Shown here: positions 1 through 64,000 of the stretch, one piece after another
Layout of the letters: every line of letters starts with the position of its first letter
Position numbering within the stretch: position 1 is the first letter of the stretch
From: an uncultured Candidatus Saccharibacteria bacterium
GTDB lineage: Bacteria; Patescibacteriota; Minisyncoccia; Phycocordibacterales; DATDWN01
Assembly: GCA_964391455.1 (NCBI GenBank)
Contig: CAYMJQ010000001.1
Span: 15,865 to 79,864, forward strand
DNA length: 64,000 nt
Direction of reading: 5' to 3'
Notes under the pieces: model-generated
The model's input: the letters and a program-made list of their open reading frames with translations, nothing else
Told to the model about the DNA's origin: nothing
Databases searched by the model: none
Translations under genes and position numbers: made by a program

Positions 1-57
1 TATTCTTATACAAGTCAAGTGTTTTTTGATATTTTCAAATTCTTCTGTGTTTTTCAT
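1..57 (-). CDS. 5' end (first about 19 codons, MKNTEEFENIKKHLTCIRI...) of a minus-strand gene that runs out of the window
   Basis: ATG at 57-55 on the minus strand opens a frame that reaches the window edge. No homology can be assessed. Confidence 0.2.
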   Translation of the reverse strand, partial: MKNTEEFENIKKHLTCIRI

Positions 58-353
58 TTTTAGCCATATTTTTGATATTTTTTCAATTTTTTCCATACTT
101 TTGCACTTTTTTTCCACAATTTATACACTTTTTTATATTTTTTCTCATTTATTAAAAAACGTCGTGTTACTCTTTATGAGGTATGAATTAGGATTAATTT
201 AAGGCGGTTTGTAAAGTTGACATTATTTTTGATGAGCATAGTATTTCGTTTAGATTGATCCTATTTGGTATTTATACTTTTTAATAACATTAATAACTGA
301 TACTAATTTTGATGTTTTATGTGTGTGGTGTTTCAAATAAAAAAATAGAATTT

Positions 354-386
354 AAACCCAAGCTTTTTTAGTGAGAGCTTGGGTTT
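354..386. terminator. Perfect 11-bp stem hairpin (AAACCCAAGCT / AGCTTGGGTTT) in an AT-rich intergenic region, flanked by T-runs on both strands
   Basis: The inverted repeat was read directly from the sequence. It could terminate or insulate in either direction. Confidence 0.3.
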
Positions 387-554
387 GAATTTTATATTTA
401 AAATTCAAAAGGTCGGTAATCTTTTAAATTTTTTAGTTCTTTAGTCTCTTTTATGTACACTTAATGGAAATTGAGTGTAGAAAGGGGGATTAAAGAATAT
501 AGAAGATGTTTCAAATTATTATCAAGAAATATTAATTAATTAAAATTAAAAATT

Positions 555-1367
555 ATGAAAAGAATAGCAGGAAGTATCGGAATGCTTGCATTTGCTGGAG
601 CTCTTGTATGGGGCGCTACAGGTGCATTTTTCTCAGATACAGAAGTTTCAACTGGAAATACATTTACAGCTGGAGCAATAGATTTAAAAATAGATTCAAA
701 AACTTATTACAATGGTAATGAGTGTGCTTATCTTGAGGGAACAGACACACAAGAAGCAGGTTATTACTGGACAGGAAATGCTTCTTATCCAGTTCCAGGT
801 ACACCTTGTACAGGATCGTGGGAAATTAAGAATCTAGAAACTGTAGACAAATTATTTAATTTTGACGATATAAAACCAGGTGACGATGGAAAGAATGTAA
901 TATCTATCCACGTTGAGAACAATGATTCTTGGGTTTGTGCCGCTGTTACAAATCTAACAGACTATGAAAATGGCCAAACTGAGCCAGAGGCACTCGTAGA
1001 TAATACAACGGGTCCAACTCAAGGAGAGCTATCAAGTACAATGACTTGGACAGTTTGGAAGGATTATAACGGTAACGGTGTAATAGATGGTTCAGAAGTC
1101 GCATTGGCATCTGGCAACCCAGCAAACAGTGTGTGGCCTCTTTATGATTCTACAACTGGAGGAGGTCCACTACCAGCTGGAGACACAGCATACTTGTCTG
1201 TAATGTGGGAATTGCCAAGTACATCAGGTAATGAAACTCAAACAGACAGTATGGAAGCTGATTTCTCATTTGAAGTTGTACAATCAAGAAATAATGAAGA
1301 TTTCAAATGTGTTGTCCCTGAACCAGTTGTCCCTATAGAGGATGTTCAAGATGGTGGACAAGCATAA
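555..1367 (+). CDS. Secreted TasA/camelysin-like protein with a SipW-cognate class signal peptide
   Basis: The N-terminal hydrophobic segment is followed by AFFSDTEVSTGNTFTAGAIDLKIDS. This matches the (F/Y)xDxExSxGNxFTAG signature of SipW-cognate signal peptides (TasA/CalY class). Confidence 0.6.
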   Translation: MKRIAGSIGMLAFAGALVWGATGAFFSDTEVSTGNTFTAGAIDLKIDSKTYYNGNECAYLEGTDTQEAGYYWTGNASYPVPGTPCTGSWEIKNLETVDKLFNFDDIKPGDDGKNVISIHVENNDSWVCAAVTNLTDYENGQTEPEALVDNTTGPTQGELSSTMTWTVWKDYNGNGVIDGSEVALASGNPANSVWPLYDSTTGGGPLPAGDTAYLSVMWELPSTSGNETQTDSMEADFSFEVVQSRNNEDFKCVVPEPVVPIEDVQDGGQA

Positions 1368-1406
1368 TTATAAAAAATAAATTTCTATTATTAGAAAAAC
1401 AAAATT

Positions 1407-2723
1407 ATGAAAAAAATATTATTAAGTCTAGCTACCTTGATTGTCGTCGGTGGAGCTATCGCGGGAGCAACAATTGCTTTCTATAACGATGCTGAAACAT
1501 CAAGTGGCAACATATTCACAGCAGGTTCAATAGACCTAAAAGTGGATCACTTAAAGCAAACATATAATGGGATGAATTGTGAGACATGTAGCTTGGAGTT
1601 ATTTTCAAGTGATGGTTTAACTAAAGTTGCAAGCTCAAGTCCAAACGCAACAGTTCAAACAGGATTTCCATACCCAGCAGTGTTAGTATCTAATCCTCAC
1701 AACAACTGGGTTGATCATGATCCATTGAGTTACAAATGGGTATGGGCAGAATCATCAACATCAAATAATGATTCTGGGAATATAGATGTAGAGTACTCTT
1801 TTGAAAGAGACTTTTATTGGAACGGAGTTCCAGGTGATGTCATATTTAATATGGCTCTAGCATCTGATAACGGTTATGCTATCTTTGTAAACGATACATT
1901 GCTTGTTGACAATCTTGATGATGAAGTTAACTATAATGCGACAATTCAACCACTTAATGGATTGGAAAATCAATTTAAGAATGCACTTCAACTAGGAAAC
2001 AACACTCTTAGAATAATTGTTAGAAACCATGCACAACAAGGTGGTACACCAAGTTCAAATCCTGGAGGACTTCTATACTACTTAAGTATTGAAAATGAAG
2101 CATGTGAAGATGATGCGGGATTCCAAAATGCTTGTCGTCTATGGACTGAAAAAGATCTTGAACAAGGTGATACATTCTTCAATTTTGGAGATGTAAAACC
2201 AGGAGATTTTGGAACAAATGTTATCTCTTTGCACGTTTCAACAAATGATGCTTATGCATGTTTGATTGTTAACGATAAAGATGATCAAGAAAACAACATC
2301 TATGATCCAGAGAAAAAAGCAGGAGATCTTCCTAATCAAGGAAACCCTTCTGGATATGGAGAGCTATCAAATTATCTAAATGTATTTACTTGGCACGATC
2401 TAAATAACGATGGTGCTTATGACCCAAATACTGAGGATTCTTTGGGTAGTGGATCATTAGCTTCACTTACAAGCATAATGAATCTTGATGCTACAAATGG
2501 TAAATTCCTAACATCAACTACAACTAAATACATTGGTCTAGCGTGGTGTGCAGGAGATCTTACTGAAAATAATGGAGTATTTGAGTGTGACGCAAGTGGT
2601 ATGAAAAATGATGCACAATCAGATTCATTCGCAGCATCACTTACTGCATATGCAGTTCAAACAAGAAATAATGATGAATTTGAGTGTTCAACTGTTAATT
2701 TAGATGAAGAATTAAATTCATAA
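1407..2723 (+). CDS. Second, larger secreted TasA/camelysin-like paralog with a SipW-cognate signal peptide
   Basis: The N-terminus AFYNDAETSSGNIFTAGSIDLKVD carries the same motif. A downstream internal repeat (FNFGDVKPGDFGTNVISLHV) is shared with the first protein (FNFDDIKPGDDGKNVISIHV). Confidence 0.6.
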   Translation: MKKILLSLATLIVVGGAIAGATIAFYNDAETSSGNIFTAGSIDLKVDHLKQTYNGMNCETCSLELFSSDGLTKVASSSPNATVQTGFPYPAVLVSNPHNNWVDHDPLSYKWVWAESSTSNNDSGNIDVEYSFERDFYWNGVPGDVIFNMALASDNGYAIFVNDTLLVDNLDDEVNYNATIQPLNGLENQFKNALQLGNNTLRIIVRNHAQQGGTPSSNPGGLLYYLSIENEACEDDAGFQNACRLWTEKDLEQGDTFFNFGDVKPGDFGTNVISLHVSTNDAYACLIVNDKDDQENNIYDPEKKAGDLPNQGNPSGYGELSNYLNVFTWHDLNNDGAYDPNTEDSLGSGSLASLTSIMNLDATNGKFLTSTTTKYIGLAWCAGDLTENNGVFECDASGMKNDAQSDSFAASLTAYAVQTRNNDEFECSTVNLDEELNS

Positions 2724-2759
2724 AGTTAAGAGTTAAATCTAGATAAAAAATTTAGACTT

Positions 2760-2801
2760 ACCTCGTAACCTACCTGAAATATTCAGGTAGGTAATCGAGG
2801 T
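2760..2801 (+). promoter_or_regulatory. Compound nested hairpin between the second TasA-like gene and sipW: a 10-bp perfect inner stem (CCTACCTGAA/TTCAGGTAGG) nested in a 6-bp outer stem. No U-tract follows
   Basis: The inverted repeats were read directly. The structure lies in the 100-nt gap inside an apparent operon, so it may be a processing or attenuation site. Confidence 0.3.
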
Positions 2802-2824
2802 TGGTCTGAAGAATTGAAAAATAA

Positions 2825-3367
2825 ATGAAAGCTCTTCAAAAATTATTATATTGGGTTTTTCTTGGTGGGGTTATTGCTATAGCTCTGTTTCTACTTAGCA
2901 CAATCTTTCCAATACCGGGTGGATACAAAGCACTTATCGTAACCTCTGGTTCTATGGAACCAGCAATAAAAACAGGAAGTATGGTTTTGGTAAGACCAAC
3001 TGATTTGTATAAATCTGGAGACGTAATAACTTTTGGAGGAGGAACAAGCAGGATTCCTACTACTCATAGAATAATTGATGTAAGTGTAAAAAGCGGGGTT
3101 GAGTACTATAAAACCAAAGGAGATGCTAACGAAAATGTAGATAATCTAGAGGTTTCTAAAAATGATGTTCTCGGAAAAGTTATTTTGGATATACCATATG
3201 CTGGATATATTGCCGACTTTGCAAAACAACCACTAGGATTTGCTTTTTTAGTTGGTATACCAGTTTCTTACATAATTTTTGATGAAGTATCAAAAATTAT
3301 AGCTGAAGTAAAAAAACTAAGAAAGAAAAAAGAAGAAGATATAGAAAATACTGAAAACAATGGTTAA
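2825..3367 (+). CDS. sipW: Signal peptidase I, SipW/archaeal-eukaryotic type
   Basis: An N-terminal TM segment is followed by the catalytic SGSMEP motif (ALIVTSGSMEPAIKTGSMVLV) and THRII. The gene is embedded between SipW-cognate substrates, and its 3' end overlaps the next gene by 8 nt. Confidence 0.75.
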   Translation: MKALQKLLYWVFLGGVIAIALFLLSTIFPIPGGYKALIVTSGSMEPAIKTGSMVLVRPTDLYKSGDVITFGGGTSRIPTTHRIIDVSVKSGVEYYKTKGDANENVDNLEVSKNDVLGKVILDIPYAGYIADFAKQPLGFAFLVGIPVSYIIFDEVSKIIAEVKKLRKKKEEDIENTENNG

Positions 3368-5033
3368 AAAAATACCTAAAAAAAGAAAAGTTTCAAAAAG
3401 AAAAGTGAGTGTTTTTAATAAAATACTTACACAGTCTTTAATTGCAAAAACTTTTTCTCTGTTTTTGATTTTTTCTCTGTCTTTTTTAAGTTTAGCCCCT
3501 ACTACAAATGCTTATTATAATGATATAGAAAAAAGTGTTGGAAATATATGGACTGCTGGGATATTAGATTTTGTAATAAAAAAGAAATTATTTGAAGCTT
3601 CTATAGGTCCAGAGGTCTTGGCTGAAAAAACACATGTTTCTGTTATGGCTCCAACGAATGGAAGTTTGCCAATAAAGTACACACTAAATAGTTTTATTAA
3701 AAAAGAAGATGCGGGGTTATGTGGAAAGCTTTTTGTAGAAGCTAAATTAAATGGTTTAACAAAATACTCAGGTCCATTTTCAAGTCTTATAAACAGCACC
3801 ACAACAACATTTGGAACATGGGAATTTCTATTTGATATGCCACCAGAAACAGTTGCTTCTCATGGAGACATTTGTCAGGCAGAAGCAATACTTTTTGGTT
3901 GGAGAGCAGATTCAGAGACTCCAGAAGAAAGTGTATTTACAGACACAGAAAAAATATCTTTTTCTTTCAAGGCAAAAATGGTGGTGTTAAATGAAATATA
4001 TCCAAGACCAGATGGAAGTTTGCCAGAACTTAGTCAGGAGTATATAGAACTATATAACAACGGTTCTACACCGGTTGATTTGGCTGGATGGAAAATATCT
4101 GATATGGCAAGCACTTCAGAAAAGTTTTATACAATAACCTCAACACCAGGTCCAAATACAGCCATATCTGTTGGTGGTTCCACAGTTCTACCTCCTTTAG
4201 GTTTTCTTGTGTTTAATTTGAGTGATGGTACGACTTTAAATAATTCAGGGGATACTGTTAGACTTTATGATAATAATAATGTTTTGCAAGATGCTTATAC
4301 ATACCCAGCTGTTCCAGAAGGGAAATCAATTGTAAGATTTCCTGACGGTATTGGTTTTTGGATAGATCCAGAGCCAACACCGGGAATTTCAAATGTTATT
4401 TCACTGGAAGATTTAGAAAATTCTGGTTTAGATAAGGAAACAATAAGACAAATTATTGCTTTAGCAGAGATGAAAAATGCCACAATAGTTTCTCAAGATG
4501 AAGAAAGTAATATGCAAGATATTACAAATGAGTTAATAGAAGATTTAGAATTATCTGAAATTCCAGAAGAATCAGCAACAAGTACAGAAGAAGTTATTGA
4601 AGAAGTTGTTCATGCTGAAAATATTACAGAAGAAGTTTCTCTTTCAAATGAGAATATAAAAGACACAACAGAAGAAGTTACAGAAGAAGATTCGGAAATC
4701 CTTGATGAGGTTTCTACAAGTACAGAACCATCACTTGTAGAAGGAGAGAATGAAATACCGCAGAAAATTACAGAAGAAAATGAACCTAACTTAGTAATAC
4801 TAGAAGCAGAAGAGGTTGTGGCCGAAGTTCCTCCATACAAAGAGGAGGAAATGTTTGAGATAGAAAATACTGAAAATAATATAGAAAGTACAGAAACTAA
4901 TTCTGTGATAGAGGAAATCGTAATCAAGGAGGAAGAAGTCGTATTCATACCCGAAGCACCAGAAACTTTATTCGCAGAAATTCCAGTTGTAGAAACTCCG
5001 AAAGAGGAGATATTACCGGAAATAGTTTGGTAA
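3360..5033 (+). CDS. Large secreted protein with a SipW-cognate signal motif (AYYNDIEKSVGNIWTAGILDF), a lamin-tail domain (LTD) and a long acidic Glu-rich low-complexity C-terminal tail
   Basis: The LTD signature is LNEIYPRPDGSLPELSQEYIELYNNGSTPVDLAGWKISD. The C-terminal 230 aa are dominated by E/T/S/I/V repeats. The gene is translationally coupled to sipW. Confidence 0.6.
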   Translation: MVKKIPKKRKVSKRKVSVFNKILTQSLIAKTFSLFLIFSLSFLSLAPTTNAYYNDIEKSVGNIWTAGILDFVIKKKLFEASIGPEVLAEKTHVSVMAPTNGSLPIKYTLNSFIKKEDAGLCGKLFVEAKLNGLTKYSGPFSSLINSTTTTFGTWEFLFDMPPETVASHGDICQAEAILFGWRADSETPEESVFTDTEKISFSFKAKMVVLNEIYPRPDGSLPELSQEYIELYNNGSTPVDLAGWKISDMASTSEKFYTITSTPGPNTAISVGGSTVLPPLGFLVFNLSDGTTLNNSGDTVRLYDNNNVLQDAYTYPAVPEGKSIVRFPDGIGFWIDPEPTPGISNVISLEDLENSGLDKETIRQIIALAEMKNATIVSQDEESNMQDITNELIEDLELSEIPEESATSTEEVIEEVVHAENITEEVSLSNENIKDTTEEVTEEDSEILDEVSTSTEPSLVEGENEIPQKITEENEPNLVILEAEEVVAEVPPYKEEEMFEIENTENNIESTETNSVIEEIVIKEEEVVFIPEAPETLFAEIPVVETPKEEILPEIVW

Positions 5034-5047
5034 ATAAATAGAATAAT

Positions 5048-6433
5048 ATGAAAAATTTAATTATAAAAAATAATATTTTAAGTAGAGCATTTCAATTTTT
5101 TGGAATGATGATCCTGGGAATTTTATTTTTTTCATCTTCTGCTTTGGCACAGACTCCTGTTATTGAAATAACTTTCGGTAGTAATCCACTTTTTAATGTT
5201 TCTAATTTTCTTCCCGGAGACACTGAAACAGCTTCTGTTGAAATAAAAAACAATAGTGATACAACACAATCTGCTTATGTTGAAGCGGTGACTGTTGTAG
5301 ATCCAGATAATCTCGCTAGCCAGATGCTTTTTAGAATTTTTGATGGAGTAAATCAGATTTATACTGATTCTTTTGAAGATTTTTTAAACGCAGGTCCTGT
5401 TTCTCTTAGTAACATTTCTTCTGGACAGGTAAAGGATTATGAATTTAGAGTATCTTTCATAGATTCAACAGATAATGATTATCAAGGAAAAACTCTCGGG
5501 TTTAATCTTTGTTTTGGTTTTTCTGGTGGGAATCAGTATTGTACAAACACAACCTCTGTTGGCGGTGAGCAAGGGACCGGCGGAGGGGGTGGCGGTGGTG
5601 GTAATACCACTACAACTTCCGGAGGTGGGGGAAATGGGCCACTACAACCACAATCACTTTTAATATTTAATGAAAACGTACAAGATGTCGGAGAAGGTTT
5701 TGTTCCAGAACCTACAGCTTCTGCTACTATAGTTTGGAATACAAATATTCCAGCTACTTCTCAAGTGATTTATGGACCAGACACTGGAGTTTATACTTTC
5801 GATATAAACAATCTTCCTGGATTCGGTTATCCTTTTTGGACTGAAGAAGATTTAACTAAAGTTACCAATCATTCTGTTTTAATAACTGGACTTATACCAG
5901 GTCAAACCTATGTTTATCGTGTTGTCTCAAGAGCCTCTCCACCTACAATAAGTTATGAGCATAAATTTATAGTTCCTATTTTGAAAAATAAAAACAGCAT
6001 ATCTTCGGCTGGAGGTATTGATTGGTCAAATAATAGTTACGAGACAGAGACAAATACTCAGAATTCTTATCAAAATGATGTTTCTAATAATGAAGATAAC
6101 CCTGAAGCTTCATCAAATAATGAATCAAATTTAGCAGCAGTAATCTTTTCTGATTTTGGAGGAATTGTCTCAATGTGTAGTCTGCTATCACTTTTGTTAT
6201 TAGTTTTGCTTTATTTAGTATGGAGTTTCTTTGTTAGGAAAAAATACGAGAAAAAAGGACTTCCTGAACATAAAATAAAAAGATTGTTCTACATATATTC
6301 CATTACAGTAATTTCATTTATAATCTTAATTTTGATTATAATAAGACAGTATTGTCCATTACCTGTACTTTTGGTAGCTCTCATTGTTATTTTGGTAAAA
6401 TTTTTGCTGGATAGAAATAAATTATCGTCTTAA
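5048..6433 (+). CDS. Signal-peptide protein with a Gly-rich linker, an FN3-like domain (purple-acid-phosphatase-N-like) and C-terminal transmembrane anchors
   Basis: It has an N-terminal signal peptide ending ALAQTP and a GGGGGGGGNTTTTSGGGGNG linker. The FN3-like segment is TASATIVWNTN...GLIPGQTYVYRVVS. Two or three hydrophobic helices sit at the C-terminus. Confidence 0.5.
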   Translation: MKNLIIKNNILSRAFQFFGMMILGILFFSSSALAQTPVIEITFGSNPLFNVSNFLPGDTETASVEIKNNSDTTQSAYVEAVTVVDPDNLASQMLFRIFDGVNQIYTDSFEDFLNAGPVSLSNISSGQVKDYEFRVSFIDSTDNDYQGKTLGFNLCFGFSGGNQYCTNTTSVGGEQGTGGGGGGGGNTTTTSGGGGNGPLQPQSLLIFNENVQDVGEGFVPEPTASATIVWNTNIPATSQVIYGPDTGVYTFDINNLPGFGYPFWTEEDLTKVTNHSVLITGLIPGQTYVYRVVSRASPPTISYEHKFIVPILKNKNSISSAGGIDWSNNSYETETNTQNSYQNDVSNNEDNPEASSNNESNLAAVIFSDFGGIVSMCSLLSLLLLVLLYLVWSFFVRKKYEKKGLPEHKIKRLFYIYSITVISFIILILIIIRQYCPLPVLLVALIVILVKFLLDRNKLSS

Positions 6434-6486
6434 TTCCAAATTTATTTTCAAGGTTTTGATGTAACGTGTATAATACTTATACGTCT

Positions 6487-6993
6487 ATGGATACGGATAT
6501 AAAACATAGGGAGTTTATGCTTGCATACGAAGAAAATGCGGATGCGCTCTTTAGACAATGCTTTTTTAAAGTTCATGATAGAGAATTAGCAAAAGATATC
6601 CTTCAAGAAACTTTCACTAGAACGTGGGATTATTTGGCCAAAGGCAAAGAAATATTGAATATGAAAGCGTTTTTATACAGAACAATGAACAATCTGGTTA
6701 TAGACCATTACAGAAAGAAAAAACTAGTATCTCTCGATGTCTTGTCTGAAGATGGTTTTGATCCACAAGCCGAAGAAGGGATTACAGCGAACGACAGAAT
6801 GGAAGGTGCAAGAGCATTAAAACTTTTAGAAAAAATACCTAATCCTTATAGAGATGCTGTGTATATGAGACTGGTTTCTGGCCTAGAGTTGAGAGAAATT
6901 TCAGATATAACAGGAGAAGAAGTTAATACAGTATCGGTTCATGTCCATAGGGGTTTAAATAAATTAAGAGAATTATTTAAAGAAAATGGATGA
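6487..6993 (+). CDS. ECF-type RNA polymerase sigma-70 family factor
   Basis: Region 2 (ETFTRTWDYL, NNLVIDHYRKK) and the region 4 HTH (LELREISDITGEEVNTVSVHVHRGLNKLRE) are present. The listed ORF start at 6466 lies inside a TGTATAAT -10 box, so the ATG at 6487 is the more likely start. Confidence 0.8.
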   Translation: MDTDIKHREFMLAYEENADALFRQCFFKVHDRELAKDILQETFTRTWDYLAKGKEILNMKAFLYRTMNNLVIDHYRKKKLVSLDVLSEDGFDPQAEEGITANDRMEGARALKLLEKIPNPYRDAVYMRLVSGLELREISDITGEEVNTVSVHVHRGLNKLRELFKENG

Positions 6994-7513
6994 TTTTAAA
7001 ATAACAAAAGAAGAGCAAAAGATAATAGATTCTGCAAAAGAAGTTGTTTTAAGTTTGTCTGAAAAAAATGAAATAAAAAATAAAATTATTTCATATACAA
7101 ATTCTCACCCAATTACTAATCCTAAAAAAATATCAGTATTTACTAAATTTGATTTTATCTATCACAAAAGTACATATCTAATACCGGCTTTGGTTGTAGT
7201 GCTTTTGGTGGTTGGCCTAAACTTTAATCAAAATAATACTGGACAGATTACTTCTATTGAAAATACAAGTGACAATATTTCTCCTTCGGAAACTTTTGAT
7301 ATGAGAGCTTTTTCTGTGCAGATGGTAAGTGACGAAGATGTGTCAGAACCAAAAATTGAAGATGGTGTAGTAATGATGATGGCTAGTATTGAGGCCCCTA
7401 CATCTACTGAATATGAAAGTGAAGATGAAAATGAGACAATTGGAATATTTGAAAAAATAAAAAATAGAGTTAAAGCATTTTTTAAATATTTTGTAGATAC
7501 GGAACAAAAGTAG
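6986..7513 (+). CDS. Putative anti-sigma factor (single-pass membrane protein) coupled to the ECF sigma factor
   Basis: Its start overlaps the sigma stop (ATGGATGA). It has a central TM helix (LIPALVVVLLVVGL). There is no sequence-level homology, so the call rests on context only. Confidence 0.4.
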   Translation: MDDFKITKEEQKIIDSAKEVVLSLSEKNEIKNKIISYTNSHPITNPKKISVFTKFDFIYHKSTYLIPALVVVLLVVGLNFNQNNTGQITSIENTSDNISPSETFDMRAFSVQMVSDEDVSEPKIEDGVVMMMASIEAPTSTEYESEDENETIGIFEKIKNRVKAFFKYFVDTEQK

Positions 7514-7528
7514 TGGTATAATTATAAT

Positions 7529-8068
7529 ATGAAAAGTGAAACAGCTATCTTTGCGGGGGGTTGTTTTTGGTGTACTGAAGCAGTTTTCAAGATGCTTAAA
7601 GGGGTTAATTTTGTAACTCCTGGTTATTCTGGTGGTAAAATTAAATATCCGACTTATGCTGAGGTAAGTATGGGAGATACAGGTCATGCTGAATGTATAA
7701 AAATAGAATATGATCCAGAGGAAATTAGTTATAATGACTTACTCACTGTGTTTTTTGGCTCACATGATCCAACTACATTAAATAAACAAGGCGCAGATAT
7801 TGGTACTCAATATAGATCTGTAATTTTTTATACGACGGAAGAACAGAAGAAATCTGCTACAGATTTTATAAAAAAACTTAATGAATCAAGTAAGGAAGGT
7901 AAACCTATAGTTACAGAAGTTTTACCATTTATAGCATTTTTTGAAGCAGAGAATTATCATAAAGATTATTATGAAAGAAATAAAGAAGATTCGTATTGTG
8001 AACTAGTAATCAACCCTAAACTTGAAAAGGTCAAAAAAGATTTTTTAAATTTATTAAAAAATAAATAA
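7529..8068 (+). CDS. msrA: Peptide methionine sulfoxide reductase A
   Basis: The GGCFWCTEAVF active-site motif is near the N-terminus. Confidence 0.9.
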   Translation: MKSETAIFAGGCFWCTEAVFKMLKGVNFVTPGYSGGKIKYPTYAEVSMGDTGHAECIKIEYDPEEISYNDLLTVFFGSHDPTTLNKQGADIGTQYRSVIFYTTEEQKKSATDFIKKLNESSKEGKPIVTEVLPFIAFFEAENYHKDYYERNKEDSYCELVINPKLEKVKKDFLNLLKNK

Positions 8069-8076
8069 AAAATATT

Positions 8077-8445
8077 ATGGAAATAGATGAAGAAGAATTA
8101 AAGAAAAAACTAACTCCAGAGGAGTATTTTGTTTTAAGGGAAAAAGGTACAGAAGCTCCATTTTCTGGGAAATTACTACACGATGATAGAAATGGTATGT
8201 ATAAATGTAAAGTTTGTGGACAAGATCTATTTAGTTCTGATGCAAAATTTGATTCTGGTACTGGTTGGCCAAGCTTTGATAGAGCTGTATCTGGAAGTGT
8301 CATAGAAGCAGATGATAATACTTTAGGGGTGCATCGGGTAGAAATAACTTGCAGTAAATGTGGCTCACACTTAGGTCATGTTTTCCCAGATGGACCGACA
8401 GGGACTGGAAAGAGGTATTGTTTGAACTCAGTTTGTTTGTTATAG
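8077..8445 (+). CDS. msrB: Peptide methionine sulfoxide reductase B
   Basis: Two CxxC Zn pairs (CKVCGQDLF, CSKCGSHLGHVF) and GWPSF are present. Confidence 0.9.
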   Translation: MEIDEEELKKKLTPEEYFVLREKGTEAPFSGKLLHDDRNGMYKCKVCGQDLFSSDAKFDSGTGWPSFDRAVSGSVIEADDNTLGVHRVEITCSKCGSHLGHVFPDGPTGTGKRYCLNSVCLL

Positions 8446-8521
8446 GACTTTCAAATTTGGGCAATCTCATCTTCTAAAATTTTGAATTCGTTAACTGATA
8501 AAAACTAGAAACTAGTTTCTC

Positions 8522-9571
8522 TTGTGGTATAATTTAATAATGGATAAAAATCACTTACAAACATATTTTTTCGTAAGTATTTTATTAATTGTTACTGTTT
8601 TAGTTTTTGCTTTGTTTTTGCCGTTTCTTGAAGTTTTGGTGTTGTCTACTATTTTTGGTGTTGTTCTTACCCCACTACACAGAAGAATTTTGCCATTAGT
8701 TGGAGGCAGGAGCTCTTTATCTGCTCTCATTGTACTTTTGTTTTTTGCTGTTGTAGTTATAACACCGACAATATTTTTAACAATGAAGATTTTTGATGAG
8801 TCAAGGGATGTATACAGTCAATTAACTTCTGATTCACAAGTTGATTATTTGCAAAAGATGACTCTTGCAATTGAGCAGCCGATTCAAAAAATTTACCCCT
8901 CTTTTTCGGTTGATATAGGACAATATGCAGAATTATTTGCTGATTGGATAACAGTACATTTAGGTGCTATATTGTCTAGTTTACTTAACATTTTCATTGG
9001 AATTTTTCTTATTTTTATTTCACTATATTTTTTCCTAAAAGATGGGGCAAAGTTTAAAAAAATACTAGTTAACTTAAGCCCTCTAAAAGATAAATATGAT
9101 GATGAAATTTTTATAAAAATAAAGCAGACTATAAATTCAGTGGTTCGAGGTGTTATTTTAATTGCTATTGCCCAAGGAATTCTTTCCGGTCTGGGTATGT
9201 GGGTTTTTGGTATACCTAATGCTACTTTGTGGGGGAGCATCTCGGCTGTTTCTTCTCTTGTCCCTGGCATAGGAACAGCACTAGTTTTTATACCTGTTGT
9301 TGCATACCTATTTATCTCCGGAAATATACCTTTTGCCATAGGGCTACTTTTGTGGGGGGCACTTATAGTAGGTCTTGTAGATAATGTTATGGGACCGTAT
9401 TTGTATTCAAAAGGTACGGAAGTACATCAACTTATTATGCTTTTTGCAGTTTTGGGAGGTCTGTCAGTTTTTGGGCCAATTGGTTTTATTTTCGGACCTT
9501 TAATTATTGGTTTGTTTTTTGCATTAATAGATATTTATCAGAATATTATTTTAGATAATAAGTCATTATAA
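8522..9571 (+). CDS. AI-2E family (PerM/UPF0118) transporter
   Basis: The protein is multi-TM with GLVDNVMGPYLYSKG. An extended -10 (TGGTATAAT) at 8523-8531 suggests the true start is the ATG at 8540. Confidence 0.8.
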   Translation: MWYNLIMDKNHLQTYFFVSILLIVTVLVFALFLPFLEVLVLSTIFGVVLTPLHRRILPLVGGRSSLSALIVLLFFAVVVITPTIFLTMKIFDESRDVYSQLTSDSQVDYLQKMTLAIEQPIQKIYPSFSVDIGQYAELFADWITVHLGAILSSLLNIFIGIFLIFISLYFFLKDGAKFKKILVNLSPLKDKYDDEIFIKIKQTINSVVRGVILIAIAQGILSGLGMWVFGIPNATLWGSISAVSSLVPGIGTALVFIPVVAYLFISGNIPFAIGLLLWGALIVGLVDNVMGPYLYSKGTEVHQLIMLFAVLGGLSVFGPIGFIFGPLIIGLFFALIDIYQNIILDNKSL

Positions 9572-9585
9572 ATTAATTAAAAAAT

Positions 9586-10098
9586 ATGAGAACACCATCA
9601 TTTTTAACATCAATTTACGATACAGTTTTTTCTAGTAAAAAAATGGTTCCAGTATGGACTATCGCTCGTGTATATTTGGGATACGAGTGGCTGGTGGCAG
9701 GTTATGGAAAAATAACAAATCCAGTTTGGGTTGGGGAAAATGCTGGAGGAGCATTAACTGGTTTTGTAAATGGAGCTTTGACAAAAACAGTCGGAGATCA
9801 CCCTGATGTTTCTATGTGGTACGCATGGTTTTTAAAAAATGTAGTTTTGCCAAATGCAGACAGTTGGTCACATGCTATAGCGTATGGAGAATTTTTTGTT
9901 GGAATAGGTTTGATTCTAGGTGCTTTTACTTTTCTCGCAGCTTTTTTTGGTGCTTTTATGAATATGAATTTTCTACTTGCCGGAACAGTGAGTTCAAACC
10001 CAGTTTTACTACTACTTGCAATATTAGTTATGACTGCACATAAAGTTGCTGGTTACATAGGTTTGGATTACTACATACTAAAAACCGGCAGGTATTAA
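9586..10098 (+). CDS. DoxX-like small integral membrane protein
   Basis: It has four predicted TM helices and DoxX-like topology. The sequence match is weak. Confidence 0.45.
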   Translation: MRTPSFLTSIYDTVFSSKKMVPVWTIARVYLGYEWLVAGYGKITNPVWVGENAGGALTGFVNGALTKTVGDHPDVSMWYAWFLKNVVLPNADSWSHAIAYGEFFVGIGLILGAFTFLAAFFGAFMNMNFLLAGTVSSNPVLLLLAILVMTAHKVAGYIGLDYYILKTGRY

Positions 10099-10103
10099 TA
10101 AAA

Positions 10104-10127
10104 GCGGCAAGACAGACGTCTTGCCGC
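10104..10127 (-). terminator. Perfect 10-bp hairpin (GCGGCAAGAC-AGAC-GTCTTGCCGC) with a T-tract on the minus strand. It terminates the minus-strand lipoprotein gene and also sits right after the plus-strand gene
   Basis: The inverted repeat was read directly. The U-run (TTTTATT) is on the minus-strand side. Confidence 0.6.
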
Positions 10128-10148
10128 TCAAACTCGTCGGGAGCTAGC

Positions 10149-10466
10149 TCATTTCTGAGCCTGCTCCTGCTCCGTTTCTCCGCACCGGAGATTCATTTCC
10201 AGGGGATCCCTCCGGGAGTAAGCCCCCACAGGTTCTCCGTTCCTTAGGACACCAAGGTCTACCACCTTGACCTCGCCGGTATCCGGCTTGCACAAGACAT
10301 ACACATCGAAGTGCTGAGGCCTGGCGTTTAAGGGTTTCGTGGCGATGAACCACCCCGGGTTCTCGCCGAGAACGTACCTGTCAGCGTCGGTACGGCCGTA
10401 CGTCCTTCCTTCGCAGCCGATCGTGACAACCATCACCACCAGCAATAGTAGGATCTTCATAATCAT
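10149..10466 (-). CDS. Small lipoprotein (105 aa) encoded in a high-GC island
   Basis: The signal peptide MIMKILLLLVVMVVTIGC has a lipobox-like TIGC. Local GC is about 55-60% against roughly 33% in the flanks. There is no recognisable domain. Confidence 0.5.
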   Translation of the reverse strand: MIMKILLLLVVMVVTIGCEGRTYGRTDADRYVLGENPGWFIATKPLNARPQHFDVYVLCKPDTGEVKVVDLGVLRNGEPVGAYSRRDPLEMNLRCGETEQEQAQK

Positions 10467-10672
10467 CTTTCTAAGGCTTCTTAGTATACTCCTTAATTGA
10501 AGTATAACCTTCAGCCATCTCTATTACAATTATATCATTTTTACATATAAAGTCAATAATTGGGTTGACTTTATGTATCATTTTGTATATAGTGTTTATA
10601 TTGAGTCTTCTCTAATTTTTATTAGTTAATTGAGATGAAGATTATTTTAATCTTAACAACTCAATTAATATA

Positions 10673-11905
10673 ATGCACATAAATTCAACAAGCGGAGGTG
10701 TCCGTAGAGTTTTTAGACGGACAGGAAATAAAATTATGAGATCAGGTGCTAGATTACGCACTAAACAATCAATAAGAAAAAAAAATCGTGGAGGATTCGG
10801 TCAAAGTATCCATCCTTCTAGATTTGTTAACAAAGCAGTTATAACCGAAACAGCTGAAATTTTTGTTCCTCAATATAGATTTGCAGATTTTCTAATTGAT
10901 GAAAGATTAAAGGCTAACATAATATCAAAAGGATATGTAGAACCAACTCCAATTCAAGACAGGGCTATACCACACATATTAAAAGGTCAAGATGTTGTTG
11001 GTATTGCAAATACTGGTACAGGAAAAACAGCGGCTTTTCTTATTCCTCTTATTCACAAAGTTTTGAGCAATGAGAAAGAGAATATCCTTATAGTGGTGCC
11101 TACTCGTGAATTAGCAATACAAATAGAAGAAGAATTAAGAGGTTTTATTGGTGTTATGAGACTATTTTCAACGGTGTGTGTGGGTGGTTCACCTATTGGA
11201 GCTCAAATAAGAAATCTGAAATACAGAAATGAGTTTGTTATCGGAACTCCTGGAAGAATAAAAGATTTGATAGAAAGAAAAGTGTTAAATCTTTCTTATT
11301 TTAAAACTGTTGTGTTAGATGAGGCTGACAGAATGTTAGATATGGGATTTATAAATGATATGAAGTTTATGATGGAAAGAATGCCAAAAGACAGACATAC
11401 ACTGTTTTTTTCAGCAACACTTTCTCCAGAAATACAAGCTCTTATAAAAGATTTTTTGAAAAATCCAGTATCAATATCTGTAAAAACGGGTGATACTTCT
11501 AAAAATGTTGACCAAGATGTTGTAAGGGTACAAAAAGGAGAAAATAAAATTGATGTACTGTATAGTATGTTAATACAACCTGATTTTAATAAAGTTGTAA
11601 TTTTTGGCAGAACAAAACATGGTGTAGAAAAACTGACAAATATTTTAAAAGAAAGAGGTTTTAAAGCAGAGTCGATACACGGTGACAAAAACCAGAGTGC
11701 AAGACAAAGAGCTCTTAAAACTTTCAAGGAGGGTAGAACTCAGATATTGGTAGCAACAGATGTGGCGGCACGAGGATTGGACATAAGTGGTGTTTCTCAT
11801 GTTATAAACTTTGATATTCCGGCAACATACGAAGATTATGTTCACAGAATAGGAAGAACAGGGAGAGCAGGGAAAACCGGTAAGGCCTATACTTTTATTG
11901 AGTAG
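10673..11905 (+). CDS. DEAD-box ATP-dependent RNA helicase
   Basis: Q-motif, GTGKTAAF (Walker A), VLDEADRMLDMGF (DEAD), SAT and HRIGRTGRAG motifs are present. The true start is probably an internal Met (about 10736). Confidence 0.9.
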   Translation: MHINSTSGGVRRVFRRTGNKIMRSGARLRTKQSIRKKNRGGFGQSIHPSRFVNKAVITETAEIFVPQYRFADFLIDERLKANIISKGYVEPTPIQDRAIPHILKGQDVVGIANTGTGKTAAFLIPLIHKVLSNEKENILIVVPTRELAIQIEEELRGFIGVMRLFSTVCVGGSPIGAQIRNLKYRNEFVIGTPGRIKDLIERKVLNLSYFKTVVLDEADRMLDMGFINDMKFMMERMPKDRHTLFFSATLSPEIQALIKDFLKNPVSISVKTGDTSKNVDQDVVRVQKGENKIDVLYSMLIQPDFNKVVIFGRTKHGVEKLTNILKERGFKAESIHGDKNQSARQRALKTFKEGRTQILVATDVAARGLDISGVSHVINFDIPATYEDYVHRIGRTGRAGKTGKAYTFIE

Positions 11906-11960
11906 ATCCATCTATACATTAAACAAGCGTGCTTTTTCTGTTGTGGTAGAATATATATAT

Positions 11961-12704
11961 ATGAAAAAAGAGGTTACAGTACTTTTGTTGTGCGTTATTT
12001 TAATAGCTGGGATTTTTTATTACGGGAAAAAAGAAATTGGATCTGAAAATAGAAATGCGACCACAACTCCAGAAACTATAGTGTCTGTTTTTGAACCAGT
12101 CCCTATTATTTCCGAATATTCTTCTACAACTTATACAAGTATTACTTTAAACTACCCTAAATCATCCCCTACGGAATTTTCTGAAATCTATTTAACAGTG
12201 CGAGATATAAAAAATGATTTTATAAAAGCTTATGGTGGACTTACAGAAGAAGATGCAAGGGAAATGTATATTGATTCATCTAGTCCTTATGAAACTATTG
12301 TAAATACAAAAATAGAAAAATCTGAAAAGACCATCACTTATATACTTTATGTCTACCAATATACTGGAGGGGCTCACGGTGTTACTGGAGTTTATACTTT
12401 TACATATGATGAGAATGGAAAATTACTAAAAGAAAGTGATGTTTTTGATACTAATTATCTTTCAGTTATTGCACCTATGGCAAGAGATTATTTCTATATT
12501 AATTTAGGAGAATACAAAAATCCAACAATGATAGATGATGGCACAAGACCTGTTCATGAAAATTACCGTTCTTGGTATCTGACAAATGATGATGTGGTTT
12601 TTATTTTTGGACAATATCAAGTCGGACCTTATGTATTGGGAATACAAGAATTTCGTATAGATAAAGCAAAAATAGATAGTATTTTGAAAAGTAAGTATAA
12701 ATAA
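11961..12704 (+). CDS. DUF3298/DUF4163-type (RsiV/PdaC C-terminal-like) membrane-anchored protein
   Basis: There is an N-terminal TM (VTVLLLCVILIAGIFYY). The YQYTGGAHGVTGVYTFTYDENG motif is typical of DUF3298. The upstream in-frame extension to 11898 is unlikely to be coding. Confidence 0.5.
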   Translation: MKKEVTVLLLCVILIAGIFYYGKKEIGSENRNATTTPETIVSVFEPVPIISEYSSTTYTSITLNYPKSSPTEFSEIYLTVRDIKNDFIKAYGGLTEEDAREMYIDSSSPYETIVNTKIEKSEKTITYILYVYQYTGGAHGVTGVYTFTYDENGKLLKESDVFDTNYLSVIAPMARDYFYINLGEYKNPTMIDDGTRPVHENYRSWYLTNDDVVFIFGQYQVGPYVLGIQEFRIDKAKIDSILKSKYK

Positions 12705-12705
12705 G

Positions 12706-13878
12706 ATGCAAGAAAAGACAATAGTAACAGTTAGTCAGTATTTAGACAGAGTTAACTTGGTCTTAAAATCTGAGAAGGCAAAAATATTAGGGGAGGTTTC
12801 TGGTGTACAAGAATATCCAGGTCGTTCATATTTATATTTTTCTATTAAGGATTCCAAAGATGGAAGCACGATGAAGTGTTTTATGTGGAAGAGGGATTTT
12901 GTTATTTCAGGGGTGCAACTTAAGGACGGTTTGGAGATAGTGGTAACAGCATATCCTAGTGTTTATAAACCAAATGGAGGGTTTACTCTACAAGTTGAAA
13001 CAATAGAACTTGTCGGAGAAGGAGCTTTGCAAATAGCCTATGAAAAATTAAAAAAGAAATTAGAATTAGAAGGTCTATTTTCTCCAGAAAGAAAAAGAGA
13101 ATTACCAGAGTATCCTCATAAAATAGGAGTGATTACTTCAAAAAGCGGGGCAGTTATAAATGATTTTCTTACTAATATAGGAAAGTTTGGGTATGAAATT
13201 CTTTTTGTAGATTCAAAAGTTGAAGGAATAGACGCGGTAAAGGATTTATTGTTAGCTATAGAAATTTTGAAAAATAAAGATTTAGATTTACTTGTTATTA
13301 TGCGTGGAGGCGGTTCTCTTGAATCATTTCAAGCGTTTAATAACGAAGTTTTGGTACGTGTAGTCGCTGATTTTCCAGTACCTGTTATTACTGGAATAGG
13401 ACATGATAAAGACTTAACACTTGTCAGCATGGTCGCCGATAAAAATGTTTCTACTCCAACAGCCGTTGCTAATCTTTTGAATTCTTCTTGGGTGGAAGCT
13501 CTGTATAAAGTTAATTTATATCAAGAAAAGATTTTTACTGGTTTTGGTCAATTAGTAGATGTTTTTAAAAAGGCAGAGGACACTTTACTTAGATCTTTAG
13601 ACAGGATAGAGTCTTCAATTGTTCGGATGGAAGACAATATATCACAATATACTAAAGATATTTTAACGGGTTTTGAAAATAAAGTATCTATGATTTTAGA
13701 AATATTGAAAAACTCTGGTAAATTGATAGAAATATCTAATCCAGAAAGACAGTTAAAAAAGGGCTATAGTATTGTTAGAAATAAAGGAAAAGTTTTAAGG
13801 AGTGTGAAGGATGTGCAAAAGGGCGATGAGTTGGATATTACAGTATCAGATGGTAACATAATAACTAAAATAATATGA
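12706..13878 (+). CDS. xseA: Exodeoxyribonuclease VII large subunit
   Basis: It has an N-terminal OB fold plus a catalytic core (VITGIGHDKD...STPTAVA). The small subunit gene overlaps downstream. Confidence 0.85.
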   Translation: MQEKTIVTVSQYLDRVNLVLKSEKAKILGEVSGVQEYPGRSYLYFSIKDSKDGSTMKCFMWKRDFVISGVQLKDGLEIVVTAYPSVYKPNGGFTLQVETIELVGEGALQIAYEKLKKKLELEGLFSPERKRELPEYPHKIGVITSKSGAVINDFLTNIGKFGYEILFVDSKVEGIDAVKDLLLAIEILKNKDLDLLVIMRGGGSLESFQAFNNEVLVRVVADFPVPVITGIGHDKDLTLVSMVADKNVSTPTAVANLLNSSWVEALYKVNLYQEKIFTGFGQLVDVFKKAEDTLLRSLDRIESSIVRMEDNISQYTKDILTGFENKVSMILEILKNSGKLIEISNPERQLKKGYSIVRNKGKVLRSVKDVQKGDELDITVSDGNIITKII

Positions 13879-14093
13879 TAAAAAAACAAAACGATAAAAA
13901 TAAAACAAATCTGAATGAGACATTAAAGAAACTAGCTGCTATTACAGAGTGGTTTGAGAATCAGTCTGAATTAGATGTAGAAAAAGGTCTAGAAAATGTA
14001 AAGGAGGGTGCAGATTTAATAAAACAATCTAGAGAAAGATTGTTAGAAATAGAGAATGAATTTAAGGAAATTAAAAAGGAAATACAGAAGTAG
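13875..14093 (+). CDS. xseB: Exodeoxyribonuclease VII small subunit
   Basis: It is a 72-aa helical protein with a 4-nt overlap with xseA. The composition is typical of XseB. Confidence 0.75.
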   Translation: MIKKQNDKNKTNLNETLKKLAAITEWFENQSELDVEKGLENVKEGADLIKQSRERLLEIENEFKEIKKEIQK

Positions 14094-14099
14094 TTAAAA

Positions 14100-14876
14100 T
14101 TATTTGTTTTCGTGGTTGTTGTGATTGTGATTGAATTGGATACCGTTTCTAACTGGGGAGTTTTTAATTATGTCTACAATTTTATCCTCATCATCTTCTA
14201 TACAATAAAGACTAAGATCCTCTTCATCTATTGTTTTTCTTGAAAATAATTCATTTTTCATTAGTTCTTGTATGGGATTCCAAAAATCAGATCCGACTAA
14301 AATAATAGGAACTTTCTCAATTTTTTTAGTTTGGACAAGAGTTATTATTTCAAAGAACTCATCTAGAGTGCCAAAGCCACCTGGAAAAAATACATATGCT
14401 TCTGCAGAGAAAGAAAGACAAACCTTACGACTAAAAAAATAATAAAAATCTAGATTATCAGTAAGGTAATCATTTTTTACTTGGTTTTCTGATAATTCAA
14501 TAGTAAGACCTATGGAAGCCCCTCCACTTTCGTAAGCACCTCTGTTTGCTGCTTCCATTATTCCTGGACCTCCACCAGTTACTATGGAGTAATTAAGTTT
14601 GTCTGATATTTTAGAAGCTAGGGACATAGCTTTCTGGTACTCAGGAGAATCTTCTTTAAAGCGAGTTCCTCCGAAAAAGGTGACTGATTTTGGATATTTT
14701 CTCAAAAAATTAAAGGCATCAGTAAATTCTTTGGATATAAGATGGACTCTCTCTACGGCTGTATCGTGAAGTTGTTGTCTTGTAAGTATCTCCACTGGCC
14801 ATTGTTTGGGTGGTGTGTTTATTATTTTTTTGCTCATAAAGACTATTTTACTTGAGCTTTTGTTTTTGGCAAGCAA
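14100..14876 (-). CDS. LOG family protein (TIGR00730 Rossmann-fold nucleotide-binding / cytokinin riboside 5'-monophosphate phosphoribohydrolase-like)
   Basis: GGGPGIMEAANRGA and PGGFGTLDEFFE motifs are present. Confidence 0.8.
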   Translation of the reverse strand: MLAKNKSSSKIVFMSKKIINTPPKQWPVEILTRQQLHDTAVERVHLISKEFTDAFNFLRKYPKSVTFFGGTRFKEDSPEYQKAMSLASKISDKLNYSIVTGGGPGIMEAANRGAYESGGASIGLTIELSENQVKNDYLTDNLDFYYFFSRKVCLSFSAEAYVFFPGGFGTLDEFFEIITLVQTKKIEKVPIILVGSDFWNPIQELMKNELFSRKTIDEEDLSLYCIEDDEDKIVDIIKNSPVRNGIQFNHNHNNHENK

Positions 14877-14888
14877 GGGGGCCTGAGT

Positions 14889-15632
14889 TTATTGTTCTAA
14901 ACCTAGATTTTTTAAGAAAACTTCTTTATCATCATTTTTTATCTCTTCATATTCTCCTGGAGGAATTTTATTTAAGTATATATTTTGTATTCTTGTTCTT
15001 TTTAGATCCCTGACTGTATAACCAAGTTTTTCAGTCATTCTTTTTATCTGTCTATTTTTTCCTTCAGTTAAGGTTATTGAAAAAGTATCCTCGGTTATCT
15101 TTTTTATTTTGGCAGGTTTAGTAATTCCATCCCCAATATCTACTCCATTTTCTAAGTGTTTTACAAAAGATGGGCTGAATTTTCTATCTACTTTAACGAT
15201 GTACTCTTTTTCATGATTGTATTTTGGATTTAAAAGTCTGTCGGTTATTCTGCCGTCATTTGTAAGTATCATTAACCCATGAGATTCTTTATCTATCCTA
15301 CCTACCGGAAAAATATTTTTCTGTGTATATTTTTTATTTAGTTTTATTGTGTTCATTATACTTTTTTCATCATTTTGTGGGTTTGTACTCACCACTCCTT
15401 TAGGTTTGTTGTATGCAAGATATACATAATTATTTTTTTTAATTTTATCTTTTATTTCGACACTATCTGATATATTGACTTTGTCTCCTAGAACAGCAAT
15501 TCTGCCATTGATAAAAACTTTTCCGTTTTTTATTAATTCATCGGCACCCTTTCTGGTGGAAATACCTTTATTAGATAAATACTTATTGATTCTTATGGGT
15601 TCGGAAGTGTTGTTTTTGGTTTTGCTTTTCAT
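14889..15632 (-). CDS. rRNA pseudouridine synthase (RsuA/RluB family) with an S4 domain
   Basis: The S4 region is IRINKYLSNKGISTRKGADELIKNGKV. The catalytic motif is VGRIDKESHGLMILTNDG. Confidence 0.85.
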   Translation of the reverse strand: MKSKTKNNTSEPIRINKYLSNKGISTRKGADELIKNGKVFINGRIAVLGDKVNISDSVEIKDKIKKNNYVYLAYNKPKGVVSTNPQNDEKSIMNTIKLNKKYTQKNIFPVGRIDKESHGLMILTNDGRITDRLLNPKYNHEKEYIVKVDRKFSPSFVKHLENGVDIGDGITKPAKIKKITEDTFSITLTEGKNRQIKRMTEKLGYTVRDLKRTRIQNIYLNKIPPGEYEEIKNDDKEVFLKNLGLEQ

Positions 15633-15693
15633 TGTATACAGTATATACTATAAATATATAAAACATTTAATTTAAGAAGTCATGAATAAATAA

Positions 15694-16167
15694 GTGACTT
15701 TTGTCTCAAAGGTAATGAAGAGATTAAATAAAAATGAATGGGTTGCTGTGACAGTTTCTGTTTTTGTGGTTGGTTTTTTTCTTGTTTTTGGGAATTGGTT
15801 TTTATCTTTTTTTTCTAACTCTAATAATAATTTAACTCAAAATTTGCCACTTATGGCCCAAGACGTGGTTATGGGTTTGGGTGAGGAAGTTAAGTTAGGC
15901 GATAGAGTTGTGGTTCATTATACTGGAAGCTTTGCTGACGGGACTATTTTTGATAGTTCTCTTTACAGAAACGAACCTCTTCAATTTACAGTGGGTGCTG
16001 GACAGGTAATTCAAGGTTGGGATCAAGGTGTACAGGGGATGAAAGTTGGTGGTGTAAGAGTTCTTTCAATACCACCGGAGCTTGGTTACGGTTTTCAGGA
16101 TTATGGACCAATACCAGCTGGATCAACTCTTATATTTGAAATTGAATTACTTAGGGTAGATAGATAA
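15694..16167 (+). CDS. FKBP-type peptidyl-prolyl cis-trans isomerase with an N-terminal membrane anchor
   Basis: GDRVVVHYTGSFADGTIFDSS...VIQGWDQGVQGMKVGGVRVLSIPPELGYG is a canonical FKBP signature. Confidence 0.85.
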   Translation: MTFVSKVMKRLNKNEWVAVTVSVFVVGFFLVFGNWFLSFFSNSNNNLTQNLPLMAQDVVMGLGEEVKLGDRVVVHYTGSFADGTIFDSSLYRNEPLQFTVGAGQVIQGWDQGVQGMKVGGVRVLSIPPELGYGFQDYGPIPAGSTLIFEIELLRVDR

Positions 16168-16242
16168 ATATCTTTTATTACCCCCCTTATTTTAAAAAAA
16201 TATTCCTACTACGATATATCGTAGTAAAATACATTTCAAAAA

Positions 16243-16267
16243 ACAGCTTAAAATAAGCTGTTTTTTG
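16243..16267 (+). terminator. Intrinsic terminator after the FKBP gene (ACAGCTT-AAAAT-AAGCTGT followed by T6)
   Basis: Read directly from the sequence. Confidence 0.6.
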
Positions 16268-16280
16268 CATCCAAAAATAT

Positions 16281-16309
16281 TTGACAAATTTTTTTGGATA
16301 TGCTACACT
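16281..16309 (+). promoter_or_regulatory. Near-consensus sigma70-type promoter: TTGACA, a 17-nt spacer ending TGc, then TACACT (extended -10)
   Basis: Read directly. It lies immediately upstream of the GC-rich structured region. Confidence 0.5.
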
Positions 16310-16315
16310 GTTTAC

Positions 16316-16612
16316 GGACTGCTAAGGAGGGCTATAATACACGCCCGTAAGTCGGGTAGATCCAATCTGCTCGTTGGATCGGGGCCAAGCGGCCTGTTTC
16401 GTTGCCAGAGCCTGCTCTCCAGAGGAGCCAAGGTCCCCATTAGGGGCCAAGGTAATCCATCCTCGTCCAGACAAAAATCTGGTGAGGAGGATTCTCGCCA
16501 GGTTTTATGCCCAAAGTTCGAGCCCTAAGCAAGCTCGTTCAAAGGGACTGGGTAGTGGTCCTGCACTCCGTGGCCGATGGTACCGAAAGGTACTGTCGGC
16601 AACGGGGTTTTT
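16316..16612 (+). ncRNA. About 300-nt GC-rich structured ncRNA of unassigned family. It is a discrete transcription unit with its own promoter and an intrinsic terminator (17-bp stem, GAAA tetraloop, then GGUUUUU at 16568-16612)
   Basis: Local GC is about 55% in a roughly 33% genome. There are multiple internal hairpins (e.g. GGAUCCAA...UUGGAUC, GAGGGC...GCCC). Two overlapping ORFs (16265-16528, 16374-16652) lack an SD and look spurious. Short matches to the SRP-Alu and RNase P P4 regions (CUGCUAAGGAGGG, GUAAGUCGGGU) are not decisive. Confidence 0.4.
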
Positions 16613-16648
16613 CTTTATAAAAAAAATTAATAATGTTAGATTATTTAA

Positions 16649-17860
16649 ATGAATAAACCTTTAAGGTTTGAAATACAAAAGGAAATACCTGATTCATTAG
16701 GGAGGGTTGGCACAATAACAACACCTCATGGAGAAATACTAACTCCAGCTTTTGTAACTGTTGGCACAAAAGGGACTGTAAAATCACTTACTCCAGAACA
16801 AGTTAAAGATACCGGCGTACAAACTATTATTTGTAATACTTATCATCTTTATTTAGAACCTGGACCAGAAAATGTGGCAAAAATGGGTGGGCTTCATAAG
16901 ATGATGAATTGGTCAGGACCTCTTATGACTGATTCTGGAGGTTTTCAGGTTTTTTCACTTGGTGTGGCGTATGGAGCAGGTCTTAGTAAGGTTGCTCATG
17001 GTAAAACAAATGAACTTCTTTTGTCTGATACAAAAGAAGAAAACGATAAACCTAAAATAGCTAAAATTGATCCTAATGGGGTTATGTTTAGAGACCACTC
17101 TCGTGGCGATGCACATTATTTTACTCCAGAAAAATCTATAGAAATTCAGCACGCTTTAGGAGCGGATATTATTTTTGCATTTGATGAATGCACTTCACCA
17201 AATGAAACTGACCATTATCAAAGAGAAGCATTGGATAGAACACAAAGATGGGCAAAACAATCACTTGAATATCATAAATCAAAACCAAATTGTGAGACTC
17301 AGGCGCTATTTGGGATTGTACAAGGTGGTAGAAGTGAGAAGCTAAGAAAAGAGAGTGCTGAGTTTATCGGCAGTTTAGATTTTGATGGTTTTGGTATTGG
17401 AGGTTCTTTTGATAAAGAGGATATGAATAAAGCAGTGGAGTGGGTAAACACAATACTTCCAAAAGAAAAACCAAGACACCTTCTAGGTATAGGAGAACCG
17501 GAAGATCTTTTTATGGCAGTTGAAAATGGTTGTGATTTGTTTGATTGTGTTGCTCCAACTCGTATTGCAAGAAATGGTGGGGCTTATACAAAAAATGGAA
17601 AGATAAATTTGATGAATGAAAGATTTAGAGATGAGTTAGGCCCTATTGATGATGATTGCAAATGTTATACATGTAAGAATTTTTCTAAAAGTTATGTCGC
17701 CCATCTTTTTCATAGTAAAGAAATGCTTGCTTCTACACTAACATCTATACACAATATTCAGTTTATATCAGGTCTTGTTTCAAAAATACGAGAAGAAATG
17801 TTGAGTGGTGATTTTAAAAAATATAAGAAAGAATTTCTGTCAAATTATTTGAATTTTTAA
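16649..17860 (+). CDS. tgt: Queuine tRNA-ribosyltransferase
   Basis: LTPAFVTVGTKGTVK, DCVAPTRIARNG and the Zn site CKCYTCKNFSKSYVAHL are present. Confidence 0.9.
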   Translation: MNKPLRFEIQKEIPDSLGRVGTITTPHGEILTPAFVTVGTKGTVKSLTPEQVKDTGVQTIICNTYHLYLEPGPENVAKMGGLHKMMNWSGPLMTDSGGFQVFSLGVAYGAGLSKVAHGKTNELLLSDTKEENDKPKIAKIDPNGVMFRDHSRGDAHYFTPEKSIEIQHALGADIIFAFDECTSPNETDHYQREALDRTQRWAKQSLEYHKSKPNCETQALFGIVQGGRSEKLRKESAEFIGSLDFDGFGIGGSFDKEDMNKAVEWVNTILPKEKPRHLLGIGEPEDLFMAVENGCDLFDCVAPTRIARNGGAYTKNGKINLMNERFRDELGPIDDDCKCYTCKNFSKSYVAHLFHSKEMLASTLTSIHNIQFISGLVSKIREEMLSGDFKKYKKEFLSNYLNF

Positions 17861-17897
17861 TTTTATGTTAAAAAGTATCGTATAATTTAGTAATTAT

Positions 17898-19970
17898 ATG
17901 GAATTTAAAATAAAAAATGATTTTTTACCAGCCGGAGACCAGCCCAAAGCAATAAAAATGCTATCCGACGGTATTAAAAAGGGGATGAGACACCAAACTC
18001 TTTTGGGGGTAACTGGAAGTGGAAAAACTTTTACTATCGCTAACGTAATACAGGAAGTACAAAAACCAACTTTAGTAATAGCTCACAATAAGACTTTAGC
18101 GGCTCAATTAGCACAAGAATATAAAGAATTTTTCCCTAATAACGCCGTGCATTACTTTGTTTCTTATTATGATTATTATCAACCAGAAGCTTATATGCCT
18201 GTTTCTGATACATATATAGAAAAAGAAGCAATGATAAATGAAGAAATAGAGAGACTAAGACATGCTTCAACCCAAGCTCTTCTCACAAGGCAAGATGTTA
18301 TTGTTGTCGCCTCGGTTTCTTGTATATATGGTTTGGGGTCTCCTATAGAATATGAAAAAGTTAATTTAAAAATAAAAAAAGGAGAAAAAATATCTCGAGC
18401 AGATTTTATAAGAAAACTGATAGATATACATTTTGAAAGGACTAGCGCAGATTTAACCCCTGGCATGTTTAGAGCTATCGGAAATATGATAGAAATTATG
18501 CCTGTCTCTGAAAAAGTTATTTATAGAATAGAGATAGTTGAAAATAGTATAAAAGAAATATTTCAAATAGACAGTATTACAAGAGAAATAGTAAAAGAAG
18601 TGGAGGTATTTTTTCTTTTTCCGGCCAAACACTTTATTTCTACTCCAGAGCAAAGTGAGATGGCTTTTAAAACTATAAAAGCTGAACTTACAAAAAGATT
18701 AAAAGAATTAGAAAAACAAGGTAAAAATCTTGAAGCAGAAAGGTTAAAAAGAAGAACCACTTATGATTTGGCTCTTATAAAAGAAATGGGATATTGTAAT
18801 GGAATTGAAAATTATTCCAGACATTTTTCAGGCAAAAAGGAGGGTGAGGCTCCGGATACTCTACTTTCATATTTTCCACACGATAAAAATGGAAAACCAA
18901 ATTTTTTGACCATTATAGATGAGTCGCATGTTTCTGTCCCACAACTAGGGGCTATGTATGCAGGAGATGCTTCTAGAAAACAGTCTTTGGTTGACTACGG
19001 TTTCAGATTGCCTAGCGCTAAAGATAATAGACCTCTAAAATTTAATGAATTTGAAGAAAGAATAGGTCAGGTTATATATACATCAGCAACTCCAAGTAAA
19101 TACGAGACAGAGCACAGCGAACAAATAGTTGAACAAGTTATTAGACCTACTGGACTTATAGATCCAGTTGTAGATGTAAAACCAATAATTGAAAAAGGTA
19201 AATATCCTGGACAAATAAAAGATTTTATAGATGAAACACAAAAAGCTATTAAAAAAGGTGGAAGAGTTATTGCGACAACTCTTACTAAAAAAATGGCAGA
19301 GGATTTGTCGGAATACCTAAAAGAAAAAGGTATACGTGCAGAATATTTACATAGTGACATAAAAACCATACAAAGAATAGAAATTTTGACTTCTTTGCGT
19401 AAAGGTGAATTTGATGTGCTTGTAGGGGTAAACCTTCTTAGAGAGGGATTGGATTTACCTGAGGTAACTTTGATAGGAATATTAGATGCAGATAAGGAGG
19501 GATTTCTTCGTAGTGAAACAAGTCTTATCCAGATAATAGGCCGTGCAGCTAGAAATTCTGAAGGAAGAGTAATACTGTATGCAGATAATATGACTGGTTC
19601 TATGGAGTATGCTATCAAGGAAACTGAAAGAAGAAGAAATTTACAGCTAGAATACAATAAAAAGCACGGTATCACTCCAAAAACTATTATAAAGAAGATA
19701 CAGGATATCACAGAGCAAATAAAAACAGAACACAGAAAAACAGTTGATGGATTACTTCAGATTGATAAAAAAATGTTAGAAAAAGATCCAGAAAGACTTA
19801 TCAAACAAAAAGAAAAGCAAATGGAAGGAAGTGTTAAAATATTAGATTTTGAAACAGCAGCAATACTTCGAGACGAGATACTAGAATTGCAAAAAATATT
19901 AGAAAAGAAAGCAAAAGAAGATAAAAAAGCAAAAGTGAAAAATCCTAGAAATAAAGATTTGCTTATGTAG
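17898..19970 (+). CDS. uvrB: Excinuclease ABC subunit B
   Basis: GVTGSGKTFT (Walker A), helicase motifs and the C-terminal UVR domain are present. Confidence 0.95.
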   Translation: MEFKIKNDFLPAGDQPKAIKMLSDGIKKGMRHQTLLGVTGSGKTFTIANVIQEVQKPTLVIAHNKTLAAQLAQEYKEFFPNNAVHYFVSYYDYYQPEAYMPVSDTYIEKEAMINEEIERLRHASTQALLTRQDVIVVASVSCIYGLGSPIEYEKVNLKIKKGEKISRADFIRKLIDIHFERTSADLTPGMFRAIGNMIEIMPVSEKVIYRIEIVENSIKEIFQIDSITREIVKEVEVFFLFPAKHFISTPEQSEMAFKTIKAELTKRLKELEKQGKNLEAERLKRRTTYDLALIKEMGYCNGIENYSRHFSGKKEGEAPDTLLSYFPHDKNGKPNFLTIIDESHVSVPQLGAMYAGDASRKQSLVDYGFRLPSAKDNRPLKFNEFEERIGQVIYTSATPSKYETEHSEQIVEQVIRPTGLIDPVVDVKPIIEKGKYPGQIKDFIDETQKAIKKGGRVIATTLTKKMAEDLSEYLKEKGIRAEYLHSDIKTIQRIEILTSLRKGEFDVLVGVNLLREGLDLPEVTLIGILDADKEGFLRSETSLIQIIGRAARNSEGRVILYADNMTGSMEYAIKETERRRNLQLEYNKKHGITPKTIIKKIQDITEQIKTEHRKTVDGLLQIDKKMLEKDPERLIKQKEKQMEGSVKILDFETAAILRDEILELQKILEKKAKEDKKAKVKNPRNKDLLM

Positions 19971-20021
19971 TTTATATTTGACTTTTTATTTTAGCATTGT
20001 ATTTTATATTAGGAGGTGTTC

Positions 20022-20105
20022 ATGGTTGTTTGTGTCGCATTAGGGATCGTTTTTTGTTTTTTTGTCTTTTGTGGGTTTATGACTTTCAAAACCACAAGAG
20101 CGTAG
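20022..20105 (+). CDS. Candidate 27-aa hydrophobic micro-protein (MVVCVALGIVFCFFVFCGFMTFKTTRA) with a perfect SD
   Basis: AGGAGG sits 5 nt upstream of the ATG. A possible TTGACT promoter lies at 19978. An intrinsic terminator follows at 20116-20146. The overlapping 77-aa ORF (19997-20230) reads through the SD and looks spurious. Confidence 0.3.
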   Translation: MVVCVALGIVFCFFVFCGFMTFKTTRA

Positions 20106-20115
20106 TCTTGGTATG

Positions 20116-20146
20116 CCGGCGGACCTTTCAGGTTTGCCGGTTTTCG
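20116..20146 (+). terminator. Intrinsic terminator (CCGGCGGACC-TTTCA-GGTTTGCCGG followed by TTTTCG) between uvrB and uvrA
   Basis: A 10-bp stem (with G-U pairs) and a U-run were read directly. Confidence 0.55.
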
Positions 20147-20226
20147 TTTATATGTTACTATATTGTTCTATATATAACCCATAGGGCCAACGGAGGTCTA
20201 TTTTTTCGTATAAATCCAAACAAAAA

Positions 20227-22866
20227 ATGAAACAAAAAAATCAACAAAGTAATACTGATTTAATAGTTGTAAAAGGGGCGCGGACTCATAATCTAAAAAA
20301 TATAACTGTGGAGATGCCTAGAAACAAAATGATTGTTTTTACCGGGCTTTCTGGTTCAGGTAAGTCTTCTCTTGCTTTTGATACTATTTTCGCTGAAGGC
20401 CAACGTAGATATGTTGAGTCTCTTTCTTCATATGCAAGACAGTTTTTGCGACAAATGCAAAAACCAGATGTAGATGAAATACAAGGGTTGTCTCCTGCAA
20501 TTTCCATAGACCAGAAATCTAGATCAAATAACCCGCGTTCAACTGTAGCTACTATAACTGAAATATATGATTACCTGCGTATTATGTATTCTCGCGTGGG
20601 GCATCCGCACTGCCTTGTTTGTGGAGATGAAATTACGAAACTATCCAATGAAGAGATAAAAAATTTTGTTTTAGAGAAAATAAAAAATGTAAAAGTTTCT
20701 GGAGCAAAAATACCATTACCTTTTTATGTAGAAATATATGCACCGTTGGTAAAAGGTAGAAAAGGGGAGTACTACCAATTACTTTATGATTTGCTAGGGA
20801 AAGGCTATTCATATGTTCTTGTAGATGGAGTTAAAAAATCTTTGCGAGACAGAGTGGAACTTTCAAAAAACAAAAGACACAACATAGATGTTTTAGTTGA
20901 TAGTATTTCTATTTTAGATTTCAAAACAGATATAAAAAGTAGTGAAGAAAGATTGGCTGAGAGTTTGGAGAGAGCACTTAACGAATCAGATGGTCAAGTT
21001 AGAATTATTTTTAACGATTTTACACCGAAGCGAAGCGAAGGCAATAAACAATCTGAAGTTGAAGCCCCGACTGAATTTTTTATGTCTTCAAAACTTTCCT
21101 GTCCGAAAGATGGATATTCTTATCCAGAAGTAGAGCCGAGACTTTTTTCTTTTAACTCTCCTTATGGTGCTTGTCCAGAATGTAATGGTCTAGGTACTAG
21201 ACATTTTTTCGGAAAAGAAGTTTGTCCAAAGTGTAAAGGGGCTCGTCTTAGAGAAGAAGCCTTGCATGTTTTGATTGGCAAAAAAAACATAGTGGAATTA
21301 ACCTCTATGTCCATAAAAGATGCTTTTGATTTTCTTAATACAATAAAACTATCTGAAAGAGAAAAAAATATTTCTAAAGTGGTGATGAGAGAAATAGAAG
21401 CAAGACTTTTGTTTATGATAAATGTCGGGATTGAGTATCTATCTTTAGACAGAAGAGCTCATACTTTGTCAGGAGGTGAAGCGCAACGTATCCGCCTAGC
21501 TTCACAGCTTGGTTCTGGTTTGGTTGGCGCTCTATATGTTTTAGATGAGCCCACAATAGGTCTACATAGTAGAGATAATGACAGACTAATCCAAACTCTG
21601 TTAGATTTGAAAAATCTAGGCAACACTATTATTGTTGTAGAACATGATGAAGATACTATATTTGCATCTGATTACATAGTAGATATTGGCCCCGGTGCTG
21701 GAGTTCATGGAGGTAATGTCGTAGTTTCTGGGCAATTAGATGAACTTTTAACTGCAAAAACAAATAAATCGGGTTCTATAACTCTGGATTACTTGCGTGG
21801 AGACAAGATAGTTGAAGTTCCAGAAAATCGTAGGGAAGAAGAAAGAGGTAAGATACAAATACGTGGAGGGAAAATATTTAATATTAAAAATCTAAATGTT
21901 GATATTCCGCTTTCAAAGTTTATTGTAGTTACCGGAGTTTCTGGTTCAGGTAAGTCTTCTTTTGTTTATGAAATACTACATAGGAATTTACAAGCTCGTT
22001 TTGAAAGAAAATATCGCTCCGCGGAAATATATAATTGTAAATCTTTTACTGGTACGGAATATTTGGGTAGAGCAATACTTATTGACCAATCACCTATAGG
22101 AAGAACCCCGAGAAGCAATCCAGCAACATATACTGGGGCATGGACTTTTATTAGAGATTTATTTGCAGAGACTTCTGAAGCTCGTGCTCGTGGCTGGAAA
22201 AGCAGTAGATTTTCTTTCAACGTTAAAGGTGGAAGATGCGAGACTTGTCAGGGTAATGGGATGATAGAGGTAGAAATGCATTTTCTCCCAACTGTTTATG
22301 TGCCTTGTGATGTTTGTAAAGGAAAAAGATTTATGAAAGAAACTTTGGAGGTTCACTATAAAAAGAAAAATATTCATGATGTGTTAAAAATGACCATAGA
22401 AGAAGCTTTGGATTTTTTTCAAGATATACCGGCTATATATGAAAGATTAAAATGTTTAGATGATGTTGGTCTTGGTTATCTTGAGTTGGGTCAGTCAGCG
22501 ACAACTCTTTCAGGGGGAGAGGCCCAAAGAGTTAAAATATCTTCTGAACTTTATAGGCCACATTTACAAAAAACAATTTATCTTTTAGACGAACCAACTA
22601 TAGGTTTACACTATGAAGATGTTAAAAAATTAATTGAAATACTGCAAAAACTGGTAAGTAAAGGAAATACTGTTTTAGTTATTGAACACAATATGGATGT
22701 TATAAAATCAGCAGATTATATTTTAGATATTGGTCCGGAAGGTGGGGAAGGTGGTGGTCAACTTATAGCAAAAGGGACCCCAGAAGAGGTCGCCAATAAT
22801 GAAAAAAGTCATACTGGAAAGTATTTAAAAAAGGCGCTTAAACAGTATAGGGCTTATAGAAAATAG
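20227..22866 (+). CDS. uvrA: Excinuclease ABC subunit A
   Basis: It has two ABC ATPase modules (GLSGSGKSSLAFDT; GVSGSGKSSFVYE), Zn fingers and LSGGEAQR signature motifs. At 879 aa it is somewhat shorter than typical. Confidence 0.95.
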   Translation: MKQKNQQSNTDLIVVKGARTHNLKNITVEMPRNKMIVFTGLSGSGKSSLAFDTIFAEGQRRYVESLSSYARQFLRQMQKPDVDEIQGLSPAISIDQKSRSNNPRSTVATITEIYDYLRIMYSRVGHPHCLVCGDEITKLSNEEIKNFVLEKIKNVKVSGAKIPLPFYVEIYAPLVKGRKGEYYQLLYDLLGKGYSYVLVDGVKKSLRDRVELSKNKRHNIDVLVDSISILDFKTDIKSSEERLAESLERALNESDGQVRIIFNDFTPKRSEGNKQSEVEAPTEFFMSSKLSCPKDGYSYPEVEPRLFSFNSPYGACPECNGLGTRHFFGKEVCPKCKGARLREEALHVLIGKKNIVELTSMSIKDAFDFLNTIKLSEREKNISKVVMREIEARLLFMINVGIEYLSLDRRAHTLSGGEAQRIRLASQLGSGLVGALYVLDEPTIGLHSRDNDRLIQTLLDLKNLGNTIIVVEHDEDTIFASDYIVDIGPGAGVHGGNVVVSGQLDELLTAKTNKSGSITLDYLRGDKIVEVPENRREEERGKIQIRGGKIFNIKNLNVDIPLSKFIVVTGVSGSGKSSFVYEILHRNLQARFERKYRSAEIYNCKSFTGTEYLGRAILIDQSPIGRTPRSNPATYTGAWTFIRDLFAETSEARARGWKSSRFSFNVKGGRCETCQGNGMIEVEMHFLPTVYVPCDVCKGKRFMKETLEVHYKKKNIHDVLKMTIEEALDFFQDIPAIYERLKCLDDVGLGYLELGQSATTLSGGEAQRVKISSELYRPHLQKTIYLLDEPTIGLHYEDVKKLIEILQKLVSKGNTVLVIEHNMDVIKSADYILDIGPEGGEGGGQLIAKGTPEEVANNEKSHTGKYLKKALKQYRAYRK

Positions 22867-22870
22867 TTTA

Positions 22871-22907
22871 TTAAAATGAAAACTGGCGCCGAAACGAATC
22901 GACGCCA
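22871..22907 (-). terminator. Hairpin (CTGGCG...CGCCAG) with a minus-strand U-tract. It terminates the small minus-strand ORF and also sits just past the uvrA stop
   Basis: Read directly. Confidence 0.45.
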
Positions 22908-22919
22908 GCTACGGGAACC

Positions 22920-23063
22920 TCACAGATAGCCCTCCTTTTTGAACGGATCCACCTCGTCCACGAGGTGGAAAAATTCGCTGATCGGCTCCACCACCACCTC
23001 TTTCACGAGGTAGATGGCGCCGACTCCAATCAGAACGAGTGCCGGAAGATTGTATTCCAGCAT
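22920..23063 (-). CDS. Candidate 47-aa membrane peptide (MLEYNLPALVLIGVGAIYLVKEVVVEPISEFFHLVDEVDPFKKEGYL) in a high-GC patch
   Basis: GGAGGTG SD sits 4 nt upstream of the ATG at 23063. It has one predicted TM helix. Local GC is about 55%. The 66-aa ORF listed at 22909-23109 is in another frame and looks spurious. Confidence 0.3.
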   Translation of the reverse strand: MLEYNLPALVLIGVGAIYLVKEVVVEPISEFFHLVDEVDPFKKEGYL

Positions 23064-23081
23064 TGACACCTCCACTACATA

Positions 23082-24416
23082 TTGTATAATAAAATAGATA
23101 AAAAGTCAAGCATTTTTGTGGATAAGAGCATAATCAAAAAAGAAATATCTAATTTACCTAGTAGTCCGGGAGTCTATATTTTTAAACGTGGAAATAAAAT
23201 TTTATACATTGGTAAAGCAACATCACTGAAAGATAGGGTTAGGAGTTATTTTAACAAAGATGTTGTAAACAACAGATCTCCTTTGATCTATAGAATGTTG
23301 CAATCGTTTAATAAAATAGAGCACATTAAAACCGATTCTGTTCTTGAGGCTCTGGTTCTAGAAGCACATTTAATAAAAAAACATCAACCAGAAGCCAATA
23401 TAAAAGAAAAAGATAATAAAAGTTTTAATTTTGTTGTCATAACAAAGGAAGATTTTCCTAGGGTTTTGATAATGCGAGGCAGGGATTTATTAAACAATCA
23501 TTTTTTAAATAAAAATGATTATGAAATATCGTATTCTTTCGGCCCATTTCCTAACGGATCACAATTGAAAGAGGCTATGAAAATAGTACGCAAAATGTTT
23601 CCTTTTAGAGATAAATGTGAACCTTGCAAAGTTATAGAAAATAAAGAGTTAATTTCTTTCGATATATCGAAAGAAATTAATAAGAACAATAGTACAAAGT
23701 ATTGTAAACCATGTTTTAATCGACAGATAGGTTTATGCCCGGGTGTTTGTACTGGAGAGGTTTCAAAAGAAGATTATGCTAAACAGATAAACAATATAAA
23801 ACTTTTTTTTGAAGGAAACAAAAAACAACTTTTGAAAAACCTTGAGAAACAAATGCAAGGTTTCGCTAAACAAAAAAAATTTGAAGAAGCTAACATTACT
23901 AAACGTACATTGTATACACTAAACCATATTCAAGATGTTGCGCTTATCAAAGAAGAAAGTTTAATAAACTATAGTAACAATTTTCGCATTGAATCTTACG
24001 ACATAGCTCACATGTCTGGGAAAAATGTTGTTGGAGTTATGACTGTTATAGAAAATGGTGAAATATCAAAACAAGAGTATAGAAAATTTAAGATAAAAGA
24101 GGATCCTGGAATAAATGATACTAAAGCTTTGTCTGAGGTTTTGACCCGTAGATTTGCCCATATAGAATGGAGATTTCCAGATTTAATAGTTGTAGATGGT
24201 GGGGTTGCTCAAAAAAGAGTAGTAGAAAGGGTTTTGAAAGAAAATCATCAAAAAATCCCAGTAGTTTCCGTAGTTAAAGACGAAAGACATAAACCAAAAG
24301 AGATTTTGGGAGATAAAAAATGGCTTAAGTTTGAAAGGGAAATATTACTTTCAAATGCAGAGGCTCATAGATATGCTATAAATTTTCACAAACAGTTAAG
24401 AAGAAAGATTTTTTAA
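23082..24416 (+). CDS. uvrC: Excinuclease ABC subunit C (short form lacking the C-terminal HhH2 region)
   Basis: The GIY-YIG domain (LPSSPGVYIFKRGNKILYIGKATSLKDR...YF) and the RNase-H-like endonuclease region (ESYDIAHMSGKN...VVDGG) are present. The start is uncertain: TTG at 23082 or GTG near 23118. Confidence 0.8.
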   Translation: MYNKIDKKSSIFVDKSIIKKEISNLPSSPGVYIFKRGNKILYIGKATSLKDRVRSYFNKDVVNNRSPLIYRMLQSFNKIEHIKTDSVLEALVLEAHLIKKHQPEANIKEKDNKSFNFVVITKEDFPRVLIMRGRDLLNNHFLNKNDYEISYSFGPFPNGSQLKEAMKIVRKMFPFRDKCEPCKVIENKELISFDISKEINKNNSTKYCKPCFNRQIGLCPGVCTGEVSKEDYAKQINNIKLFFEGNKKQLLKNLEKQMQGFAKQKKFEEANITKRTLYTLNHIQDVALIKEESLINYSNNFRIESYDIAHMSGKNVVGVMTVIENGEISKQEYRKFKIKEDPGINDTKALSEVLTRRFAHIEWRFPDLIVVDGGVAQKRVVERVLKENHQKIPVVSVVKDERHKPKEILGDKKWLKFEREILLSNAEAHRYAINFHKQLRRKIF

Positions 24417-24560
24417 TAGTATTTATCCACATTGTTTATTGTTTTTAAATCTAGTATATTTGTAACTTGCGTGTACAGGTTACACGCAGATGTTCTTTCT
24501 ATTTTTCGGCCGAAAAATTTTCTGGGACCCTTTTTTGTGGGTCCAACGATGTTTCAATCG

Positions 24561-24602
24561 AGCACTCGCACACGATAGTAATTCTTGCGAGTGCTTTTGT
24601 GT
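24561..24602 (+). terminator. Intrinsic terminator after uvrC (AGCACTCGCA...TGCGAGTGCT followed by TTTTG)
   Basis: A 10-bp perfect stem plus a U-run. Two further hairpins precede it at 24463-24485 and 24522-24546. Confidence 0.6.
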
Positions 24603-24624
24603 AATATTTTGATATAATATTTTT

Positions 24625-25602
24625 ATGTACAATATACCTGACTCACTTAGAATAGGAGTAATAAGAGGCGGACCTTCATCTGAGTACGATGTTTCTTTAA
24701 AAACAGGCGGACATGTATTAGAAATTCTTTCTGAGACCCATAAACCAATTGATATTTTTATTTCAAAAGATGGAGTGTGGCATATGTATGGCCTAGAGAA
24801 AACCCCAAGTCAGATTTTAAAAAATATAGATGTTGTTTGGAATGGTCTTCATGGGGAATTTGGTGAAGATGGAAAGGTTCAAGAAATACTACATCATCAT
24901 GGAGTTAAGTTTACTGGTTCGCACAAATATCCTTCTTCCTTGGCTATGAATAAGTGGTTGACCAAAGAGCATTTAAAACCATTTGGTATAAAAACTCCAG
25001 TATCTCATTTAGTAAGACAGACAGATTATTTAAAAGAAAAATCAAAAGAAATATTTTTAAATATTCCGCATCCACTTATAGTCAAACCGGTGAAAGGAGG
25101 ATCTTCTGTGGGTATAAAAATAGTTTCTAATTATAGAGATTTATATAAAGCTCTTTATGATATTTTATCTTCGGGCAGTGATGCCTTGGTTGAGGAATAT
25201 ATTAAAGGTAAAGAAGCAACAGTTGGAGTTATAGATAATTTTAGAAATCAAGATATTTATATTCTTCCACCTATAGAAATAAGACATAAAAGCGATAGTG
25301 GATTTTTTGATTTTGATTCTAAATACAATGGAGAAACAGAAGAAATATGTCCTGGGAATTTTAGTGAGAAAGAAAAAAAAGAAATAGAAAGAATTGCTGC
25401 AACCGTGCATAAAAATTTAGGTTTGAGACATTATTCTAGGTCGGATTTTATAGTTTCTCCAAAAAGAGGGATTTATTTTTTGGAAGTAAATACATTGCCG
25501 GGCTTAACAAAAGAATCCTTAATGCCAAAAGCTTTAAATTCTGTCGGCTCTTCTATAAAAGATTTTATTTATCATATATTAGATTTAACTTTGAGGTATT
25601 AA
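24625..25602 (+). CDS. ddl: D-alanine--D-alanine ligase
   Basis: It has an ATP-grasp fold. EYDVSLKTG, VKPVKGGSSVGI and the C-terminal FLEVNTLPGLT are present. Confidence 0.9.
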   Translation: MYNIPDSLRIGVIRGGPSSEYDVSLKTGGHVLEILSETHKPIDIFISKDGVWHMYGLEKTPSQILKNIDVVWNGLHGEFGEDGKVQEILHHHGVKFTGSHKYPSSLAMNKWLTKEHLKPFGIKTPVSHLVRQTDYLKEKSKEIFLNIPHPLIVKPVKGGSSVGIKIVSNYRDLYKALYDILSSGSDALVEEYIKGKEATVGVIDNFRNQDIYILPPIEIRHKSDSGFFDFDSKYNGETEEICPGNFSEKEKKEIERIAATVHKNLGLRHYSRSDFIVSPKRGIYFLEVNTLPGLTKESLMPKALNSVGSSIKDFIYHILDLTLRY

Positions 25603-25605
25603 AAA

Positions 25606-25641
25606 GCCTAACGAGAGAGGTCAACTTCTCTCTCGTTAGGC
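25606..25641. terminator. Perfect 14-bp palindromic hairpin (GCCTAACGAGAGAG-loop-CTCTCTCGTTAGGC) between the convergent ddl and the minus-strand GC-rich ORF
   Basis: Read directly. The A/T run is on the upstream side, so it acts as a terminator chiefly for the minus-strand gene. Confidence 0.55.
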
Positions 25642-25646
25642 CTGCG

Positions 25647-26012
25647 TTACCTCGCTACAAAGTAGCGAATCGGAAGATGCGCCCTTTTGTCTCTGGGTAC
25701 ATACTCATCTTCCAAAAATTCTTCAATGGGGATTTGACCTGTTACGGTCGAGGCCGGCTGGACGTACGAAAAGAACACAACATTACCAGAATACCAAGGA
25801 TTCTTCCTTACTGGATTCTGGCAAAGCTGTATTACTGTAGCACCGGCGGTCCCAATTTCTGGGACATTGGTGTTGTGAAGACCAATCTGACATTTGCTTG
25901 TTTCAATCTGAACAAGCTGTTTGCCGGATACGAGATCACTTTGGGTGACAGGGAAGAATCCCTGTCTCTTCATGTGTTCCCGCAGTCTTTTTATCTTGAA
26001 ATAACTCGGCAT
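25647..26012 (-). CDS. Hypothetical 121-aa protein encoded in a GC-elevated segment directly downstream of tRNA-Ala(GGC)
   Basis: A strong SD (AAGGAGG) sits 7 nt upstream of the ATG at 26012. There is no signal peptide and no recognisable domain. GC is about 48%. The plus-strand 119-aa ORF over the same DNA lacks an SD. Confidence 0.35.
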   Translation of the reverse strand: MPSYFKIKRLREHMKRQGFFPVTQSDLVSGKQLVQIETSKCQIGLHNTNVPEIGTAGATVIQLCQNPVRKNPWYSGNVVFFSYVQPASTVTGQIPIEEFLEDEYVPRDKRAHLPIRYFVAR

Positions 26013-26080
26013 CTCTATCCTCCTTTTGATCTGTAAGGTATAGAAGCATTTATTATGTGTTTTGTCTATGATTTAAACAG

Positions 26081-26151
26081 TGGACCTAGGGAGAATCGAA
26101 CTCCCGCTACATCCATGCCATGGATATGTTATACCACTTAACTATAGGCCC
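26081..26151 (-). tRNA. tRNA-Ala (anticodon GGC)
   Basis: The cloverleaf was folded by eye: acceptor GGGCCUA/UAGGUCC with the G3-U70 Ala identity pair, anticodon loop AUGGCAU, T-loop UUCGAUU and discriminator A. CCA is not encoded. Confidence 0.8.
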
Positions 26152-26275
26152 GAATATTTTAGAAGATTATAAATAATTTGTAAGATAATTCAAAATCTGG
26201 TAATCTTTTCTCTGGGGGTTATGGTCACATATATTTTGCTCGTCGACCTCGTCGTCTCGTCCATTTCAGTCTTAT

Positions 26276-26399
26276 GGGCCCGTAGCTCATCTGGTAGAGT
26301 GAGATTGGGTAAGGGAACCAATCGCAAGATCGGAGGCTGGCCGGGCCGAGGTGGGGTCGCAAAATTTTTAACAAAAAATTATTGTGACCATCATTTGCA
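26276..26399 (+). pseudogene. Chimeric tRNA-Ala fragment: an exact copy of nt 1-24 of the downstream tRNA-Ala(UGC), an 89-nt GC-rich unrelated insert, then an 11-nt copy of the anticodon-arm segment (CATCATTTGCA). There is no 3' half
   Basis: There are direct sequence identities to 26429-26452 and 26455-26465. The fragment cannot fold into a complete tRNA. Confidence 0.5.
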
Positions 26400-26428
26400 C
26401 AAATAAAATGTTCTAACAATTTAATACT

Positions 26429-26501
26429 GGGCCCGTAGCTCATCTGGTAGAGCACATCATTTGCAATGATGGGGTGGCAGGTTCGAGTCCTGTCGGGTCC
26501 A
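26429..26501 (+). tRNA. tRNA-Ala (anticodon UGC)
   Basis: Acceptor GGGCCCG/CGGGUCC with G3-U70, D-arm GCUCAUCUGGUAGAGC, anticodon loop UUUGCAA, T-arm GCAGG-UUCGAGU-CCUGU. It is 73 nt long and CCA is not encoded. Confidence 0.9.
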
Positions 26502-26505
26502 CAGA

Positions 26506-26533
26506 AAAAAGTCCGCCTTGTGCGGATTTTTTC
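26506..26533 (+). terminator. Intrinsic terminator after tRNA-Ala(UGC) (GTCCGC-CTTGT-GCGGAT followed by T6)
   Basis: Read directly. Confidence 0.65.
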
Positions 26534-26667
26534 GTGACCCGAAGTAAAGCGAAGCTTTACGTCAGGACTCTAACGACGGAGCGACTTTTGATTTAGCAAA
26601 ATCAAAACGCGAGTCGGTGCCCAGACCAAAAATTTCTGACGAGAAATTTTTGAGTCGAGGGAGAGAT

Positions 26668-26683
26668 TCCTGTCGGGTCCACA
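26668..26683 (+). repeat. 16-nt exact direct repeat of the 3' end of tRNA-Ala(UGC) (TCCTGTCGGGTCCACA; about 20 nt with one mismatch), 165 bp downstream of the gene. It is followed by its own terminator at 26696-26720
   Basis: Identity with 26488-26503 was read directly. The downstream hairpin is CTCTGG-TTAGTT-CCAGAG followed by T6. Confidence 0.6.
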
Positions 26684-26742
26684 AAATACAAAAAACTCTG
26701 GTTAGTTCCAGAGTTTTTTATTTTAGATTAGATAATCTATAT

Positions 26743-27645
26743 CTATCTTATCTTCTTCCAAGAAGTTCCACTGTCTATACTTTTGTAAATACTGTTTTTA
26801 TTAGTTAGTGCATATACAATCCCTGATTCTGATTTACTGAAAGAAATATACAATATAATTTCTCCATCAAATGTGTATTGTATTTTTTGCCAGGTGATGC
26901 CACCGTCAATACTTTTCCCCATTCCGCCAATTCTTTCAGAGAAGGTGAGAGAATAAGTATTGGTTGGGTCAATAGAAAAAACAGTCACAAAACCTCCTTC
27001 AAGTTGAGAAGATAAACTTTGCCATGTCTCTCCTCCATCTTTACTTATTTTTATTCCATCTTGAGTTGAAGCATAAAGAGTGTTTTCGTATTCAAGATCA
27101 GATGAAAGTGATATAGGAGCAATATTGCTTTTTGTATATTCCCATGAAACACCTCCATTTATACTTCGTTGAAGTCTTCCTGCAAAAAAGCCATAGATTA
27201 TATTTGGGTTGATTTGACTAATGGTCATTGCGTGGAAATCTACGGGTCCTTGAAGACCGTCAGATACTCGTATCCATGAAATACCTCCATCCGTTGTCTT
27301 TTGAAACCCAATATTCCTACCCAGTGATGAGTGTCCGCTACTAAAGAAGGTTTGTGCTTCTGTTGGGTGTGAAGTAAATGACATCAAATCATATTGTGTA
27401 TTGCCAATTCTGTATAAATCTTTGTCATCCATCAGAATAAATAAACCTTCGTGAGTCGCAATGTAGACTTTGTTTGGGTCAGTTATATCAACAGCTATGC
27501 CATGTGAATGACTAAAAGACGATACTGGATTGAGTTCATCTTTGGTGTTGTTATTGGGTGCTGATTTCTCTTTTGGGTTAAAGAGTAAAATTAATCCGAA
27601 GAGAAGTAGGATAGAAATTGCTATGAGTAAATAGTTTTTTTGCAT
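26743..27645 (-). CDS. Secreted BNR/Asp-box repeat protein (sialidase/Ycf48-like beta-propeller)
   Basis: It has an N-terminal signal/TM segment. Five SxDxGxTW-type repeats are present (SKDGGETWQ, SIDGGITWQ, TTDGGISWI, SINGGVSWE, SIDSGTSWK). Confidence 0.6.
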   Translation of the reverse strand: MQKNYLLIAISILLLFGLILLFNPKEKSAPNNNTKDELNPVSSFSHSHGIAVDITDPNKVYIATHEGLFILMDDKDLYRIGNTQYDLMSFTSHPTEAQTFFSSGHSSLGRNIGFQKTTDGGISWIRVSDGLQGPVDFHAMTISQINPNIIYGFFAGRLQRSINGGVSWEYTKSNIAPISLSSDLEYENTLYASTQDGIKISKDGGETWQSLSSQLEGGFVTVFSIDPTNTYSLTFSERIGGMGKSIDGGITWQKIQYTFDGEIILYISFSKSESGIVYALTNKNSIYKSIDSGTSWKKIR

Positions 27646-27652
27646 AATATTA

Positions 27653-28045
27653 TTAATTGAACCATTCCTTACGCCACTCTTTCATCATTTCTATCTCTTT
27701 TGTTTGGGCTGTTATAATGTCATTACCTAGTTTTATAAGTTCAGGCCTTTTTGTGTTTTTTAGAAGTGTTTGTGACATTTCAATCGCTCCTTCATGGTGG
27801 ATTATCATTCCACTCAAAAATGCTAAATCTAGTTCATCTCCTGTCTTTCCAGATAAACCCATCATCATTCCATTCATTGCACCGTGCATACCAACAAAAC
27901 CATCCACTTCTTTATTCTGAGAATAATATTCATCCATCATTCTATAAGGGCGATATGTGTTTGTGCCAGTGTAGTAACCTATTGTGAGGCCAAGTATAAG
28001 TGTTAATAAAACAATAATTAAGAAATTATTTTTTGTATTTTCCAT
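27653..28045 (-). CDS. DUF305-family secreted protein
   Basis: It has a signal peptide plus LDLAFLSGMIIHHEGAIEMSQ and ELIKLGNDIITAQTKEIEMMKEW. Confidence 0.55.
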   Translation of the reverse strand: MENTKNNFLIIVLLTLILGLTIGYYTGTNTYRPYRMMDEYYSQNKEVDGFVGMHGAMNGMMMGLSGKTGDELDLAFLSGMIIHHEGAIEMSQTLLKNTKRPELIKLGNDIITAQTKEIEMMKEWRKEWFN

Positions 28046-28093
28046 ATATTTTAATAGTTATTTTGTTAAATAAAATCAAAAAACAAAAAACTA

Positions 28094-28483
28094 TTATGGT
28101 GCACGCGGGGTTATTGTACTTTTAAGTAAAAAATTTAAAAAAACTATTTTTTTGGTATTAGTAAAATATAAAAACTTTAATTTATAAAAATTATCAGGTG
28201 GGTCAAATAGATGTATTAACCAAAACTTATATAAGACAAGTGAGGTTATTATTAAAATAAAATATAAAAATTTAATTGGTAATGTAATTGACATGTATTG
28301 CCATGAAGTAATGTGCTCGAAAATATTCATTTGACATAAAACCATGCTACCAATCATAAAAGGACAATTATCAATTGGATTGTGGTGGTTATGCTCGGAT
28401 AAAGATAGTAGAGTAAATAATCCAAGATACAAGTAACTAACAAAGATAAAAGAAGTTAGTAATTTAATAAATACGGGTTTCAT
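28094..28483 (-). CDS. Hypothetical integral membrane protein
   Basis: It is a hydrophobic 129-aa ORF with no recognisable motif. Confidence 0.3.
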   Translation of the reverse strand: MKPVFIKLLTSFIFVSYLYLGLFTLLSLSEHNHHNPIDNCPFMIGSMVLCQMNIFEHITSWQYMSITLPIKFLYFILIITSLVLYKFWLIHLFDPPDNFYKLKFLYFTNTKKIVFLNFLLKSTITPRAP

Positions 28484-28541
28484 AGATTTATGATAACATA
28501 AAATGTTATACTTTTTAAGTTAATAAATATACTAAAAATAT

Positions 28542-28985
28542 ATGCATAAATCTCAATACAAAAGGCTACTGATAATGGTTATTTTATCTTTTATATCAAT
28601 GTATTTTCTTATGTTTTCAATGGTAGATTCAATTGATAATATTTACATAGGAATAAATCAGTTTTATATGGCGGGGCTTATGACAGCATCAATGATTGTA
28701 ATAGAACTTTTTATTATGAGTTCAATGTATGTTGATAGAAAGAAAAATATAATGATATTTATTACCAGTGTAATTGCTTTATTTGGTTTTTTCTTTGCCA
28801 TAAGAAATCAAAACTTAATTTATGATGATGAGTTTTTGAAATCAATGATACCTCATCATGCGGGAGCTATTCTTATGTGTCAGAGAGCAAAATTACAAGA
28901 TGCTGAGATAAAAGAACTTTGTAGTAATATTATTTTAGGGCAACAGGTTGAAGTTGATTTTATGAAAAATAAATTAAATAAATAA
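28542..28985 (+). CDS. DUF305-family membrane protein
   Basis: It has TM helices plus the MIPHHAGAILMCQRA...ELCSNIILGQQVEVDFMK motif, paralogous to 27653-28045. Confidence 0.5.
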   Translation: MHKSQYKRLLIMVILSFISMYFLMFSMVDSIDNIYIGINQFYMAGLMTASMIVIELFIMSSMYVDRKKNIMIFITSVIALFGFFFAIRNQNLIYDDEFLKSMIPHHAGAILMCQRAKLQDAEIKELCSNIILGQQVEVDFMKNKLNK

Positions 28986-28989
28986 TAAT

Positions 28990-29172
28990 ATGACATATCA
29001 AGAATTTGTGAAAGAATTAATAAAGCGTTTTGGTGAAGAAAAAGGTATTCTTATGGCTCTTAGAGCAGAAGTTGGATTTTTAAGAAAATTTATTGAAGAT
29101 CAAAATTTTCCAAATTTCAAAATAAAACAAGAAGAAATGATTAAGGATTTTTTAGATAGACATCCAAATTAA
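28990..29172 (+). CDS. Small hypothetical protein (60 aa)
   Basis: ORF only. It is tightly spaced after the DUF305 gene. Confidence 0.25.
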   Translation: MTYQEFVKELIKRFGEEKGILMALRAEVGFLRKFIEDQNFPNFKIKQEEMIKDFLDRHPN

Positions 29173-29270
29173 CTTATAGTTTTTGTGCTAGATTTTTTCT
29201 GAGAGACTTAATGAAAACTTGATTGGATAGGTTTTTTAAAATAAATCATAAATTTTGATATAATCAATCT

Positions 29271-30161
29271 ATGTCGGTTAAAAATTATCTAATTCTTATT
29301 ATTTTCTGTATAGTTTTTCTTTTTGTCTTTAGTTTTTTTGATATTGAAAAAATAAAAAATATAGATAATAAAATTCCAGCATTAGTTCTAGATTCTTTAC
29401 AAGAAGTCTCTAAAAAAGAAATTTATATTGGAGATGATTTGCTTGGTCGAGCAGAACTTTCTTATGCTGGTGGCACAGAAGGTCGCCACAAAAACATAGA
29501 ATTAGGAATATCTAGGATAAATGGTTTAGTTTTGCAACCTGGAGAAGAATTTTCCTTCAAAAAAGCTCTCGGGTCTGTATCTATGGAAGATGGTTTTAGT
29601 GAAGAAAGAATATTTCTTAATGGCGAAGTAACTAAGGGTGTGGGTGGAGGACTTTGTCAGGTTTCTACTTTAATTTTTAGAGCAGCTATGAGCTCAGCTT
29701 TACCAATAACCGAAAGAGCTAATCATAGTTATTCTGTGTCCTATTATGACACAGGTTTGGATGCTACTTACTCCGATCCTGGTCCAGATGTTAAGTTTGT
29801 TAATGACACTCCTAATCCGATAATGATAAAAGGTTGGACAGAAAATCTAAATGCTATATTTGAGATATACGGGACACATGATGGAAGGCTAGCAAGCACA
29901 TCTGAAGTTGTGGTTTCTGATATTAAAGATATTTTACCAACTAAATATGTATGGGTGCCAGAATTAAAGGAGGGTCAAACTAAATGTATGAACACTCCAC
30001 AAATAGGATATACAGCAAATGTTAAATACGATATTATTTATCCAAATGGAGAAGTAAAGGAACAAGATTTTGTTTCTAAATACAAACCTCTTCAGAGAAT
30101 TTGTTATATCGTTGGAGATGAAATAAAAAATTTTGATATAAATAAAACTTTAAATAATTAA
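29271..30161 (+). CDS. VanW-family protein
   Basis: There is an N-terminal TM. The VanW core is GGGLCQVSTLIFRAAMSSALPITERANHSYSVSYYDTGLDATYSDPGPDVKFVNDTPNPIMIKGW. Confidence 0.8.
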   Translation: MSVKNYLILIIFCIVFLFVFSFFDIEKIKNIDNKIPALVLDSLQEVSKKEIYIGDDLLGRAELSYAGGTEGRHKNIELGISRINGLVLQPGEEFSFKKALGSVSMEDGFSEERIFLNGEVTKGVGGGLCQVSTLIFRAAMSSALPITERANHSYSVSYYDTGLDATYSDPGPDVKFVNDTPNPIMIKGWTENLNAIFEIYGTHDGRLASTSEVVVSDIKDILPTKYVWVPELKEGQTKCMNTPQIGYTANVKYDIIYPNGEVKEQDFVSKYKPLQRICYIVGDEIKNFDINKTLNN

Positions 30162-30170
30162 TTAAAAAAC

Positions 30171-30737
30171 ATGTTGCCAGAATTTATAACATTAAAAACT
30201 TTATACTTAATAGCACATGTTTTCGGTGCAATTTTGGGTGCAGGTGGAGCTTTTGTCAGTGATGCAATGTTTTTTAAAACAATAAAAGATGGGGTTATAG
30301 AAAGCACTGAATTAAGTTTTATGAAGCTTGGAGGGAAAATAGTTTGGACTGGACTGGCTATCCTTGTGATATCTGGAATTCTTTTGTTCCTCACAAATCC
30401 AGAGGGCTATATGAACTCATCTAAATTTTTAGTAAAAGTAACTATCGTTGCAGTTATTATAATTAATGGAATTATATTTCACTCAATTCATTTACCACAC
30501 ATTAAAAAACATTTAGGATTGAACTTTAGGGAATCAGAGAGTTTTCTAAAAAAATCTTCTTTTATTATGGTATCTGGCGCTATATCTATGGTTTCTTGGA
30601 TATCTACAGTTATACTAGGGATGTTAAAACAGGTTCCTTATACTTATACAGAGATATTTAGCGTTTATTTAATACTTATTTTCGGAGCAATATTTACATC
30701 TTTATTTTTAAAAAAGAGGATCTTGAAATTAAATTAG
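30171..30737 (+). CDS. Hypothetical integral membrane protein (4-5 TM)
   Basis: Judged from the hydrophobicity pattern only. Confidence 0.35.
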   Translation: MLPEFITLKTLYLIAHVFGAILGAGGAFVSDAMFFKTIKDGVIESTELSFMKLGGKIVWTGLAILVISGILLFLTNPEGYMNSSKFLVKVTIVAVIIINGIIFHSIHLPHIKKHLGLNFRESESFLKKSSFIMVSGAISMVSWISTVILGMLKQVPYTYTEIFSVYLILIFGAIFTSLFLKKRILKLN

Positions 30738-30749
30738 AAAAAGTTTATA

Positions 30750-31220
30750 TTGTTTCCTTATTTTATGGGCTGGGAAAAAGAATTTACAAAATGGGTAGGT
30801 TCAAGGAATTCTGTCTTTATACACACAGTCTTTTTTGTTGTGATGTTTTCTCTTATATTTTTAGGTTTTGAAGCTGACACGATACTTCTTGTCCTAACTA
30901 CAGTTGTTTCTTTAGAGGCGATATATCTTGCTATTTTTATACAAATGACTGTAAATGAAAATACTAAAAGTCTAGAAATAGTAGAGGAAGACCTAGAAGG
31001 AATTGTAGAAGATGTTGGGGAGATTTCCCATGATATAGATGAAATTCAGCATGATGTTGATGAAATAGCTGAAGATGTTGAAGAAATTCAGCATGATGTT
31101 GATGAAATAGAAAAAGAAAATGAAACCCAGGATGTTTCTAGTGAAAAAGATAGAAAAAAATTGGAGGAAATTGAACTTGTGCTAAAAAAAGTTTTGAAAG
31201 AAATAGAGGGTTTGAAATAA
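30750..31220 (+). CDS. DUF1003-like membrane protein with an acidic repeat tail (DIDEIQHDVDEIAEDVEEIQHDVDEIE)
   Basis: It has two TM helices followed by tandem acidic 9-10-mer repeats. Confidence 0.35.
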   Translation: MFPYFMGWEKEFTKWVGSRNSVFIHTVFFVVMFSLIFLGFEADTILLVLTTVVSLEAIYLAIFIQMTVNENTKSLEIVEEDLEGIVEDVGEISHDIDEIQHDVDEIAEDVEEIQHDVDEIEKENETQDVSSEKDRKKLEEIELVLKKVLKEIEGLK

Positions 31221-31243
31221 ACATTTAAAAATGTTAAATTAGT

Positions 31244-31825
31244 TTGATGAAAAAAACCTTATATTTTATTGCTGGTGTTATTGTCTTGGTAATTGCGGGA
31301 TACTATTTTTTAAGAGTAGATAAATCTGAAATATCAAGAGATTACACAACTTATAGTAATTCAGAACTTGGAATACAGTTTGATTATCGTGCTGGCCCAA
31401 ATGGATATGTTTTGGAAGAGAGGATTTTGTCTCAAACAGAAAATTTAATTAAAGTTATTACTCTTATATCAACAGAAGATGCGGGAAGAATTCCTCCTGA
31501 AGGAGGTGAGGGTCCGGCTGTCATAGCGATAAGTGTTTTTAATAATAACAAAAAACAATTTCCAGAAATTTGGGCCAATGAAAATATTCAATATAGTAAT
31601 ATAAATCTTAAATTTGGAGATGTTATGGAAGATGTTGTAGGAGGAGCAAATGCTATACGATACATGGCAGATGGACTTTATGCTTCAGAAAATGTGGTAG
31701 TTACTCATGGAGAAAATATATATGTTATAACTGGTCAATTTATGACAGAAGATTCACAAATTCGTAGAGACTTTTCTCCACTAATAGAATCGATTGATTT
31801 TATTCCTAAACCAAATCAGCAGTAG
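31244..31825 (+). CDS. Hypothetical secreted/membrane-anchored protein
   Basis: It has an N-terminal TM/signal segment and no recognisable domain. Confidence 0.35.
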   Translation: MMKKTLYFIAGVIVLVIAGYYFLRVDKSEISRDYTTYSNSELGIQFDYRAGPNGYVLEERILSQTENLIKVITLISTEDAGRIPPEGGEGPAVIAISVFNNNKKQFPEIWANENIQYSNINLKFGDVMEDVVGGANAIRYMADGLYASENVVVTHGENIYVITGQFMTEDSQIRRDFSPLIESIDFIPKPNQQ

Positions 31826-32046
31826 TTTTTACTTGATTTTATTACAATATTTTGTTATAATATAAGGGTGTGAGGCACCTTGAAATAAGGTTAACAGATT
31901 GGAACCTCTTTTCATTTTTTCTGATCAATCTTGGTCAAAAAAAATGAGGGGGGCAGTCTGGTAATTAGCCAGAATACTGTACTTAGTCAGTACAGTATTT
32001 AAGTCCTTCTCGTAACAAAAAATAGTATGAAAATACTAAAAGTTGT

Positions 32047-32226
32047 AGCGCTGGGACTTCTAATTATCATGCTGAAGTTCCTAACCCCGAAAATTTTTTC
32101 GGGCATCGAGAACACCCTCCTAGTGTTCTTTGAGACAATTCAAACTGTGTTAGGTCACAGTAAAGATTCCATGACAGCTGGAATTTTTCCTAACCTGCCA
32201 CAGTAACAAACAGAACCGGTCGCTTT
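32047..32226 (+). CDS. Candidate 59-aa small membrane protein (MKILKVVALGLLIIMLKF...)
   Basis: The ORF is just below the 60-aa cutoff of the supplied track. It has an N-terminal hydrophobic helix and a weak RBS. It ends at a bidirectional terminator hairpin at 32233-32262. Confidence 0.2.
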
Positions 32227-32232
32227 GGCGAA

Positions 32233-32262
32233 CCGGTTTTTGTATTTGTAAACTAAGACTGT
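32233..32262. terminator. Bidirectional terminator hairpin (GAACCGGTCGC-TTTG-GCGAACCGGTT) shared by the convergent small ORF and the MltG-like gene
   Basis: An 11-bp stem was read directly, with T-runs on both sides. Confidence 0.5.
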
Positions 32263-33053
32263 AAATATTTTTTAATGTTAGCTTTATGTTCTTCGTATGT
32301 TCTGGCACAGTGAATTTTTCTTTTTTTATCGTGTATGTAGAACATACAGTTTGTTTTTTGCGGGTTATAGGCGGCTTCAATAGCAGAAAGTCCTGGGTTG
32401 GCTATCGGACTAGGAGGAAGCCCTGTTTCTTTATATGTATTATAAGGAGAATTTATTCCTTTATCACTCGGTTCTACTTGTCCCCACCATCCATCTTCTT
32501 CATTTCCTTTAGCATATTGTAGTGTCGCATCCATCTGAAGTTTCATTCCGGCCCAGATTCTGTTCCAGATTACACCTGATATAAGTCTCATATCATGCTT
32601 GCCGGCAGCTTCTCGTTGTATTATGGACGCTATTTTTAAAGCAGTATCTTCGTTTATTAATTCTTTTCTTTTTTGTTTCCTTACTGCAGAAGTTTCTCTT
32701 AAGAATTGTTTTAGCATTACTGCAGTCACTCCCATAGGGTCTTCATCTTTATGTAAAAGATATGTTTTTGGAAAGTATTTTCCTTCTAAATTATTTGTAT
32801 TAAGGGCTAGGTGAGCGTTTATAAAACTATTTTTTTCTTTATCATCCCATCCTAATTTTGAGCCAACTATTTCTGCTATTTCCTCTTTTCTTAATCCTTC
32901 TTGTATACGTACTATTTTTACTGAAGGATTGGCAAGATTTTGGTAAAAAGAAAGTGTGCCTAGTAAAGAAAGGTCTATATTGTGGTAACTTAACATTCCA
33001 ATAAGAGTTCCTACAGACAAAGTAAAGAATATTATAGTTGTTCTCCAAGACAT
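32253..33053 (-). CDS. mltG: Endolytic murein transglycosylase MltG/YceG family
   Basis: There is an N-terminal TM. The YceG-family signature GLPPSPIANPGLSAIEAAYNP is present, together with upstream conserved blocks. Confidence 0.7.
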   Translation of the reverse strand: MSWRTTIIFFTLSVGTLIGMLSYHNIDLSLLGTLSFYQNLANPSVKIVRIQEGLRKEEIAEIVGSKLGWDDKEKNSFINAHLALNTNNLEGKYFPKTYLLHKDEDPMGVTAVMLKQFLRETSAVRKQKRKELINEDTALKIASIIQREAAGKHDMRLISGVIWNRIWAGMKLQMDATLQYAKGNEEDGWWGQVEPSDKGINSPYNTYKETGLPPSPIANPGLSAIEAAYNPQKTNCMFYIHDKKRKIHCARTYEEHKANIKKYLQS

Positions 33054-33112
33054 ATTTTTATTGTATCACAATAAAAATAGACGAGAATGTTTTTTGTTGA
33101 TAATATATAATT

Positions 33113-33337
33113 ATGTCTATAAAAACATTTTTGATGAAAAAAATGCTTGCCTCTAAAATGAAAGATGTTCCACAAGCAGAACAAGAAAAAGTATTTTCTA
33201 TGATTGAGAAAAATCCTGATTTGTTTCAAAAGATCGGTTTGGAAGTTCAAGAAGAAATGAAAAAGGGAATAGATCAAATGACTGCTACTATGAACGTGGT
33301 TAAAAAATATGAAAAGGATCTAAAAGGTTTAATGTAG
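33113..33337 (+). CDS. Small hypothetical protein (74 aa)
   Basis: ORF only. It is a charged helical peptide. Confidence 0.25.
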   Translation: MSIKTFLMKKMLASKMKDVPQAEQEKVFSMIEKNPDLFQKIGLEVQEEMKKGIDQMTATMNVVKKYEKDLKGLM

Positions 33338-33364
33338 TTTTTATAAAATCTGATTATTTTTATT

Positions 33365-33940
33365 ATGCCTAAAAAAGTTTTTATTTTAGCTGGTCATCCT
33401 GATACCGAAAGTATGTGTTGCGATTTTGCTTCTGCTTATGCAAACGGTGCGAAATCTTCCGGACACTCTGTTAGACTTACAAAACTATCTGAAATGAAAT
33501 TTGATCCGATATTACATAAAGGCTACAAAGTAATTCAAGAATTGGAACCGGATTTGATTAAATTTCAGGAGGATGTTAGATGGTGTGATCATTTTGTGAT
33601 TATCTACCCGTCTTGGTGGTCTACAATGCCCGCTTTACTTAAAGGTTTGTTTGATAGAGTCTGGCTTCCTGGTTTTGCATTTAAATTTTTGCCAAGCGGT
33701 ATAGGATGGAGAAGACTTCTGAGGGGTAGAACGGCTAGGGTTTTTATAACATCAGATTCACATCCTCTCATCGCTAGATTTTTACAAGGAGATAATACAA
33801 ATGAAATTCAAGACGGGATATTGTGGTTCGCTGGCTTCTATACAAAAATCACAAAAGTTGGACCGATGAAGAAAATTTCTGAAGAAAAGAAAAATTCTTG
33901 GTTAAGAAAATTTAAAGAATACGGAAGAAAAGTGTACTAA
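33365..33940 (+). CDS. Flavodoxin-like fold NAD(P)H dehydrogenase (quinone) / NAD(P)H-dependent oxidoreductase
   Basis: The KVFILAGHPDTESMC start and HFVIIYPSWWSTMPALLKG region are typical of the Flavodoxin_2/NQO1-like family. Confidence 0.65.
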   Translation: MPKKVFILAGHPDTESMCCDFASAYANGAKSSGHSVRLTKLSEMKFDPILHKGYKVIQELEPDLIKFQEDVRWCDHFVIIYPSWWSTMPALLKGLFDRVWLPGFAFKFLPSGIGWRRLLRGRTARVFITSDSHPLIARFLQGDNTNEIQDGILWFAGFYTKITKVGPMKKISEEKKNSWLRKFKEYGRKVY

Positions 33941-33948
33941 TTTTAATA

Positions 33949-33977
33949 TTGACATTAGTATTTAATTGTGATAGTAT
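33949..33977 (+). promoter_or_regulatory. Sigma70-type promoter for the collagen-like gene: TTGACA, 17 nt, TAGTAT
   Basis: Read directly. A 7-bp hairpin (GCTGTCA-ATTTC-TGACAGC) lies in the 5' UTR at 33987-34005, followed by the AAGGAGG SD. Confidence 0.45.
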
Positions 33978-34018
33978 GATATAAGAGCTGTCAATTTCTG
34001 ACAGCAAGGAGGTTTTTT

Positions 34019-34810
34019 GTGAAGAACATCGTTTGGTGTGTTTTTGTTCTGGGTCTTCTCGTTGCTCTGGAGGGCGACGTCAAGGCCCAGATCGGCGGTG
34101 TCCAGCTGGACACCACCTGTGTCACTGGGACCGAAGGGGGTTGCAAGCCCCCGACGGAACCCACCCCCGCCCCAGGGCCTCCCGGACCGCCGGGACCCCA
34201 GGGCCCTCCGGGGCCGGCTGGTCCACAGGGGCCCGAAGGACCCAAGGGGGATCCGGGTCCCCAGGGGCCCGAAGGCCCTCCTGGACCGCCCGGAGGCGAG
34301 TGCGTCGAGAACATGAGTGAGTGGGCTCACTGGGATGGGGACGTCCCGTTGGTCTACATGGATACCACAGACGTGATGCTCACGATCCCCCGGGGCAATT
34401 GTCGTCCCAACGACATGCTTTGGTATGATCGTGAGTCGCGGGTGATGCTTTTCTGGGATTACAATCACCCTTCCGGAACCCCGCACGTTACGGGATTCCG
34501 TCGTGGTGGGGAAATTCCCGTCTGGACTCACATTGCTGTGCTGACGCCTCGAGTTTTTCATTTCGTGGCATCGGCTCCGCACAACCACGGACCCAACAGT
34601 CCGGCAAGGTTTCCAACGCATTTCTGCACAGTCGGCCTGGGGAACATGATCCTTGGGGCGACAAAGAAGGGTGTCTACTACGGTTCATACCCCATCACCA
34701 TCCTCACAACATACGGGACGATTCCACTCACGGAAATCACCCCGGAAGTGTGGGAAGCAATGGTCGGCCACGACCATGACCACATGGAGATGACTCCTCC
34801 CGGCAAGTAA
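34019..34810 (+). CDS. Secreted collagen-like triple-helix repeat protein (13 G-X-Y triplets, [40 protein letters not shown]) with a 170-aa C-terminal globular domain. It is encoded in a 60% GC island
   Basis: It uses a GTG start 7 nt after AAGGAGG. There is a signal peptide ([16 protein letters not shown]) and a His-rich C-terminus (GHDHDHMEM). The gene has its own promoter and terminator. The GC composition contrasts sharply with the flanks. Confidence 0.6.
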
Positions 34811-34842
34811 CACGTCGTCAGTAACACCGACGACAACAACAA

Positions 34843-34884
34843 CCCTCAGCTACGCACCGTATGTGTGCGGGCTGGGGGTTTTTC
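34843..34884. terminator. Long GC-rich hairpin followed by T5 that terminates the collagen-like gene. It also lies just past the stop of the convergent CPA2 gene
   Basis: CCCTCAGCTACGCACC...GTGTGCGGGCTGGGGG followed by TTTTT. A second hairpin (GTCGTC...GACGAC) is at 34814-34834. Confidence 0.55.
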
Positions 34885-34887
34885 TAA

Positions 34888-36582
34888 TTATGAAATTTTC
34901 GGATGTTCGTGGCCGCTTTTTATTCTGTAATTTATTGATTCAATGTGTTTATTTTTTAACTCTTCTCTTTTTTCTGGATTTTTATGTAATGAAATACTTA
35001 TTTCCGCTGCGTATTTACCACCCAGAAAGTGAGGTAAGATTACATAATTTACACCGTTTTGATAATGTTCTAAAGCATCTTGTATTTTGTGAGAGACAAC
35101 CATCACCAAAGCATTTGGATTATTTTCGCGAACTATTTTATTGATTAAAAAATTTGCTTCTGGATCTGGTATTGTGGATACAATAGTCTCTATTTCAGAG
35201 AAATCTAGATTTTGCAAATAATCCAAAGTAGTCGCGTCTCCGTAATCAACATTTAATCCTTTTTCTTCCAATTCTTTTATAATTTCAGGGTTATGATCCA
35301 CAACTAAAAATGGTTTGCCTAATTTTTTAAATTCTTCAATAAAGTCATAACCAACACGATTGCCACCAAAAAGAATTACAGGATATTTGATATTTTTTTC
35401 ATTTTTTTCAAAGGCGTTTTTTCTTTCAAAAATTCCTAGAAACGGAGATAGTATTTTGTAAATATAATCAGAGTGCAAAATAAAGTAAGTAGATACAAAT
35501 ATAGTGATAATTCCAATAAGAGTAGTTAGAGCCAAGGTTTCATTACTTACATGACCATAAGCCACTCCCATAGCGATAAGAATTAGAGAGAATTCACTTA
35601 TTTGAGCAACGGTAAAACCTGTTTGCAAGCTAGTTCTTTTTTTATAACCCAAGACACCCATAATAACCATAAGTATAAGAGGGTTACCGATAAGGACTAA
35701 AAGTGAGAATATTATAGCTTTCGGTAGTTGTTCTCCCAGTATGTCAAAATTCATATGAGAACCTAGTATTATGAAAAATATGACAATGAAAAAGTCTCTT
35801 AAGGGCGCCATTTTTGCACTGATTTCATGTCTGCTTGGTAGTGTAGAAAGAGCTATTCCGGCGATAAGAGCTCCTGTTTCTATAGAAAAACCAGTTAATT
35901 TAAAGATGCTGGCTATCCCCAAACCCCAAACAGTAGCAAACATAAATAATATTTCTATGTCTTTTGCCAAAAATTTATTTAATTTTGGAATTACGTATAA
36001 TCCAAAACTTACTATTGCAGTGATTAAAACAAACCCTCGTGTAATAATGTAAGCAATCTCTTCATAACTAGATTCTCCAATAGATATAAGTGGAATTATA
36101 AATATCAATATTACAGCGATGAAGTCTTGAACCAGCAAAAAACCTATGGAAATTTTTGCATACAAAGTTTCCATATCTCCTTTATCGGAGATAAGTTTCA
36201 TTATTATAATAGTGCTACTGAAAGCTAGAGCTACAGATATGTAAAGTGATGAGACAATATCAAAACCAAGTAGTTGTGCTGTAAAATATCCAGCAAAAGA
36301 CGTGATGACTACTTGACCTAGACCAGTTATGACTGCTACTTTTCCAAATTCACGTATAACTTTTGGACTTAGGTTAAGCCCGACAGTAAAAAGAAGAATA
36401 GCTATTCCTATTTCTGAAAAAAGTTGAAATGTTTCTGTGGAAACTTGTATTGCGACTAAAGGACCTATTATAAGACCGGTTATTATGTGACCGATTATAA
36501 GGGGTTGTTTTAATAAATGCATTATTAATGCAACAACAAACGCAATTCCAATAAGCAAACTAAATTCCGTAAATAAAGTCAT
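34888..36582 (-). CDS. Monovalent cation:proton antiporter-2 (CPA2, KefB-like) with a C-terminal TrkA-N (RCK) domain
   Basis: It has 12-13 TM helices with Na+/H+ exchanger motifs. The C-terminal Rossmann region is VILFGGNRVGYDFIEEF. Confidence 0.8.
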   Translation of the reverse strand: MTLFTEFSLLIGIAFVVALIMHLLKQPLIIGHIITGLIIGPLVAIQVSTETFQLFSEIGIAILLFTVGLNLSPKVIREFGKVAVITGLGQVVITSFAGYFTAQLLGFDIVSSLYISVALAFSSTIIIMKLISDKGDMETLYAKISIGFLLVQDFIAVILIFIIPLISIGESSYEEIAYIITRGFVLITAIVSFGLYVIPKLNKFLAKDIEILFMFATVWGLGIASIFKLTGFSIETGALIAGIALSTLPSRHEISAKMAPLRDFFIVIFFIILGSHMNFDILGEQLPKAIIFSLLVLIGNPLILMVIMGVLGYKKRTSLQTGFTVAQISEFSLILIAMGVAYGHVSNETLALTTLIGIITIFVSTYFILHSDYIYKILSPFLGIFERKNAFEKNEKNIKYPVILFGGNRVGYDFIEEFKKLGKPFLVVDHNPEIIKELEEKGLNVDYGDATTLDYLQNLDFSEIETIVSTIPDPEANFLINKIVRENNPNALVMVVSHKIQDALEHYQNGVNYVILPHFLGGKYAAEISISLHKNPEKREELKNKHIESINYRIKSGHEHPKIS

Positions 36583-36627
36583 GAGATTATTCTATCATTA
36601 GATAAATAAATAAAAATGATATAGAAT

Positions 36628-37731
36628 GTGGACATGTCATTATCCATAGGCATTGTAGGTCTTCCAAACGTGGGGAAATCCACGCTTTTTAATGCATTAA
36701 CAAAAAAAACTGTACCGGCAGAAAATTATCCGTTTTGTACGATTGATCCTTCGGTTGGTATCGTTGCAGTTCCAGATTCTAGACTTTGGGCACTTTCTGA
36801 ATTTTCTAAATCTCAAAAAACTATTCCAGCAGTTATAGAGTTTGTAGATATTGCTGGTTTGGTAAAAGGGGCATCAGAAGGTGAAGGATTGGGAAATAAA
36901 TTTTTATCAAACATAAGAGAGGTAGATGCCATACTGGAAATCGTTAGAATTTTTGAAGATGATAAAGTAATACACGTTCATGGAGGAATTAATCCGCTTT
37001 CTGATATAGAAGTGATTAATTTTGAATTAATTTTGGCAGACACTGAAACTGTTACAAAAAGAATTGGTAATTTAAGTAGGGAAGTAAAACAAGGCAAAAA
37101 AGAATCAGTTTTTGAAAATACAGTTTTGGAAAAAGTTTTAAAACATCTTAAAGAGGGTAAGTTGGTTAATGGTTTAGAATTAGATGAAAAAGAAAGATTG
37201 ACTGTAAAAATGCTAAATCTTCTTACTTTCAAACCTATAATGTATGGTTTAAACAAAAAAGCCGGAGGGAAAAATTTAGACGAGATGAATGACGAAAGAT
37301 ATACTAGTTTGTTAAACTTTTTCAAAGAAAATAAAAATGAATATGTGATTATTGATGCAAATATTGAAAATGAATTAAAAGATTTAGATGGTGAGGAAAA
37401 GGAAGTGTTTAGAAATGAACTTGGAGGAAAGGATGATGGTATAGATAGTCTTATAAAAGCAGGGTATAAATTACTCAATCTAATAACTTATTTTACAACA
37501 GGAGAAGATGAGACCCGAGCATGGACTATACAAAAAGGATGGACAGCTCCTTTAGCTGGAACAGCAATTCACACAGATTTTAAAGATAAATTTATAAGGG
37601 CTGAAGTGGTACATTGTAGTGATTTACTATCAGCTGGTTCTTATTCATCTGCTCGTGAAAAAGGTTTAGTTAGGACAGAAGGTAAGGAGTATATAGTTAA
37701 AGACGGCGACGTTATAGAATTCAAAATTTGA
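36628..37731 (+). CDS. ychF: Redox-regulated ribosome-binding ATPase YchF (Obg-like ATPase)
   Basis: GIVGLPNVGKSTLFNALT G1 motif, a coiled-coil insert and a C-terminal TGS domain are present. Confidence 0.9.
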   Translation: MDMSLSIGIVGLPNVGKSTLFNALTKKTVPAENYPFCTIDPSVGIVAVPDSRLWALSEFSKSQKTIPAVIEFVDIAGLVKGASEGEGLGNKFLSNIREVDAILEIVRIFEDDKVIHVHGGINPLSDIEVINFELILADTETVTKRIGNLSREVKQGKKESVFENTVLEKVLKHLKEGKLVNGLELDEKERLTVKMLNLLTFKPIMYGLNKKAGGKNLDEMNDERYTSLLNFFKENKNEYVIIDANIENELKDLDGEEKEVFRNELGGKDDGIDSLIKAGYKLLNLITYFTTGEDETRAWTIQKGWTAPLAGTAIHTDFKDKFIRAEVVHCSDLLSAGSYSSAREKGLVRTEGKEYIVKDGDVIEFKI

Positions 37732-37896
37732 CGAACTTCTTTGTTGGACTTCAATAAAATAAAGCTCACCTTATACTTATAAGCCTCGGTTTATTTTTCT
37801 TGTCCGCCTCGAATTTCATTCAAATTATTAATTCTATATTCGATTGAATTCAAAATTTGATTATAATATGCTAGTCTATTTTAGGAGGGGAAGTTT

Positions 37897-38265
37897 ATGA
37901 TTGAAAAAATTAACGCCTTTGCCGATGTTTTGATTCGAAACAGAGGCAACACAACTGTTGCATGTAGAGCTAAACTCCTAGGAGTTTCAGTTTCTGCGGT
38001 AAACAATTGGGAGGGTCTTCGGGATATTACTACCCTCCCTAAAGAAGAAAAACTTCAGATGATTTCGGAAGTATACAAAGTCGATATTGGTGAGCTTCGC
38101 AATGCATGGGAAGCTTCCAAGAACGCGATGGAGTGTGTGCTTCAAGCAAAAAGAAACAGGGTGGTAAAATCATCAAACAGCGCTGCACTTTCAGGGAGCA
38201 TTGCCAAAACCCGTGATCTAGCCAGGACCAATTTTAATGTTGGATTCCGATCACGGTACAGCTAG
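37897..38265 (+). CDS. XRE-family helix-turn-helix DNA-binding protein
   Basis: The HTH ACRAKLLGVSVSAVNNWEG is Cro/cI-like. It has a strong SD (AGGAGGGG), moderately elevated GC, and a terminator at 38281-38320. Confidence 0.45.
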   Translation: MIEKINAFADVLIRNRGNTTVACRAKLLGVSVSAVNNWEGLRDITTLPKEEKLQMISEVYKVDIGELRNAWEASKNAMECVLQAKRNRVVKSSNSAALSGSIAKTRDLARTNFNVGFRSRYS

Positions 38266-38373
38266 ATTTTTTCTACATCAAGAACCAGCCGGCACACTAA
38301 GTGCCGGCTTTGTTCTTTTAAAAATATTGATTAAATATGATTTTTAATATAAGAAATACTCGGAGGTCTCAGT

Positions 38374-38568
38374 ATGAGGTACATTGGGTATTGGGATTAT
38401 GGTTACTATTATGTGTATTCCCCAGAGGATCCAAATGTGATTGGTAAAGGTTACGATGATAAATCTGCACTCGGAGATTTGATGATAAAAAAAGGAGCTG
38501 TAGTCTCTGAAAGAGATGAATATAAACCAGTTGGATCACTTCAAATCGAAAGAAGTGTGAAGAACTGA
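38374..38568 (+). CDS. Small Tyr/Gly-rich hypothetical protein (64 aa)
   Basis: GGAGG SD sits 7 nt upstream. It is a self-contained unit between two intrinsic terminators (38281-38320 and 38575-38612). Confidence 0.3.
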   Translation: MRYIGYWDYGYYYVYSPEDPNVIGKGYDDKSALGDLMIKKGAVVSERDEYKPVGSLQIERSVKN

Positions 38569-38632
38569 ACATGACCCCATCTATATCTGTGTATATAGGT
38601 GGGGTTTTGATTTTATGGTATAATACGAGAAT

Positions 38633-39031
38633 ATGAAAAAGGGATATAAAAATAATATAGAAAAATTAACAGAAGAAAATAATAGTTTTAGAAAAGTTCT
38701 TTATACAGGAGAGCAAAGTCAACTAGTTTTAATGTCTCTTCTTCCCGGTGAAGACATAGGCAGTGAAGTTCATCCAGATAATGATCAGTTTTTTAGATTT
38801 GAAGATGGTGTTGGAAAAGTTGTTATAAATGATACAGAATATGAGGTATCTGATGGAGACGCTGTGGTGGTACCTAAAGGCGCTACTCATAATGTAATTA
38901 ATACAGGAGAAGAACGTCTAAGATTCTACACTATATACAGTCCAGCTCATCACAAAGATGGTATAGAAAGAGTGACAAAACAAGAAGCAATGGATAACGA
39001 AGCTGATTTTGATGGTGTAACAACTGAATAA
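38633..39031 (+). CDS. Cupin-domain protein
   Basis: The GSEVHPDNDQFFRFEDGVGKVVINDTEYEVSDGDAVVVPKGATHNVINTG motifs are typical of a cupin-2 barrel. Confidence 0.7.
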   Translation: MKKGYKNNIEKLTEENNSFRKVLYTGEQSQLVLMSLLPGEDIGSEVHPDNDQFFRFEDGVGKVVINDTEYEVSDGDAVVVPKGATHNVINTGEERLRFYTIYSPAHHKDGIERVTKQEAMDNEADFDGVTTE

Positions 39032-39051
39032 TTAAAATTAATTAAAATTTT

Positions 39052-39957
39052 ATGGAAGAATTAAAACAGAATAAAATAAGAGATATCTTTATAAATCTAG
39101 GTGCTACAATTTCTCTATATATACTTGTGGGAAGTCTTGTTTCACTTTTGTTTTCTGTTATAAACAGTGCTTATCCTCAAATTACAAATGGTTATAATTA
39201 TTATTCAAGCACTTCTATTTCTTGGCCAGTAGCTATACTTGTGATATTTTTCCCAATATTTATTTCTCTAATGTGGCTTTTAGGTAAAGAATATTCCAAT
39301 CAACAAAATGTAAGTCAGATACATAAATTTTTGACATATCTTACTTTGTTTATAGCTGGGCTTATTTTGGCGGGTAATTTTATAACAGTTTTATATTACT
39401 TCATAGACGGCCAAGAACTCACTACAGCTTTTCTTTTGAAGGTGCTTTCTCTTTTAGTTATTACAGGTAGTGTATTTGCTTACTATATTTCTGATATAAG
39501 AGGAACACTTACACCTAAGAGTAGAAATATGTGGCGTATTTTTGCTCTTGTTCTTGTTTTAGGTTCAATAATTTGGGGATTTTCTGTTTTGGGTTCACCA
39601 AGAACACAAAGGTTATATAAAGAAGATTCTAGAAAAATAAATGATCTTCAAATGATGAAAAGTCAGGTAGAATATTATTATTCTATAAATTCAAAACTTC
39701 CTGAGAATCTGGATGATATAAAGTCTATCAGTTATAGCCGGTCAGACTTTTTGGATCCTCAAACAAAAACTCCTTATGGTTATGAAAAGACAGGTGATTT
39801 AACTTACAAAGTATGTGCAAACTTCAATATGAATTCTGTGGAAACTAGAGCAGGAATGTCTTACCCGTATTACGAAGGGATGTGGTCACACCCAGAAGGT
39901 TATCACTGTTTTGATCAGAAAATAGATACCAACTTATATCCTAAACCAAGAATCTAA
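39052..39957 (+). CDS. Polytopic membrane protein with a C-terminal type IV pilin-like / pseudopilin-like globular domain
   Basis: It has five N-terminal TM helices. The C-terminal ...DSRKINDLQMMKSQVEYYYSINSKLPENLDDI resembles the DxxRxxDL...YY..N..P pattern of pilin globular domains. A terminator lies at 39961-39988. Confidence 0.35.
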   Translation: MEELKQNKIRDIFINLGATISLYILVGSLVSLLFSVINSAYPQITNGYNYYSSTSISWPVAILVIFFPIFISLMWLLGKEYSNQQNVSQIHKFLTYLTLFIAGLILAGNFITVLYYFIDGQELTTAFLLKVLSLLVITGSVFAYYISDIRGTLTPKSRNMWRIFALVLVLGSIIWGFSVLGSPRTQRLYKEDSRKINDLQMMKSQVEYYYSINSKLPENLDDIKSISYSRSDFLDPQTKTPYGYEKTGDLTYKVCANFNMNSVETRAGMSYPYYEGMWSHPEGYHCFDQKIDTNLYPKPRI

Positions 39958-40021
39958 ACAAAAACCCCGACTTAAATCGGGGGTTTTTGAAAACTTAATT
40001 GTTTTTTGTTACGATGTTTAA

Positions 40022-42394
40022 ATGATTAAAGTAATCAAGAAAGATTATAACCATCTGGAAGTTGAAAAAAGGTGGCAGAAAGAGTGGAACAAAAAGAAAG
40101 CATTTAGAACAGAAGATAAATCTAGAAAGAAAAAATTTTACGTTTTGGATATGTTTCCTTATCCAAGTGGAGAAGGCCTTCATGTTGGTCATCCAAAAGG
40201 TTATATAGCGACAGATATCATATCTAGAATGAAAAGAATGCAGGGCTTTAATGTGCTTCACCCTATGGGATTTGATGCTTTTGGTTTACCTGCCGAAAAT
40301 TATGCTATTAAAACAGGCACCAACCCTGCTGTTTCTGTATCAAAAAATGTAGCTAATTTTAAAAAACAATTAGAAAAAATTGGCTTGGACTATGACTGGT
40401 CAAGAGAAATAAATACTACAGATCCTAATTTTTACAAATGGACACAGTGGATATTTTTAAAACTTTTTGAAAAAGGTTTAGCCTATGAATCTAATGAGCC
40501 CGTAAACTGGTGCCCTGTTGATAAAACTGTTTTAGCAAATGAAGACGTAGAAGGTGGTAAGTGCGAAAGATGTGGTGCAACTGTTATAAAAAAGCCAATA
40601 AGACAATGGGTTTTAAAAATAACAGACTATGCTGATAGACTTTTATCTGATTTAAATGATTTAGATTGGCCAGAATCAATAAAAGAAAGTCAAAGAAATT
40701 GGATAGGTAAATCCGTTGGAGCAGAAATAGATTTTGATGTTTGGAGAACAAGTGAAAAAATAAAAGTTTTTACAACTAGAGCTGATACTATTTTTGGGGC
40801 GACATATGTTGTGGTTTCTCCAGAGCATGAGGTTATAGAAAAATTATGGCCTTTAGTTGAGAATAAAGAAGAAATCAAACAATATGCTTTGGAAATAAAA
40901 AATAAAACAGAAGTAGATAGAACAAGAGATGATAGAGAAAAAACTGGAGTTCAACTCAAAGGAGTTCATGCAGTTAATCCAGCTACAGAAGAAAAAATAC
41001 CTATCTGGATAGCCGACTATGTTCTATCTACTTATGGAACAGGTGCAATTATGGCAGTTCCTGCTCATGATGATAGAGATAACGATTTTGCAAAAAAGTA
41101 TAATCTTCCAATAAAAGAAGTTGTTAGAGATGATATTTTGATAAATTCAGCAAATTTTACAGGATATCATACTGAAAAAGCCAGATTTGAAATTACCAGA
41201 TTTGTTAAAGGTAAGTTTGTTACTAAATATAAACTTAGAGACTGGGTGTTTAGTAGGCAAAGATATTGGGGTGAACCAATTCCTGTTTTAAGAACAAAAG
41301 ATGGCAGTGTAATACCTGTTAAGGAAAAAGATCTTCCTGTAAAGCTTCCAAAAGTAAAATCTTATGAACCAACTGGTGAAGCTGAATCTCCTTTAGCAAA
41401 TATTTCTTCTTTTATGAACGTAAAAATTGGAAAGGAGGTTTATAAAAGAGAAAGTAACACCATGCCTCAATGGGCAGGATCTTCTTGGTACTACTTAAGA
41501 TATATGGACCCAAAAAATAAGAAAAATCTTGTTGATAAAAAACGAGAAAAATACTGGAATATGGTTGATATTTATGTAGGTGGAGCAGAACATGCTACAA
41601 GACATCTAATTTACGCAAGGTTTTGGCATAAATTTCTTTATGATATAGGGGTTGTTTCAACAAAAGAACCGTTTAAGAGATTACAAAATGTCGGGCTTAT
41701 AATAGCTTCTGATGGAAGAAAAATGAGTAAAAGATTTGGAAATATAATAAATCCGGATGAAATAATAAAACATTATGGGGCTGATGCATTACGCATGTAC
41801 GAAATGTTTATGGGTCCATTTGAACAATCTGTAAACTGGAACGAAGATAATATTTTTGGAGTAAGAAGGTTTTTGGAAAGAATTTGGAGAGTTTCGGATA
41901 AAATAAGTAGTAAAAAAGTTAAGATTGATTCTAAATTTCAAATTCTCCTAAATAAAACTGTTAAAAAAGTTACAGAAGATATAGAAAATATGTCTTTCAA
42001 TACTTCTGTTTCGGCTATGATGATTTTGCTAAATGAAATGGAAAGACTAGAAGAAATTTCCAAGAAGGATTTTGAGATATTTCTAAAAATATTGTCTCCA
42101 TTTGCTCCACACATAACTGAAGAAATTTGGAGAAATCTTGGTAATAAAAAATTACTATGTTTAGAAAAATGGCCAAAAGCAGATCCTAAAAAATTAGAAG
42201 AACTAGAAGTAAAAATCGCCATACAAGTAAATGGAAAAGTGCGAGACGAAATGGTTATAAGCTTTGAAGAGAATGAGGAAGATATAGTAAATAGGTCAAA
42301 ATCACTTCCTTCTATAAACAAATGGCTATTGGGTAAAGAAATAATTAAAGTGGTTTTTGTTAAAAACAGACTGGTGAATTTTGTGGTTAACTAG
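40022..42394 (+). CDS. leuS: Leucyl-tRNA synthetase
   Basis: HVGHPKGY (HIGH), KMSKRFGN (KMSKS), the CP1 editing domain and Zn motifs are present. Confidence 0.95.
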   Translation: MIKVIKKDYNHLEVEKRWQKEWNKKKAFRTEDKSRKKKFYVLDMFPYPSGEGLHVGHPKGYIATDIISRMKRMQGFNVLHPMGFDAFGLPAENYAIKTGTNPAVSVSKNVANFKKQLEKIGLDYDWSREINTTDPNFYKWTQWIFLKLFEKGLAYESNEPVNWCPVDKTVLANEDVEGGKCERCGATVIKKPIRQWVLKITDYADRLLSDLNDLDWPESIKESQRNWIGKSVGAEIDFDVWRTSEKIKVFTTRADTIFGATYVVVSPEHEVIEKLWPLVENKEEIKQYALEIKNKTEVDRTRDDREKTGVQLKGVHAVNPATEEKIPIWIADYVLSTYGTGAIMAVPAHDDRDNDFAKKYNLPIKEVVRDDILINSANFTGYHTEKARFEITRFVKGKFVTKYKLRDWVFSRQRYWGEPIPVLRTKDGSVIPVKEKDLPVKLPKVKSYEPTGEAESPLANISSFMNVKIGKEVYKRESNTMPQWAGSSWYYLRYMDPKNKKNLVDKKREKYWNMVDIYVGGAEHATRHLIYARFWHKFLYDIGVVSTKEPFKRLQNVGLIIASDGRKMSKRFGNIINPDEIIKHYGADALRMYEMFMGPFEQSVNWNEDNIFGVRRFLERIWRVSDKISSKKVKIDSKFQILLNKTVKKVTEDIENMSFNTSVSAMMILLNEMERLEEISKKDFEIFLKILSPFAPHITEEIWRNLGNKKLLCLEKWPKADPKKLEELEVKIAIQVNGKVRDEMVISFEENEEDIVNRSKSLPSINKWLLGKEIIKVVFVKNRLVNFVVN

Positions 42395-42523
42395 ATAATT
42401 TGTCATATTTTAAACAAAAAATATGACAATTAGGTCAAGACTTGACTTAAACTAACTATAGTGATACAAATATACTTATATTAAGTCCTTACAAACTTAC
42501 ATAAAAGACTTTTTATTAAAAAC

Positions 42524-43561
42524 ATGAGTGAAAAAACAATAATAAAATTCAAACCTAAACAAGTGGTCAAAAAATTACTTTCTGTTGTTGGTGATAGAGC
42601 TAAAGATGTGCTCACATCTAGATTTGGACTAGGTTCCGATACAAAAAGAATGACTCTTGAAGCCATAGGTAAAAAATACAAAATTACCAGAGAGAGAGTG
42701 CGACAAATTGAAAACTACTCAATTATAAACATAAGAAAATCAAAAGAATACGCAAAAGAGAAGGAAGCTTTTGATGAATTATTAAAACTGATAACAGAGA
42801 TGGGGTCTACTGTTTCTGAAGATCATCTTTTAAAACATATATCTAAAGATAAATCTATTCAAAATCATGTTCATTTTCTATTGGTAATAGGAGAGAGTTT
42901 TGTAAAAGAAAAAGAAGATCCTGAATTTAAGCATAGATGGTCAGTAGATAAAGAACTGTCCAAGAAAATTCACTCATCTCTTAAAGAGTTATATTCTTCT
43001 ATTTCAGACGACGAGATTCTTTTAGAATCAGATATGATAGAAAAGTTTTTGAATAATATAAAGGATGTTTCTGAAAAATATAAAAATGAAGAGATAGCAA
43101 GAAGATGGCTTGCTTTATCAAAATTAATTGATAAAAACCCTCTTGGAGAGTGGGGTAAAACAACTTCACCAAATATTAATGCTAAGGGTATGAGAGACTA
43201 TGCTTATCTAGTGATAAGAAGACATGGATCACCTATACACTTTAGAGAAGTAGCGAAACTTATAACAGAATTATTTAATAAAAAAGCACACGTCGCTACA
43301 ACACATAACGAACTAATAAAAGATCCTCGCTTTGTTTTGGTTGGTAGGGGACTTTATGCGCTTTCTGAATGGGGTTATATGAGTGGAGTTGTAAGAGATG
43401 TTATAAGAGGTATTTTGGAAAAAAATGGTCCACTTACAAAAGAAGAGATAATAAACAAGGTTCTTAAAGAAAGATATGTGAAAGAAAATACTATAATGGT
43501 GAATCTTCAGAATCCAAAATTCTTTAAAAAATCAAAAGATGGTAGATATAGTATAGTTTAA
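42524..43561 (+). CDS. Protein with an N-terminal sigma-70 region-4-like HTH and an uncharacterised C-terminal 250 aa
   Basis: LTSRFGLGSDTKRMTLEAIGKKYKITRERVRQIENYSI closely resembles sigma-70 region 4.2. Regions 2 and 3 are absent. Confidence 0.4.
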   Translation: MSEKTIIKFKPKQVVKKLLSVVGDRAKDVLTSRFGLGSDTKRMTLEAIGKKYKITRERVRQIENYSIINIRKSKEYAKEKEAFDELLKLITEMGSTVSEDHLLKHISKDKSIQNHVHFLLVIGESFVKEKEDPEFKHRWSVDKELSKKIHSSLKELYSSISDDEILLESDMIEKFLNNIKDVSEKYKNEEIARRWLALSKLIDKNPLGEWGKTTSPNINAKGMRDYAYLVIRRHGSPIHFREVAKLITELFNKKAHVATTHNELIKDPRFVLVGRGLYALSEWGYMSGVVRDVIRGILEKNGPLTKEEIINKVLKERYVKENTIMVNLQNPKFFKKSKDGRYSIV

Positions 43562-43569
43562 AAGTTTAA

Positions 43570-43600
43570 AAAACCACCCCTTAATTTGGGGTGGTTTTTT
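43570..43600. terminator. Perfect bidirectional intrinsic terminator (AAAACCACCCC-TTAATTT-GGGGTGGTTTTTT)
   Basis: Read directly. Confidence 0.7.
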
Positions 43601-43626
43601 AAAATTAATAAGATATAATTAGTTTT

Positions 43627-44880
43627 ATGATAGATTTTTTCATTGATCTTTTTACTGATCCAATGTTTTTGTCTGTGTTTAGGATATTATTTGAAACTGC
43701 TTTTATATGGTTTCCTATATTGTGTTTATTTATAGCTTGGGAGCTTTGGGTAAGGTATGTACAAGCTATATTTTTTTCGAAACAAAAATATGTATTGCTT
43801 GAGATAAAAGTTCCTAGAGAAGTTTTTAAGTCACCTCAAGCTGCAGAATTTTTTATAAACAGCCTTAGTCAAACTGGCGGTGAATCCAACTGGTATGAAA
43901 AATACTGGAAGGGACAAGTTAGATCTTGGTTTTCTCTTGAAATTACATCCATAAACGGTGCAGTACATTTTTTTATTTGGACAAAAGTCGGACATAAAGC
44001 AGTTATAGAAGCAAACCTATATTCACAATATCCTGGAATAGAGGTATATGAGACTGAAGATTACACTTTACCAGTATCATATAATCCTGAAATAAATACT
44101 GTCTGGGCAACTGAATTTGATTTAACTAAACCAGATGTTTTTCCAATAAAAACATATATTGATTATGGATTAGAAAAAAACCCGGAAGAAGAATATAAAA
44201 TAGATCCACTAACTCCTCTTATAGAATTTTTGGGATCTATACCAAGAGATCAACAAGTATGGATACAGATACTCGTTAGGGCTCACAAAGAAGAAAACAA
44301 AGATCCTGTAACTGGAAAACTAGTTGATTTACGTTGGGCAAAAGCAGCTCAGACAGAAATAGATAAAATTATATCTAGTGCAAAAGGAGAAAAAGATAAA
44401 GAAGGAAAATTGGTTCCTGGAACAGGAAGACAACTAACTGATGTTGAGAAAGAAACCATAAATGCATTAGGTAGAAGTATTTCTAAAAAAGGCTTTGATG
44501 TCGGTATGAGAGCGGTGTACATAACCCCGAAAGATTCGTTTAACCCAAGTAATATTGGTGGCATAATTGGAGGTATTACTCACTTTAATTCAAGTTTAAA
44601 TGGTTTTAAACCAGCGAGAGGATCTTCTGATAAATACAGTTTCTTTCTGCTTGCCTGGAAAGATAGAAGTCAGAAAAAGAAACATGAAGAAAAGGCTGAT
44701 TTATTAGATAAGTACAAAAGAAGAGCTTATTTTCATAAACCGTTCAAAAGTCCTCATTTCGTCTTGAATTCAGAAGAATTAGCAACAATATTTCATTTTC
44801 CTGGAGGAGTTTCAGTTACCCCAACATTCTCTAGAATTGAATCTAAAAAAGCAGAGGCTCCAAGCAATCTTCCTGTTTAA
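43627..44880 (+). CDS. Hypothetical membrane-anchored protein (417 aa)
   Basis: It has two N-terminal TM helices and a large soluble domain with no recognisable motif. Confidence 0.35.
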   Translation: MIDFFIDLFTDPMFLSVFRILFETAFIWFPILCLFIAWELWVRYVQAIFFSKQKYVLLEIKVPREVFKSPQAAEFFINSLSQTGGESNWYEKYWKGQVRSWFSLEITSINGAVHFFIWTKVGHKAVIEANLYSQYPGIEVYETEDYTLPVSYNPEINTVWATEFDLTKPDVFPIKTYIDYGLEKNPEEEYKIDPLTPLIEFLGSIPRDQQVWIQILVRAHKEENKDPVTGKLVDLRWAKAAQTEIDKIISSAKGEKDKEGKLVPGTGRQLTDVEKETINALGRSISKKGFDVGMRAVYITPKDSFNPSNIGGIIGGITHFNSSLNGFKPARGSSDKYSFFLLAWKDRSQKKKHEEKADLLDKYKRRAYFHKPFKSPHFVLNSEELATIFHFPGGVSVTPTFSRIESKKAEAPSNLPV

Positions 44881-44909
44881 ATGAAGCTACTAAAAAATCA
44901 AAATTTAAA

Positions 44910-45926
44910 ATGAACAACGAAAATATAAAATTTTCTATTTCAAATGGATTGCAAGTCTTTATAAAAAAATTTAAAGACTTGCCAATTATTAAAAAATACT
45001 TAATTTCTTTTTTTGTAGTAATTTTGATTCTATTATCTTTTTATATTTTTTTAAAAAACCCTCCGAGAAATTATCCCATAAACACAGTATTTACAATAAA
45101 TGAAGGACAATCATTGCAAAATATAACAAATAATTTATATCAAAATAATATAATCAAACATCCATTAGTATTTAGAAGTGCTGTTATTTTAATGGGGGGA
45201 GAAAGAAATGTAATTGCAGGAAATTATTTTCTAGATAAAAAAGAAAATCCTGTAACTTTGGCTTATCGATTGATGAATGGTGATTTTAATACTGACATTT
45301 TGAAAATTACAATTCCGGAAGGTTGGAATATTTTTAAGATAGCAGATCATTTAGAAAAAAATATAAAAAATTTTAATAAAGATGAATTTATAAGAATAGC
45401 CAAAGAAAAAGAGGGGTATCTTTTTCCAGACACTTATTTTATAGAAGATACCGCAAGGCCTGAATTCATTGTTAATTTGATGAATAAAAATTTTGAAAAC
45501 AAAATAAAAAATGTAAACTCACTTGCAACTTCTACCAGAGACTTGGAAGACATAATAATAATGGCTTCTATATTGGAAGGGGAAGCAAACACAATGGAGA
45601 GTAAAAAAATAGTTTCTGGTATCCTGTGGAAGAGATTAGAAGTGGGAATGCCTCTTCAAGTAGACGCGACTTTTTCTTATGTAAATGGTAAAAATACTTT
45701 CGAATTAACTTTGGATGACTTACAAATAGATTCTCCTTATAATACTTATAAATATAAAGGCCTACCTCCTGGCCCTATCAGTAACCCAGGTTTAAACGCA
45801 ATAAATTCAGCACTAAATCCTACCCAAACAAGATATCTTTACTTTTTAACAGGTAAGGATGGAAAAATGTATTACTCTAGAACATTTGAAGAGCACAAAA
45901 CAAAAAAACAACTACATTTAAAATAA
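44910..45926 (+). CDS. mltG: Endolytic murein transglycosylase MltG/YceG family (second paralog)
   Basis: There is an N-terminal TM. The motif GLPPGPISNPGLNAINSALNP and the shared block DATFSYVNGKN / DATLQYAKGNE link it to 32253-33053. Confidence 0.7.
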   Translation: MNNENIKFSISNGLQVFIKKFKDLPIIKKYLISFFVVILILLSFYIFLKNPPRNYPINTVFTINEGQSLQNITNNLYQNNIIKHPLVFRSAVILMGGERNVIAGNYFLDKKENPVTLAYRLMNGDFNTDILKITIPEGWNIFKIADHLEKNIKNFNKDEFIRIAKEKEGYLFPDTYFIEDTARPEFIVNLMNKNFENKIKNVNSLATSTRDLEDIIIMASILEGEANTMESKKIVSGILWKRLEVGMPLQVDATFSYVNGKNTFELTLDDLQIDSPYNTYKYKGLPPGPISNPGLNAINSALNPTQTRYLYFLTGKDGKMYYSRTFEEHKTKKQLHLK

Positions 45927-45955
45927 TCTCATTTAATTTTTACAACTTATAATAT

Positions 45956-47059
45956 TTGTGTTATTTTGAAAAAATGAATAAAAAACCTAAGGTTTTTGTA
46001 GGTGTCTCTGGTGGAGTTGACAGCTCTGTCTCTTTGGCTTTGCTTCAAAATCAAGGGTTTGATGTTACTGGTGTATTTTTGAAAGTTTGGTATCCAGATT
46101 TTATGCCTTGTGATTGGAAAGAAGAAAGACTTTCTGCGATGAGAGTTTGTGCAACTCTTAATGTTCCTTTTATAACTTTAGATTGTGAGAAGGAATACAA
46201 AAAAGAAGTTGTTGACTATATGATAAGTGAGTATAAATCTGGAAGAATACCTAACCCTGATATATTTTGTAATAAGTATGTAAAATTTGGCGTATTTCTA
46301 AAAAAAGCTATAGAATTAGGGGCTGATTTTATTGCTACAGGACATTATGCAATAAATCACCAACAAAAAGACGGTACTTATGAATTAAAAGAATCTTTAG
46401 ATAAAGAAAAAGACCAGAGTTATTTTTTATATACGTTAACTCAAAATCAATTAAAGCACATAATTTTACCTGTAGGTAATTTAACCAAACCAGAAGTAAG
46501 AAGAAAAGCAGAAGAATTTAAATTACATAATGCCACTAAAAAAGATAGTCAAGGATTGTGTTTTATGGGAAAAGTAGATGTAAAAAAGTTCTTATCACAT
46601 TATATAGAAACTAAAAAAGGTGATGTTTTAAATACAGATGGTGTAGTTATTGGAGAACATGATGGTTCCATATTTTATACAATTGGACAAAGACATGGTT
46701 TTAATATAACTCAAAAGACACCAAATGATCCTAGATATATAGTTATAAGTAAAGATTTAGAAAAAAATACTATTACAGTTGCCGGAAAAGAAGTTCAAAA
46801 AGAAAAAATAAAGAATATAAAAAAAATTCTTTTAAATAATGTTAATTTTATATCAGGCAAAGAACCTCAAACTCCACTATCTTTACAAATAAGGATAAGG
46901 TACAGACAAGAAAAGAAAAAATCTCTGCTAAAAAAAGAAAATAACAACTACTATATTGAATTTTGTGAAGACCAGGAAGCCGTTGCTGTAGGTCAGTCCG
47001 CTGTTTTTTACCAAGACGAAATTTGTTTAGGCGGTGGAATAATAGAAAAAGCTTATTAA
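45956..47059 (+). CDS. mnmA: tRNA-specific 2-thiouridylase
   Basis: VGVSGGVDSSVS PP-loop and conserved catalytic Cys residues are present. Confidence 0.9.
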   Translation: MCYFEKMNKKPKVFVGVSGGVDSSVSLALLQNQGFDVTGVFLKVWYPDFMPCDWKEERLSAMRVCATLNVPFITLDCEKEYKKEVVDYMISEYKSGRIPNPDIFCNKYVKFGVFLKKAIELGADFIATGHYAINHQQKDGTYELKESLDKEKDQSYFLYTLTQNQLKHIILPVGNLTKPEVRRKAEEFKLHNATKKDSQGLCFMGKVDVKKFLSHYIETKKGDVLNTDGVVIGEHDGSIFYTIGQRHGFNITQKTPNDPRYIVISKDLEKNTITVAGKEVQKEKIKNIKKILLNNVNFISGKEPQTPLSLQIRIRYRQEKKKSLLKKENNNYYIEFCEDQEAVAVGQSAVFYQDEICLGGGIIEKAY

Positions 47060-47107
47060 TTTATATTTTGGTTTTACGATATAAAATACTTATGAGATAA
47101 TACGAAT

Positions 47108-47938
47108 ATGGGTAATTTTTACGTAGTAAAATCTGATGGCACAAAAGAACTTTTTGATGTAGACAAATTAGAAAGATCATTAAAAAAAGCTGGAGCTTCT
47201 ACAAAAACAGTATCTGAAATAATAGACAAAACAAAATCTAGTATTTCTGAAGAAATAACCACTCAAGATATATACAAAAAAGCTTTTGATCTTTTACATA
47301 AGGAAGAAAAACCAATAGCTCTTAAGTACTCCTTAAAAAGAGCCATAATGGATCTAGGACCGTCAGGTTTTCCTTTTGAAGATTTCATTGCCGAAGTCTT
47401 AAGGAAAAAAGGCTTTGAAGCTGAAACAGGGAAAATAGTTAGAGGATTTTGTGTGGAGCATGAAGTTGATGTTGTGGCTTGGAATGAAAATAAACTAATT
47501 ATGGTAGAAGCTAAATTTCATAATGAGCTTGGCATTAAATCAGATTTAAAAATTGCTTTGTATGTAAAAGCTCGTTTTGATGATCTAAAAAAAGTTTCTT
47601 ATAGATACGGAAACAAAGAAAGACACTTAGATGAAGGATGGCTTGTAACAAATACAAAATTTACTTCTACTGCAATAGAGTACGGCTCTTGTCAGGGAGG
47701 TATGAGAATGATAGGTTGGAATTATCCTCCTGTGGGGAATTTACACGATATGATTCTTGAATCAAAATTACACCCTGTAACTTGTCTTAGTACACTAACT
47801 GGAAGAGAAAAGAAAGAATTATTAGATAAAGGATTTGTTTTGTGTAAAACTATTTCAGAAAATAAAGACATCCTAATATCTATTGGTTTAGAAAATTCAA
47901 AAATTACAAAAGTTTTGGAAGAAATAGAATCTTTGTAA
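47108..47938 (+). CDS. ATP-cone domain protein fused to a restriction-endonuclease-like (Mrr-cat type) domain
   Basis: The N-terminus FYVVKSDGTKELFDVDKLERSLKKAGAS is an ATP cone. The central EDFIAEVLRKKGFEAE...VDVVAWNENKLIMVEAKFHN is the PD-(D/E)xK / Mrr catalytic-domain pattern. Confidence 0.55.
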   Translation: MGNFYVVKSDGTKELFDVDKLERSLKKAGASTKTVSEIIDKTKSSISEEITTQDIYKKAFDLLHKEEKPIALKYSLKRAIMDLGPSGFPFEDFIAEVLRKKGFEAETGKIVRGFCVEHEVDVVAWNENKLIMVEAKFHNELGIKSDLKIALYVKARFDDLKKVSYRYGNKERHLDEGWLVTNTKFTSTAIEYGSCQGGMRMIGWNYPPVGNLHDMILESKLHPVTCLSTLTGREKKELLDKGFVLCKTISENKDILISIGLENSKITKVLEEIESL

Positions 47939-47939
47939 A

Positions 47940-48551
47940 ATGGCAAAAGGTAATAAAAAAAATCAAAAAATAAAAACCGATAAAAGTATAGCTAATTTTT
48001 TCTTTGAAGTTGGAATGCTCGCAAAAACACCTAGAAGTGGTTTTCATTTTTTAGGTACTGGAGAGCAATCTGTTGCCGAGCACACTAACAGAACCGCTTT
48101 TATCGGATATTCTTTGGCTCAAATGGATGGTACTGTAGATGTTTTAAAAGTATTAAAAATGTGCTTATTTCATGATATATCTGAAACACGTATATCAGAT
48201 TTAAATCATATACACCAAAAATATGTCGAAAGAAAAGAGCATAGTGCGGTAAAAGACATATCAGACTCAATACCATTCGGAGAAGACATATTTTTAACTC
48301 TTTTGGAATATGAAAAAAAAGAATCAAAAGAAGCAATTTTAGTAAAAGATGCAGATACATTAGAATGGATTACCTCATTAAAAGAGGAAATAGATACTGG
48401 GAATACAAGAGCTGAAGAATGGATTAAGTTTGCAATAAATAGATTAAAAACTCCTTTTGCTAAAGACATAGCAAAAGCTATAATGTCAGCGGATTCAAGT
48501 GATTGGTGGTTTCCAGAAGATTCAGTTATTAGAAATAAAAAATATTTATAA
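47940..48551 (+). CDS. HD-domain phosphohydrolase (YfbR-like 5'-deoxynucleotidase family)
   Basis: The H...HD...D motif is present (VAEHTNRTAF...LFHDISETRISD). Its start is 2 nt after the preceding gene. Confidence 0.65.
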   Translation: MAKGNKKNQKIKTDKSIANFFFEVGMLAKTPRSGFHFLGTGEQSVAEHTNRTAFIGYSLAQMDGTVDVLKVLKMCLFHDISETRISDLNHIHQKYVERKEHSAVKDISDSIPFGEDIFLTLLEYEKKESKEAILVKDADTLEWITSLKEEIDTGNTRAEEWIKFAINRLKTPFAKDIAKAIMSADSSDWWFPEDSVIRNKKYL

Positions 48552-48569
48552 AACTAAATAGAAAAAACT

Positions 48570-49181
48570 ATGAGTTTAACACTAGAAGAAAAATTTGAAA
48601 AAATGAAACAAATAAGAGACGAACTGTTACAACTCAAAGAATCTCCCTTGTATCAGTATAGAATTGAAAACAAATATTTCCCTGTAGTAGGTGAAGGTAG
48701 TCATACTGCTCATATAATGTTTGTAGGAGAAGCTCCTGGAAAAAATGAAGCTGAGACAGGCAGGCCTTTTTCTGGTAAATCTGGTAAGGTTTTGGATAAT
48801 ATGTTGGAATCTATTAAATTGAATAGAAGTGATGTTTATATAACAAATATAGTTAAAGACAGACCACAAGAAAACAGAGACCCCACTGAAGAAGAAATAA
48901 AGTTATACGCACCTTTTCTTGATAGACAAATAGATATAATACAACCAAATGTTATAGCTACTCTAGGAAGATTTTCCATGAATTATATAATGAATCGATT
49001 TGGGTTAAGTGACAAAATAGGTCCGATAAGTCAGTTGCATGGGAAAGAATTTGTGGCTCAAACAAACTACGGTCCAATAAGTATAATACCGCTTTACCAC
49101 CCAGCAGTTTCTCTATACGATGGATCAAACAAAGAAACTATTCTCAAAGATTTCCAAGTATTAACAAAATATATAAAATAA
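48570..49181 (+). CDS. Uracil-DNA glycosylase, family 4
   Basis: GEGSHTAHIMFVGEAPGKNEAETGRPFSGKSGKVLD is the family-4 UDG motif. Confidence 0.8.
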   Translation: MSLTLEEKFEKMKQIRDELLQLKESPLYQYRIENKYFPVVGEGSHTAHIMFVGEAPGKNEAETGRPFSGKSGKVLDNMLESIKLNRSDVYITNIVKDRPQENRDPTEEEIKLYAPFLDRQIDIIQPNVIATLGRFSMNYIMNRFGLSDKIGPISQLHGKEFVAQTNYGPISIIPLYHPAVSLYDGSNKETILKDFQVLTKYIK

Positions 49182-50959
49182 TGACAAAAAAAACTGAAAA
49201 CAAAATAAAAACAGAATGGGACTTAAAACAATTATATAAATCTCCAAAAGATTCTCAGATAGATAAAGATATTTCTATAACTGAAAATGCTTATATTAAT
49301 TTTGCCAAAAAATATAAAAAAAATAACAAATATTTAACTCAAGAAAATTCACTTTTAAATGCACTTAAAGAGTATGAAGAGTTAAATGACTTACCGGGAT
49401 CAAAAACTTATTTTTACCTTCATCTTGCTGGAGATTTGAATAGTTTTGATGAATCCATAAAAGCAAAAAGAAATTTAGTATCACAAAAAATACAAGAAAT
49501 ATCTAACACTATTGTTTTTTTTGAACTTAATCTTTCTAAAATACCAAATAAACAACAAAAAATATTTCTAAAAAGTAAAAAACTTGAAAAATATAAATAT
49601 TTTCTAAAAAAAATTTTTGAAAATGGAAAATATCTATTAACTGAGCCTGAAGAAAAAATACTTTCGCTGAAATCAATTACCTCAAGTAGTATGTGGGTTC
49701 AAGCAGTAGAAAATATAAAAAGCAAAAAAACTATAGAATATAAAAATAAACAGATATCAATCCCTGAAGCAGTATCAATTATAAACGAACTGCCTTCACA
49801 AAAAAATAGATTTGAACTCCAAAATAAAATTATGGAGGCATATTATTCTATTTCAGAAATTGCTGAAAGTGAACTTAACGCTATTGTTATAGATAAAAAA
49901 ATAAATGACGAATTAAGAGGATTCAAAGAAGTATTTGATTCAACCATAATTGCGTACGAGAATGAGAGAGAAACTGTTAAGAGTCTTATAAAAACAGTAA
50001 CAGATAATTTTAAAATTTCTAACAGATTTTACAAAATCAAAGCAAAAATGCTTAATGTTTCAAGACTAAACTACTCTGACAGATCAGCCAAAGTGGGGAA
50101 GATTAATTTGAAGTATTCTTTTGAAGATTCTTATAAAATTCTATATGAGCTATTTAATAAGACTGACCCTAAATTTGCACAAATAATAAAAAAGTTTGTA
50201 GAAAATGGCCAAATAGACGTGTATCCAAAAATTGGCAAAAAAGGTGGGGCATATTGTTCTCACCAACACGGAATGCCCATCTTTGTTATGCTAAACCACA
50301 CAAATACAGCTGATTCACTGTCTACTTTTGCCCATGAAATGGGTCATGCAATACACTCTGAATTTGCAAAATCACAACCATCTATATATGAAGGATACTC
50401 AATGTCTACAGCTGAGGTAGCGAGTACATTTTTTGAATCTTTACTTTTCTATGAATTATTTGAAAAAATGTCAAATGAAGAAAAAATATTAGCTCTCCAT
50501 GATAAAATCCAGGATGATGTTTCAACAATTTTTCGACAAATAGCTTGTTTTAATTTTGAAACAGAAATGCATAACCTGATACGCCAAAAAGGAAACCTAT
50601 CTAAAGAAGAACTTGCTTCTATTATGAATAAACACATGAAAAACTACATAGGAGATGTAAATTTTGGACCAAAAGATGGGTATTCTTTTGTCGGTTGGCC
50701 TCATATTAGATACATGTTTTATGTTTATTCATATGCCTTCGGACAACTAACAAGTAAAGCTTTGTTTAATAAGTATAAACAAGATAAAACATTCATTGAA
50801 AAAATAAAACAATTTTTGAGTACTGGTAGTTCTATGTCTCCAGAAGATACATTTAAAAAAATAGGATTAGATTTGAAAAACCCAGAATTTTGGCGTAGTG
50901 GTATAAAAGAAATAGAAAATGACATTAAGACACTTGAAAAACTTATATCTAAAAAGTAG
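49181..50959 (+). CDS. pepF: Oligoendopeptidase F (M3B metallopeptidase)
   Basis: HEMGHAIHSE zinc motif and M3B family length and organisation. Confidence 0.8.
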   Translation: MTKKTENKIKTEWDLKQLYKSPKDSQIDKDISITENAYINFAKKYKKNNKYLTQENSLLNALKEYEELNDLPGSKTYFYLHLAGDLNSFDESIKAKRNLVSQKIQEISNTIVFFELNLSKIPNKQQKIFLKSKKLEKYKYFLKKIFENGKYLLTEPEEKILSLKSITSSSMWVQAVENIKSKKTIEYKNKQISIPEAVSIINELPSQKNRFELQNKIMEAYYSISEIAESELNAIVIDKKINDELRGFKEVFDSTIIAYENERETVKSLIKTVTDNFKISNRFYKIKAKMLNVSRLNYSDRSAKVGKINLKYSFEDSYKILYELFNKTDPKFAQIIKKFVENGQIDVYPKIGKKGGAYCSHQHGMPIFVMLNHTNTADSLSTFAHEMGHAIHSEFAKSQPSIYEGYSMSTAEVASTFFESLLFYELFEKMSNEEKILALHDKIQDDVSTIFRQIACFNFETEMHNLIRQKGNLSKEELASIMNKHMKNYIGDVNFGPKDGYSFVGWPHIRYMFYVYSYAFGQLTSKALFNKYKQDKTFIEKIKQFLSTGSSMSPEDTFKKIGLDLKNPEFWRSGIKEIENDIKTLEKLISKK

Positions 50960-50974
50960 TGTAATATTATAAAT

Positions 50975-52741
50975 ATGAACTCACAAGAAATAAGAAAACG
51001 ATTTTTAAATTTTTTTGAAAAAAGAGGTCACGCAATAATACCCTCGGCTTCGCTTATACCAGAAAATGATCCTTCGGTATTATTTAACACTGCAGGCATG
51101 CAACCTCTGGTTCCTTACTTACTTGGACAAGAACACCCTAAAGGTAAAAGACTTGTAGATATTCAAAAATGCGTTAGAACGAATGATATCGATGAAGTGG
51201 GTGATAATACTCATCTTACCTTTTTTGAAATGATGGGTAACTGGTCGTTAGGAGATTATTGGAAAAAAGAATCTATTAACTGGAGTTATGAACTACTAAC
51301 ATCTAAAGATGAAGGATTTGGTTTGGACCCACAAAGACTTTATGTAACTTGTTTTGAAGGAAATGAAAATGTTCCCAAAGATACAGAATCTGCAGAAATC
51401 TGGAAAGAAATTTTTGAAAAAAATGGCATAACTGGAGAAAGAATTTATTTTAGACCGAAAGAAAAAAATTGGTGGTCTGCTGGCCCAAATGGTCCGTGTG
51501 GTCCTGATACAGAAATGTTTTACGACTTAACTGGTGAACTTAACTCTGGGATGACGTTAGACGAATATCTAAAGGCCGATGATGAACAAAAAGTTGTTGA
51601 GATATGGAACAATGTTTTTATGCAATATTTGTCTAAAGATGGAAATGTAATTGGGGAGCTTCCAAAAAAAAATGTTGATACAGGTGCTGGTTTTGAAAGA
51701 GTGGTCGCGGTAGTACAAGGTAAACCTAATGTATATGAAATTGATATATTTGAAAACATTATTAAAACGACTTCTAAACTATCTTCAAGTGAGAAAAATC
51801 AAAAGATAATTGCTGATCATTTTAGAACTGCAGTTTTTATGATTACTGATGGTGTGGTTCCATCAAATACTGATAGAGGATATATTCTACGAAGACTAAT
51901 AAGAAGGTCAGTTGTCAAAATGGACAAAAGATCCGATGGTTCAAAAATTAACCTTGAAGAAATTTCGGAACTAATTAATATAATTTCAGATGTCTATGAA
52001 TCTAGCTATCCTGAAATTAAAAACAATCTACATAAAGTAAATGTAATTATTCAAGAAGAAATTAATAGATTTTCTAAAACATTAGAAACTGGCTTAAAAC
52101 AATTTGAAAAAGGAGAAGACCCTTTTATACTATTTACCACATATGGATTCCCAATTGAGCTGACCTTGGAACTAGGTAAGGAAAATGGAATAAAAATAGA
52201 TAAAGATACTTTTGATAAAAAATTTAAAGAACACCAAGAGCTTTCAAGGCAAGGAAGTGAACAGAAGTTCAAGGGTGGACTTTCTGGCACTGGAGAAATG
52301 GAAACGAAATATCACACAGCAACACATCTACTACACCAAGTGTTAAGAGATATATTAGGTGACTCTGTGCAACAAAAAGGAAGCAATATCACACCAGAAA
52401 GACTTAGATTTGATTTTTCTTTTCCAAGAAAAATGACAGATGATGAAAAACAAAGAGTCGAAGATACTGTAAATGAAAAAATAAAAATGAAACTTCCAGT
52501 AGATAAAATTTTAATGAAAAAAGATGAGGCTGAAAAAATAGGAGCTCTTCATTTTTTTGGGGAAAAATATCCAGATGAAGTAACTGTTTATTATATAGGA
52601 GACTCCATTGAAAGCGCTTATTCAAAAGAATTTTGTGGAGGACCGCACGTAGAGAATATTGGTATCTTGGGTAAGTTTAAAATTATAAAAGAAGAAGCGG
52701 TCTCTGTAGGGATAAGAAGAATAAAAGCTGTATTAGAATAA
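50975..52741 (+). CDS. alaS: Alanyl-tRNA synthetase (catalytic plus editing domains; lacks the C-terminal C-Ala/DHHA1 region)
   Basis: The class II core (FNTAGMQP, RTNDIDEVGDNTHLTFFEMMGNWS) and editing-domain HxxxH/CxxxH (HTATHLLHQ, CGGPHV) are present. At 588 aa it is much shorter than the roughly 870 aa canonical form. Confidence 0.85.
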   Translation: MNSQEIRKRFLNFFEKRGHAIIPSASLIPENDPSVLFNTAGMQPLVPYLLGQEHPKGKRLVDIQKCVRTNDIDEVGDNTHLTFFEMMGNWSLGDYWKKESINWSYELLTSKDEGFGLDPQRLYVTCFEGNENVPKDTESAEIWKEIFEKNGITGERIYFRPKEKNWWSAGPNGPCGPDTEMFYDLTGELNSGMTLDEYLKADDEQKVVEIWNNVFMQYLSKDGNVIGELPKKNVDTGAGFERVVAVVQGKPNVYEIDIFENIIKTTSKLSSSEKNQKIIADHFRTAVFMITDGVVPSNTDRGYILRRLIRRSVVKMDKRSDGSKINLEEISELINIISDVYESSYPEIKNNLHKVNVIIQEEINRFSKTLETGLKQFEKGEDPFILFTTYGFPIELTLELGKENGIKIDKDTFDKKFKEHQELSRQGSEQKFKGGLSGTGEMETKYHTATHLLHQVLRDILGDSVQQKGSNITPERLRFDFSFPRKMTDDEKQRVEDTVNEKIKMKLPVDKILMKKDEAEKIGALHFFGEKYPDEVTVYYIGDSIESAYSKEFCGGPHVENIGILGKFKIIKEEAVSVGIRRIKAVLE

Positions 52742-52787
52742 AAATCTTTTATTAAAGATTAAATTAGATGCTATAATAAAAAATATT

Positions 52788-53963
52788 ATGTTGTTTTTTA
52801 CTAAAGACAAAAATGAAGAAAGATCTATTTTAATAGATGTTGGAAATGGTAGTATCACTGGTTCAGTTGTATCTTTTAAAGATAATCAAAAACCACTTTT
52901 TTTGTATATAGTTAGAAATTTTTTTTCAGCTAATGAAAAATTAGAATCTCAGAAATTAGAGATAGAGATGAAAGATCTTTTAAATCAAACATTAGACAAT
53001 ATAAATAAAAAAGGTCTTGGTAAAATAGATAAAGTCTTGATTTCCTTCTCTTCTCCTTGGTTTTTATCAAAAACTAGATTTGTAAAAATATCAAATAGTA
53101 AAGAATTTATAGTGACAAAAAATTTTTTGGAAGATGTTTTAAATAAAGAAATAGAAGTATTTAAAAAGGAATTAGAAAAAGAATACAATGGTGAACAATT
53201 TGAGGCTATAGAAAAAAGTGTAATTCATAGCAAAATTAATGGTTATGCACTAGATAATACATTAAATAAAAGAACAAAGATCCTAGACCTTTCGGTGTAT
53301 GTATCCGTAGTGCATAATTTGTTTTTGAAAAATTTACTAGAAATAATACATAAACACACTCATTTAAGTAGGAACAAAATACACATAAATTCATTTCCTT
53401 TAGTAAGCTTTACAGTATTTAGAGATTTGTTTACTCACGAACCTGATTTCTTAATTATGGATATTACTTCAGAAATAACGGATATAACTTTGGTGAGAGA
53501 AAATTCTGTAGAGAAAACAGTTTCTATTCCTTCTGGAAAAAATTTTATAATTAGACAAATATCAAAAAATCTTGGAATCCCGTTTGAAATAGCAGAATCT
53601 ACTTTAAAATTGTTTATAGATAAAAAATTAGACGAACAAGCTTCTTCAAAAGTCTCAGAGATTCTTATACAGGTGGAAAAAGAATGGTCTATATATTTAG
53701 AAAATGCTTTATTGGAGTTGTCTGATTCGCATCTACCAATGACATTATTTTTAACCTCAGATCATAATATTTTTAGTATATATGAAGAATTTTTAAAAAT
53801 TCAAAAAACTGATTCTACTGCTATATTTAGAAAAAATTTAAAAATTGAAAGAATAGACTTAGAAAAATTACAGTCATTTTATGAAAATAAAAGTGGTTTT
53901 AACCTGGATGAATTTATTGTAATTTTAACTCTTTTTTATAAAAAGATTTTTACACAAAAATAA
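52788..53963 (+). CDS. Hypothetical protein, possibly an actin-like ATPase (FtsA/PilM-like)
   Basis: The N-terminal ILIDVGNGSITGSVVSF resembles the phosphate-1 motif of the actin/HSP70 fold. The internal DITSEITDITLV is adenosine-motif-like. The resemblance is weak. Confidence 0.3.
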   Translation: MLFFTKDKNEERSILIDVGNGSITGSVVSFKDNQKPLFLYIVRNFFSANEKLESQKLEIEMKDLLNQTLDNINKKGLGKIDKVLISFSSPWFLSKTRFVKISNSKEFIVTKNFLEDVLNKEIEVFKKELEKEYNGEQFEAIEKSVIHSKINGYALDNTLNKRTKILDLSVYVSVVHNLFLKNLLEIIHKHTHLSRNKIHINSFPLVSFTVFRDLFTHEPDFLIMDITSEITDITLVRENSVEKTVSIPSGKNFIIRQISKNLGIPFEIAESTLKLFIDKKLDEQASSKVSEILIQVEKEWSIYLENALLELSDSHLPMTLFLTSDHNIFSIYEEFLKIQKTDSTAIFRKNLKIERIDLEKLQSFYENKSGFNLDEFIVILTLFYKKIFTQK

Positions 53964-54015
53964 AGTTGGTGTTAGTTGTGAGTAGACAAATATTTTACAC
54001 AGAGTTAAAATATAG

Positions 54016-55398
54016 TTGATGAAAAAAAATATTGTACAGGATGTAATGCCACCTAAAAAATCCATAAGAAACATAAAAATACCTCCTAAAAGAAGTTCTT
54101 TAAAAGATATTGATAAACCTATTAAAAATAATTATGACGAGAAAGATTTTATTCGACCTGTACCAATACAGGCCCCTATAAAAATAGAAAATCCTAGAGA
54201 AAATCTAGAATCCACGATTCCAACAACTGATTATAAGTATGAATATAATGACAATAACAATAAATCAAAAAAATGGGTTTATTTGTTCGGTTCTATACTA
54301 ATAATTTCTTTAGCATTTGGAATCTCGACTTTCTTTAAAAGTGCAGAAATAAAAGTAACGCCTAAACAAGAAAGCAGAAGTATAAACGAAAACTTTACTG
54401 CTACAAAAGATGTTTTAACTGGTTTAGGGTTTCAAACAGTCTCAGTATCAAAAGAGGTGGAAAAAATAGTAAAATCTACAGGTGAAGAAAGAGTGGAAAG
54501 AAAAAGTAGGGGAACGATTGTCATATACAACAATTTTTCTTCACAATCACAGAGATTAGTTGCTACAACAAGGTTTCAAACACCAGAAGGTCTTATATAC
54601 AGATTAATAAACCCGGTTACTGTTCCAGGTAGGGAAACTAAGGATGGAAAAACAGTGCCTGGGAGTGTTGAGGTTCTTGTAGAAGCTGATAAACCAGGTG
54701 TATCATACAATATAGGACTTAAAGATTTCACAATACCTGGATTTAATGGAGATCCAAGGTTTAATTCTATCTATGCAAGATCCAAAACAGAAATGACGGG
54801 TGGTTTTTCTGGACTACAAAAAACAGTATCAAAAGATATTCTAGATGCATCAGAAGAAGAGTTAAAAAATTTACTAGAAACATCCTTACAGGCAGACATA
54901 AAAGCTCAAATCCCAGCAAATTTTGTATCTTATAAAGATGGTTTAATTTACGAATTAGATGAAACAACACAAATGCCGGCATCAGGAGATGATGAGGTTA
55001 TACTAAAAAAGAAAGGCAGAGCAACTGCCGTTATATTTGATAAAGGTGTACTAACCAAAACAATATTTACAAAAACAATACCTGAAATTGAAGAAGGACA
55101 AGTTAGAATATCAAATATAGAAGACTTGGAATTTAAACCAGTAAAAAACATAATTTCTTCCGACAAAGAAATCTCCTTTTCTATATCTGGACAAGCTAAC
55201 TTAATATGGGTTTTTGATGAAAATAAACTAAAAGAAGATCTCCTGGGCTTATCTAAAAAATCCGGCTTGTTAGTTATTGAAAATTACCCGTCTATAACCG
55301 AAGCCTCTATAGAAACTAAGCCTTTTTGGAACAGAAAGATACCTTTGGATGGGGAGAAAGTGACATTAATAAATACATCTAATACTAATGAACAATAA
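54016..55398 (+). CDS. Hypothetical membrane-anchored protein (460 aa)
   Basis: It has a single N-terminal TM (WVYLFGSILIISLAFGISTFF) and a large extracytoplasmic domain with no motif. Confidence 0.3.
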   Translation: MMKKNIVQDVMPPKKSIRNIKIPPKRSSLKDIDKPIKNNYDEKDFIRPVPIQAPIKIENPRENLESTIPTTDYKYEYNDNNNKSKKWVYLFGSILIISLAFGISTFFKSAEIKVTPKQESRSINENFTATKDVLTGLGFQTVSVSKEVEKIVKSTGEERVERKSRGTIVIYNNFSSQSQRLVATTRFQTPEGLIYRLINPVTVPGRETKDGKTVPGSVEVLVEADKPGVSYNIGLKDFTIPGFNGDPRFNSIYARSKTEMTGGFSGLQKTVSKDILDASEEELKNLLETSLQADIKAQIPANFVSYKDGLIYELDETTQMPASGDDEVILKKKGRATAVIFDKGVLTKTIFTKTIPEIEEGQVRISNIEDLEFKPVKNIISSDKEISFSISGQANLIWVFDENKLKEDLLGLSKKSGLLVIENYPSITEASIETKPFWNRKIPLDGEKVTLINTSNTNEQ

Positions 55399-55476
55399 AG
55401 CTATTGACTTTGTGGTCGAGTTTCTGTTAGGATACTTTTTGTACTAATTTATGCCGTTATTTAAGGTTTTTTACAT

Positions 55477-55713
55477 TTGGGAATAAAATTAATGCAGGAT
55501 CAAAAGAAAAAAGATGATGCTGTTTTAGCTCAGGTTATAGAAGCTCTACCTAATACTTTTTTTAGAGTTAAAAGACTTGACAACGGAGAGGAAATGTTGA
55601 CTTATCTTTCTGGTAAAATGAGACTCCACAGAATCAGAGTATTGATTGGAGACAAAGTTGCCGTTGAGATAGACCCATATGGAGGTAAAGGCAGAATAGT
55701 TAAAAGAGTATAA
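55477..55713 (+). CDS. infA: Translation initiation factor IF-1
   Basis: It has an S1-like fold (LPNTFFRVKRLDNGEEMLTYLSGKMRLHRIRVLIGDKVAVEIDPY). The start is possibly the ATG at 55492. Confidence 0.9.
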   Translation: MGIKLMQDQKKKDDAVLAQVIEALPNTFFRVKRLDNGEEMLTYLSGKMRLHRIRVLIGDKVAVEIDPYGGKGRIVKRV

Positions 55714-55758
55714 GTTTCTATATGGAAATTTATAAGGATAAAGGTTTGAGTTAAAAAA

Positions 55759-55876
55759 CATGAAAGTAAAAGCTTCTGTAAAAAAAATATGTCCAAAATG
55801 CCAAGTAGTCCGAAGAAAAGGATATGTTTATGTTATATGTAAAGCTAACGCTAGACACAAACAAAGACAAGGATAA
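55759..55876 (+). pseudogene. rpmJ: Ribosomal protein L36 gene interrupted by a +1 frameshift in a C-run (TGCCCAAGT, where TGCCAAGT would be expected)
   Basis: Frame 1 gives [14 protein letters not shown] and then aberrant residues. Frame 2 continues with [24 protein letters not shown]. Deleting one C at about 55800-55802 restores a canonical 38-aa L36 with its C-x2-C-x12-C-x4-H zinc ribbon. Confidence 0.6.
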
Positions 55877-55911
55877 AAATTAAACAGAAAAAATTCAACT
55901 AAACTAATACA

Positions 55912-56289
55912 ATGCGTATCCTAGGAATTACAATACCAGAAGAGAAAAGAATAGAGATAGGATTAACAGTCCTTTATGGCATCGGTCGTCCATTAGCACA
56001 TAAAGTTCTTGATGAAGCCAAAGTTGATTACGGCACTAAACCTAAAGATATCTCTATAGATCAGGAAAATGCAATAAGAAAGGCAATAGAAAAATTAAAA
56101 ATAGAAGGAGATTTAAAGAGAGAGGTTGCAGGTAACATAAAAAGACTCAAAGATATAAAAAGCTATAGAGGTAGTAGACACAGTAGAAATCTCCCAGTGA
56201 GAGGTCAAAGAACTAAAACAAATGCTAGAACAAAGAGGGGTGCTAAAAAAACGATGGGAACAGGAAGAAAAACAGCTGATAAAAAATAA
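55912..56289 (+). CDS. rpsM: 30S ribosomal protein S13
   Basis: MRILGITIPEEKRIEIGLTVLYGIGR is a canonical S13 N-terminus. Confidence 0.95.
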   Translation: MRILGITIPEEKRIEIGLTVLYGIGRPLAHKVLDEAKVDYGTKPKDISIDQENAIRKAIEKLKIEGDLKREVAGNIKRLKDIKSYRGSRHSRNLPVRGQRTKTNARTKRGAKKTMGTGRKTADKK

Positions 56290-56297
56290 TAAATAAT

Positions 56298-56729
56298 ATG
56301 GGTAAAAAAAGAATTGTAAAAACAGAAGGAGATACAGAAGCAGGTATAAAAACACCTACTGTTTCTGCTGTATCTAAGAAAAAAATAGATTCTGGTAATC
56401 TGTATATACAATCTACTTATAACAATACTCAAATCGTCTTAACGGATTCAAGGGGTAACGTTTTAACTACAGCTTCTTCTGGTTCAGTTGGATTTAAAGG
56501 AGCGAAAAAAGGTACCCCATTTGCTGCTGCCAAAGTTGGTGAAATAGTTGGAGGTAAAGCTTCTGCTATGGGTATGAGAGAAGTTGGAGTAATTGTGAAA
56601 GGGGTCGGATCTGGAAGAGAATCTGGAATCAGAGGTTTTATATCTAAAGGTATAAATATAACTTCAATAAAAGACGTCACTCCTGTTCCACACAATGGAC
56701 CAAAACCTAAAAAACCAAGAAGAGTTTAA
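56298..56729 (+). CDS. rpsK: 30S ribosomal protein S11
   Basis: It has the S11 signature and conserved order. Confidence 0.95.
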   Translation: MGKKRIVKTEGDTEAGIKTPTVSAVSKKKIDSGNLYIQSTYNNTQIVLTDSRGNVLTTASSGSVGFKGAKKGTPFAAAKVGEIVGGKASAMGMREVGVIVKGVGSGRESGIRGFISKGINITSIKDVTPVPHNGPKPKKPRRV

Positions 56730-56747
56730 AATTTATAAAATAAAATT

Positions 56748-57359
56748 ATGATTACCGGACCAAAATATAAAATAGCTAGAAGATTAGGGGCTCCAATATT
56801 TGAGAAAACTCAAACTCAAAAGTATGCTATCAATCTAGAAAGAAAATCTAAAAACAGAAAAGGTTTTTTGAAACCAAAATCAGAATTCGGAATACAACTA
56901 AATGAAAAACAAAAAGCAAGATTTATTTATGGTATTTCAGAAAAACAGTTTTCAAACTATGTTAAAGAAGCTTTAGATAAAAAAACATCTAATGCTCCAC
57001 AATTAATTTTTGAATACTTGGAATCAAGACTTGATAATATTGTGTATAGATTAGGTTTTGTAAACACCAGATTAGCAGGAAGACAAATGGTATCTCATGG
57101 TCATATAAAGGTAAATGGAAAAAGAGTAAATATTCCTTCTATGAGACTTAAAATGGGGGATAAAGTTGAAATAAATGATAGGTCTTTAAACAAAGCTCTA
57201 TTCAAAGACTTGGATCAAAGACTAAAAAATTCAAATATGCCTTCTTGGATTAAATTTGATATGACCAAAAAGACCGCAGAAATACAAGGTAAACCTGGTT
57301 TTGTAAAAACAGAAAATATGTTTGACCTTAACACGGTAGTGGAGTTTTATAGTCGTTAG
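56748..57359 (+). CDS. rpsD: 30S ribosomal protein S4
   Basis: It has the S4 N-terminal and S4 RNA-binding domain. Confidence 0.95.
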   Translation: MITGPKYKIARRLGAPIFEKTQTQKYAINLERKSKNRKGFLKPKSEFGIQLNEKQKARFIYGISEKQFSNYVKEALDKKTSNAPQLIFEYLESRLDNIVYRLGFVNTRLAGRQMVSHGHIKVNGKRVNIPSMRLKMGDKVEINDRSLNKALFKDLDQRLKNSNMPSWIKFDMTKKTAEIQGKPGFVKTENMFDLNTVVEFYSR

Positions 57360-57443
57360 GTATTGATTAATTAATAGATTTAGTGTATATTATTAACTGC
57401 TTTAATTATTAAAATTTTATAAAATAAACTTAAAATACCCTAT

Positions 57444-58397
57444 ATGTCTGACCATACAATTGTTATCCCATCTAAACCTAAAATCGTATCTGAAACTGAT
57501 TTTAGTGGAACATATGAAATAGACGGTCTATATCCAGGATATGGACACACTCTTGGTAATTCTCTTAGAAGAATCATACTGTCTTCTTTGCCTGGAGTGG
57601 CTGTTACTTCTGTAAAAATAGAAGGAATTGATCATGAGTTTTCTGTTATTTCTGGAATAAAAGAAGATGCAATAACCATTCTTTTGAATCTTAAAAAAAT
57701 GAGACTAAACATGGTCTCAAATGAATCTCAAACTCTTACTTTAAAGGTTAAGGGAGCTAAAGACGTAAAAGCTTCAGATATAAAAGTTCAAGGTGGAATT
57801 GAAATATTAAATCCTGAACTTCACATAGCTACACTTACTGACAAAAATGCTGAATTAAATATGGAAATAACAGTAGAAAAAGGATTAGGTTTTGTTCCTA
57901 AAGAAGTTCTACAAAAAAATAGAGTCGACATAGGCTCGATAACAGTTGACGCTATATTTTCTCCAGTAAGAAGAGCTAGTTATGAGGTTGAAAACATGCG
58001 TGTCGGCGATAGAACTGACTTTAACAGACTTAGAATGTTCATAGAAACAGACGGAACAATTACACCAAAAGAAGCTTTAGAAAGATCTATAGAGACAATG
58101 ATAACCCAACTTAAAGCAATAATTGGTTTCAAAGAAGAAGATGTAATATTATCACCTTCTGAACCAGAAGTTTCTTCTACTAAAACAGAAACTGATGAAG
58201 ACTCTCTAAAAACAAGGATCGAAACTCTAAATCTATCAGCAAGAACTCTAAATGCCTTATCTAACGCGAACATAAGAACAGTTGGAGGTTTAGCTAGAAA
58301 AAAGGAAAAAGATATACTAGAAATAGATGGTATGGGAGCAAAAGGCTTAGCTGAAATAAAAGAAGTTTTAGAAACATTTGGTATAACATTAAAATAA
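57444..58397 (+). CDS. rpoA: DNA-directed RNA polymerase subunit alpha
   Basis: It has an N-terminal dimerisation domain and C-terminal alpha-CTD. Confidence 0.95.
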   Translation: MSDHTIVIPSKPKIVSETDFSGTYEIDGLYPGYGHTLGNSLRRIILSSLPGVAVTSVKIEGIDHEFSVISGIKEDAITILLNLKKMRLNMVSNESQTLTLKVKGAKDVKASDIKVQGGIEILNPELHIATLTDKNAELNMEITVEKGLGFVPKEVLQKNRVDIGSITVDAIFSPVRRASYEVENMRVGDRTDFNRLRMFIETDGTITPKEALERSIETMITQLKAIIGFKEEDVILSPSEPEVSSTKTETDEDSLKTRIETLNLSARTLNALSNANIRTVGGLARKKEKDILEIDGMGAKGLAEIKEVLETFGITLK

Positions 58398-58440
58398 GTC
58401 AAAAATAAGTCAAAAATAAAGATAAAATTTATAAACCAAT

Positions 58441-58788
58441 ATGAATCACCACAAAGCAAAAAGAAAATTCGGTAGAGAAAGAAAAGTTAGAAATGGGCTC
58501 ATGAAATCTCTAGCTCTTGCTTTGGTATTGGAAGGTAAAATTAAGACAACTGATGCAAAAGCTAGAGAATTAAGGCCTATGATTGAAAAACTTATAACTT
58601 CAGGTAAGCTTGGTACTGTAGCATCAAGAAGAAACCTTGTATCAAAAATTGGAAATATTGGAGCGACAAAAATAGCTAAAGAAATTGCACCTAAATATGA
58701 AAGCAGATCAGGTGGTTATACCAGAATAACTAAACTCCCAAGAAGACTTTCTGATGGAAGTTTGGAGGCGGTAATTGAATTAGTATAA
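58441..58788 (+). CDS. rplQ: 50S ribosomal protein L17
   Basis: HRKAKRKFGRERKVRNGLMKSLA is an L17 N-terminus. Confidence 0.95.
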   Translation: MNHHKAKRKFGRERKVRNGLMKSLALALVLEGKIKTTDAKARELRPMIEKLITSGKLGTVASRRNLVSKIGNIGATKIAKEIAPKYESRSGGYTRITKLPRRLSDGSLEAVIELV

Positions 58789-58806
58789 TAAGTAATTTTA
58801 ACAAAT

Positions 58807-59151
58807 ATGAAATACACAATAGACGCAGAAAATAAGAGAATAGGAAGAGTTGCTACAGAAGCTGCTGTATTTCTAATGGGTAAAAATAAATCAGACTTTG
58901 CAAAGAACATAACTCCTAATATAAAAGTTGAAATAAAAAACACTTCAAAAGCTCTAATATCCGAAAGCAAAAAGAATCAAAAGACATATAGCAGGTATTC
59001 TGGATACCCTGGTGGTTTAAAACAACCAACAATGGAACAAGTTATTGCAAAAAAGGGGCATAAGGAAATTTTCAAAGAAGCTGTTTCTGGTATGTTGCCA
59101 AAAAACAAACTAAGAGCAAAAATGTTAAAAAATTTGATTATTACAGAATAA
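58807..59151 (+). CDS. rplM: 50S ribosomal protein L13
   Basis: IDAENKRIGRVATEAAVFLMGK and LKQPTMEQVIAKKGHKEIFKEAVSGMLPKN are L13-like. At 114 aa it is rather short. Confidence 0.85.
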   Translation: MKYTIDAENKRIGRVATEAAVFLMGKNKSDFAKNITPNIKVEIKNTSKALISESKKNQKTYSRYSGYPGGLKQPTMEQVIAKKGHKEIFKEAVSGMLPKNKLRAKMLKNLIITE

Positions 59152-59152
59152 A

Positions 59153-59554
59153 ATGGAAACTAAAATGAAAGAAAAATACATAGAAGCAGTTGGTAGAAGA
59201 AAGACTTCTATAGCAAGAGTTAGAATTTTATCTAGTTCAAAAAATTCTTTTGAAATAAATGGAAAAGATTTACATGATTATTTCAAAACAAAAGAATTAC
59301 AAACTATAGCCAAACAACCATTGGTTGATAACTCTGAAAAGTTTAAAGTTACAGCTAAAATAATTGGTGGTGGGGTACACTCTCAATCTGAAGCATTAAG
59401 ACATGGTATAGCAAGAGCTTTAGTTAGAAATGATGAAATGCTAAGAAAAACATTGAAAAAAGCAGGTTATCTAAAAAGAGACCCTAGAGCGAAAGAACGA
59501 AGAAAATTTGGTTTGAAGAAAGCAAGAAAAGCTCCACAATGGTCGAAGAGATAG
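59153..59554 (+). CDS. rpsI: 30S ribosomal protein S9
   Basis: The C-terminal ...RDPRAKERRKFGLKKARKAPQWSKR is a canonical S9 end. Confidence 0.95.
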   Translation: METKMKEKYIEAVGRRKTSIARVRILSSSKNSFEINGKDLHDYFKTKELQTIAKQPLVDNSEKFKVTAKIIGGGVHSQSEALRHGIARALVRNDEMLRKTLKKAGYLKRDPRAKERRKFGLKKARKAPQWSKR

Positions 59555-59727
59555 AAAACAACCCCTTTTATGGGGTTTTTTCTTTACTCTTCGAAGACGG
59601 AGATATGTTTTGATACCAATCAAAACAATCGAGTCGGGGTCGAAGAATTTTGTGAGCGACGGCGAACAAAATATCCGTGACAAGAGATAGAAAACAACCC
59701 CTTTTATGGGGTTTTTTCTTTTACTCC
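59546..59727 (+). repeat. About 45-bp near-perfect direct repeat (AAGAGATAGAAAACAACCCCTTTTATGGGGTTTTTTCTTTACTC) present twice, 136 bp apart. It duplicates the last codons of rpsI plus its intrinsic terminator
   Basis: Copy 1 spans 59546-59589 and copy 2 spans 59682-59726, with one T indel between them. Each carries the AACCCC-TTTTAT-GGGGTT hairpin plus a T-run. Confidence 0.6.
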
Positions 59728-59870
59728 ATTGTGGAGTTAGAAAAGGGTCGGAAAGGAATGATTTTAAATCTTTAAAGATATATTCAACGAGTTTGACCGC
59801 TTAAAATTTTGTGTTAAAATGCATTTGTTATTTACTAGAAACTAACAACTAGCAACTAAAAACTATTATT

Positions 59871-60476
59871 ATGAAGGATGATGATATCAAAAAACTACAT
59901 GAAGAAGAAATCGATACTGACCCTGGGGACGGAGATTTGGACGTGGAGGATATTACCTTAGAGGACATGCCAGAAAACCTTGCACCGGAGATAAAAGATC
60001 GCACAAATAAATTAAAAGAAAAAATAAAAGAACTGCAGAAAAAAAACGCAGAAATAATGGATTCTTGGCAAAGAGATAAAGCTGATTTTATAAACTCTAG
60101 AAAACGAGATGATGATGAGAAAAAAGAATTTATTAAATTTGCAAAAAGAGATTTGATTGAAGAAATTTTACCAGTCTTGGACGCTTTTAACAGCGCAATG
60201 AAAAACAAAGAGTCTTGGGAAAAAGTCGACCCTAATTGGAGAACTGGCATTGAATATATATATACCAAACTTAAAAACACCTTAAAAGATCATGGTCTGA
60301 ATGAAATAAATCCCGTAGGTGAGATGTATAACCCAAAGAGAGATGAAGCTATAGAAATGGTTAAAGTTGACAGTAATGAAGATGATGGTAAAATACTAGA
60401 TGTAATTCAAGTTGGTTATGAATTAAACGGCAAGGAGATACGCCCACCCAAAGTCCGAGTGACATCCCATTCGTAG
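59871..60476 (+). CDS. grpE: Nucleotide exchange factor GrpE
   Basis: It has a coiled-coil N-terminus and the C-terminal GrpE fold (DAFNSAMK...IEMVKV...VIQVGYELNGKEIRPPKVRV). Confidence 0.9.
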   Translation: MKDDDIKKLHEEEIDTDPGDGDLDVEDITLEDMPENLAPEIKDRTNKLKEKIKELQKKNAEIMDSWQRDKADFINSRKRDDDEKKEFIKFAKRDLIEEILPVLDAFNSAMKNKESWEKVDPNWRTGIEYIYTKLKNTLKDHGLNEINPVGEMYNPKRDEAIEMVKVDSNEDDGKILDVIQVGYELNGKEIRPPKVRVTSHS

Positions 60477-60480
60477 ATAT

Positions 60481-60786
60481 ATGAATATAATAAAATCACA
60501 AGGAAATATTGTTGAAAAAGTTCTTAGAGACAAAGAAGGTAAACTTATTCGTGCAAGATTTTTTGTGTATGAAAATGGTGGAAGAATAAAAGCCAGACTA
60601 CTTGATTTTGTCTATCTAACAGAGCAAATTTTATTAAACGGCAGACAACTACTTCTTTCAATATTTAAGAAAGACAACCTAGAGACTGTATTTAAATTTT
60701 TTGGATTTTCACTAGAAACCAGAAACTATCAACTAGCAACTGTTTACTTTCTCGGTTCTAAACCTCGCGCACCAACTTTAATTTAA
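60481..60786 (+). CDS. Hypothetical protein (101 aa) between grpE and dnaK
   Basis: ORF only. Its start is 4 nt after the grpE stop. Confidence 0.3.
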   Translation: MNIIKSQGNIVEKVLRDKEGKLIRARFFVYENGGRIKARLLDFVYLTEQILLNGRQLLLSIFKKDNLETVFKFFGFSLETRNYQLATVYFLGSKPRAPTLI

Positions 60787-60884
60787 TTTTGTTACTTTAT
60801 TAACATTATTAAAATAACCACACGCTTTCATAATTTGGATAAAATCCAAAGTTGAAAGCTCTGTAAAATTAACTAATAAATTAT

Positions 60885-62789
60885 ATGGCTAAAATTATAG
60901 GAATAGATCTAGGAACAACAAACTCTGCTGTCGCAATCATTGAAGCAGGGCAACCAAAAATATTAGAAAATTCTGAAGGAGCAAGAACAACTCCCTCAAT
61001 AGTAGCAATATCAAAAACAGGAGAAAGGCTTGTTGGTCTTTTAGCAAAAAGACAGGCAGTAACCAACCCTAAAAACACTGTTTTTGGTATAAAGAGATTT
61101 ATTGGACACTCTTTTGATGATGAAGCCGTACAAAAAGATAAGTCTATTGTTCCATACGAAGTATCAAAAGGAGCTACAGGAGGAGTTAGGGTAAAAATGG
61201 GAGACAAAGAATATACTCCTGAAGAAATATCAGCAATGATACTTTCTAAAATAAAATCTGATGTAGAAGCAAAAATAGGAGAAAAAGTAACACAAGCTAT
61301 TATTACTGTTCCTGCTTACTTCAATGACTCTCAAAGACAAGCCACAAAAGATGCTGGAGCAATTGCTGGTTTGGAAGTTTTAAGAATAATCAATGAACCC
61401 ACAGCAGCAGCTCTTGCTTATGGTTTTGATAAAGGTAAAAAGGAAGAAAAAATAGTGGTATTCGACTTCGGTGGTGGAACATTCGATGTTTCAGTTCTAG
61501 AAGTGGGGGATTCTGTTATAGAAGTAAAATCTACAGATGGTGATTCACATTTGGGAGGAAAAGACATTGATCAAAAGATTATAAACTTTTTGGCTGATGA
61601 GTTTAAAAAAGAAACAGGTATAGACCTGAGAGGTGACACTCTAGCTTTACAAAGATTAGACGAGGCAGCTGAAAAAGCAAAAATTGAGCTGTCTACAGCA
61701 ATGGAATCAGAAGTCAACATACCATTTATAACAAGTGATGCTTCTGGCCCAAGACACCTTCTTATTAAAATAACTAGAGCAAAACTAGAAGAACTAACTT
61801 CTGAATTTATAGACAGAGCAATGTCTATAACTAAAAGAGCAATGGAAGCTTCTGGTTTCTCTACCTCTGATATTCACGAAATAATTTTAGTAGGAGGACA
61901 AACCAGAATGCCAAAAATCGCAGAGAAAGTTAAAGAATACTTTGGCAAAGAACCAAACAAATCTATTAACCCAGATGAAGTAGTTGCGATGGGAGCAGCT
62001 ATCCAAGGAGGAATACTTGCTGGAGACGTAAAAGACGTATTACTTCTTGATGTTATACCACTATCTCTAGGTATAGAAACAATGGGAGGTGTTGCTACAA
62101 AACTGGTGGAAAAAAACACAACCATACCAGCTTCTCGTTCACAAGTTTTCTCAACTGCAGCAGATAACCAGACATCAGTAGAGATTCATATTGTGCAAGG
62201 TGAGAGAGCAATGGCAAATGATAATAAATCTCTAGGAAGATTTATTCTGGATGGTATTCCACCAGCACCACGAGGTATGCCACAAATCGAAGTTATGTTT
62301 GATGTTGATGCAAACGGCATACTTTCTGTAAAAGCAAAAGACAAAGCAACTGGTAAAGAGCAGTCTATTAGGATTGAAGCAAGATCTAGTCTCTCAAAAG
62401 AAGAAATTGAAAAAATGCAAAAAGATGCAGAAATGCACGCAAGCGAAGACGCTAAAAAGAAAGAAATTGTTGAAGCTAGAAACATTGGTGAACAACTGAT
62501 CTACACAGCAGAAAAAGCAATGAAAGATGCGGGAGATAAAATAACTCCTGAAATAAGAACAGGGGTAGAAAATAAAGTTACAGATCTAAAAAATGTTTTA
62601 GCAAATACAAATGCAGATTTAGAATCAATAAAAAAAGCTACAGTTGAGCTTTCAAATGAGACTTCAAAAATAGGGGAGTCTGTGAATAAAGCTAGTGCAG
62701 AGCAGTCTACACAGACTCCACCGACTGGAGATGCTCCTAATTCAGAAAATGTGAGAGATGCAGATTTTGAAGAAAAAAAACCGGAATAG
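60885..62789 (+). CDS. dnaK: Molecular chaperone DnaK (Hsp70)
   Basis: [18 protein letters not shown] and [11 protein letters not shown] motifs are present, and the protein is full length. Confidence 0.97.
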
Positions 62790-62812
62790 TTTATAGTTGT
62801 TAGTAAACGATA

Positions 62813-62852
62813 AAGTCCGCGTTAAGAACGAACTTTATCGCGGACTTGTTTA
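62813..62852. terminator. Hairpin (AAGTCCGCG...CGCGGACTT) between the convergent dnaK and a small minus-strand ORF
   Basis: A 9-bp stem was read directly, with a weak T-run. Confidence 0.4.
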
Positions 62853-63080
62853 CGGAATTTTCTTCCTAGTGATTTTGACTGAAGGTTTTGCAGAATCATG
62901 ACTACTACCAACAACAAACTCTCCAGTCATTGGCACAATAATCATTTCAGATGAACTTAAGCGAAGAAGAAGATCTATGCTACCATCACTTGTCGTTATG
63001 GTGACACGTCGACCTCCAATGTCTTCACACTGTTCCACGTGGATCTCCATAGCCCAATCGCCAAAAACTTTCTTCTTCAT
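62850..63080 (-). CDS. Small hypothetical protein (76 aa)
   Basis: The ORF has slightly elevated GC and no motif. Confidence 0.25.
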   Translation of the reverse strand: MKKKVFGDWAMEIHVEQCEDIGGRRVTITTSDGSIDLLLRLSSSEMIIVPMTGEFVVGSSHDSAKPSVKITRKKIP

Positions 63081-63161
63081 AAGAAACCTCCAAGAATAAA
63101 CTACTTAATTAGGCAACTTAAGTCAACTGTACTTAAACCTTAAAATCCTTATAATAAAAAT

Positions 63162-64000
63162 ATGGCAAAAGATTACTATCAAGTATTAGGGGTTGATAAA
63201 AAAGCCTCAAAAGATGAAATAAAAAAGGCCTTTAGAACCCTGGCTCACAAATATCACCCTGACAAAAAAACAGGGGATGATACAAAATTCAAAGAAATAA
63301 ACGAAGCATATTCGGTTCTTTCTGATGATAAAAAAAGAGCCCAATATGATCAATTTGGTCAGGCTGGCACAAATGGGTTTGGAGGGCAAGGATTTGATGG
63401 TTTTGACTTCTCACAATTTACTCAAGGAGGTTTTGGTAATGGAGTAGAATTTGATTTTGGAGATATATTCGGAGACTTCTTTGGAGGGGGAAGTAAACGT
63501 CAAAACAAAAGAGGTCGTGACATATCAATAGATATAGAATTATCTTTTGAAGATTCTATTTTTGGAGTAGAAAGAATAGTGCTGTTAAACAAAGTATCCA
63601 AATGTGATACCTGTAATGGCTCCGGAGCTGAAAAAGGAACAGAACAAACTACCTGCACAAAATGTAATGGAAAAGGGAATATAAGAGAGATTAAAAGAAC
63701 ATTTTTTGGTCAATTTGAATCAACCTCTGTTTGTGACACATGTAATGGTATAGGTAAAGTACCTAAGGTAAAATGTACTACTTGTCACGGTCATGGCGTT
63801 CTAAAAAAAGAATCTGAAATAAAGGTAAAGATACCGGCGGGCATAGATAATGGGGAAATGATAAGGCTTTCTGGTGCCGGTGAAGCTATTTCAGGAGGTA
63901 TATCTGGTGACTTATATATAAAGATATATGTAAAAAAACACTCTGTATTTAGAAAAGAAGGTCAAAACCTTGTAATGGACTTAAATGTCAAGCTAACTGA
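63162..64000 (+). CDS. dnaJ: Molecular chaperone DnaJ (N-terminal part; continues past the window end)
   Basis: The J-domain is [32 protein letters not shown], followed by a G/F-rich linker and CxxCxGxG zinc-finger repeats. Confidence 0.9.

Follow-up and report, generated by a model that had tools for sequence, protein, structure and literature searches.

A TasA/SipW-type five-gene cassette of Patescibacteria and its proposed role in building a membrane-anchored surface filament

Gene content and conservation of the cassette

Seven open reading frames, all on the forward strand, occupy positions 555-7513 of the window (the whole 64,000-nucleotide stretch of DNA that was analysed), in agreement with an earlier note on this DNA. 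The first five (g1 to g5, 555-6433) form a TasA/SipW-type cassette, and the last two (g6 and g7) encode a sigma factor and its coupled partner. The results obtained here concern domain content, homology relationships, fold predictions, and the conservation of gene order, with all signal-peptide cleavage sites being predicted by alignment only.

The first gene, g1 (555-1367; 270 aa), encodes a short TasA-like protein, a candidate shaft subunit, with cleavage predicted after A24 and the donor-type motif FFSDTEVSTGNTFTAGAIDL directly following (residues 25-44, nt 627-686). Its long paralog g2 (1407-2723; 438 aa) carries this N-terminal motif as well (FYNDAETSSGNIFTAGSIDL, nt 1479-1538) and shares the C-terminal core of g1, with an insert of ~190 aa (residues ~50-245). 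The internal block that had been described as common to both paralogs was indeed found, as FNFDDIKPGDDGKNVISIHV in g1 and as FNFGDVKPGDFGTNVISLHV in g2. The inserts of g2 homologues match DUF642 (6 of 27), MAM, CBM96, and GH2_N, and a domain search with the insert of the window's own g2 gave no match; the insert may be a carbohydrate-binding-like module.

The 101-nt spacer between g2 and g3 is the sole sizeable intergenic gap in the cassette, and contains a stable RNA hairpin on the forward strand (2751-2810; minimum free energy −37.4 kcal/mol, z = −7.7), with none of 200 dinucleotide shuffles folding as well. At 40 other loci with a spacer of 50-250 nt before the SipW gene, z was below −2 in 93%, with a median of −5. 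No T-tract was found 3′ of the hairpin. As a candidate attenuator within the operon, or mRNA-stability element, it would determine how much major subunit is made relative to the accessory proteins. An Rfam search over the window returned two tRNAs only, neither of them within the cassette, and a promoter scan was uninformative, with 33 sites against 36 expected.

The third gene, g3 (2825-3367; 180 aa), encodes an ER/archaeal-type, SipW-like signal peptidase I with N- and C-terminal hydrophobic segments. Its designation as a SipW-type peptidase is borne out by TIGR02228 (104 bits, cutoff 51.85), and the Bacillus SipW equivalog model NF046067 gave 111 bits, under its cutoff of 190. Ser43 (SGSMEP), His81 (TTHRI), and Asp100 (KGDAN) are invariant in six aligned sequences; from established knowledge of SipW and Sec11, we take these to be the catalytic residues, of the Ser-His and not the Ser-Lys type. 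At the g3/g4 junction, for which translational coupling was claimed, an 8-nt overlap (ATGGTTAA) is confirmed, and the gap from the SipW gene to the g4-like gene has a median of −8 over 76 loci.

The fourth gene, g4 (3360-5033; 557 aa), encodes a minor subunit, a candidate tip or nucleator. A long basic n-region and an h-region precede the cleavage site predicted after A51, and the mature protein is composed of a donor-type motif (residues 52-71, nt 3513-3572), a small TasA-like jelly-roll (residues ~67-205, nt 3558-3974), a lamin tail domain (LTD; residues 206-315, nt 3975-4304), and a Glu-rich tail (residues 346-557, nt 4395-5030). The LTD, already recognized in the earlier note, matches PF00932 with 59 bits (cutoff 34.3), as do 35 of the 36 g4 family members. 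The poly-acidic tail is likewise present, but its length is 212 aa with 31% D+E (30.7% before rounding), not 230 aa, and calling a 557-aa protein "giant" was an overstatement; an acidic tail occurs in 81% of long g4 homologues.

The fifth gene, g5 (5048-6433; 461 aa), encodes a candidate membrane anchor and terminator with an ordinary signal peptide (ALA↓QT, cleavage predicted after A34). A TasA-like jelly-roll without the donor motif (residues 35-165, nt 5150-5542) is followed by a Gly-rich linker, an FN3-like domain (residues ~206-312, nt 5663-5983), an Asn/Ser/Glu-rich spacer, and three C-terminal TM helices (residues 373-456, nt 6164-6415). Its description as an FN3-containing membrane anchor fits both the PF16656 match (36.1 bits) and the three hydrophobic C-terminal helices. 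In hhalign comparisons, g4 residues 67-178 matched the N-terminal domain of g5 (97.5%, E 5e-12), and the g5 domain compared with the g1 core gave 66.7%. The g4 and g5 proteins have in common a small TasA-like jelly-roll domain, which the earlier note had overlooked. The jelly-roll of g4 might accept a strand as well.

The cassette genes occur together in many related genomes, as the neighbourhood survey showed. TasA-like genes were found upstream in 65 of 66 loci, a g4-like gene directly 3′ of SipW in 59 of 63, and g5 in 45 of 63, with the g1/g2 pairing seen again in most loci. Across ~80 loci, the donor motif was detected by HMM in 153 of 169 g1/g2 homologues, 57 of 74 g4 homologues, and one of 51 g5 homologues (a strict regular expression undercounts the g4 homologues, at 10 of 78), and a C-terminal TM segment was present in one of 169, one of 74, and 46 of 51, respectively. 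Homologues of g1 number 1503, and there are at least 535 relatives of g3 among GTDB species representatives. The 80 g3-relative loci kept carry titles of Patescibacteria/CPR or unclassified bacteria, except for two titled Gammaproteobacteria. The assignment of the organism to Patescibacteria follows from its homologues, which are consistent with the suggestion of a small-genome, possibly episymbiotic organism.

The N-terminal motif and the TasA-like fold

The SipW-cognate signal model TIGR04088 (cutoff 19 bits) matches g1 (21.8 bits) and g2 (23.8 bits) and gave no match on the window's g4 alone, in which the motif region reads YYNDIEKSVGNIWTAGILDF. An HMM trained on the N-termini of the g1/g2 family only, however, matches g4 with 24.8 bits (E 9e-8), the next-best of the 146 window ORFs having an E-value of 0.87, and the motif is carried in the window by g1, g2, and g4 only. 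The g1 and g4 families also align with each other at the N-terminus (hhalign probability 98.1%, E 1e-13), and TIGR04088 is matched directly by 17 of 36 g4 homologues. The attribution of this motif to all three substrates thus stands, as does that of a dedicated peptidase with cognate substrates; the models TIGR04088, TIGR02228, and PF00932, as well as PF16656, all pass their cutoffs. The earlier note placed the motif at the end of the signal peptide, but the predicted cleavage site precedes it. Being so placed, and aligned with the donor strand of TasA (TasA residues 28-46), the conserved motif appears to be more than a recognition signal for the peptidase.

The donor strand of TasA is formed by residues 28-38, at the start of the mature protein, and TapA has been proposed as the source of the first strand (PMC9674648). 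The P1′/P2′ residues at the cassette cleavage sites are FF, FY, and YY, and the TasA site is reported to be incompatible with LepB on account of a Phe at P2′ (PMC10269814). In the monomer model of g1, the motif region is disordered. This disordered N-terminus and the position of the motif relative to TasA residues 28-38 suggest that the subunits may polymerise by donor-strand exchange.

A different reading of the same motif is that it is a peptidase recognition determinant only, with no filament being formed and g1, g2, and g4 each acting on its own in secreted or surface-bound form, for example as a glycan-binding adhesin, while using a common peptidase. The resemblance of the inserts in g2 relatives to carbohydrate-binding modules, together with a fold similarity to TasA that is moderate, fits this reading. 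It nevertheless seems improbable to us, given a motif that follows the alignment-inferred cleavage site, where the residues of TasA form the donor strand, and that is disordered in the g1 model; moreover, without strand exchange one could hardly account for the pattern in g5, with the jelly-roll kept, the motif lost, and an anchor gained.

The camelysin/TasA family PF12389, which had been expected on these proteins, matches g1 with 37.2 bits (cutoff 22.5), and over residues 2-51 only; on g2 it scores 20.0 bits, below the cutoff. The Pfam name of this family (Peptidase_M73) and its score on g1 would make g1 and g2 camelysin-type metalloproteases, an identity that we regard as scarcely credible: the match is confined to the signal/donor region, sequence inspection found no HExxH-type motif in g1 or g2, and TasA itself is now seen as a fibre subunit. 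The metalloprotease reading was rejected on account of the limited PF12389 match and the missing HExxH motif.

A profile of 48 g1-family sequences searched against all PDB sequences did not retrieve TasA, giving a chance match only (E 2.4). Because the g1 core could not be tied to TasA by sequence, the fold was tested by structure prediction, on g1 and on the N-terminal domain of g5, which yielded a TasA-like jelly-roll. The nearest structural matches of g1 are TasA, AbpA (second-best), and the Sulfolobus threads, with a moderate similarity to TasA and 16-20% identity between TasA and the cassette protein in structural alignments. The predicted structures thus agree with the TasA-type fold suggested earlier. 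The TasA equivalog model NF046066 gave 13.5 bits on g1 against a cutoff of 450; judged by its sequence, g1 is a distant member of the superfamily and no TasA ortholog.

Proposed assembly and comparison with known filament systems

Taken together, these features lead us to favour, with reasonable though far from complete confidence, the reading of the cassette as encoding a Sec-exported, chaperone-free, membrane-anchored surface filament of the TasA superfamily that assembles by donor-strand exchange. Its polymerisation and polarity, the parts assigned to g4 and g5, and its biological role are inferred. In the proposed mechanism, g1, g2, and g4 would be exported and their signals cleaved by the dedicated ER-type peptidase g3 after a T-x-A site, which, by homology to SipW/TasA, would bare a mature N-terminus with two leading aromatics (FF, FY, or YY). 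The segment (F/Y)(F/Y)(S/N)DxExSxGNx(F/W)TAGx(I/L)D(L/F) would then serve as the donor β-strand completing the jelly-roll of the next subunit, and g1 and g2 would polymerise head to tail, as suggested by the alignment with TasA 28-46 and the fold match. The minor subunit g4 would start the fibre and present a binding module at its distal tip, by analogy with TapA, AbpB, and TafC. Since its jelly-roll is without a donor strand, g5 could accept a strand only, and would cap the cell-proximal end and anchor the fibre in the membrane, by analogy with TafF. The accessory proteins are probably held at sub-stoichiometric levels by the conserved hairpin that separates g3 from the last shaft gene.

A close parallel is offered by the haloarchaeal Tat-fimbriae (Tafi; TafA/C/D/E/F), with their plan of dedicated peptidase, tip, shaft, and anchor (PMC11821415, PMC12337348). 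TafD, a dedicated signal peptidase I, resembles g3; the shaft pilins TafA/E, which bear a donor strand at the N-terminus, resemble g1 and g2; TafC, a larger minor subunit with donor strand and binding domain that is the proposed tip and activator, resembles g4; and TafF, which combines a pilin-like jelly-roll with TM helices at its C-terminus (three in Haloarcula hispanica, as in g5), is the proposed terminator and anchor and resembles g5. The domain analyses of the cassette recover this architecture, with putative roles in both systems, and the complementary pair of g4 (donor motif, no anchor) and g5 (anchor, no donor motif) matches, by analogy, the proposed tip/shaft/anchor plan. Furthermore, the NCBIfam TafC model is matched by one g4 homologue (E 7e-13); the Taf models gave no match to the window proteins. 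The two systems differ in several respects, however. The Tafi are archaeal and the cassette is bacterial (Patescibacteria), and the cassette signals are of the Sec type with no twin-arginine motif, the RR motif being absent from the n-regions of g1 (MKRIAGS), g2 (MKKILLS), and g4 (K-rich). In place of a laminin-G-like tip domain, g4 has the LTD and acidic tail, the anchor g5 has an extra FN3 spacer, and no counterparts of TafB or TafG were seen at the cassette. By analogy, then, the cassette would work like Tafi while standing outside Tafi membership.

The operons tapA-sipW-tasA of Bacillus subtilis and sipW-tasA-calY of Bacillus cereus are similar to the cassette in that an ER-type SipW adjoins its own substrates, these carry the TIGR04088 motif, and a minor donor-strand accessory protein, TapA, is comparable to g4. 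In contrast to the Bacillus order, the cassette presents the TasA-like genes, then sipW, then the accessory genes. Its proteins fall far under the TasA and SipW equivalog cutoffs and show no sequence-level match to TasA past the N-terminus, the structural-alignment identity being as low as stated above. Bacillus is without a membrane-anchored TasA-like FN3 terminator and without an LTD/acidic-tail subunit, and its SinR/SlrR regulation has no counterpart in the cassette. The archaeal bundling pili of Pyrobaculum (AbpA/AbpB) are also TasA-superfamily jelly-roll pilins with donor-strand complementation, AbpB being a larger neighbour protein proposed as first-strand supplier and adhesin (PMC9245690). 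The Abp locus has no dedicated peptidase (PMC9245690), and it also differs in its accessory genes and in its hyperthermophilic archaeal hosts. PF12389 homologues in Patescibacteria have already been mentioned (PMC9245690), a one-line mention of PF12389 being all that was found in the literature on this cassette in Patescibacteria/CPR.

Patescibacteria could plausibly use the cassette to attach to surfaces, to hosts, or to sister cells. It is also possible, if rather less than even in our estimate, that the cells release their TasA-like proteins, which would then form a matrix or bundling scaffold that glues cells of one kind together, in the manner of B. subtilis TasA or the archaeal bundling pili, with no organelle for host attachment. 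Such a scaffold would have the structure of the favoured filament and a different biology, and both may hold together. Filaments of biofilms or bundles account for the nearest structural matches (TasA, AbpA, and the Sulfolobus threads), Tafi promote biofilm formation, and g5 is missing from ~29% of evaluable loci, where anchoring is thus either not universal or provided by other proteins. Against this reading, a membrane-anchored acceptor-type protein is retained in the other 45 of 63 loci, and the conserved g4, with its LTD and acidic tail, speaks for a structure that is directed, attached to the cell, and tipped by a binding module. A bolder extension of the anchored-filament reading, which we consider doubtful, is that the cassette represents an undescribed, phylum-wide pilus class of Patescibacteria, namely a Sec/SipW-dependent, chaperone-free donor-strand filament that would grow out of the membrane-embedded TasA-like g5, end in g4 as an LTD/acidic-tail adhesin, tether Paceibacteria-type episymbionts to host cells, and have an ancestry common with Tafi and bundling pili; if true, this would make it an ancient filament system of monoderms and archaea.

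Apart from the type IV pili of Saccharibacteria, little is known of the means by which Patescibacteria (CPR) cells attach to their hosts or to surfaces. Among surface-structure loci of Paceibacteria-type lineages, the cassette is one of the more widely conserved. Should the model be right, it would offer a concrete and testable candidate for a filament of attachment or matrix type in which the tip, shaft, and anchor proteins can be told apart, and the tip-shaft-anchor plan of TasA/Tafi would reach beyond Firmicutes and archaea into the CPR bacteria. Existing annotation treats the components one by one, under the names "SipW-dependent-type signal peptide-containing protein" and "fibronectin type III domain-containing protein" or as hypothetical proteins, so the TasA-like domains with complementary features in g4 and g5 should be useful for annotation.

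The adjacent ECF sigma pair

Downstream of the cassette on the same strand, g6 (6466-6993; 175 aa) encodes an ECF sigma factor (TIGR02937, 63.5 bits, cutoff 42.9) in which PF04542 and PF08281, for regions 2 and 4, both match. The start of g7 (6986-7513; 175 aa, one TM segment) overlaps g6 by 8 nt, so that both the sigma factor and its coupling to g7 were correctly recognized earlier. Comparison of g7 with anti-sigma families gave no match, and its naming as a putative anti-sigma factor follows from its position; a g7-like gene is co-conserved with g6 relatives in 8 of 8 loci.

The pair had been counted as part of the filament module, which would make it the dedicated regulator of the cassette. 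It lies 32 nt 3′ of g5 on the same strand with no terminator-like site between g5 and g6, and at one other locus (L039) such a pair is found ~7.5 kb downstream of a cassette. Tight packing of genes is, however, general across the whole window, and the proposed co-conservation did not hold up, with an ECF sigma gene within 10 kb in only 3 of 84 cassette loci. Instead, the close relatives of the sigma gene are followed, together with the g7-like gene, directly by msrA and/or msrB in 8 of 8 loci (both in six), with a permease match after msrA/msrB in six of the eight, and no filament genes were found upstream of them where 4.8-7.9 kb of flank was available. A dedicated regulator is thus largely refuted and, in our judgement, very improbable, the domain content of g7 relatives adding to the case against it. 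The ECF sigma pair is a separate oxidative-stress module with msrA/msrB, the same sigma/g7/msr/permease arrangement being present in the window at 6466-9571. A Cyt-b5-like domain occurs in the g7 relatives at 8 of 8 loci, and the sequence similarity to cytochrome b5 suggests that this domain is a redox or haem sensor.

Composition and conservation of the cassette

The seven closely spaced forward-strand ORFs described in the earlier note are all present: the TasA-like g1 (555-1367, 270 aa) and g2 (1407-2723, 438 aa), the SipW-type signal peptidase g3 (2825-3367, 180 aa), the lamin tail domain (LTD) protein g4 (3360-5033, 557 aa), the transmembrane (TM) protein g5 (5048-6433, 461 aa), and the ECF sigma factor g6 (6466-6993, 175 aa) with its putative anti-sigma partner g7 (6986-7513, 175 aa). 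Overlaps of 8 nt join g3 to g4 and likewise g6 to g7.

Family scans bore out most of the assignments made from sequence alone. The NCBIfam model for the SipW-dependent-type signal peptide, TIGR04088, matched g1 (21.8 bits) and g2 (23.8 bits) above its cutoff of 19, and the camelysin/TasA model PF12389 matched g1 at 37.2 bits, covering residues 2-51 only, with g2 below threshold. The peptidase g3 scored 104 bits against TIGR02228 (ER/archaeal-type signal peptidase I; cutoff 51.85), in agreement with a SipW-type enzyme, and fell under the cutoff of the Bacillus SipW equivalog model. The LTD in g4 (59 bits), the FN3-like domain in g5 (PF16656, 36.1 bits), and the ECF sigma identity of g6 were likewise recovered. 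By itself g4 gave no TIGR04088 match; however, a motif HMM trained solely on g1/g2-family N-termini and run on 146 window ORFs matched g1, g2, and g4 alone (g4: 24.8 bits, E 9e-8; next ORF: E 0.87), the g4 N-terminus aligned with the g1 family at 98.1% hhalign probability, and 17 of 36 g4 homologs matched TIGR04088, so that the SipW-cognate motif claimed for all three proteins holds. The acidic tail of g4 is also real (residues 346-557; 31% Asp+Glu, 4% Lys+Arg), but it measures 212 aa rather than the 230 aa first given, and at 557 aa the protein is not the giant it was called.

The co-occurrence in related genomes that the earlier note anticipated was found. All named sources among the 1503 g1 homologs are Patescibacteria, and scanning GTDB species representatives with SipW as the anchor gave at least 535 relatives, the best 80 of which are titled as Patescibacteria/CPR lineages or unclassified bacteria with two exceptions, L083 and L084, titled uncultured Gammaproteobacteria. 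Gene order was counted with iterated HMMs over 84 loci, with contig ends corrected for: TasA-like genes lie 5′ of the SipW gene in 65 of 66 loci, a g4-like gene directly follows it in 59 of 63, a g5-like gene follows in 45 of 63, and both follow in 44 of 63. The overlap of the SipW gene with the g4-like gene is conserved as well (median gap -8).

Some parts of the cassette have already been named by automatic annotation: certain g1 homologs bear the NCBI labels 'SipW-dependent-type signal peptide-containing protein', 'TasA family', or 'CalY family', and g5 relatives are annotated just as 'fibronectin type III domain-containing protein'. PF12389 proteins of Patescibacteria have been mentioned in one sentence (PMC9245690). 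Among open-access papers and preprints, no description was found of the five-gene cassette in CPR bacteria, nor of an LTD/acidic-tail subunit or a TM-anchored TasA-like terminator there. A specialist is not expected to be astonished by the cassette; it offers a concrete, widely conserved surface-filament candidate in a phylum whose attachment is poorly understood.

Several variant loci were observed. L005 (7495-20467) carries four TasA-like paralogs, some with SpaA_2, CLIPPER, or DUF642 domains, together with a short g4-like protein lacking the LTD, a g5-like protein in which a peptidoglycan-binding domain replaces FN3, and a sortase gene 3′ of the cassette. In L029, L053, L056, L058, and L078, the SipW-like ORF is 387-534 aa long (2-3 times the normal length) and a separate g4-like ORF is absent, suggesting SipW-g4 fusions or frameshifted assemblies. 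CsgG, CsgF, and CsgE are curli secretion components of diderm bacteria; genes with these Pfam domains lie at 6500-8222 (-) in L004, a 201-kb metagenome contig, ~2 kb 5′ of a cassette whose proteins are ~50% identical to those of the window, and are unexpected in a monoderm-like Patescibacterium.

Shared jelly-roll domains and a proposed donor-strand filament

In Bacillus TasA, SipW cuts before A28; the next subunit is completed by a donor strand made of residues 28-38, and TapA is the proposed supplier of the first strand (PMC9674648). Aligning TasA FNDIKS...F.SGTLDL to g1 FSDTEVS...FTAGAIDL predicted cleavage after A24 in g1, A24 in g2, and A51 in g4, positions that would put most of the motif at the mature N-terminus, as a candidate donor strand. 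Judged by this alignment, the conserved motif appears to go beyond a peptidase recognition site. The P1′/P2′ residues are aromatic (FF, FY, YY), which fits the reported incompatibility of the TasA cleavage site with LepB (PMC10269814) and would give a reason for the cassette to have an ER-type peptidase of its own. The g5 signal site is ordinary (ALA|QT) and lies about three residues before the first core strand.

A g1-family profile did not find TasA among PDB sequences, and the fold of the family was therefore tested by structure prediction. The predicted fold was not an unrelated one, in keeping with the proposed TasA-type fold, but the match was moderate. A domain common to g4 and g5, absent from the earlier note, was seen by hhalign: g5 residues 37-156 are homologous to g4 residues 67-178 (97.5%, E 5e-12), and the g5 domain aligns weakly with the g1 core (66.7%, E 5e-5). 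Thus, all four non-enzymatic proteins—g1, g2, g4, and g5—contain TasA-like jelly-rolls.

The remaining features of these proteins complement each other, as counted by class over about 80 loci. The donor motif is present in 153/169 proteins of the g1/g2 class, 57/74 of the g4 class, and 1/51 of the g5 class, and a C-terminal TM segment in 1/169, 1/74, and 46/51, respectively. The LTD is kept in 35 of 36 g4 relatives and the acidic tail in 81% of the long ones. Inserts in g2 relatives match galactose-binding-like modules (DUF642 in 6/27, also MAM and CBM96); in the window, the g2 insert matches no such module.

The best-supported model, whose polymerisation, polarity, and biological role we infer, is a Sec-exported, SipW-processed donor-strand filament. 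In it, g4 would give the first strand and finish at the tip, where it would bear the LTD and the acidic tail; the shaft would consist of g1 and g2; and g5, as an acceptor of the strand only, would cap the proximal end and anchor the filament in the membrane via its FN3 spacer and TM helices. The haloarchaeal Tafi system has been proposed to follow the same plan, with a TafC tip, a TafA/E shaft, the dedicated signal peptidase TafD, and TafF, a jelly-roll with three C-terminal TMs (PMC11821415, PMC12337348). However, the signals are Tat-type there and Sec-type here, and the cassette is therefore not a Tafi member. It broadens a scheme seen with TapA/TasA/SipW in Bacillus and with AbpA/AbpB in Pyrobaculum (PMC9245690), but is not an ortholog of Bacillus TasA/SipW, since equivalog scores are far under the cutoffs.

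The only sizeable spacer within the cassette, between g2 and g3 (2724-2824), contains a hairpin at 2751-2810 (-37.4 kcal/mol, z = -7.7) that is followed by no T-tract. Comparable spacers are unusually structured (z < -2) in 93% of 40 other Patescibacteria loci, suggesting that shaft and accessory genes are expressed differentially.

The adjacent ECF sigma pair

The inclusion of the ECF pair in the fibre module did not survive comparison: any ECF sigma lies within 10 kb of only 3 of 84 cassette loci. A metagenome scan gave eight close g6 relatives (58-78% identity), and in all eight loci the sigma and a g7-like gene stand directly 5′ of msrA and/or msrB. Both msr genes are present in six; L091 has no msrB match, L094 lacks msrA, and L088 stops partway through that gene. 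A permease match follows the msr genes in 6/8 loci and DoxX in 3/8, and the same gene order is found in the window at 6466-10098. Where 4.8-7.9 kb of sequence 5′ of the sigma is available (four loci), it contains no cassette genes. The pair is a module separate from the cassette, and the methionine-sulfoxide-reductase genes are its most likely targets; that it borders the cassette reflects how tightly genes are packed in this genome.

The g7 relatives (335-400 aa) carry an extracytoplasmic DUF5667 domain (7/8) and, at the C-terminus, a cytochrome b5-like domain (8/8). The window's g7 has neither and is a shortened member of the family: it retains only a cytoplasmic N-terminal part, the TM helix, and a brief acidic segment. 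The msrA gene begins 15 nt past the g7 stop, so that no remnant of the lost domain is left. At 6445-6474, a promoter-like sequence (TTTTCA-18-TATAAT) runs across the GTG start of g6 at 6466, and g6 homologs align only from residue 6-8; the true start may therefore be the ATG at 6487.

Genomic setting

The window has a G+C content of ~33%, and its remainder consists of chromosomal housekeeping genes (UvrABC, Ddl, LeuRS, AlaRS, RpoA, DnaK, and others alike), placing the cassette in a normal chromosomal context. Across the whole window, Rfam matched two tRNAs and nothing else. A hairpin with a 20-bp stem followed by a T-rich tract (348-392), ~160 nt 5′ of g1 and without Rfam match, could be a terminator of an upstream transcription unit or a piece of a long leader. 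G+C rises to 0.44 at 34001-36000, against ~0.32 elsewhere; this spike overlaps a minus-strand gene (34888-36582) for a Na+/H+ exchanger that includes a TrkA_N domain, and this gene may have been horizontally acquired. Three sizeable ORFs, of 417 aa (43627-44880), 391 aa (52788-53963), and 460 aa (54016-55398), were matched by no Pfam model at E <= 1e-5. The 345-aa product of 42524-43561 joins Sigma70_r4 to a HARE-HTH domain, and two YceG paralogs are encoded at 32253-33053 (-) and 44910-45926.

Follow-up and report, generated by a model that had tools for sequence, protein, structure and literature searches.

We identified, in the spacer between an FKBP gene and tgt of a candidate phyla radiation (CPR) bacterium, what is probably an independent gene for an ~297-nt noncoding RNA of a previously undescribed family, carried as an accessory cassette and acting in trans. 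The RNA unit spans positions 16281 to 16612 on the plus strand of the window, by which we mean the whole 64,000-nucleotide stretch of DNA analyzed here. Judged from its sequence, the RNA is real, independently transcribed, structured, and of a new family, and action in trans is most likely. We count the sequence features, the homology, the lack of coding potential, the covarying fold, and the patchy distribution as observed and infer the transcript ends, the action in trans, any switch, and the biological role.

A promoter-to-terminator unit in the FKBP-tgt spacer

The original prediction described a discrete promoter-to-terminator unit encoding an ~300-nt structured RNA of unassigned family, and this description is borne out (Table 1). 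The proposed promoter, TTGACA-17-TGcTACACT, is confirmed with a scan score of 10/12 when the TG in front of the −10 hexamer TACACT (16304 to 16309) is included. Promoter matches of the 10/12 class were not enriched relative to shuffled sequences, so the match counts only together with its conservation in homologs. The TTGACA-17-(TG)-10 layout also occurs in L127, L016, L138, and L005 (handles for related loci), where it ends 6 to 7 nt before the RNA 5′ end; the distance from the end of the −10 element to the first base of helix P1 is 6 to 7 nt in five of the six family members. The promoter region is likewise common to relatives that carry unrelated cassettes. TATAAT at positions 16333 to 16338, listed as a second promoter in the scan, was rejected; it belongs to a conserved CUAUAAU stretch within the RNA.

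The GC content of the RNA body (16316 to 16612) is 55.6%, close to the ~55% first noted, against 32.9% for the window and 35 to 37% for the flanking genes. The minimum free energy (MFE) of the window RNA is −138 kcal/mol (z = −5.2 on the plus strand), none of 100 shuffles being equally stable, and the folding z scores of three members are −5.2, −7.8, and −4.3. The GAAA-capped hairpin does appear to serve as the intrinsic terminator, as had been proposed, and its stem, put at 17 bp, proved to have 19 bp (7 + 12) around a 1×1 internal loop in the hairpin proper (16565 to 16608). A simple terminator scan did not list this hairpin; a hairpin and U-run nevertheless lie 0 to 4 nt past P1 in all six members. 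Because the promoter-RNA-terminator layout recurs in five homologs, we regard it as beyond chance. Transcription from the strong sigma-70-type promoter would start at G16316 and stop at the intrinsic terminator, both ends being predicted. Past this terminator, TGYTAAWNT-like elements are found in relatives at the position equivalent to that of TGtTAGATT, with the cassette present or absent, and TGtTAGATT would be the promoter of tgt itself.

Table 1. Features of the RNA gene and its flanks (window coordinates)
Feature	Position	Strand	Description
Hairpin terminator of FKBP gene	16237-16267		Upstream boundary of cassette site; kept in relatives
Sigma-70-type promoter	16281-16309	+	−35 TTGACA 16281-16286, 17-nt spacer, extended −10 TGcTACACT 16301-16309
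Predicted transcript, ~297 nt	16316-16612	+	Start from promoter spacing and conserved 5′ GGAYUGC; end at terminator U-run
P1 5′ strand GGACUGC	16316-16322	+	Pairs with 16555-16561; 95% of cells paired, 2 pairs compensatory
P2 5′ strand GGAGGGC (“SD-like” stretch)	16326-16332	+	Pairs with 16414-16420
Variable 5′ hairpin domain inside P2	16333-16404	+	Hairpins 16344-16356, 16359-16380, 16381-16394
Conserved unpaired motif CCAGAG	16405-16410	+	CYAGAG in 6/6, invariant columns
P2 3′ strand GCUCUCC	16414-16420	+	Partner of 16326-16332
P3 5′ strand GAGGA	16422-16426	+	Pairs with UCCUC 16460-16464
Optional hairpin in P3 loop, GGUCCC-CAUUA-GGGGCC	16432-16448	+	Window, L127, L031
Pseudoknot 5′ strand AAUCC (UCC invariant)	16454-16458	+	Pairs with GGAUU 16489-16493, hairpin B loop
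P3 3′ strand UCCUC	16460-16464	+	Partner of 16422-16426
Small hairpin A, CCAGA-CAAAAA-UCUGG	16467-16482	+	4/5 pairs compensatory (five sequences)
Hairpin B, UCUGGUGAG / CUCGCCAGG (9 bp)	16478-16502	+	Loop GAGGAUU, then UUUUAU
P6 stem-loop	16510-16546	+	Lower stem CCC/GGG, upper stem GAGC/GCUC
GGUAGU junction into P1 3′ strand GUGGUCC	16551-16561	+	GRUAGU in 6/6
Intrinsic terminator	16565-16616	+	7 + 12 bp hairpin, GAAA loop, then UUUUUCUUU
Extended −10-like TGtTAGATT	16634-16642	+	~7 nt before tgt ATG (16649), past RNA terminator

Homologs and covariation

Five homologs were found, all from related Paceibacteria/Zambryskibacteria-like MAGs and each lying between FKBP and tgt. Together with the window copy, L127, L031, L016, L005, and L138/L139 make up six distinct sequences from one clade and one locus. 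Single-sequence nhmmer and blastn searches with the RNA against 80 tgt loci returned no match because the homologs are too diverged; they were detected by eye, by regular expressions on the end motifs, with a profile HMM, and then with covariance models (CMs). CM R1, for which the window copy was the only input sequence, matched L127 (55.8 bits; E = 1.8e-14), L031 (28.5 bits; E = 1.4e-6), and L016 (23.2 bits; E = 4.8e-5) over the full model length. CM R2 recovered L005 (35.4 bits; E = 1e-6) and L138/L139 (61.2 bits; E = 3e-15), neither of which was among its training sequences, and matched nothing besides the members in 0.9 Mb of related loci.

Metagenome and viral scans with the patterns CCTAAGCAA..RGGTAGTRRTCY and TAAGCAAG..GGTAGTRRTC gave chance matches only, to plant-like contigs and repeatedly to a single phage coding region. 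The first of these patterns was stricter than the family allows, L127 having CUUAAGCAA and L031 having CCUGGAAAA and GAUAGU. No similarity to the RNA was found in IMG/VR contigs by motif-pattern scans or in phage and plasmid records by BLAST in “distant” mode.

Compensatory pairs, which had been named as a check on the original prediction, are present. In a six-sequence alignment that we curated by hand with the proposed helices as a guide, in which variable stretches were set to N and which leans toward the structure, 96.8% of 250 cells are paired and 33 of 47 pairs have changed on both sides. None of 500 shuffles paired as well, a statistic inflated by the shared ancestry of six sequences from one clade and one locus, and slid registers are only 32 to 51% paired.

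Fold of the RNA

The six sequences support one fold, consisting of P1, P2 with a variable hairpin domain, P3, hairpin B with a pseudoknot, and P6. P1 would join both ends of the RNA at a compact multi-helix junction. The long-range helix P2, in which all cells are paired and five of seven pairs are compensatory in the six-sequence alignment, would enclose the variable hairpin domain and the invariant CYAGAG strand, for which the six-member alignment reveals no conserved pairing partner. The hairpins of this 5′ domain vary in number and sequence among members. The hairpin at 16359 to 16380 has the loop UCUGCUCG (..UGCUY.. in the family), and its stem varies in sequence and keeps its pairing, as read by inspection rather than by a formal count. 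A helix between GCCAG (16404 to 16408) and CUGG (16548 to 16551) was considered and rejected, the 3′ site being CCAG in L127 and L031.

P3 (94% paired, with five of six pairs compensatory in the six-sequence alignment) would present the invariant UCC strand to the GGA loop of hairpin B, forming a pseudoknot. The pseudoknot helix is 100% paired, with UCC/GGA invariant and three flanking pairs covarying. The optional hairpin in the P3 loop is missing from L016, L138, and L005. Hairpin B (94% paired; 9 of 10 pairs compensatory) ranges from 7 to 15 bp in the family and has 15 bp in the window MFE fold, and the U-run 3′ of it is not conserved. Pairing in the columns of the pseudoknot and of hairpin A is seen as well in a MAFFT alignment made from sequence alone, from which RNAalifold predicts both. 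RNAalifold predicts them within a fully nested long hairpin that stacks the pseudoknot helix, a helix of the P3 3′ strand with the upper B strand, and hairpin A; we rejected this hairpin and prefer P3, B, and the pseudoknot because its middle helix lacks compensatory change and contains many unpaired cells.

The 3′ strand of hairpin A, whose pairs were counted on six sequences as well as on five, doubles as the 5′ side of the lower part of hairpin B. The two hairpins compete for it, and because of this competition the RNA may contain a local conformational toggle. In L138 they do not overlap, so the competition is not universal. P6 would bear the conserved 9-nt loop CCUAAGCAA (16524 to 16532); its helices, numbered 6 and 7, are 100% and 96% paired, with five of six and four of four pairs compensatory, respectively. 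The GRUAGU strand would close the junction. In five of the six members the UGCU(Y) loop of the 5′ domain could form a kissing contact with AAGCA in the loop of P6; we offer this as a suggestion because the bases are conserved and do not covary. Sites complementary to the P6 loop number 11 in the window, against 16 expected, and give no target signal; the analysis likewise yielded no pointer to a partner protein or ligand.

Comparison with known families and coding potential

Rfam 15 (4,227 covariance models) was searched with the gathering threshold, or a consistent subthreshold match across homologs, as the criterion. In gathering mode the window gave two tRNA-Ala genes only, and 10 related loci gave no match. 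In E-value mode, the RNA bodies of the window copy, L127, L005, L016, and L031 (that is, all members except L138/L139) were unmatched, and no Rfam family recurred among these five. With no family matching, the novelty of the RNA stands.

The identities initially offered for the RNA, namely, long SRP RNA, 6S RNA, RNase P RNA, and tmRNA, found no support: the RF00010/RF00011, SRP, 6S, and tmRNA models gave no match at E ≤ 10 with a 551-nt query or in other members, and ARAGORN was negative. The observation made by eye that the canonical RNase P P4, SRP domain IV, and tmRNA ends are missing holds up. Neither CR-I (GAGGAAAGUCC) nor CR-V (ACAGAAnnCGGCUUA), which form the P4 pseudoknot of RNase P, occurs within 3 mismatches in the six members; SRP domain IV (the GGAAGCAGCCA region with its GNAR tetraloop) is absent within 3 mismatches, the small and large bacterial SRP models being unmatched even at E ≤ 10; and the T-arm motif GGUUCGAAUCC of tmRNA is absent within 2 mismatches, the P1 3′ strand running into the terminator, not into a discriminator base and CCA as in tmRNA. 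The rod fold of 6S RNA does not describe the covariation-supported fold, in which several helices meet at a junction and a pseudoknot forms, and RF00013 gave no match. Two short matches once thought suggestive are coincidental: CUGCUAAGGAGGG comprises the 5′ strands of P1 and P2, which pair with 16555 to 16561 and 16414 to 16420, and GUAAGUCGGGU is a small hairpin of the variable 5′ domain that is missing in L016.

As first described, the open reading frames (ORFs) in the RNA unit all overlap one another and lack an obvious Shine-Dalgarno sequence. A protein-coding test on four members found no common ORF, the frame, strand, and sequence all differing, and in the members checked for ORFs a Shine-Dalgarno sequence precedes none of the ATG codons. 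Indels between members are not in multiples of three.

The FKBP-tgt spacer as a cassette site

The position between an FKBP gene and tgt is verified by the FKBP_C and TGT domains of the neighbors upstream and downstream. The genes around the RNA copies (LOG-like, pseudouridine synthase, FKBP, TGT, and UvrB/UvrA) are housekeeping genes. FKBP-tgt synteny was found in 48 loci, with spacers of −13 to 1,575 nt; the RNA is absent from this locus in ~40 of the 48, and FKBP directly adjoins or overlaps tgt in the more distant relatives. All six RNA copies lie directly upstream of tgt, and the same spacer elsewhere hosts unrelated cassettes: a small hydrophobic ORF stands in place of the RNA in L006, L007, and L009, whose tgt genes are ~98% identical to that of L005, and L127 holds three different tandem RNA units. 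Flank homology between relatives ends at the transcribed body. On the basis of this locus, the RNA gene is, in our reading, an accessory cassette at a hypervariable site, which in close relatives would be empty or filled with other structured RNAs or small proteins between common flanks, the promoter and the tgt-proximal end included. The product would be a putative trans-acting RNA, serving as a protein- or ligand-binding scaffold or possibly as a catalytic RNA.

Small HTH_17/excisionase-like genes lie just 3′ of tgt in relatives. The window contains further GC-rich accessory minigenes; those that code for protein are each equipped with a promoter and a terminator. It also has partial tRNA-Ala repeats reminiscent of integration scars.

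A bolder proposal, which we advance only tentatively, is that the FKBP-tgt spacer of this Paceibacteria clade is an exchangeable “RNA cassette” site through which small membrane proteins and no fewer than three or four large pseudoknotted RNAs, unrelated to one another, circulate. The RNA here would then represent a new strain-variable functional class (a ribozyme, a sensor, or an RNA-based conflict element) of episymbiotic bacteria rather than a regulatory sRNA of the conventional kind. The flanks, with the FKBP terminator and promoter on one side and the U-run and tgt promoter on the other, would let whole transcribed bodies swap; the RNAs exchanged would include the present family, an ~340-nt “UUUGCGACU...” family, and others that share the 3′ pseudoknot module CCCCGAG..UCGUAGGGGC.

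Alternative explanations

A patchy, cassette-like distribution at a hypervariable spot, together with the excisionase-like genes of relatives and the minigenes and scar-like repeats of the window, would suit an RNA belonging to a mobile or defense system encoded elsewhere, such as a nuclease or recombinase guide or scaffold, a reverse transcriptase (RT)-associated ncRNA, or an RNA antitoxin or decoy. We consider this unlikely: none of the six copies has an RT, IscB/TnpB/Cas, IS110, or toxin gene next to it; P1 locks both ends of the RNA and leaves no variable segment free to act as a guide; the HEARO, omega-RNA, and retron models are all unmatched; and the phage, plasmid, and IMG/VR searches were negative. 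Less probable still is a role in cis, as a leader or riboswitch that regulates tgt, for example by letting a queuosine-pathway metabolite or tRNA control terminator read-through. Like preQ1 riboswitches and other queuosine-gene leaders, the RNA sits immediately upstream of tgt, in all six members, and its conserved junction, with invariant unpaired nucleotides and the competing helices A and lower B, could in principle bind a ligand; UUUUAU follows hairpin B in the window. However, that U-run is not conserved, and a strong, constitutive-looking terminator of its own lies past P1 in all members, its stem neither overlapping nor complementing the P1 3′ strand in any of the six, so that no antiterminator is apparent. 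An extended −10-like element ~7 to 10 nt before the tgt ATG, past the terminator, would give tgt a promoter of its own whether the RNA is present or absent; most tgt genes of the clade do without the RNA, FKBP and tgt abutting or overlapping in distant relatives; and unrelated RNAs and small proteins take the same spot. Whereas preQ1-I aptamers have ~34 nt, the present RNA is about ten times larger, and no preQ1-I, -II, or -III or other riboswitch model in Rfam matches it. Judged from sequence, the RNA is probably not a leader of tgt.

The possibility that the unit is nonfunctional, being left over from GC-rich foreign DNA or from a small protein gene that has decayed and lying by chance between a promoter and a terminator, draws on the GC-rich protein-coding minigenes of the same genome, on the small ORF cassettes in related spacers, and on the tendency of GC-rich sequence to fold stably anyway (the minus strand has a folding z of −3.9). 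It is very improbable, given that six diverged copies hold the same helices through compensatory changes, that CYAGAG, UCC/GGA, the P6 loop, and GRUAGU are fixed in loops and junctions, that no frame is conserved and indels ignore multiples of three, and that pairing collapses in the slid-register controls. We give the least credence of all to a highly divergent CPR version of RNase P, SRP, 6S, or tmRNA that escapes Rfam. A core of ~250 nt, an end-joining helix, a pseudoknot, a strong promoter and terminator, the GC-rich island in an AT-rich genome, and the lack of another candidate in the window would all fit. The resemblance extends to 6S RNA (RF00013), a nonessential RNA of a few hundred nucleotides with its own promoter and terminator and with ends paired in a closing helix, and to bacterial RNase P RNA (RF00010/RF00011), a multidomain, pseudoknotted, GC-rich molecule closed by P1. 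Nevertheless, the model searches, ARAGORN, and the signature motifs all speak against it; the fold is branched and pseudoknotted, not a rod with a central bubble as in 6S RNA; P2 closes an internal domain, whereas in RNase P it adjoins P1; without CR-I and CR-V there is no P4; and replacement by a small protein gene in strains with ~98% identical tgt suggests that the RNA is dispensable at this locus, which would not suit an essential RNA at a fixed locus. An independent, trans-acting accessory RNA thus remains the explanation we favor.

Among regulatory RNAs, CsrB/RsmZ sponge sRNAs invite comparison through the invariant GGA in the hairpin B loop and the further AGGA/GGAG stretches of the window copy. 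In contrast to those sRNAs, the family has a single conserved GGA loop, which covaries with the UCC strand as a pseudoknot and is not displayed free, and the remaining GGA stretches lie within the strands of helices P2 and P3. The closest analogy is with the raiA motif RNA, OLE, ROOL, and GOLLD, orphan large structured bacterial ncRNAs associated with GC-rich intergenic islands and GC-IGR/DIMPL searches (PMC6429828, PMC8632094, PMC11109978). The present RNA likewise has a stand-alone gene of 200 to 300 nt or more in a GC-rich island of an AT-rich genome; it too has numerous helices and a pseudoknot, some nucleotides of its junction are invariant, and it is an orphan as to biochemical function. 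It differs from them in having no sequence or structure match in Rfam 15 and in being known from six loci of one Paceibacteria clade, at a swap-in/swap-out site.

Significance

A 50-genome survey of GC-rich intergenic regions makes no mention of CPR genomes, and our literature search found no study of structured ncRNAs in CPR/Patescibacteria. CPR/Patescibacteria account for a large share of bacterial diversity, and to our knowledge almost nothing has been reported on their noncoding RNAs. Ribozymes, ligand sensors, and ribonucleoprotein cores are among the experimentally characterized RNAs of comparable complexity. With 250 to 300 nt, a pseudoknot, and a multi-helix junction that contains invariant nucleotides, the RNA described here offers a concrete target for biochemistry; what we call new is the RNA family, as read from its sequences, and the word makes no claim on mechanism. 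The setting is also unusual: beside housekeeping genes, and within flanks that stay the same, unrelated cassettes for structured RNAs and small proteins take one another's place. Such replacement suggests that these very small genomes may draw on a reservoir of strain-specific functional RNAs.

Gene structure and noncoding status

As the original prediction described, the window RNA has a promoter, a GC-rich body (55.6% at 16316-16612, versus 32.9% for the window and 35 to 37% for the flanking genes), a GAAA-loop hairpin, and FKBP and TGT flanks. The promoter was the top promoter-like site within the 1.4 kb scanned, its match class by itself showing no enrichment over shuffles, and the folding energy of the plus strand is -138 kcal/mol (z = -5.2; minus strand, z = -3.9). 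This gene structure is conserved: in five of the six family members, 6 to 7 nt separate the end of the promoter (TTGACA-17-(TG)-10) from the G that opens the conserved 5' end, and in all six a strong hairpin with a U-run lies 0 to 4 nt 3' of the conserved 3' end. The gene also looks noncoding: the four members examined for ORFs have none in common, and the ORFs present vary in frame, strand, and sequence and have no ATG with a ribosome-binding site ahead of it. An extended -10-like element (TGtTAGATT) follows the RNA terminator a few bases 5' of the tgt ATG and also precedes tgt in relatives, whether the RNA is present or not; tgt would thereby keep its own -10-like element downstream of the terminator.

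Homologues and conserved fold

Judged by its tgt protein, the window falls among Patescibacteria (Paceibacteria, "Zambryskibacteria," and "Minisyncoccia" MAGs). Plain nhmmer and blastn searches found no copies of the window RNA in 80 tgt loci. Direct reading of the FKBP-tgt spacers revealed GC-rich promoter-to-terminator units in many relatives, with end motifs (5' GGAYUGC and 3' GGUAGURRUCY) common to the window and loci L005 and L016. Other members came from protein look-ups (L127), a profile HMM (L031), and a covariance model (L138/L139, one distinct sequence). A first covariance model, trained solely on 157 nt from the 3' end of the window copy, matched L127, L031, and L016 at full length (55.8, 28.5, and 23.2 bits; E values, 1.8e-14 to 4.8e-5). 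A second, built from these three and the window copy, recovered two homologues outside its training set, L005 (35.4 bits, E = 1e-6) and L138 (61.2 bits, E = 3e-15), and, when run against related loci (0.9 Mb) and viral contigs (0.5 Mb), matched nothing further. Motif-pattern scans of metagenome and viral collections gave chance matches only, and BLAST against phage and plasmid records gave no match; the family size of six is a lower bound.

Comparison of the members' MFE folds and alignments yielded a conserved pseudoknotted architecture (see the table). Pairs were counted after hand curation of an alignment of the six distinct sequences, in which variable stretches were set to N; MAFFT did not alter this alignment. 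Standard pairs fill 96.8% of 250 cells, and the covariation that the original prediction had proposed to seek is present, with both-side changes in 33 of 47 pairs in an alignment fitted to the structure and comprising six sequences, all related. None of 500 shuffles matched this count, and sliding partners by 1 to 3 columns lowered pairing to 32 to 51%. Every helix contributes compensatory pairs (P2, 5/7; P3, 5/6; B, 9/10; lower P6, 5/6; upper P6, 4/4). In the pseudoknot, the UCC/GGA core is invariant and three flanking pairs covary; its columns and those of hairpin A are paired too when MAFFT aligns by sequence only, and RNAalifold predicts both from that alignment.

Hairpins A and B share a strand in the window, both show compensatory changes, and they do not overlap in L138. 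A fully nested fold pairing the P3 3' strand with upper B requires a helix with many mismatches and no compensatory support. We therefore take P3, B, and the pseudoknot as the functional fold; hairpin A is possibly a folding intermediate or a local toggle.

Coordinates of the window RNA, its surroundings, and related features (window positions unless a locus is named)
Feature	Position	Details
Promoter	16281-16286; 16301-16309	TTGACA, 17 nt, TG-n-TACACT
P1	16316-22 with 16555-61	conserved GGUAGU runs into 3' strand
P2	16326-32 with 16414-20	encloses variable hairpin domain and invariant CYAGAG strand (16405-10)
P3	16422-26 with 16460-64	loop: optional hairpin and invariant UCC strand (16454-58)
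Hairpin A	16467-71 with 16478-82	5 bp; 3' strand also in lower B
Hairpin B	16478-86 with 16494-502	loop GGA (16489-93) and UCC strand (16454-58) form pseudoknot
P6	16510-46	loop CCUAAGCAA
Final hairpin	16565-16608	7+12 bp, GAAA loop, then UUUUUCUUU
-10-like element	16634-16642	before tgt
FKBP_C isomerase	15694-16167	flanking gene
TGT	16649-17860	flanking gene
Outer neighbours		pseudouridine synthase and LOG-like gene upstream; UvrB and UvrA downstream
Second RNA	L127:2122-2463; L128:2123-2464; L130:2156-2440; L137:1523-1864	UUUGCGACU
Shared 3' module	L127:~1985-2075 and ~2380-2466; L128:~2385-2464; L137:~1785-1864; L136:~470-560
Palindromes	16204-16229; L004 ~5605-5632 and ~5903-5930; L002 ~4050-4077	e.g., TTTCACAGCGATATATCGCTGTGAAA
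tgt-uvrB inserts	L130:3760-3957; L136:1859-2389; L138:3085-3705; L142:1504-1803
GC-rich minigenes	10149-10466 (-); ~22900-23065 (-); 34019-34810 (+)
tRNA-Ala(UGC)	26429-26502	partial repeats at 26277-26300 and 26670-26683

The FKBP-tgt spacer as a cassette site

FKBP-tgt synteny was found in 48 loci. Among distant relatives (tgt at most 63% identical), most have the two genes abutting or overlapping; across the window's clade, the length of the spacer is 53 to 1575 nt and its contents are patchily distributed. It is empty in five loci (L001, L003, L008, L011, and L135), holds the window RNA family in six, and carries CU-rich units in L002 and L004 and other kinds in L013, L015, and L136. The tgt genes of L006, L007, and L009 are ~98% identical to the one in L005; in these three loci a small hydrophobic ORF of ~50 aa (~400-640 of the spacer in L006/L009) replaces the RNA behind the same promoter type. 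L010 (~200-850) has a longer, GC-richer ORF ending in the same terminator. These replacements indicate that the site exchanges protein and RNA cassettes. Three different units stand in tandem in L127, every one having a TTGACA promoter and a terminator to itself. When loci holding different cassettes are compared, the similar segments are the FKBP terminator together with the promoter (window 16238-16305) and the stretch from the U-run to the tgt start (16609-16646), and the transcribed bodies are dissimilar. Because spacer contents vary and only the flanks are similar, we regard the spacer as a hot spot and the window RNA as an accessory cassette within it.

A second, unrelated promoter-to-terminator RNA of ~285-340 nt ("UUUGCGACU," ~340 nt) occupies this spacer in L127, L128-134, and L137. 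It starts with ..GUUUGCGACU.., which pairs with ..AAAGUCGAUAG.., its linkers are A-rich, and it contains an invariant GGGAGGUGUGCGCACACCUCCC hairpin; Rfam gave no match over L127, and a 92-aa ORF annotated within it at source is probably spurious. Several different cassette RNAs, the window RNA not among them, share a 3' module followed by the terminator, in which CCCC..GGGG interleaves with CGGU..ACCG (GCGAGU..ACUCGC in L136) as an H-type pseudoknot around UCGUAGGGGC; its resemblance to BjrC68 is weak and subthreshold. AT-rich, near-perfect palindromes of 24 to 28 bp adjoin cassettes; identical copies flank the L004 unit, and the arms show covariation from genome to genome. Possible functions of these palindromes are as hairpin boundary sites, recombination sites, or operators.

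The tgt-uvrB spacer, empty in the window (17861-17897), is likewise variable in relatives, holding HTH_17/excisionase-like, MerR-like, pilin-like N_methyl, or uncharacterised small genes. Other GC-rich islands (50 to 80% GC in a 33% GC genome) are small protein minigenes amid housekeeping genes, and every one has a separate promoter and terminator; they encode a 105-aa lipoprotein-like ORF with no Pfam match, a membrane peptide of ~55 aa, and a secreted protein of 263 aa that contains collagen GPP repeats (PF01391). A repeat of the first 24 nt of the intact tRNA-Ala(UGC) gene lies 128 nt upstream of it, and one of its last 14 nt lies 167 nt downstream, with GC-rich noncoding stretches between; these look like integration scars or att-type repeats.

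Family assignment and possible roles

At gathering thresholds, the sole Rfam 15 matches in the 64-kb window were two tRNA-Ala genes, and permissive E-value searches of 16150-16700 and of four homologues gave nothing meaningful over the RNA body, bearing out its description as unassigned. The candidates originally offered fared poorly: 6S RNA lacks an Rfam match over the body, as do RNase P, SRP RNA, and tmRNA; RNase P CR-I/CR-V and SRP domain IV (at most 3 mismatches) and the tmRNA T-arm (at most 2) are absent from all six members, and ARAGORN found no tmRNA. Accessory-cassette status further argues against an essential housekeeping role, and a divergent form of any of these four is the least probable reading. 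It argues equally against a tgt-specific leader, making a tgt riboswitch quite improbable. A nonfunctional GC-rich remnant seems very improbable, and partnership of the RNA with a distantly encoded mobile or defence effector is unlikely.

We consider it probable that the window RNA represents a new family and is functional, accessory, and transcribed independently. Judging from sequence, a discrete ~297-nt transcript would act in trans through its folded core, as a protein-binding scaffold, ligand sensor, or ribozyme (in no order of preference). Its likely contact or active sites would be the CCUAAGCAA loop and two invariant unpaired junction motifs, CYAGAG and GRUAGU. It resembles raiA, OLE, ROOL, and GOLLD in kind, as orphan large structured ncRNAs of GC-rich intergenic islands, but belongs to none of these, nor to any Rfam family. 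CPR goes unmentioned in the papers we located on the discovery of ncRNAs in GC-rich intergenic regions, and in the literature on CPR ncRNAs we found no study describing this RNA. We file the window RNA family as new, a term that refers to the family rather than to its mechanism.

Follow-up and report, generated by a model that had tools for sequence, protein, structure and literature searches.

A structured repeat family at tRNA gene ends in Patescibacteria, a possible class of non-autonomous mobile elements

Features of the tRNA-Ala(UGC) locus

The window, that is, the whole stretch of 64,000 nt analysed here, carries an intact tRNA-Ala(UGC) gene in which G3:U70 is present and CCA is not encoded, and a tRNA-Ala(GGC) gene on the opposite strand (Table 1). 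The GC-rich 121-aa ORF that adjoins the latter gave no Pfam match and no homologue besides itself. The tRNA-Ala(UGC) gene is accompanied on both sides by exact copies of its own ends. Upstream, TGGGCCCGTAGCTCATCTGGTAGAG covers the acceptor 5′ strand and the D arm and forms the left flank of an upstream element, called U, after which CATCATTTGCA repeats part of the anticodon arm. Downstream, TCCTGTCGGGTCCACA comprises the T-stem 3′ strand, the acceptor 3′ strand, the discriminator and the next 2 nt, and its similarity extends into the flanks (20/22 nt). When each 200-nt flank was shuffled 1000 times, no exact match to the tRNA exceeded 10 nt, versus 24 and 15–16 nt observed, which bears out the original prediction that tRNA fragments flank this gene. 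The 11-nt anticodon-arm piece taken alone is borderline against chance; its order and position are correct. These fragments are the junctions of U and of a downstream element, D, both members of an undescribed Parcubacteria/Patescibacteria family of small hairpin-rich repeats without coding content.

Table 1. Coordinates of features in the window
Feature	Position	Strand	Evidence
tRNA-Ala(GGC)	26080-26151	-	ARAGORN, Rfam
Inverted, degenerate remnant with an internal deletion, similar to hairpin 3 and its lead-in (tentative)	26221-26275	-	Inverted repeats
TGGGCCCGTAGCTCATCTGGTAGAG, 25 nt exact: tRNA-Ala(UGC) positions 1-24 and preceding base	26275-26299 (+) and 26428-26452		
91-nt 'long' unit, upstream copy U, three hairpins	26299-26389	+	
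CATCATTTGCA, 11 nt exact: tRNA-Ala(UGC) positions 27-37	26389-26399 and 26455-26465		
Partial tRNA copy resumes (26389-26399), then AT-rich tail to intact gene	26389-26428	+	
tRNA-Ala(UGC), intact	26429-26502	+	ARAGORN; Rfam RF00005, 63.9 bits
TCCTGTCGGGTCCACA, 16 nt exact: 3′ end of tRNA-Ala(UGC) locus	26488-26503 and 26668-26683 (+)		
First terminator-like hairpin (~26509-26529), stem GTCCGC/GCGGAT 26511-26526, A-tract and T-tract	26503-26533	+	By eye and fold
Body of element D	26534-26667	+	Fold, nhmmer, R1
Second terminator-like hairpin, bidirectional	26690-26719	Both	Terminator scan
Third family member, not at a tRNA (module ~59590-59684)	59546-59726	+	R1, direct repeat

The upstream insert (26300-26388, 89 nt) is raised in G+C and corresponds to a discrete unit of 91 nt that takes the place of tRNA positions 25-26 in the partial copy. 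The unit opens with GTGAG, hairpin 1 (26304-26322) and CGCAAG (26323-26328), and continues with a 3-bp helix, P2, bearing a GGA/GA internal loop, with hairpin 2 and with a long AT-rich hairpin 3 (26355-26389) that ends in GTGACC. The covariance model R1, built without the window sequence, scores 55.4 bits on U at 26327-26389 (E = 8e-13). The same layout of a partial tRNA copy and a unit occurs in three other metagenome loci, L013 (two copies), L014 and L125, each with its own tRNA sequence; in these and in L104 the copy resumes at position 21-28 and continues through a decayed anticodon arm. A promoter scan called a promoter-like site, TTGTGA-16-TAAAAT, at 26382-26409 (9/12 matches) and no equivalent in L013 or L014; the tail of U may hold a promoter. 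Upstream of tRNA-Ala(GGC), 26221-26251 pairs as inverted repeats with 26347-26391 at 74–82%; the segment that contains it is tentatively assigned to the family as a remnant, and R1 makes no call on it.

The 165 nt between the tRNA-Ala(UGC) end and the 3′ copy (26503-26667) hold no ORF. They begin with a terminator-like hairpin, which is the start of D. The terminator scan called its stem (TCCGC/GCGGA, 26512-26526) on the minus strand only, and equivalent hairpins follow the tRNA in L001, L002, L011 and L014. In the body of D, GTGACCCGA (26534-26542) repeats the tRNA 3′ end in inverted orientation and, beyond hairpin A (26545-26559), TCAGGACTC (26562-26570) is the complement of the T-arm 3′ strand. 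A diverged family core (26573-26652) follows, which consists of the helix CGAC/GTCG, a GGA/GA loop, hairpin 2 and hairpin 3 (26619-26661). In the MFE structure, the 3′ copy pairs with GTGACCCGA and TCAGGACTC and thereby closes the element; the RNA fold of 26503-26725 has an energy of -90 kcal/mol (z = -8.3). R1 aligns the P2/GGA/GA motif of this diverged core and scores it at 13.7 bits (E = 0.15). Homologues of D were found by nhmmer in L014, L001, L011 and L002 (E from 1e-49 to 3.5e-12) and after tRNA-Val in L018. The 3′ copy is followed by a second hairpin, as originally predicted; it is probably the native terminator, common to the convergent BNR gene (26743-27645, minus), and D may supply a replacement for it after the tRNA.

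Two known motifs were discarded. The CTGACGA in hairpin 3 of D, reminiscent of a hammerhead, is part of a hairpin loop, is not constant among copies and is without an Rfam match, and the strand lengths of the GNA/GA loop are wrong for a K-turn.

In the third member in the window, the module is bracketed by a duplicated segment, the rpsI stop codon with its whole intrinsic terminator (59546-59589 and 59682-59726). Here the direct repeat is exact over 40 nt (59546-59585 and 59682-59721) and is extended by (T)ACTC; R1 scores 17.5 bits at 59594-59657 (E = 0.014), and the fold has z = -3.5.

The surroundings of tRNA-Ala(UGC) vary among relatives, in agreement with the earlier description of the locus as a hotspot. 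In most of them the gene follows ddl after ~40-250 nt with nothing between, versus a gap of 826 nt in the window. L002 and L011 lack element U; the window, L014 (which also has a decayed remnant of it) and L125 have one copy, and L013 has two in tandem. Element D occurs in the window and in L001, L002, L003, L011, L014, L018 and L020 (two copies) and is missing from L005, L012, L019 and L125. Alignment for the empty site, which had been proposed as a check, thus places both empty and filled loci among the ddl-linked tRNA-Ala genes, in a comparison between species and not strains, and since content varies among relatives the locus does not show the uniform arrangement that would have refuted the original reading; the inserts do, for their part, lack similarity to known mobile DNA. 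No near-identical strain pair differing by one element only was found, so that no insertion event was caught directly; exact-protein look-ups for strain variants returned one 2.6-kb contig ending at the repeat and, for the BNR protein, none. In L001, the closest relative, whose sequence stops within the tRNA gene, an inversion breaks at the end of D. Between the window and L001, D is 95.9% identical, and ddl is 75% identical in DNA, 69% in protein and 59% at synonymous third positions.

A family of covarying hairpins at gene ends

A pattern derived from hairpin 3 of the unit matched 82 metagenome contigs, which come from Rifle, Hainich and similar groundwater series, and, in IMG/VR, no viral contig (0 matches). 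The 460 kb of loci retrieved contain 96 matches to the family, several loci having two or three. Frequencies are biased because the loci were retrieved through the element's own pattern, and it is with this bias that 61 of 87 copies have a tRNA gene within 400 nt on the same strand, a single copy having tRNAs on the opposite strand only. The tRNAs near copies cover 14 amino-acid specificities, and one copy follows a tmRNA. Copies also occur away from tRNA genes, at the rpsI terminator and between protein genes.

The family core of ~64 nt comprises the 3-bp helix, a GNA/GA internal loop, a variable hairpin and the long AT-rich hairpin ending in GTGACC. Whole units measure ~95-185 nt; the discrete 91-nt unit is one subfamily, and other subfamilies as well as tandem and partial copies were seen among the retrieved loci. 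Over 78 distinct copies the pairing holds in 97.2% of cells, and of the 22 pairs, 19 show changes on both sides; none of 500 shuffles scored as high, and slid controls were 30–61% paired. The 91-nt unit, of which eight copies of exactly this length occur in at least five different flanks, behaves alike in a MAFFT-only alignment, with 94.6% of cells paired and 14/28 pairs changed on both sides (0/500 shuffles as high). G-U pairs are tolerated in the covarying stems, and loop length ranges from 3 to 8 nt or more among the hairpins.

Copies lie within a partial duplicate of whichever gene end they adjoin, so one intact copy of the gene always survives. Upstream copies are flanked by 10-25 nt of the gene 5′ end and downstream copies by 12-43 nt of the 3′ end, the whole range of flank duplicates being 0 to 43 nt, with none at some copies. 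Exact 3′-end copies of 15-31 nt directly follow hairpin 3 at Leu, Trp, Thr, Tyr, Pro and Ser tRNAs; at 12-31 nt, such copies close downstream elements also at Asp and Gly tRNAs and at one tmRNA. On one contig, tRNA-Asp and tRNA-Thr are each provided with their own matching end copy. An inverted gene-end copy is often present too and closes the element into a stem. Outward from the tRNA the layout is always the same: real end, antisense, core, sense copy. Upstream copies have the element inside the duplicated segment and not at its edge, and some of the 5′-end copies include 8-11 nt of untranscribed-looking leader.

The family is absent from Rfam 15 and from phage and plasmid databases. In Rfam 15, no part of the window apart from the two tRNAs scores above threshold, nothing credible appears over 26276-26720 at E ≤ 10, and no family, including T-box, group I intron and self-cleaving ribozymes, covers the canonical copies in 13 other loci. 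A search of the open-access literature by topic and by element sequence strings returned nothing relevant to the family.

Possible origins of the family

The chances appear about even that these copies are non-autonomous, structure-dependent interspersed elements of a new family, which on insertion duplicate the end of the gene that they adjoin. Such elements would be mobile or recently mobile. The folded single strand would be recognised by an enzyme supplied in trans, and insertion would be duplicative, proceeding either by Campbell/att-like recombination or by copy-choice; the element would also carry a replacement terminator in the case of D and perhaps a promoter in that of U. The greater likeness of D than of the host ddl genes between the window and L001 counts for mobility. 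Flank duplicates of 10 to 43 nt, with none at some copies, mean that no classical transposase fits, and the position of the unit inside the duplicated segment of upstream copies means that a simple target-site-duplication model fails. A MITE was rejected, as local flank sequence supplies the closing stems, which differ from site to site, and no fixed-length target-site duplication exists (0 to 43 nt).

The near-identity of D across hosts, the 61:1 strand bias and the RNA-type covariation would also be expected of an RNA that works for the host. The module would then be a cis-acting domain, co-transcribed with the tRNA, that serves processing, termination, insulation or stability, or acts as a conformational switch in which the antisense segment pairs with either the real tRNA end or the adjacent decoy copy. 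This explanation seems rather unlikely, although it accommodates a good deal: the shared orientation of all but one of the copies with a nearby tRNA, the strong covariation with tolerated G-U pairs, the constant order of real end, antisense, core and sense copy, a D with 96% conservation between hosts whose ddl proteins share 69% identity, and tRNA-derived repeats that stay exact even where the core has diverged, as in the low-scoring D of the window. It has more difficulty with the patchy distribution among close relatives, the tandem copies and decayed remnants, and the copies at non-tRNA sites such as the rpsI terminator or the spaces between protein genes. In addition, D lies beyond the canonical terminator and has, in the scans, no promoter-like site of its own, which argues against a role needing co-transcription, and the leader included in upstream duplicates lies outside the tRNA and so points to duplication at the DNA level and not to RNA mimicry. 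Nor is D a mimic of the acceptor minihelix: read from the sequence, its closing helix lacks G3:U70 and buries the discriminator. A tmRNA-like or giant tRNA-like RNA closed by the fragments was discarded on separate grounds, since ARAGORN and Rfam find no tmRNA in the window and U and D occur independently in other genomes.

The repeats had originally been read as the att signature of a tyrosine integrase, and the upstream insert as foreign DNA in an older disrupted copy of the tRNA. The second part is not enough: the insert is a discrete 91-nt unit of covarying hairpins that recurs at many tRNA types and at non-tRNA sites. Of the first, what survives is that a 3′ repeat starting in the T-loop region brackets variably present DNA; what does not is the link to mobile DNA and to an integrase. 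In its classical form this reading takes the copies for scars of islands or prophages that integrated and were later excised or deleted, leaving att repeats, the module being a surviving attP arm or a miniature cis-mobilisable element. The downstream repeats do run from the T-loop to the gene 3′ end and a few nt beyond; T-loop-type att sites reportedly have this geometry, a repeat from T-loop to gene 3′ end (Williams is said to have described it in 2002). A tmRNA is also a target, a terminator is supplied after the reconstituted tRNA, tandem arrays occur and presence differs among relatives. Against it, the integrase expected nearby was missing within 6-9 kb, Pfam searches of the ORFs in 16649-33053 yielding no integrase, transposase or reverse transcriptase domain, and none of these enzymes lies near any copy examined. 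The inserts proved not to be island or phage remnants either: distant-mode blastn searches of 50,697 phage records and 72,556 plasmid records matched the tRNA only, and IMG/VR offers no similarity. Bracketed cargo, in the form of a larger island or a distant partner of the 3′ copies, was seen in no locus; an apparent far att partner in L084 was rejected, as it amounts to two ORFs that both start with ATGAAAATAAAAAT. Many integrase specificities would be needed for so many tRNAs and a ribosomal-protein terminator, yet the core is near-identical among them. Duplicates of the 5′ end with the unit inside the copy are not expected from att recombination, and covarying stems with loops of 3 to 8 nt or more are unlike double-stranded recombinase core sites. 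Taken as a whole, integrase scars are an improbable source of the family.

Under local rearrangement without transposition, a resident palindrome near highly transcribed genes would trigger template switching during replication, with direct and inverted duplicates of its flanks as the product. The succession of a gene-end segment n, its reverse complement and n again resembles a fold-back product, duplicate length is variable, and the L001 inversion breaks at the end of D; even so, this is a very improbable account, for it leaves unexplained why a near-identical core of 64-91 nt with defined ends recurs at dozens of tRNA types and at non-tRNA sites, and why that core is conserved more than host genes.

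To return to mobile elements, a bolder proposal, which is unlikely but somewhat less so than integrase scars, is that the module is the working part of a self-propagating system of a kind undescribed in bacteria, in which gene ends receive copies of a folded RNA or ssDNA of ~90 nt through a nucleic-acid-templated route, or else that it is an antisense/decoy switch for tRNA maturation in Patescibacteria. The templated route might be template switching by a reverse transcriptase or polymerase at transcript or tRNA ends, or alternatively recombination guided by flank-matching segments, and it would yield direct and inverted target duplicates.

Comparison with known systems

Patescibacteria genomes are tiny and gene-dense and are thought to be poor in repetitive or selfish DNA. 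In them, a structured repeat family is found at the ends of a large share of the tRNA genes without inactivating these genes, which gives bacteria a counterpart of the tRNA 'safe haven' strategy known from eukaryotic retroelements. It also explains contig breaks at tRNA genes in metagenome-assembled genomes and provides an RNA or ssDNA motif of unusually clean covariation that is absent from Rfam. The puzzle is how an element of 64-91 nt gains direct and inverted copies of any gene end that it adjoins; should an enzyme or a templated mechanism be found, it could represent a new type of site-adaptable insertion system.

With the integrative elements of tRNA and tmRNA genes and their miniature derivatives, the family shares a 3′-part repeat from the T-loop, a reconstituted gene with a terminator after it, tandem accretion and patchy presence. 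It differs in having neither integrase nor cargo, in units of only ~95-185 nt, in one core common to many tRNA specificities, in the use of a protein-gene terminator as an additional target, in 5′-end versions with the unit inside the duplicate, and in conserving a covarying single-strand structure instead of double-stranded sites.

REP/BIME, REPIN, Rickettsia palindromic elements, Correia and ERIC are short, non-coding, hairpin-forming, multi-copy and extragenic. Like these repeats, the present family has mosaic subfamilies, is non-autonomous in appearance, often lies just after genes or terminators, and conserves structure more than sequence. Unlike them, it strongly prefers tRNA gene ends, it is flanked by long duplicates of the gene end, both direct and inverted, and its 3-4 hairpins are combined with a conserved GNA/GA loop. 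From the 64 kb of this genome and the short flanks of the others, no RAYT or IS200-like (Y1) gene could be linked to the family. The folded sites of integron attC and of CTX phage resemble it in that a conserved secondary structure with covariation, and not sequence, defines the substrate, in strand specificity and in tandem arrays; the analogy to attC would be mechanistic only, as R/L core motifs, an integron integrase, attI and ORF cassettes are all missing.

Dictyostelium TRE5/TRE3, yeast Ty3 and Neurospora retroplasmid-tRNA chimeras use tRNA flanks as safe landing sites in gene-dense genomes. The family has in common with them flank duplications of varying length and junctions at tRNA ends, but it is bacterial, ~100 nt long and with no reverse transcriptase identified, and it overlaps the gene ends instead of lying tens of bp away.

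Like tRNA introns, whether the group I introns of bacteria or the bulge-helix-bulge introns of archaea, the elements interrupt a tRNA sequence, at the D-loop, at positions 25/26 or at the T-loop. Unlike introns, they do so in copies that are truncated or decayed and stand beside an intact gene, and Rfam finds no group I features. An intron was rejected for the window in particular, where the upstream copy stops at position 37 and lacks the T arm and the acceptor 3′ strand; other upstream copies are likewise decayed. Separately from the family, a true group I intron is present in the tRNA-Asn gene of L131.

The tRNA-Ala locus and its repeats

The tRNA fragments surrounding tRNA-Ala(UGC) are real and represent a phenomenon far more general than is visible from the window sequence alone. 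All the repeats of the original prediction are present where it placed them (see table), and the longest exact tRNA match in 1000 shuffles of either flank is 10 nt. The 3′ copy lies 165 nt from the tRNA, and a terminator-like hairpin comes after both tRNA 3′ ends, the real and the copied. The locus is bordered upstream by uvrB, uvrA, uvrC and ddl and downstream by genes for a BNR protein, two DUF305 proteins, VanW and YceG, in a host genome of ~30% G+C.

Features of the tRNA-Ala locus and related sites in the window
Feature	Position	Strand	Remark
tRNA-Ala(GGC)	26080-26151	minus	ARAGORN and Rfam agree
tRNA-Ala(UGC)	26429-26502	plus	ARAGORN and Rfam agree; divergent from tRNA-Ala(GGC)
25-nt repeat	26275-26299 and 26428-26452		tRNA positions 1-24 and the nucleotide preceding the gene
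11-nt repeat	26389-26399 and 26455-26465		tRNA positions 27-37
16-nt repeat	26488-26503 and 26668-26683		from the T-stem 3′ strand through the second nt after the discriminator
Insert	26300-26388		89 nt, raised G+C, separates the two upstream tRNA pieces
Upstream element copy, U	26299-26389		91-nt unit
Downstream element copy, D	26503-26683		
Sequence similar to hairpin 3	26221-26275		5′ of divergent tRNA-Ala(GGC); inverted, internally deleted
GGGCCC palindrome	26276-26281		would serve both strands
Orphan ORF, 121 aa	25647-26012	minus	between ddl and tRNA-Ala(GGC)
Third element copy	59594-59657		between rpsI and grpE; 17.5 bits
Module of the third copy	~59590-59684		
Module with bracketing rpsI-end copies	59546-59726		
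GC-rich ORF	16374-16652		
GC-rich ORF	10149-10466		
GC-rich ORF	34019-34810		collagen-like Gly-Pro repeat protein

A variable hotspot had also been proposed, and comparison bears this out: the distance from ddl to tRNA-Ala(UGC) is ~40-250 nt in most relatives found through Ddl (metagenome-assembled Parcubacteria and other Patescibacteria, the nearest 69% identical in Ddl) versus 826 nt in the window, where a GC-rich orphan ORF and tRNA-Ala(GGC) occupy the gap together with the upstream repeat. Lying in a patch of 45-49% G+C and equipped with a strong Shine-Dalgarno sequence, the orphan ORF is overlapped by an ORF of comparable length on the opposite strand. It has no Pfam match and matches only itself in a collection of 5.8 billion proteins; if it is a gene at all, it is a foreign orphan. 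The other GC-rich ORFs of this AT-rich window contain no Rfam RNA family.

A family of structured elements at gene ends

The order of 5′ fragment, insert and tRNA recurs (blastn, nhmmer) in the relatives' loci L014 and L125, and L013 has it as a tandem pair; the 5′ fragment always matches the tRNA of its own genome. The insert is a discrete unit: eight copies, whose left flanks are of at least five kinds, all measure exactly 91 nt. It opens with GTGAR, hairpin 1 and YGCAAG, continues with a helix of 3 bp, an internal GNA/GA loop and hairpin 2, and closes, after a linker of two bases, with hairpin 3, which is long, AT-rich and ends in GTGACC. Aligned with MAFFT alone, the copies show pairing in 94.6% of cells and changes on both sides in 14 of 28 pairs; covariation extends to all six pairs in hairpin 1 and all four in hairpin 2. 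No shuffle scores as high, and slid controls reach 31-52% pairing. A covariance model of the family core, trained on 16 copies with the window left out, gives the upstream core of the window 55.4 bits (E = 8e-13). The model detects 96 copies across 82 loci, several of which hold two or three; among the 78 distinct copies, 97.2% of cells are paired and 19 of 22 pairs covary.

The same model finds a diverged version of the core within the 165-nt downstream segment, which folds with a z-score of −8.3. D starts with a terminator of its own. The tRNA 3′ end recurs in inverted orientation in the first part of the 165-nt segment, where it pairs with the 16-nt direct copy and so closes the element. 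Homologues lie 3′ of tRNA-Ala in L001, L002, L011 and L014, and 3′ of tRNA-Val in L018. The sequence similar to hairpin 3 beside tRNA-Ala(GGC) may be a decayed third element of the locus.

The hairpin-3 pattern matches 82 metagenome contigs, no shuffled window and no IMG/VR viral contig. A same-strand tRNA called by ARAGORN lies within 400 nt of 61 of 87 copies (Ala, Arg, Asn, Glu, Gly, Ile, Leu, Lys, Pro, Ser, Thr, Trp, Tyr and Val); one copy has tRNAs on the opposite strand only. Several additional copies lie 5′ of a tRNA-Asn that ARAGORN misses because a group I intron interrupts the gene (confirmed in contig L131, Rfam 63.8 bits). In L131 (889-1159, minus strand), as in L089 and L127, the intron occupies the anticodon loop of tRNA-Asn(GTT), with an element copy upstream.

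Downstream copies terminate, 0-6 nt past hairpin 3, in an exact 12-31-nt copy of the 3′ end of that tRNA, starting in the T-loop. Upstream copies open with 10-24 nt of the tRNA 5′ end, the match in some reaching 8-11 nt into the leader. Beyond the unit the tRNA sequence resumes: positions 1-24, unit, 27-37/43 for Ala; 1-17, unit, 21-45 for Ser; 1-12, unit, 14-19 for Asn; and 1-53, unit, 58-63 for Gly. The unit therefore lies inside a partial, decaying second tRNA copy. On the minus strand of L088, tRNA-Asp with an element is followed by a decayed remnant, tRNA-Thr(ggt) with an element and tRNA-Thr(cgt); the two differ in hairpin-3 subfamily, and each ends with its own tRNA's 3′ sequence (20 and 31 nt).

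The third copy in the window, found by the covariance model, is bracketed by two copies of a 40-45-nt segment comprising the rpsI stop codon and entire terminator, exact over 40 nt. The general pattern is thus gene end, element and gene-end copy, and is not specific to tRNA. The native rpsI terminator is part of a long palindrome extending into the end of the coding sequence. Inverted copies of the preceding gene's end surround other non-tRNA copies (L150); in L133 such a copy accompanies the element, and a second terminator, presumably native, is without it. The TTCGAAG at the 5′ end is the element's own, despite its likeness to the T-loop consensus. In L152 (139-609, minus strand) a copy lies immediately 3′ of the tmRNA gene (Rfam 114.5 bits), and the 12-nt GACTCCCCCCCG after hairpin 3 has a second copy 5′ of the core, roughly at the 3′ end of the tmRNA.

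Turnover and nature of the elements

L002 and L011 have no U; the window, L014 (with an additional decayed remnant upstream) and L125 have one copy each, and L013 has two. D is found in the window, L001, L002, L003, L011, L014, L018 and L020 (two copies), and is absent from L005, L012, L019 and L125. L001 has the tRNA-D segment (7982-8181) in inverted orientation to ddl, and D stops there exactly where the 3′ copy is expected. Between the window and L001, D is 95.9% identical versus 75% for ddl DNA and 59% for synonymous third positions, so that the elements are more similar than the host DNA. This patchiness together with high identity is the pattern of horizontally spreading or recently active elements; strong purifying selection could explain the identity, but not the patchiness. 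Assemblies of close relatives end inside the repeats: L001 within the tRNA at the counterpart of window 26449, and the Logan contig L163, from the same species, at about that of window 26283.

The evidence best supports a new family of interspersed elements that are small, non-autonomous and structure-dependent. They would settle at tRNA and tmRNA gene ends and at some terminators, each within a gene-end duplicate that leaves the gene intact. The main rival is a host-functional RNA belonging to tRNA transcription units, as the strand bias and conservation of the copies would suggest; their patchy, multi-copy and decaying distribution, their presence at non-tRNA sites and the position of D beyond a canonical terminator argue against it. 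The length and variability of the duplications do not fit a classical transposase, and the unit of upstream copies lies internally in the duplicate.

The original prediction envisaged foreign DNA and a tyrosine-integrase island. Searches of phage and plasmid databases match nothing but the tRNA itself, no integrase, transposase or reverse transcriptase domain occurs in 16649-33053, and no copy has a distant partner repeat bracketing a larger island. The idea was nonetheless partly right in spirit, since the terminator in D and a possible promoter in U follow the logic of tRNA-targeting integrative elements, although the agent here is a folded module of 64-91 nt rather than an integrase island. 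U may carry this promoter: a promoter scan calls a promoter-like site in the window, but not in L013 or L014. Candidate routes by which the module would gain direct and inverted neighbour copies are a small circular form recombining in the Campbell manner, copy-choice at transcript ends or conserved tRNA motifs, and staggered cleavage around palindromes. That the element conceals either an insertion mechanism of a truly new type, templated or guided, or a switch for tRNA maturation is improbable.

No Rfam 15 family matches the element in the window or in canonical copies, and literature searches by topic and element sequence strings found no relevant description; so far as Rfam 15 and the literature open to searching reach, the element is undescribed. 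Its kind, structured interspersed or miniature integrative elements, is already known as classes. One intergenic region of L150 (2900-3800, minus strand) holds three element copies and a T-box-like GGTGGTACCGCG, which Rfam does not call at its gathering score. A second recurring motif there, TGTCATCC with a hairpin, occurs in both orientations and also beside dispersed copies in L013.
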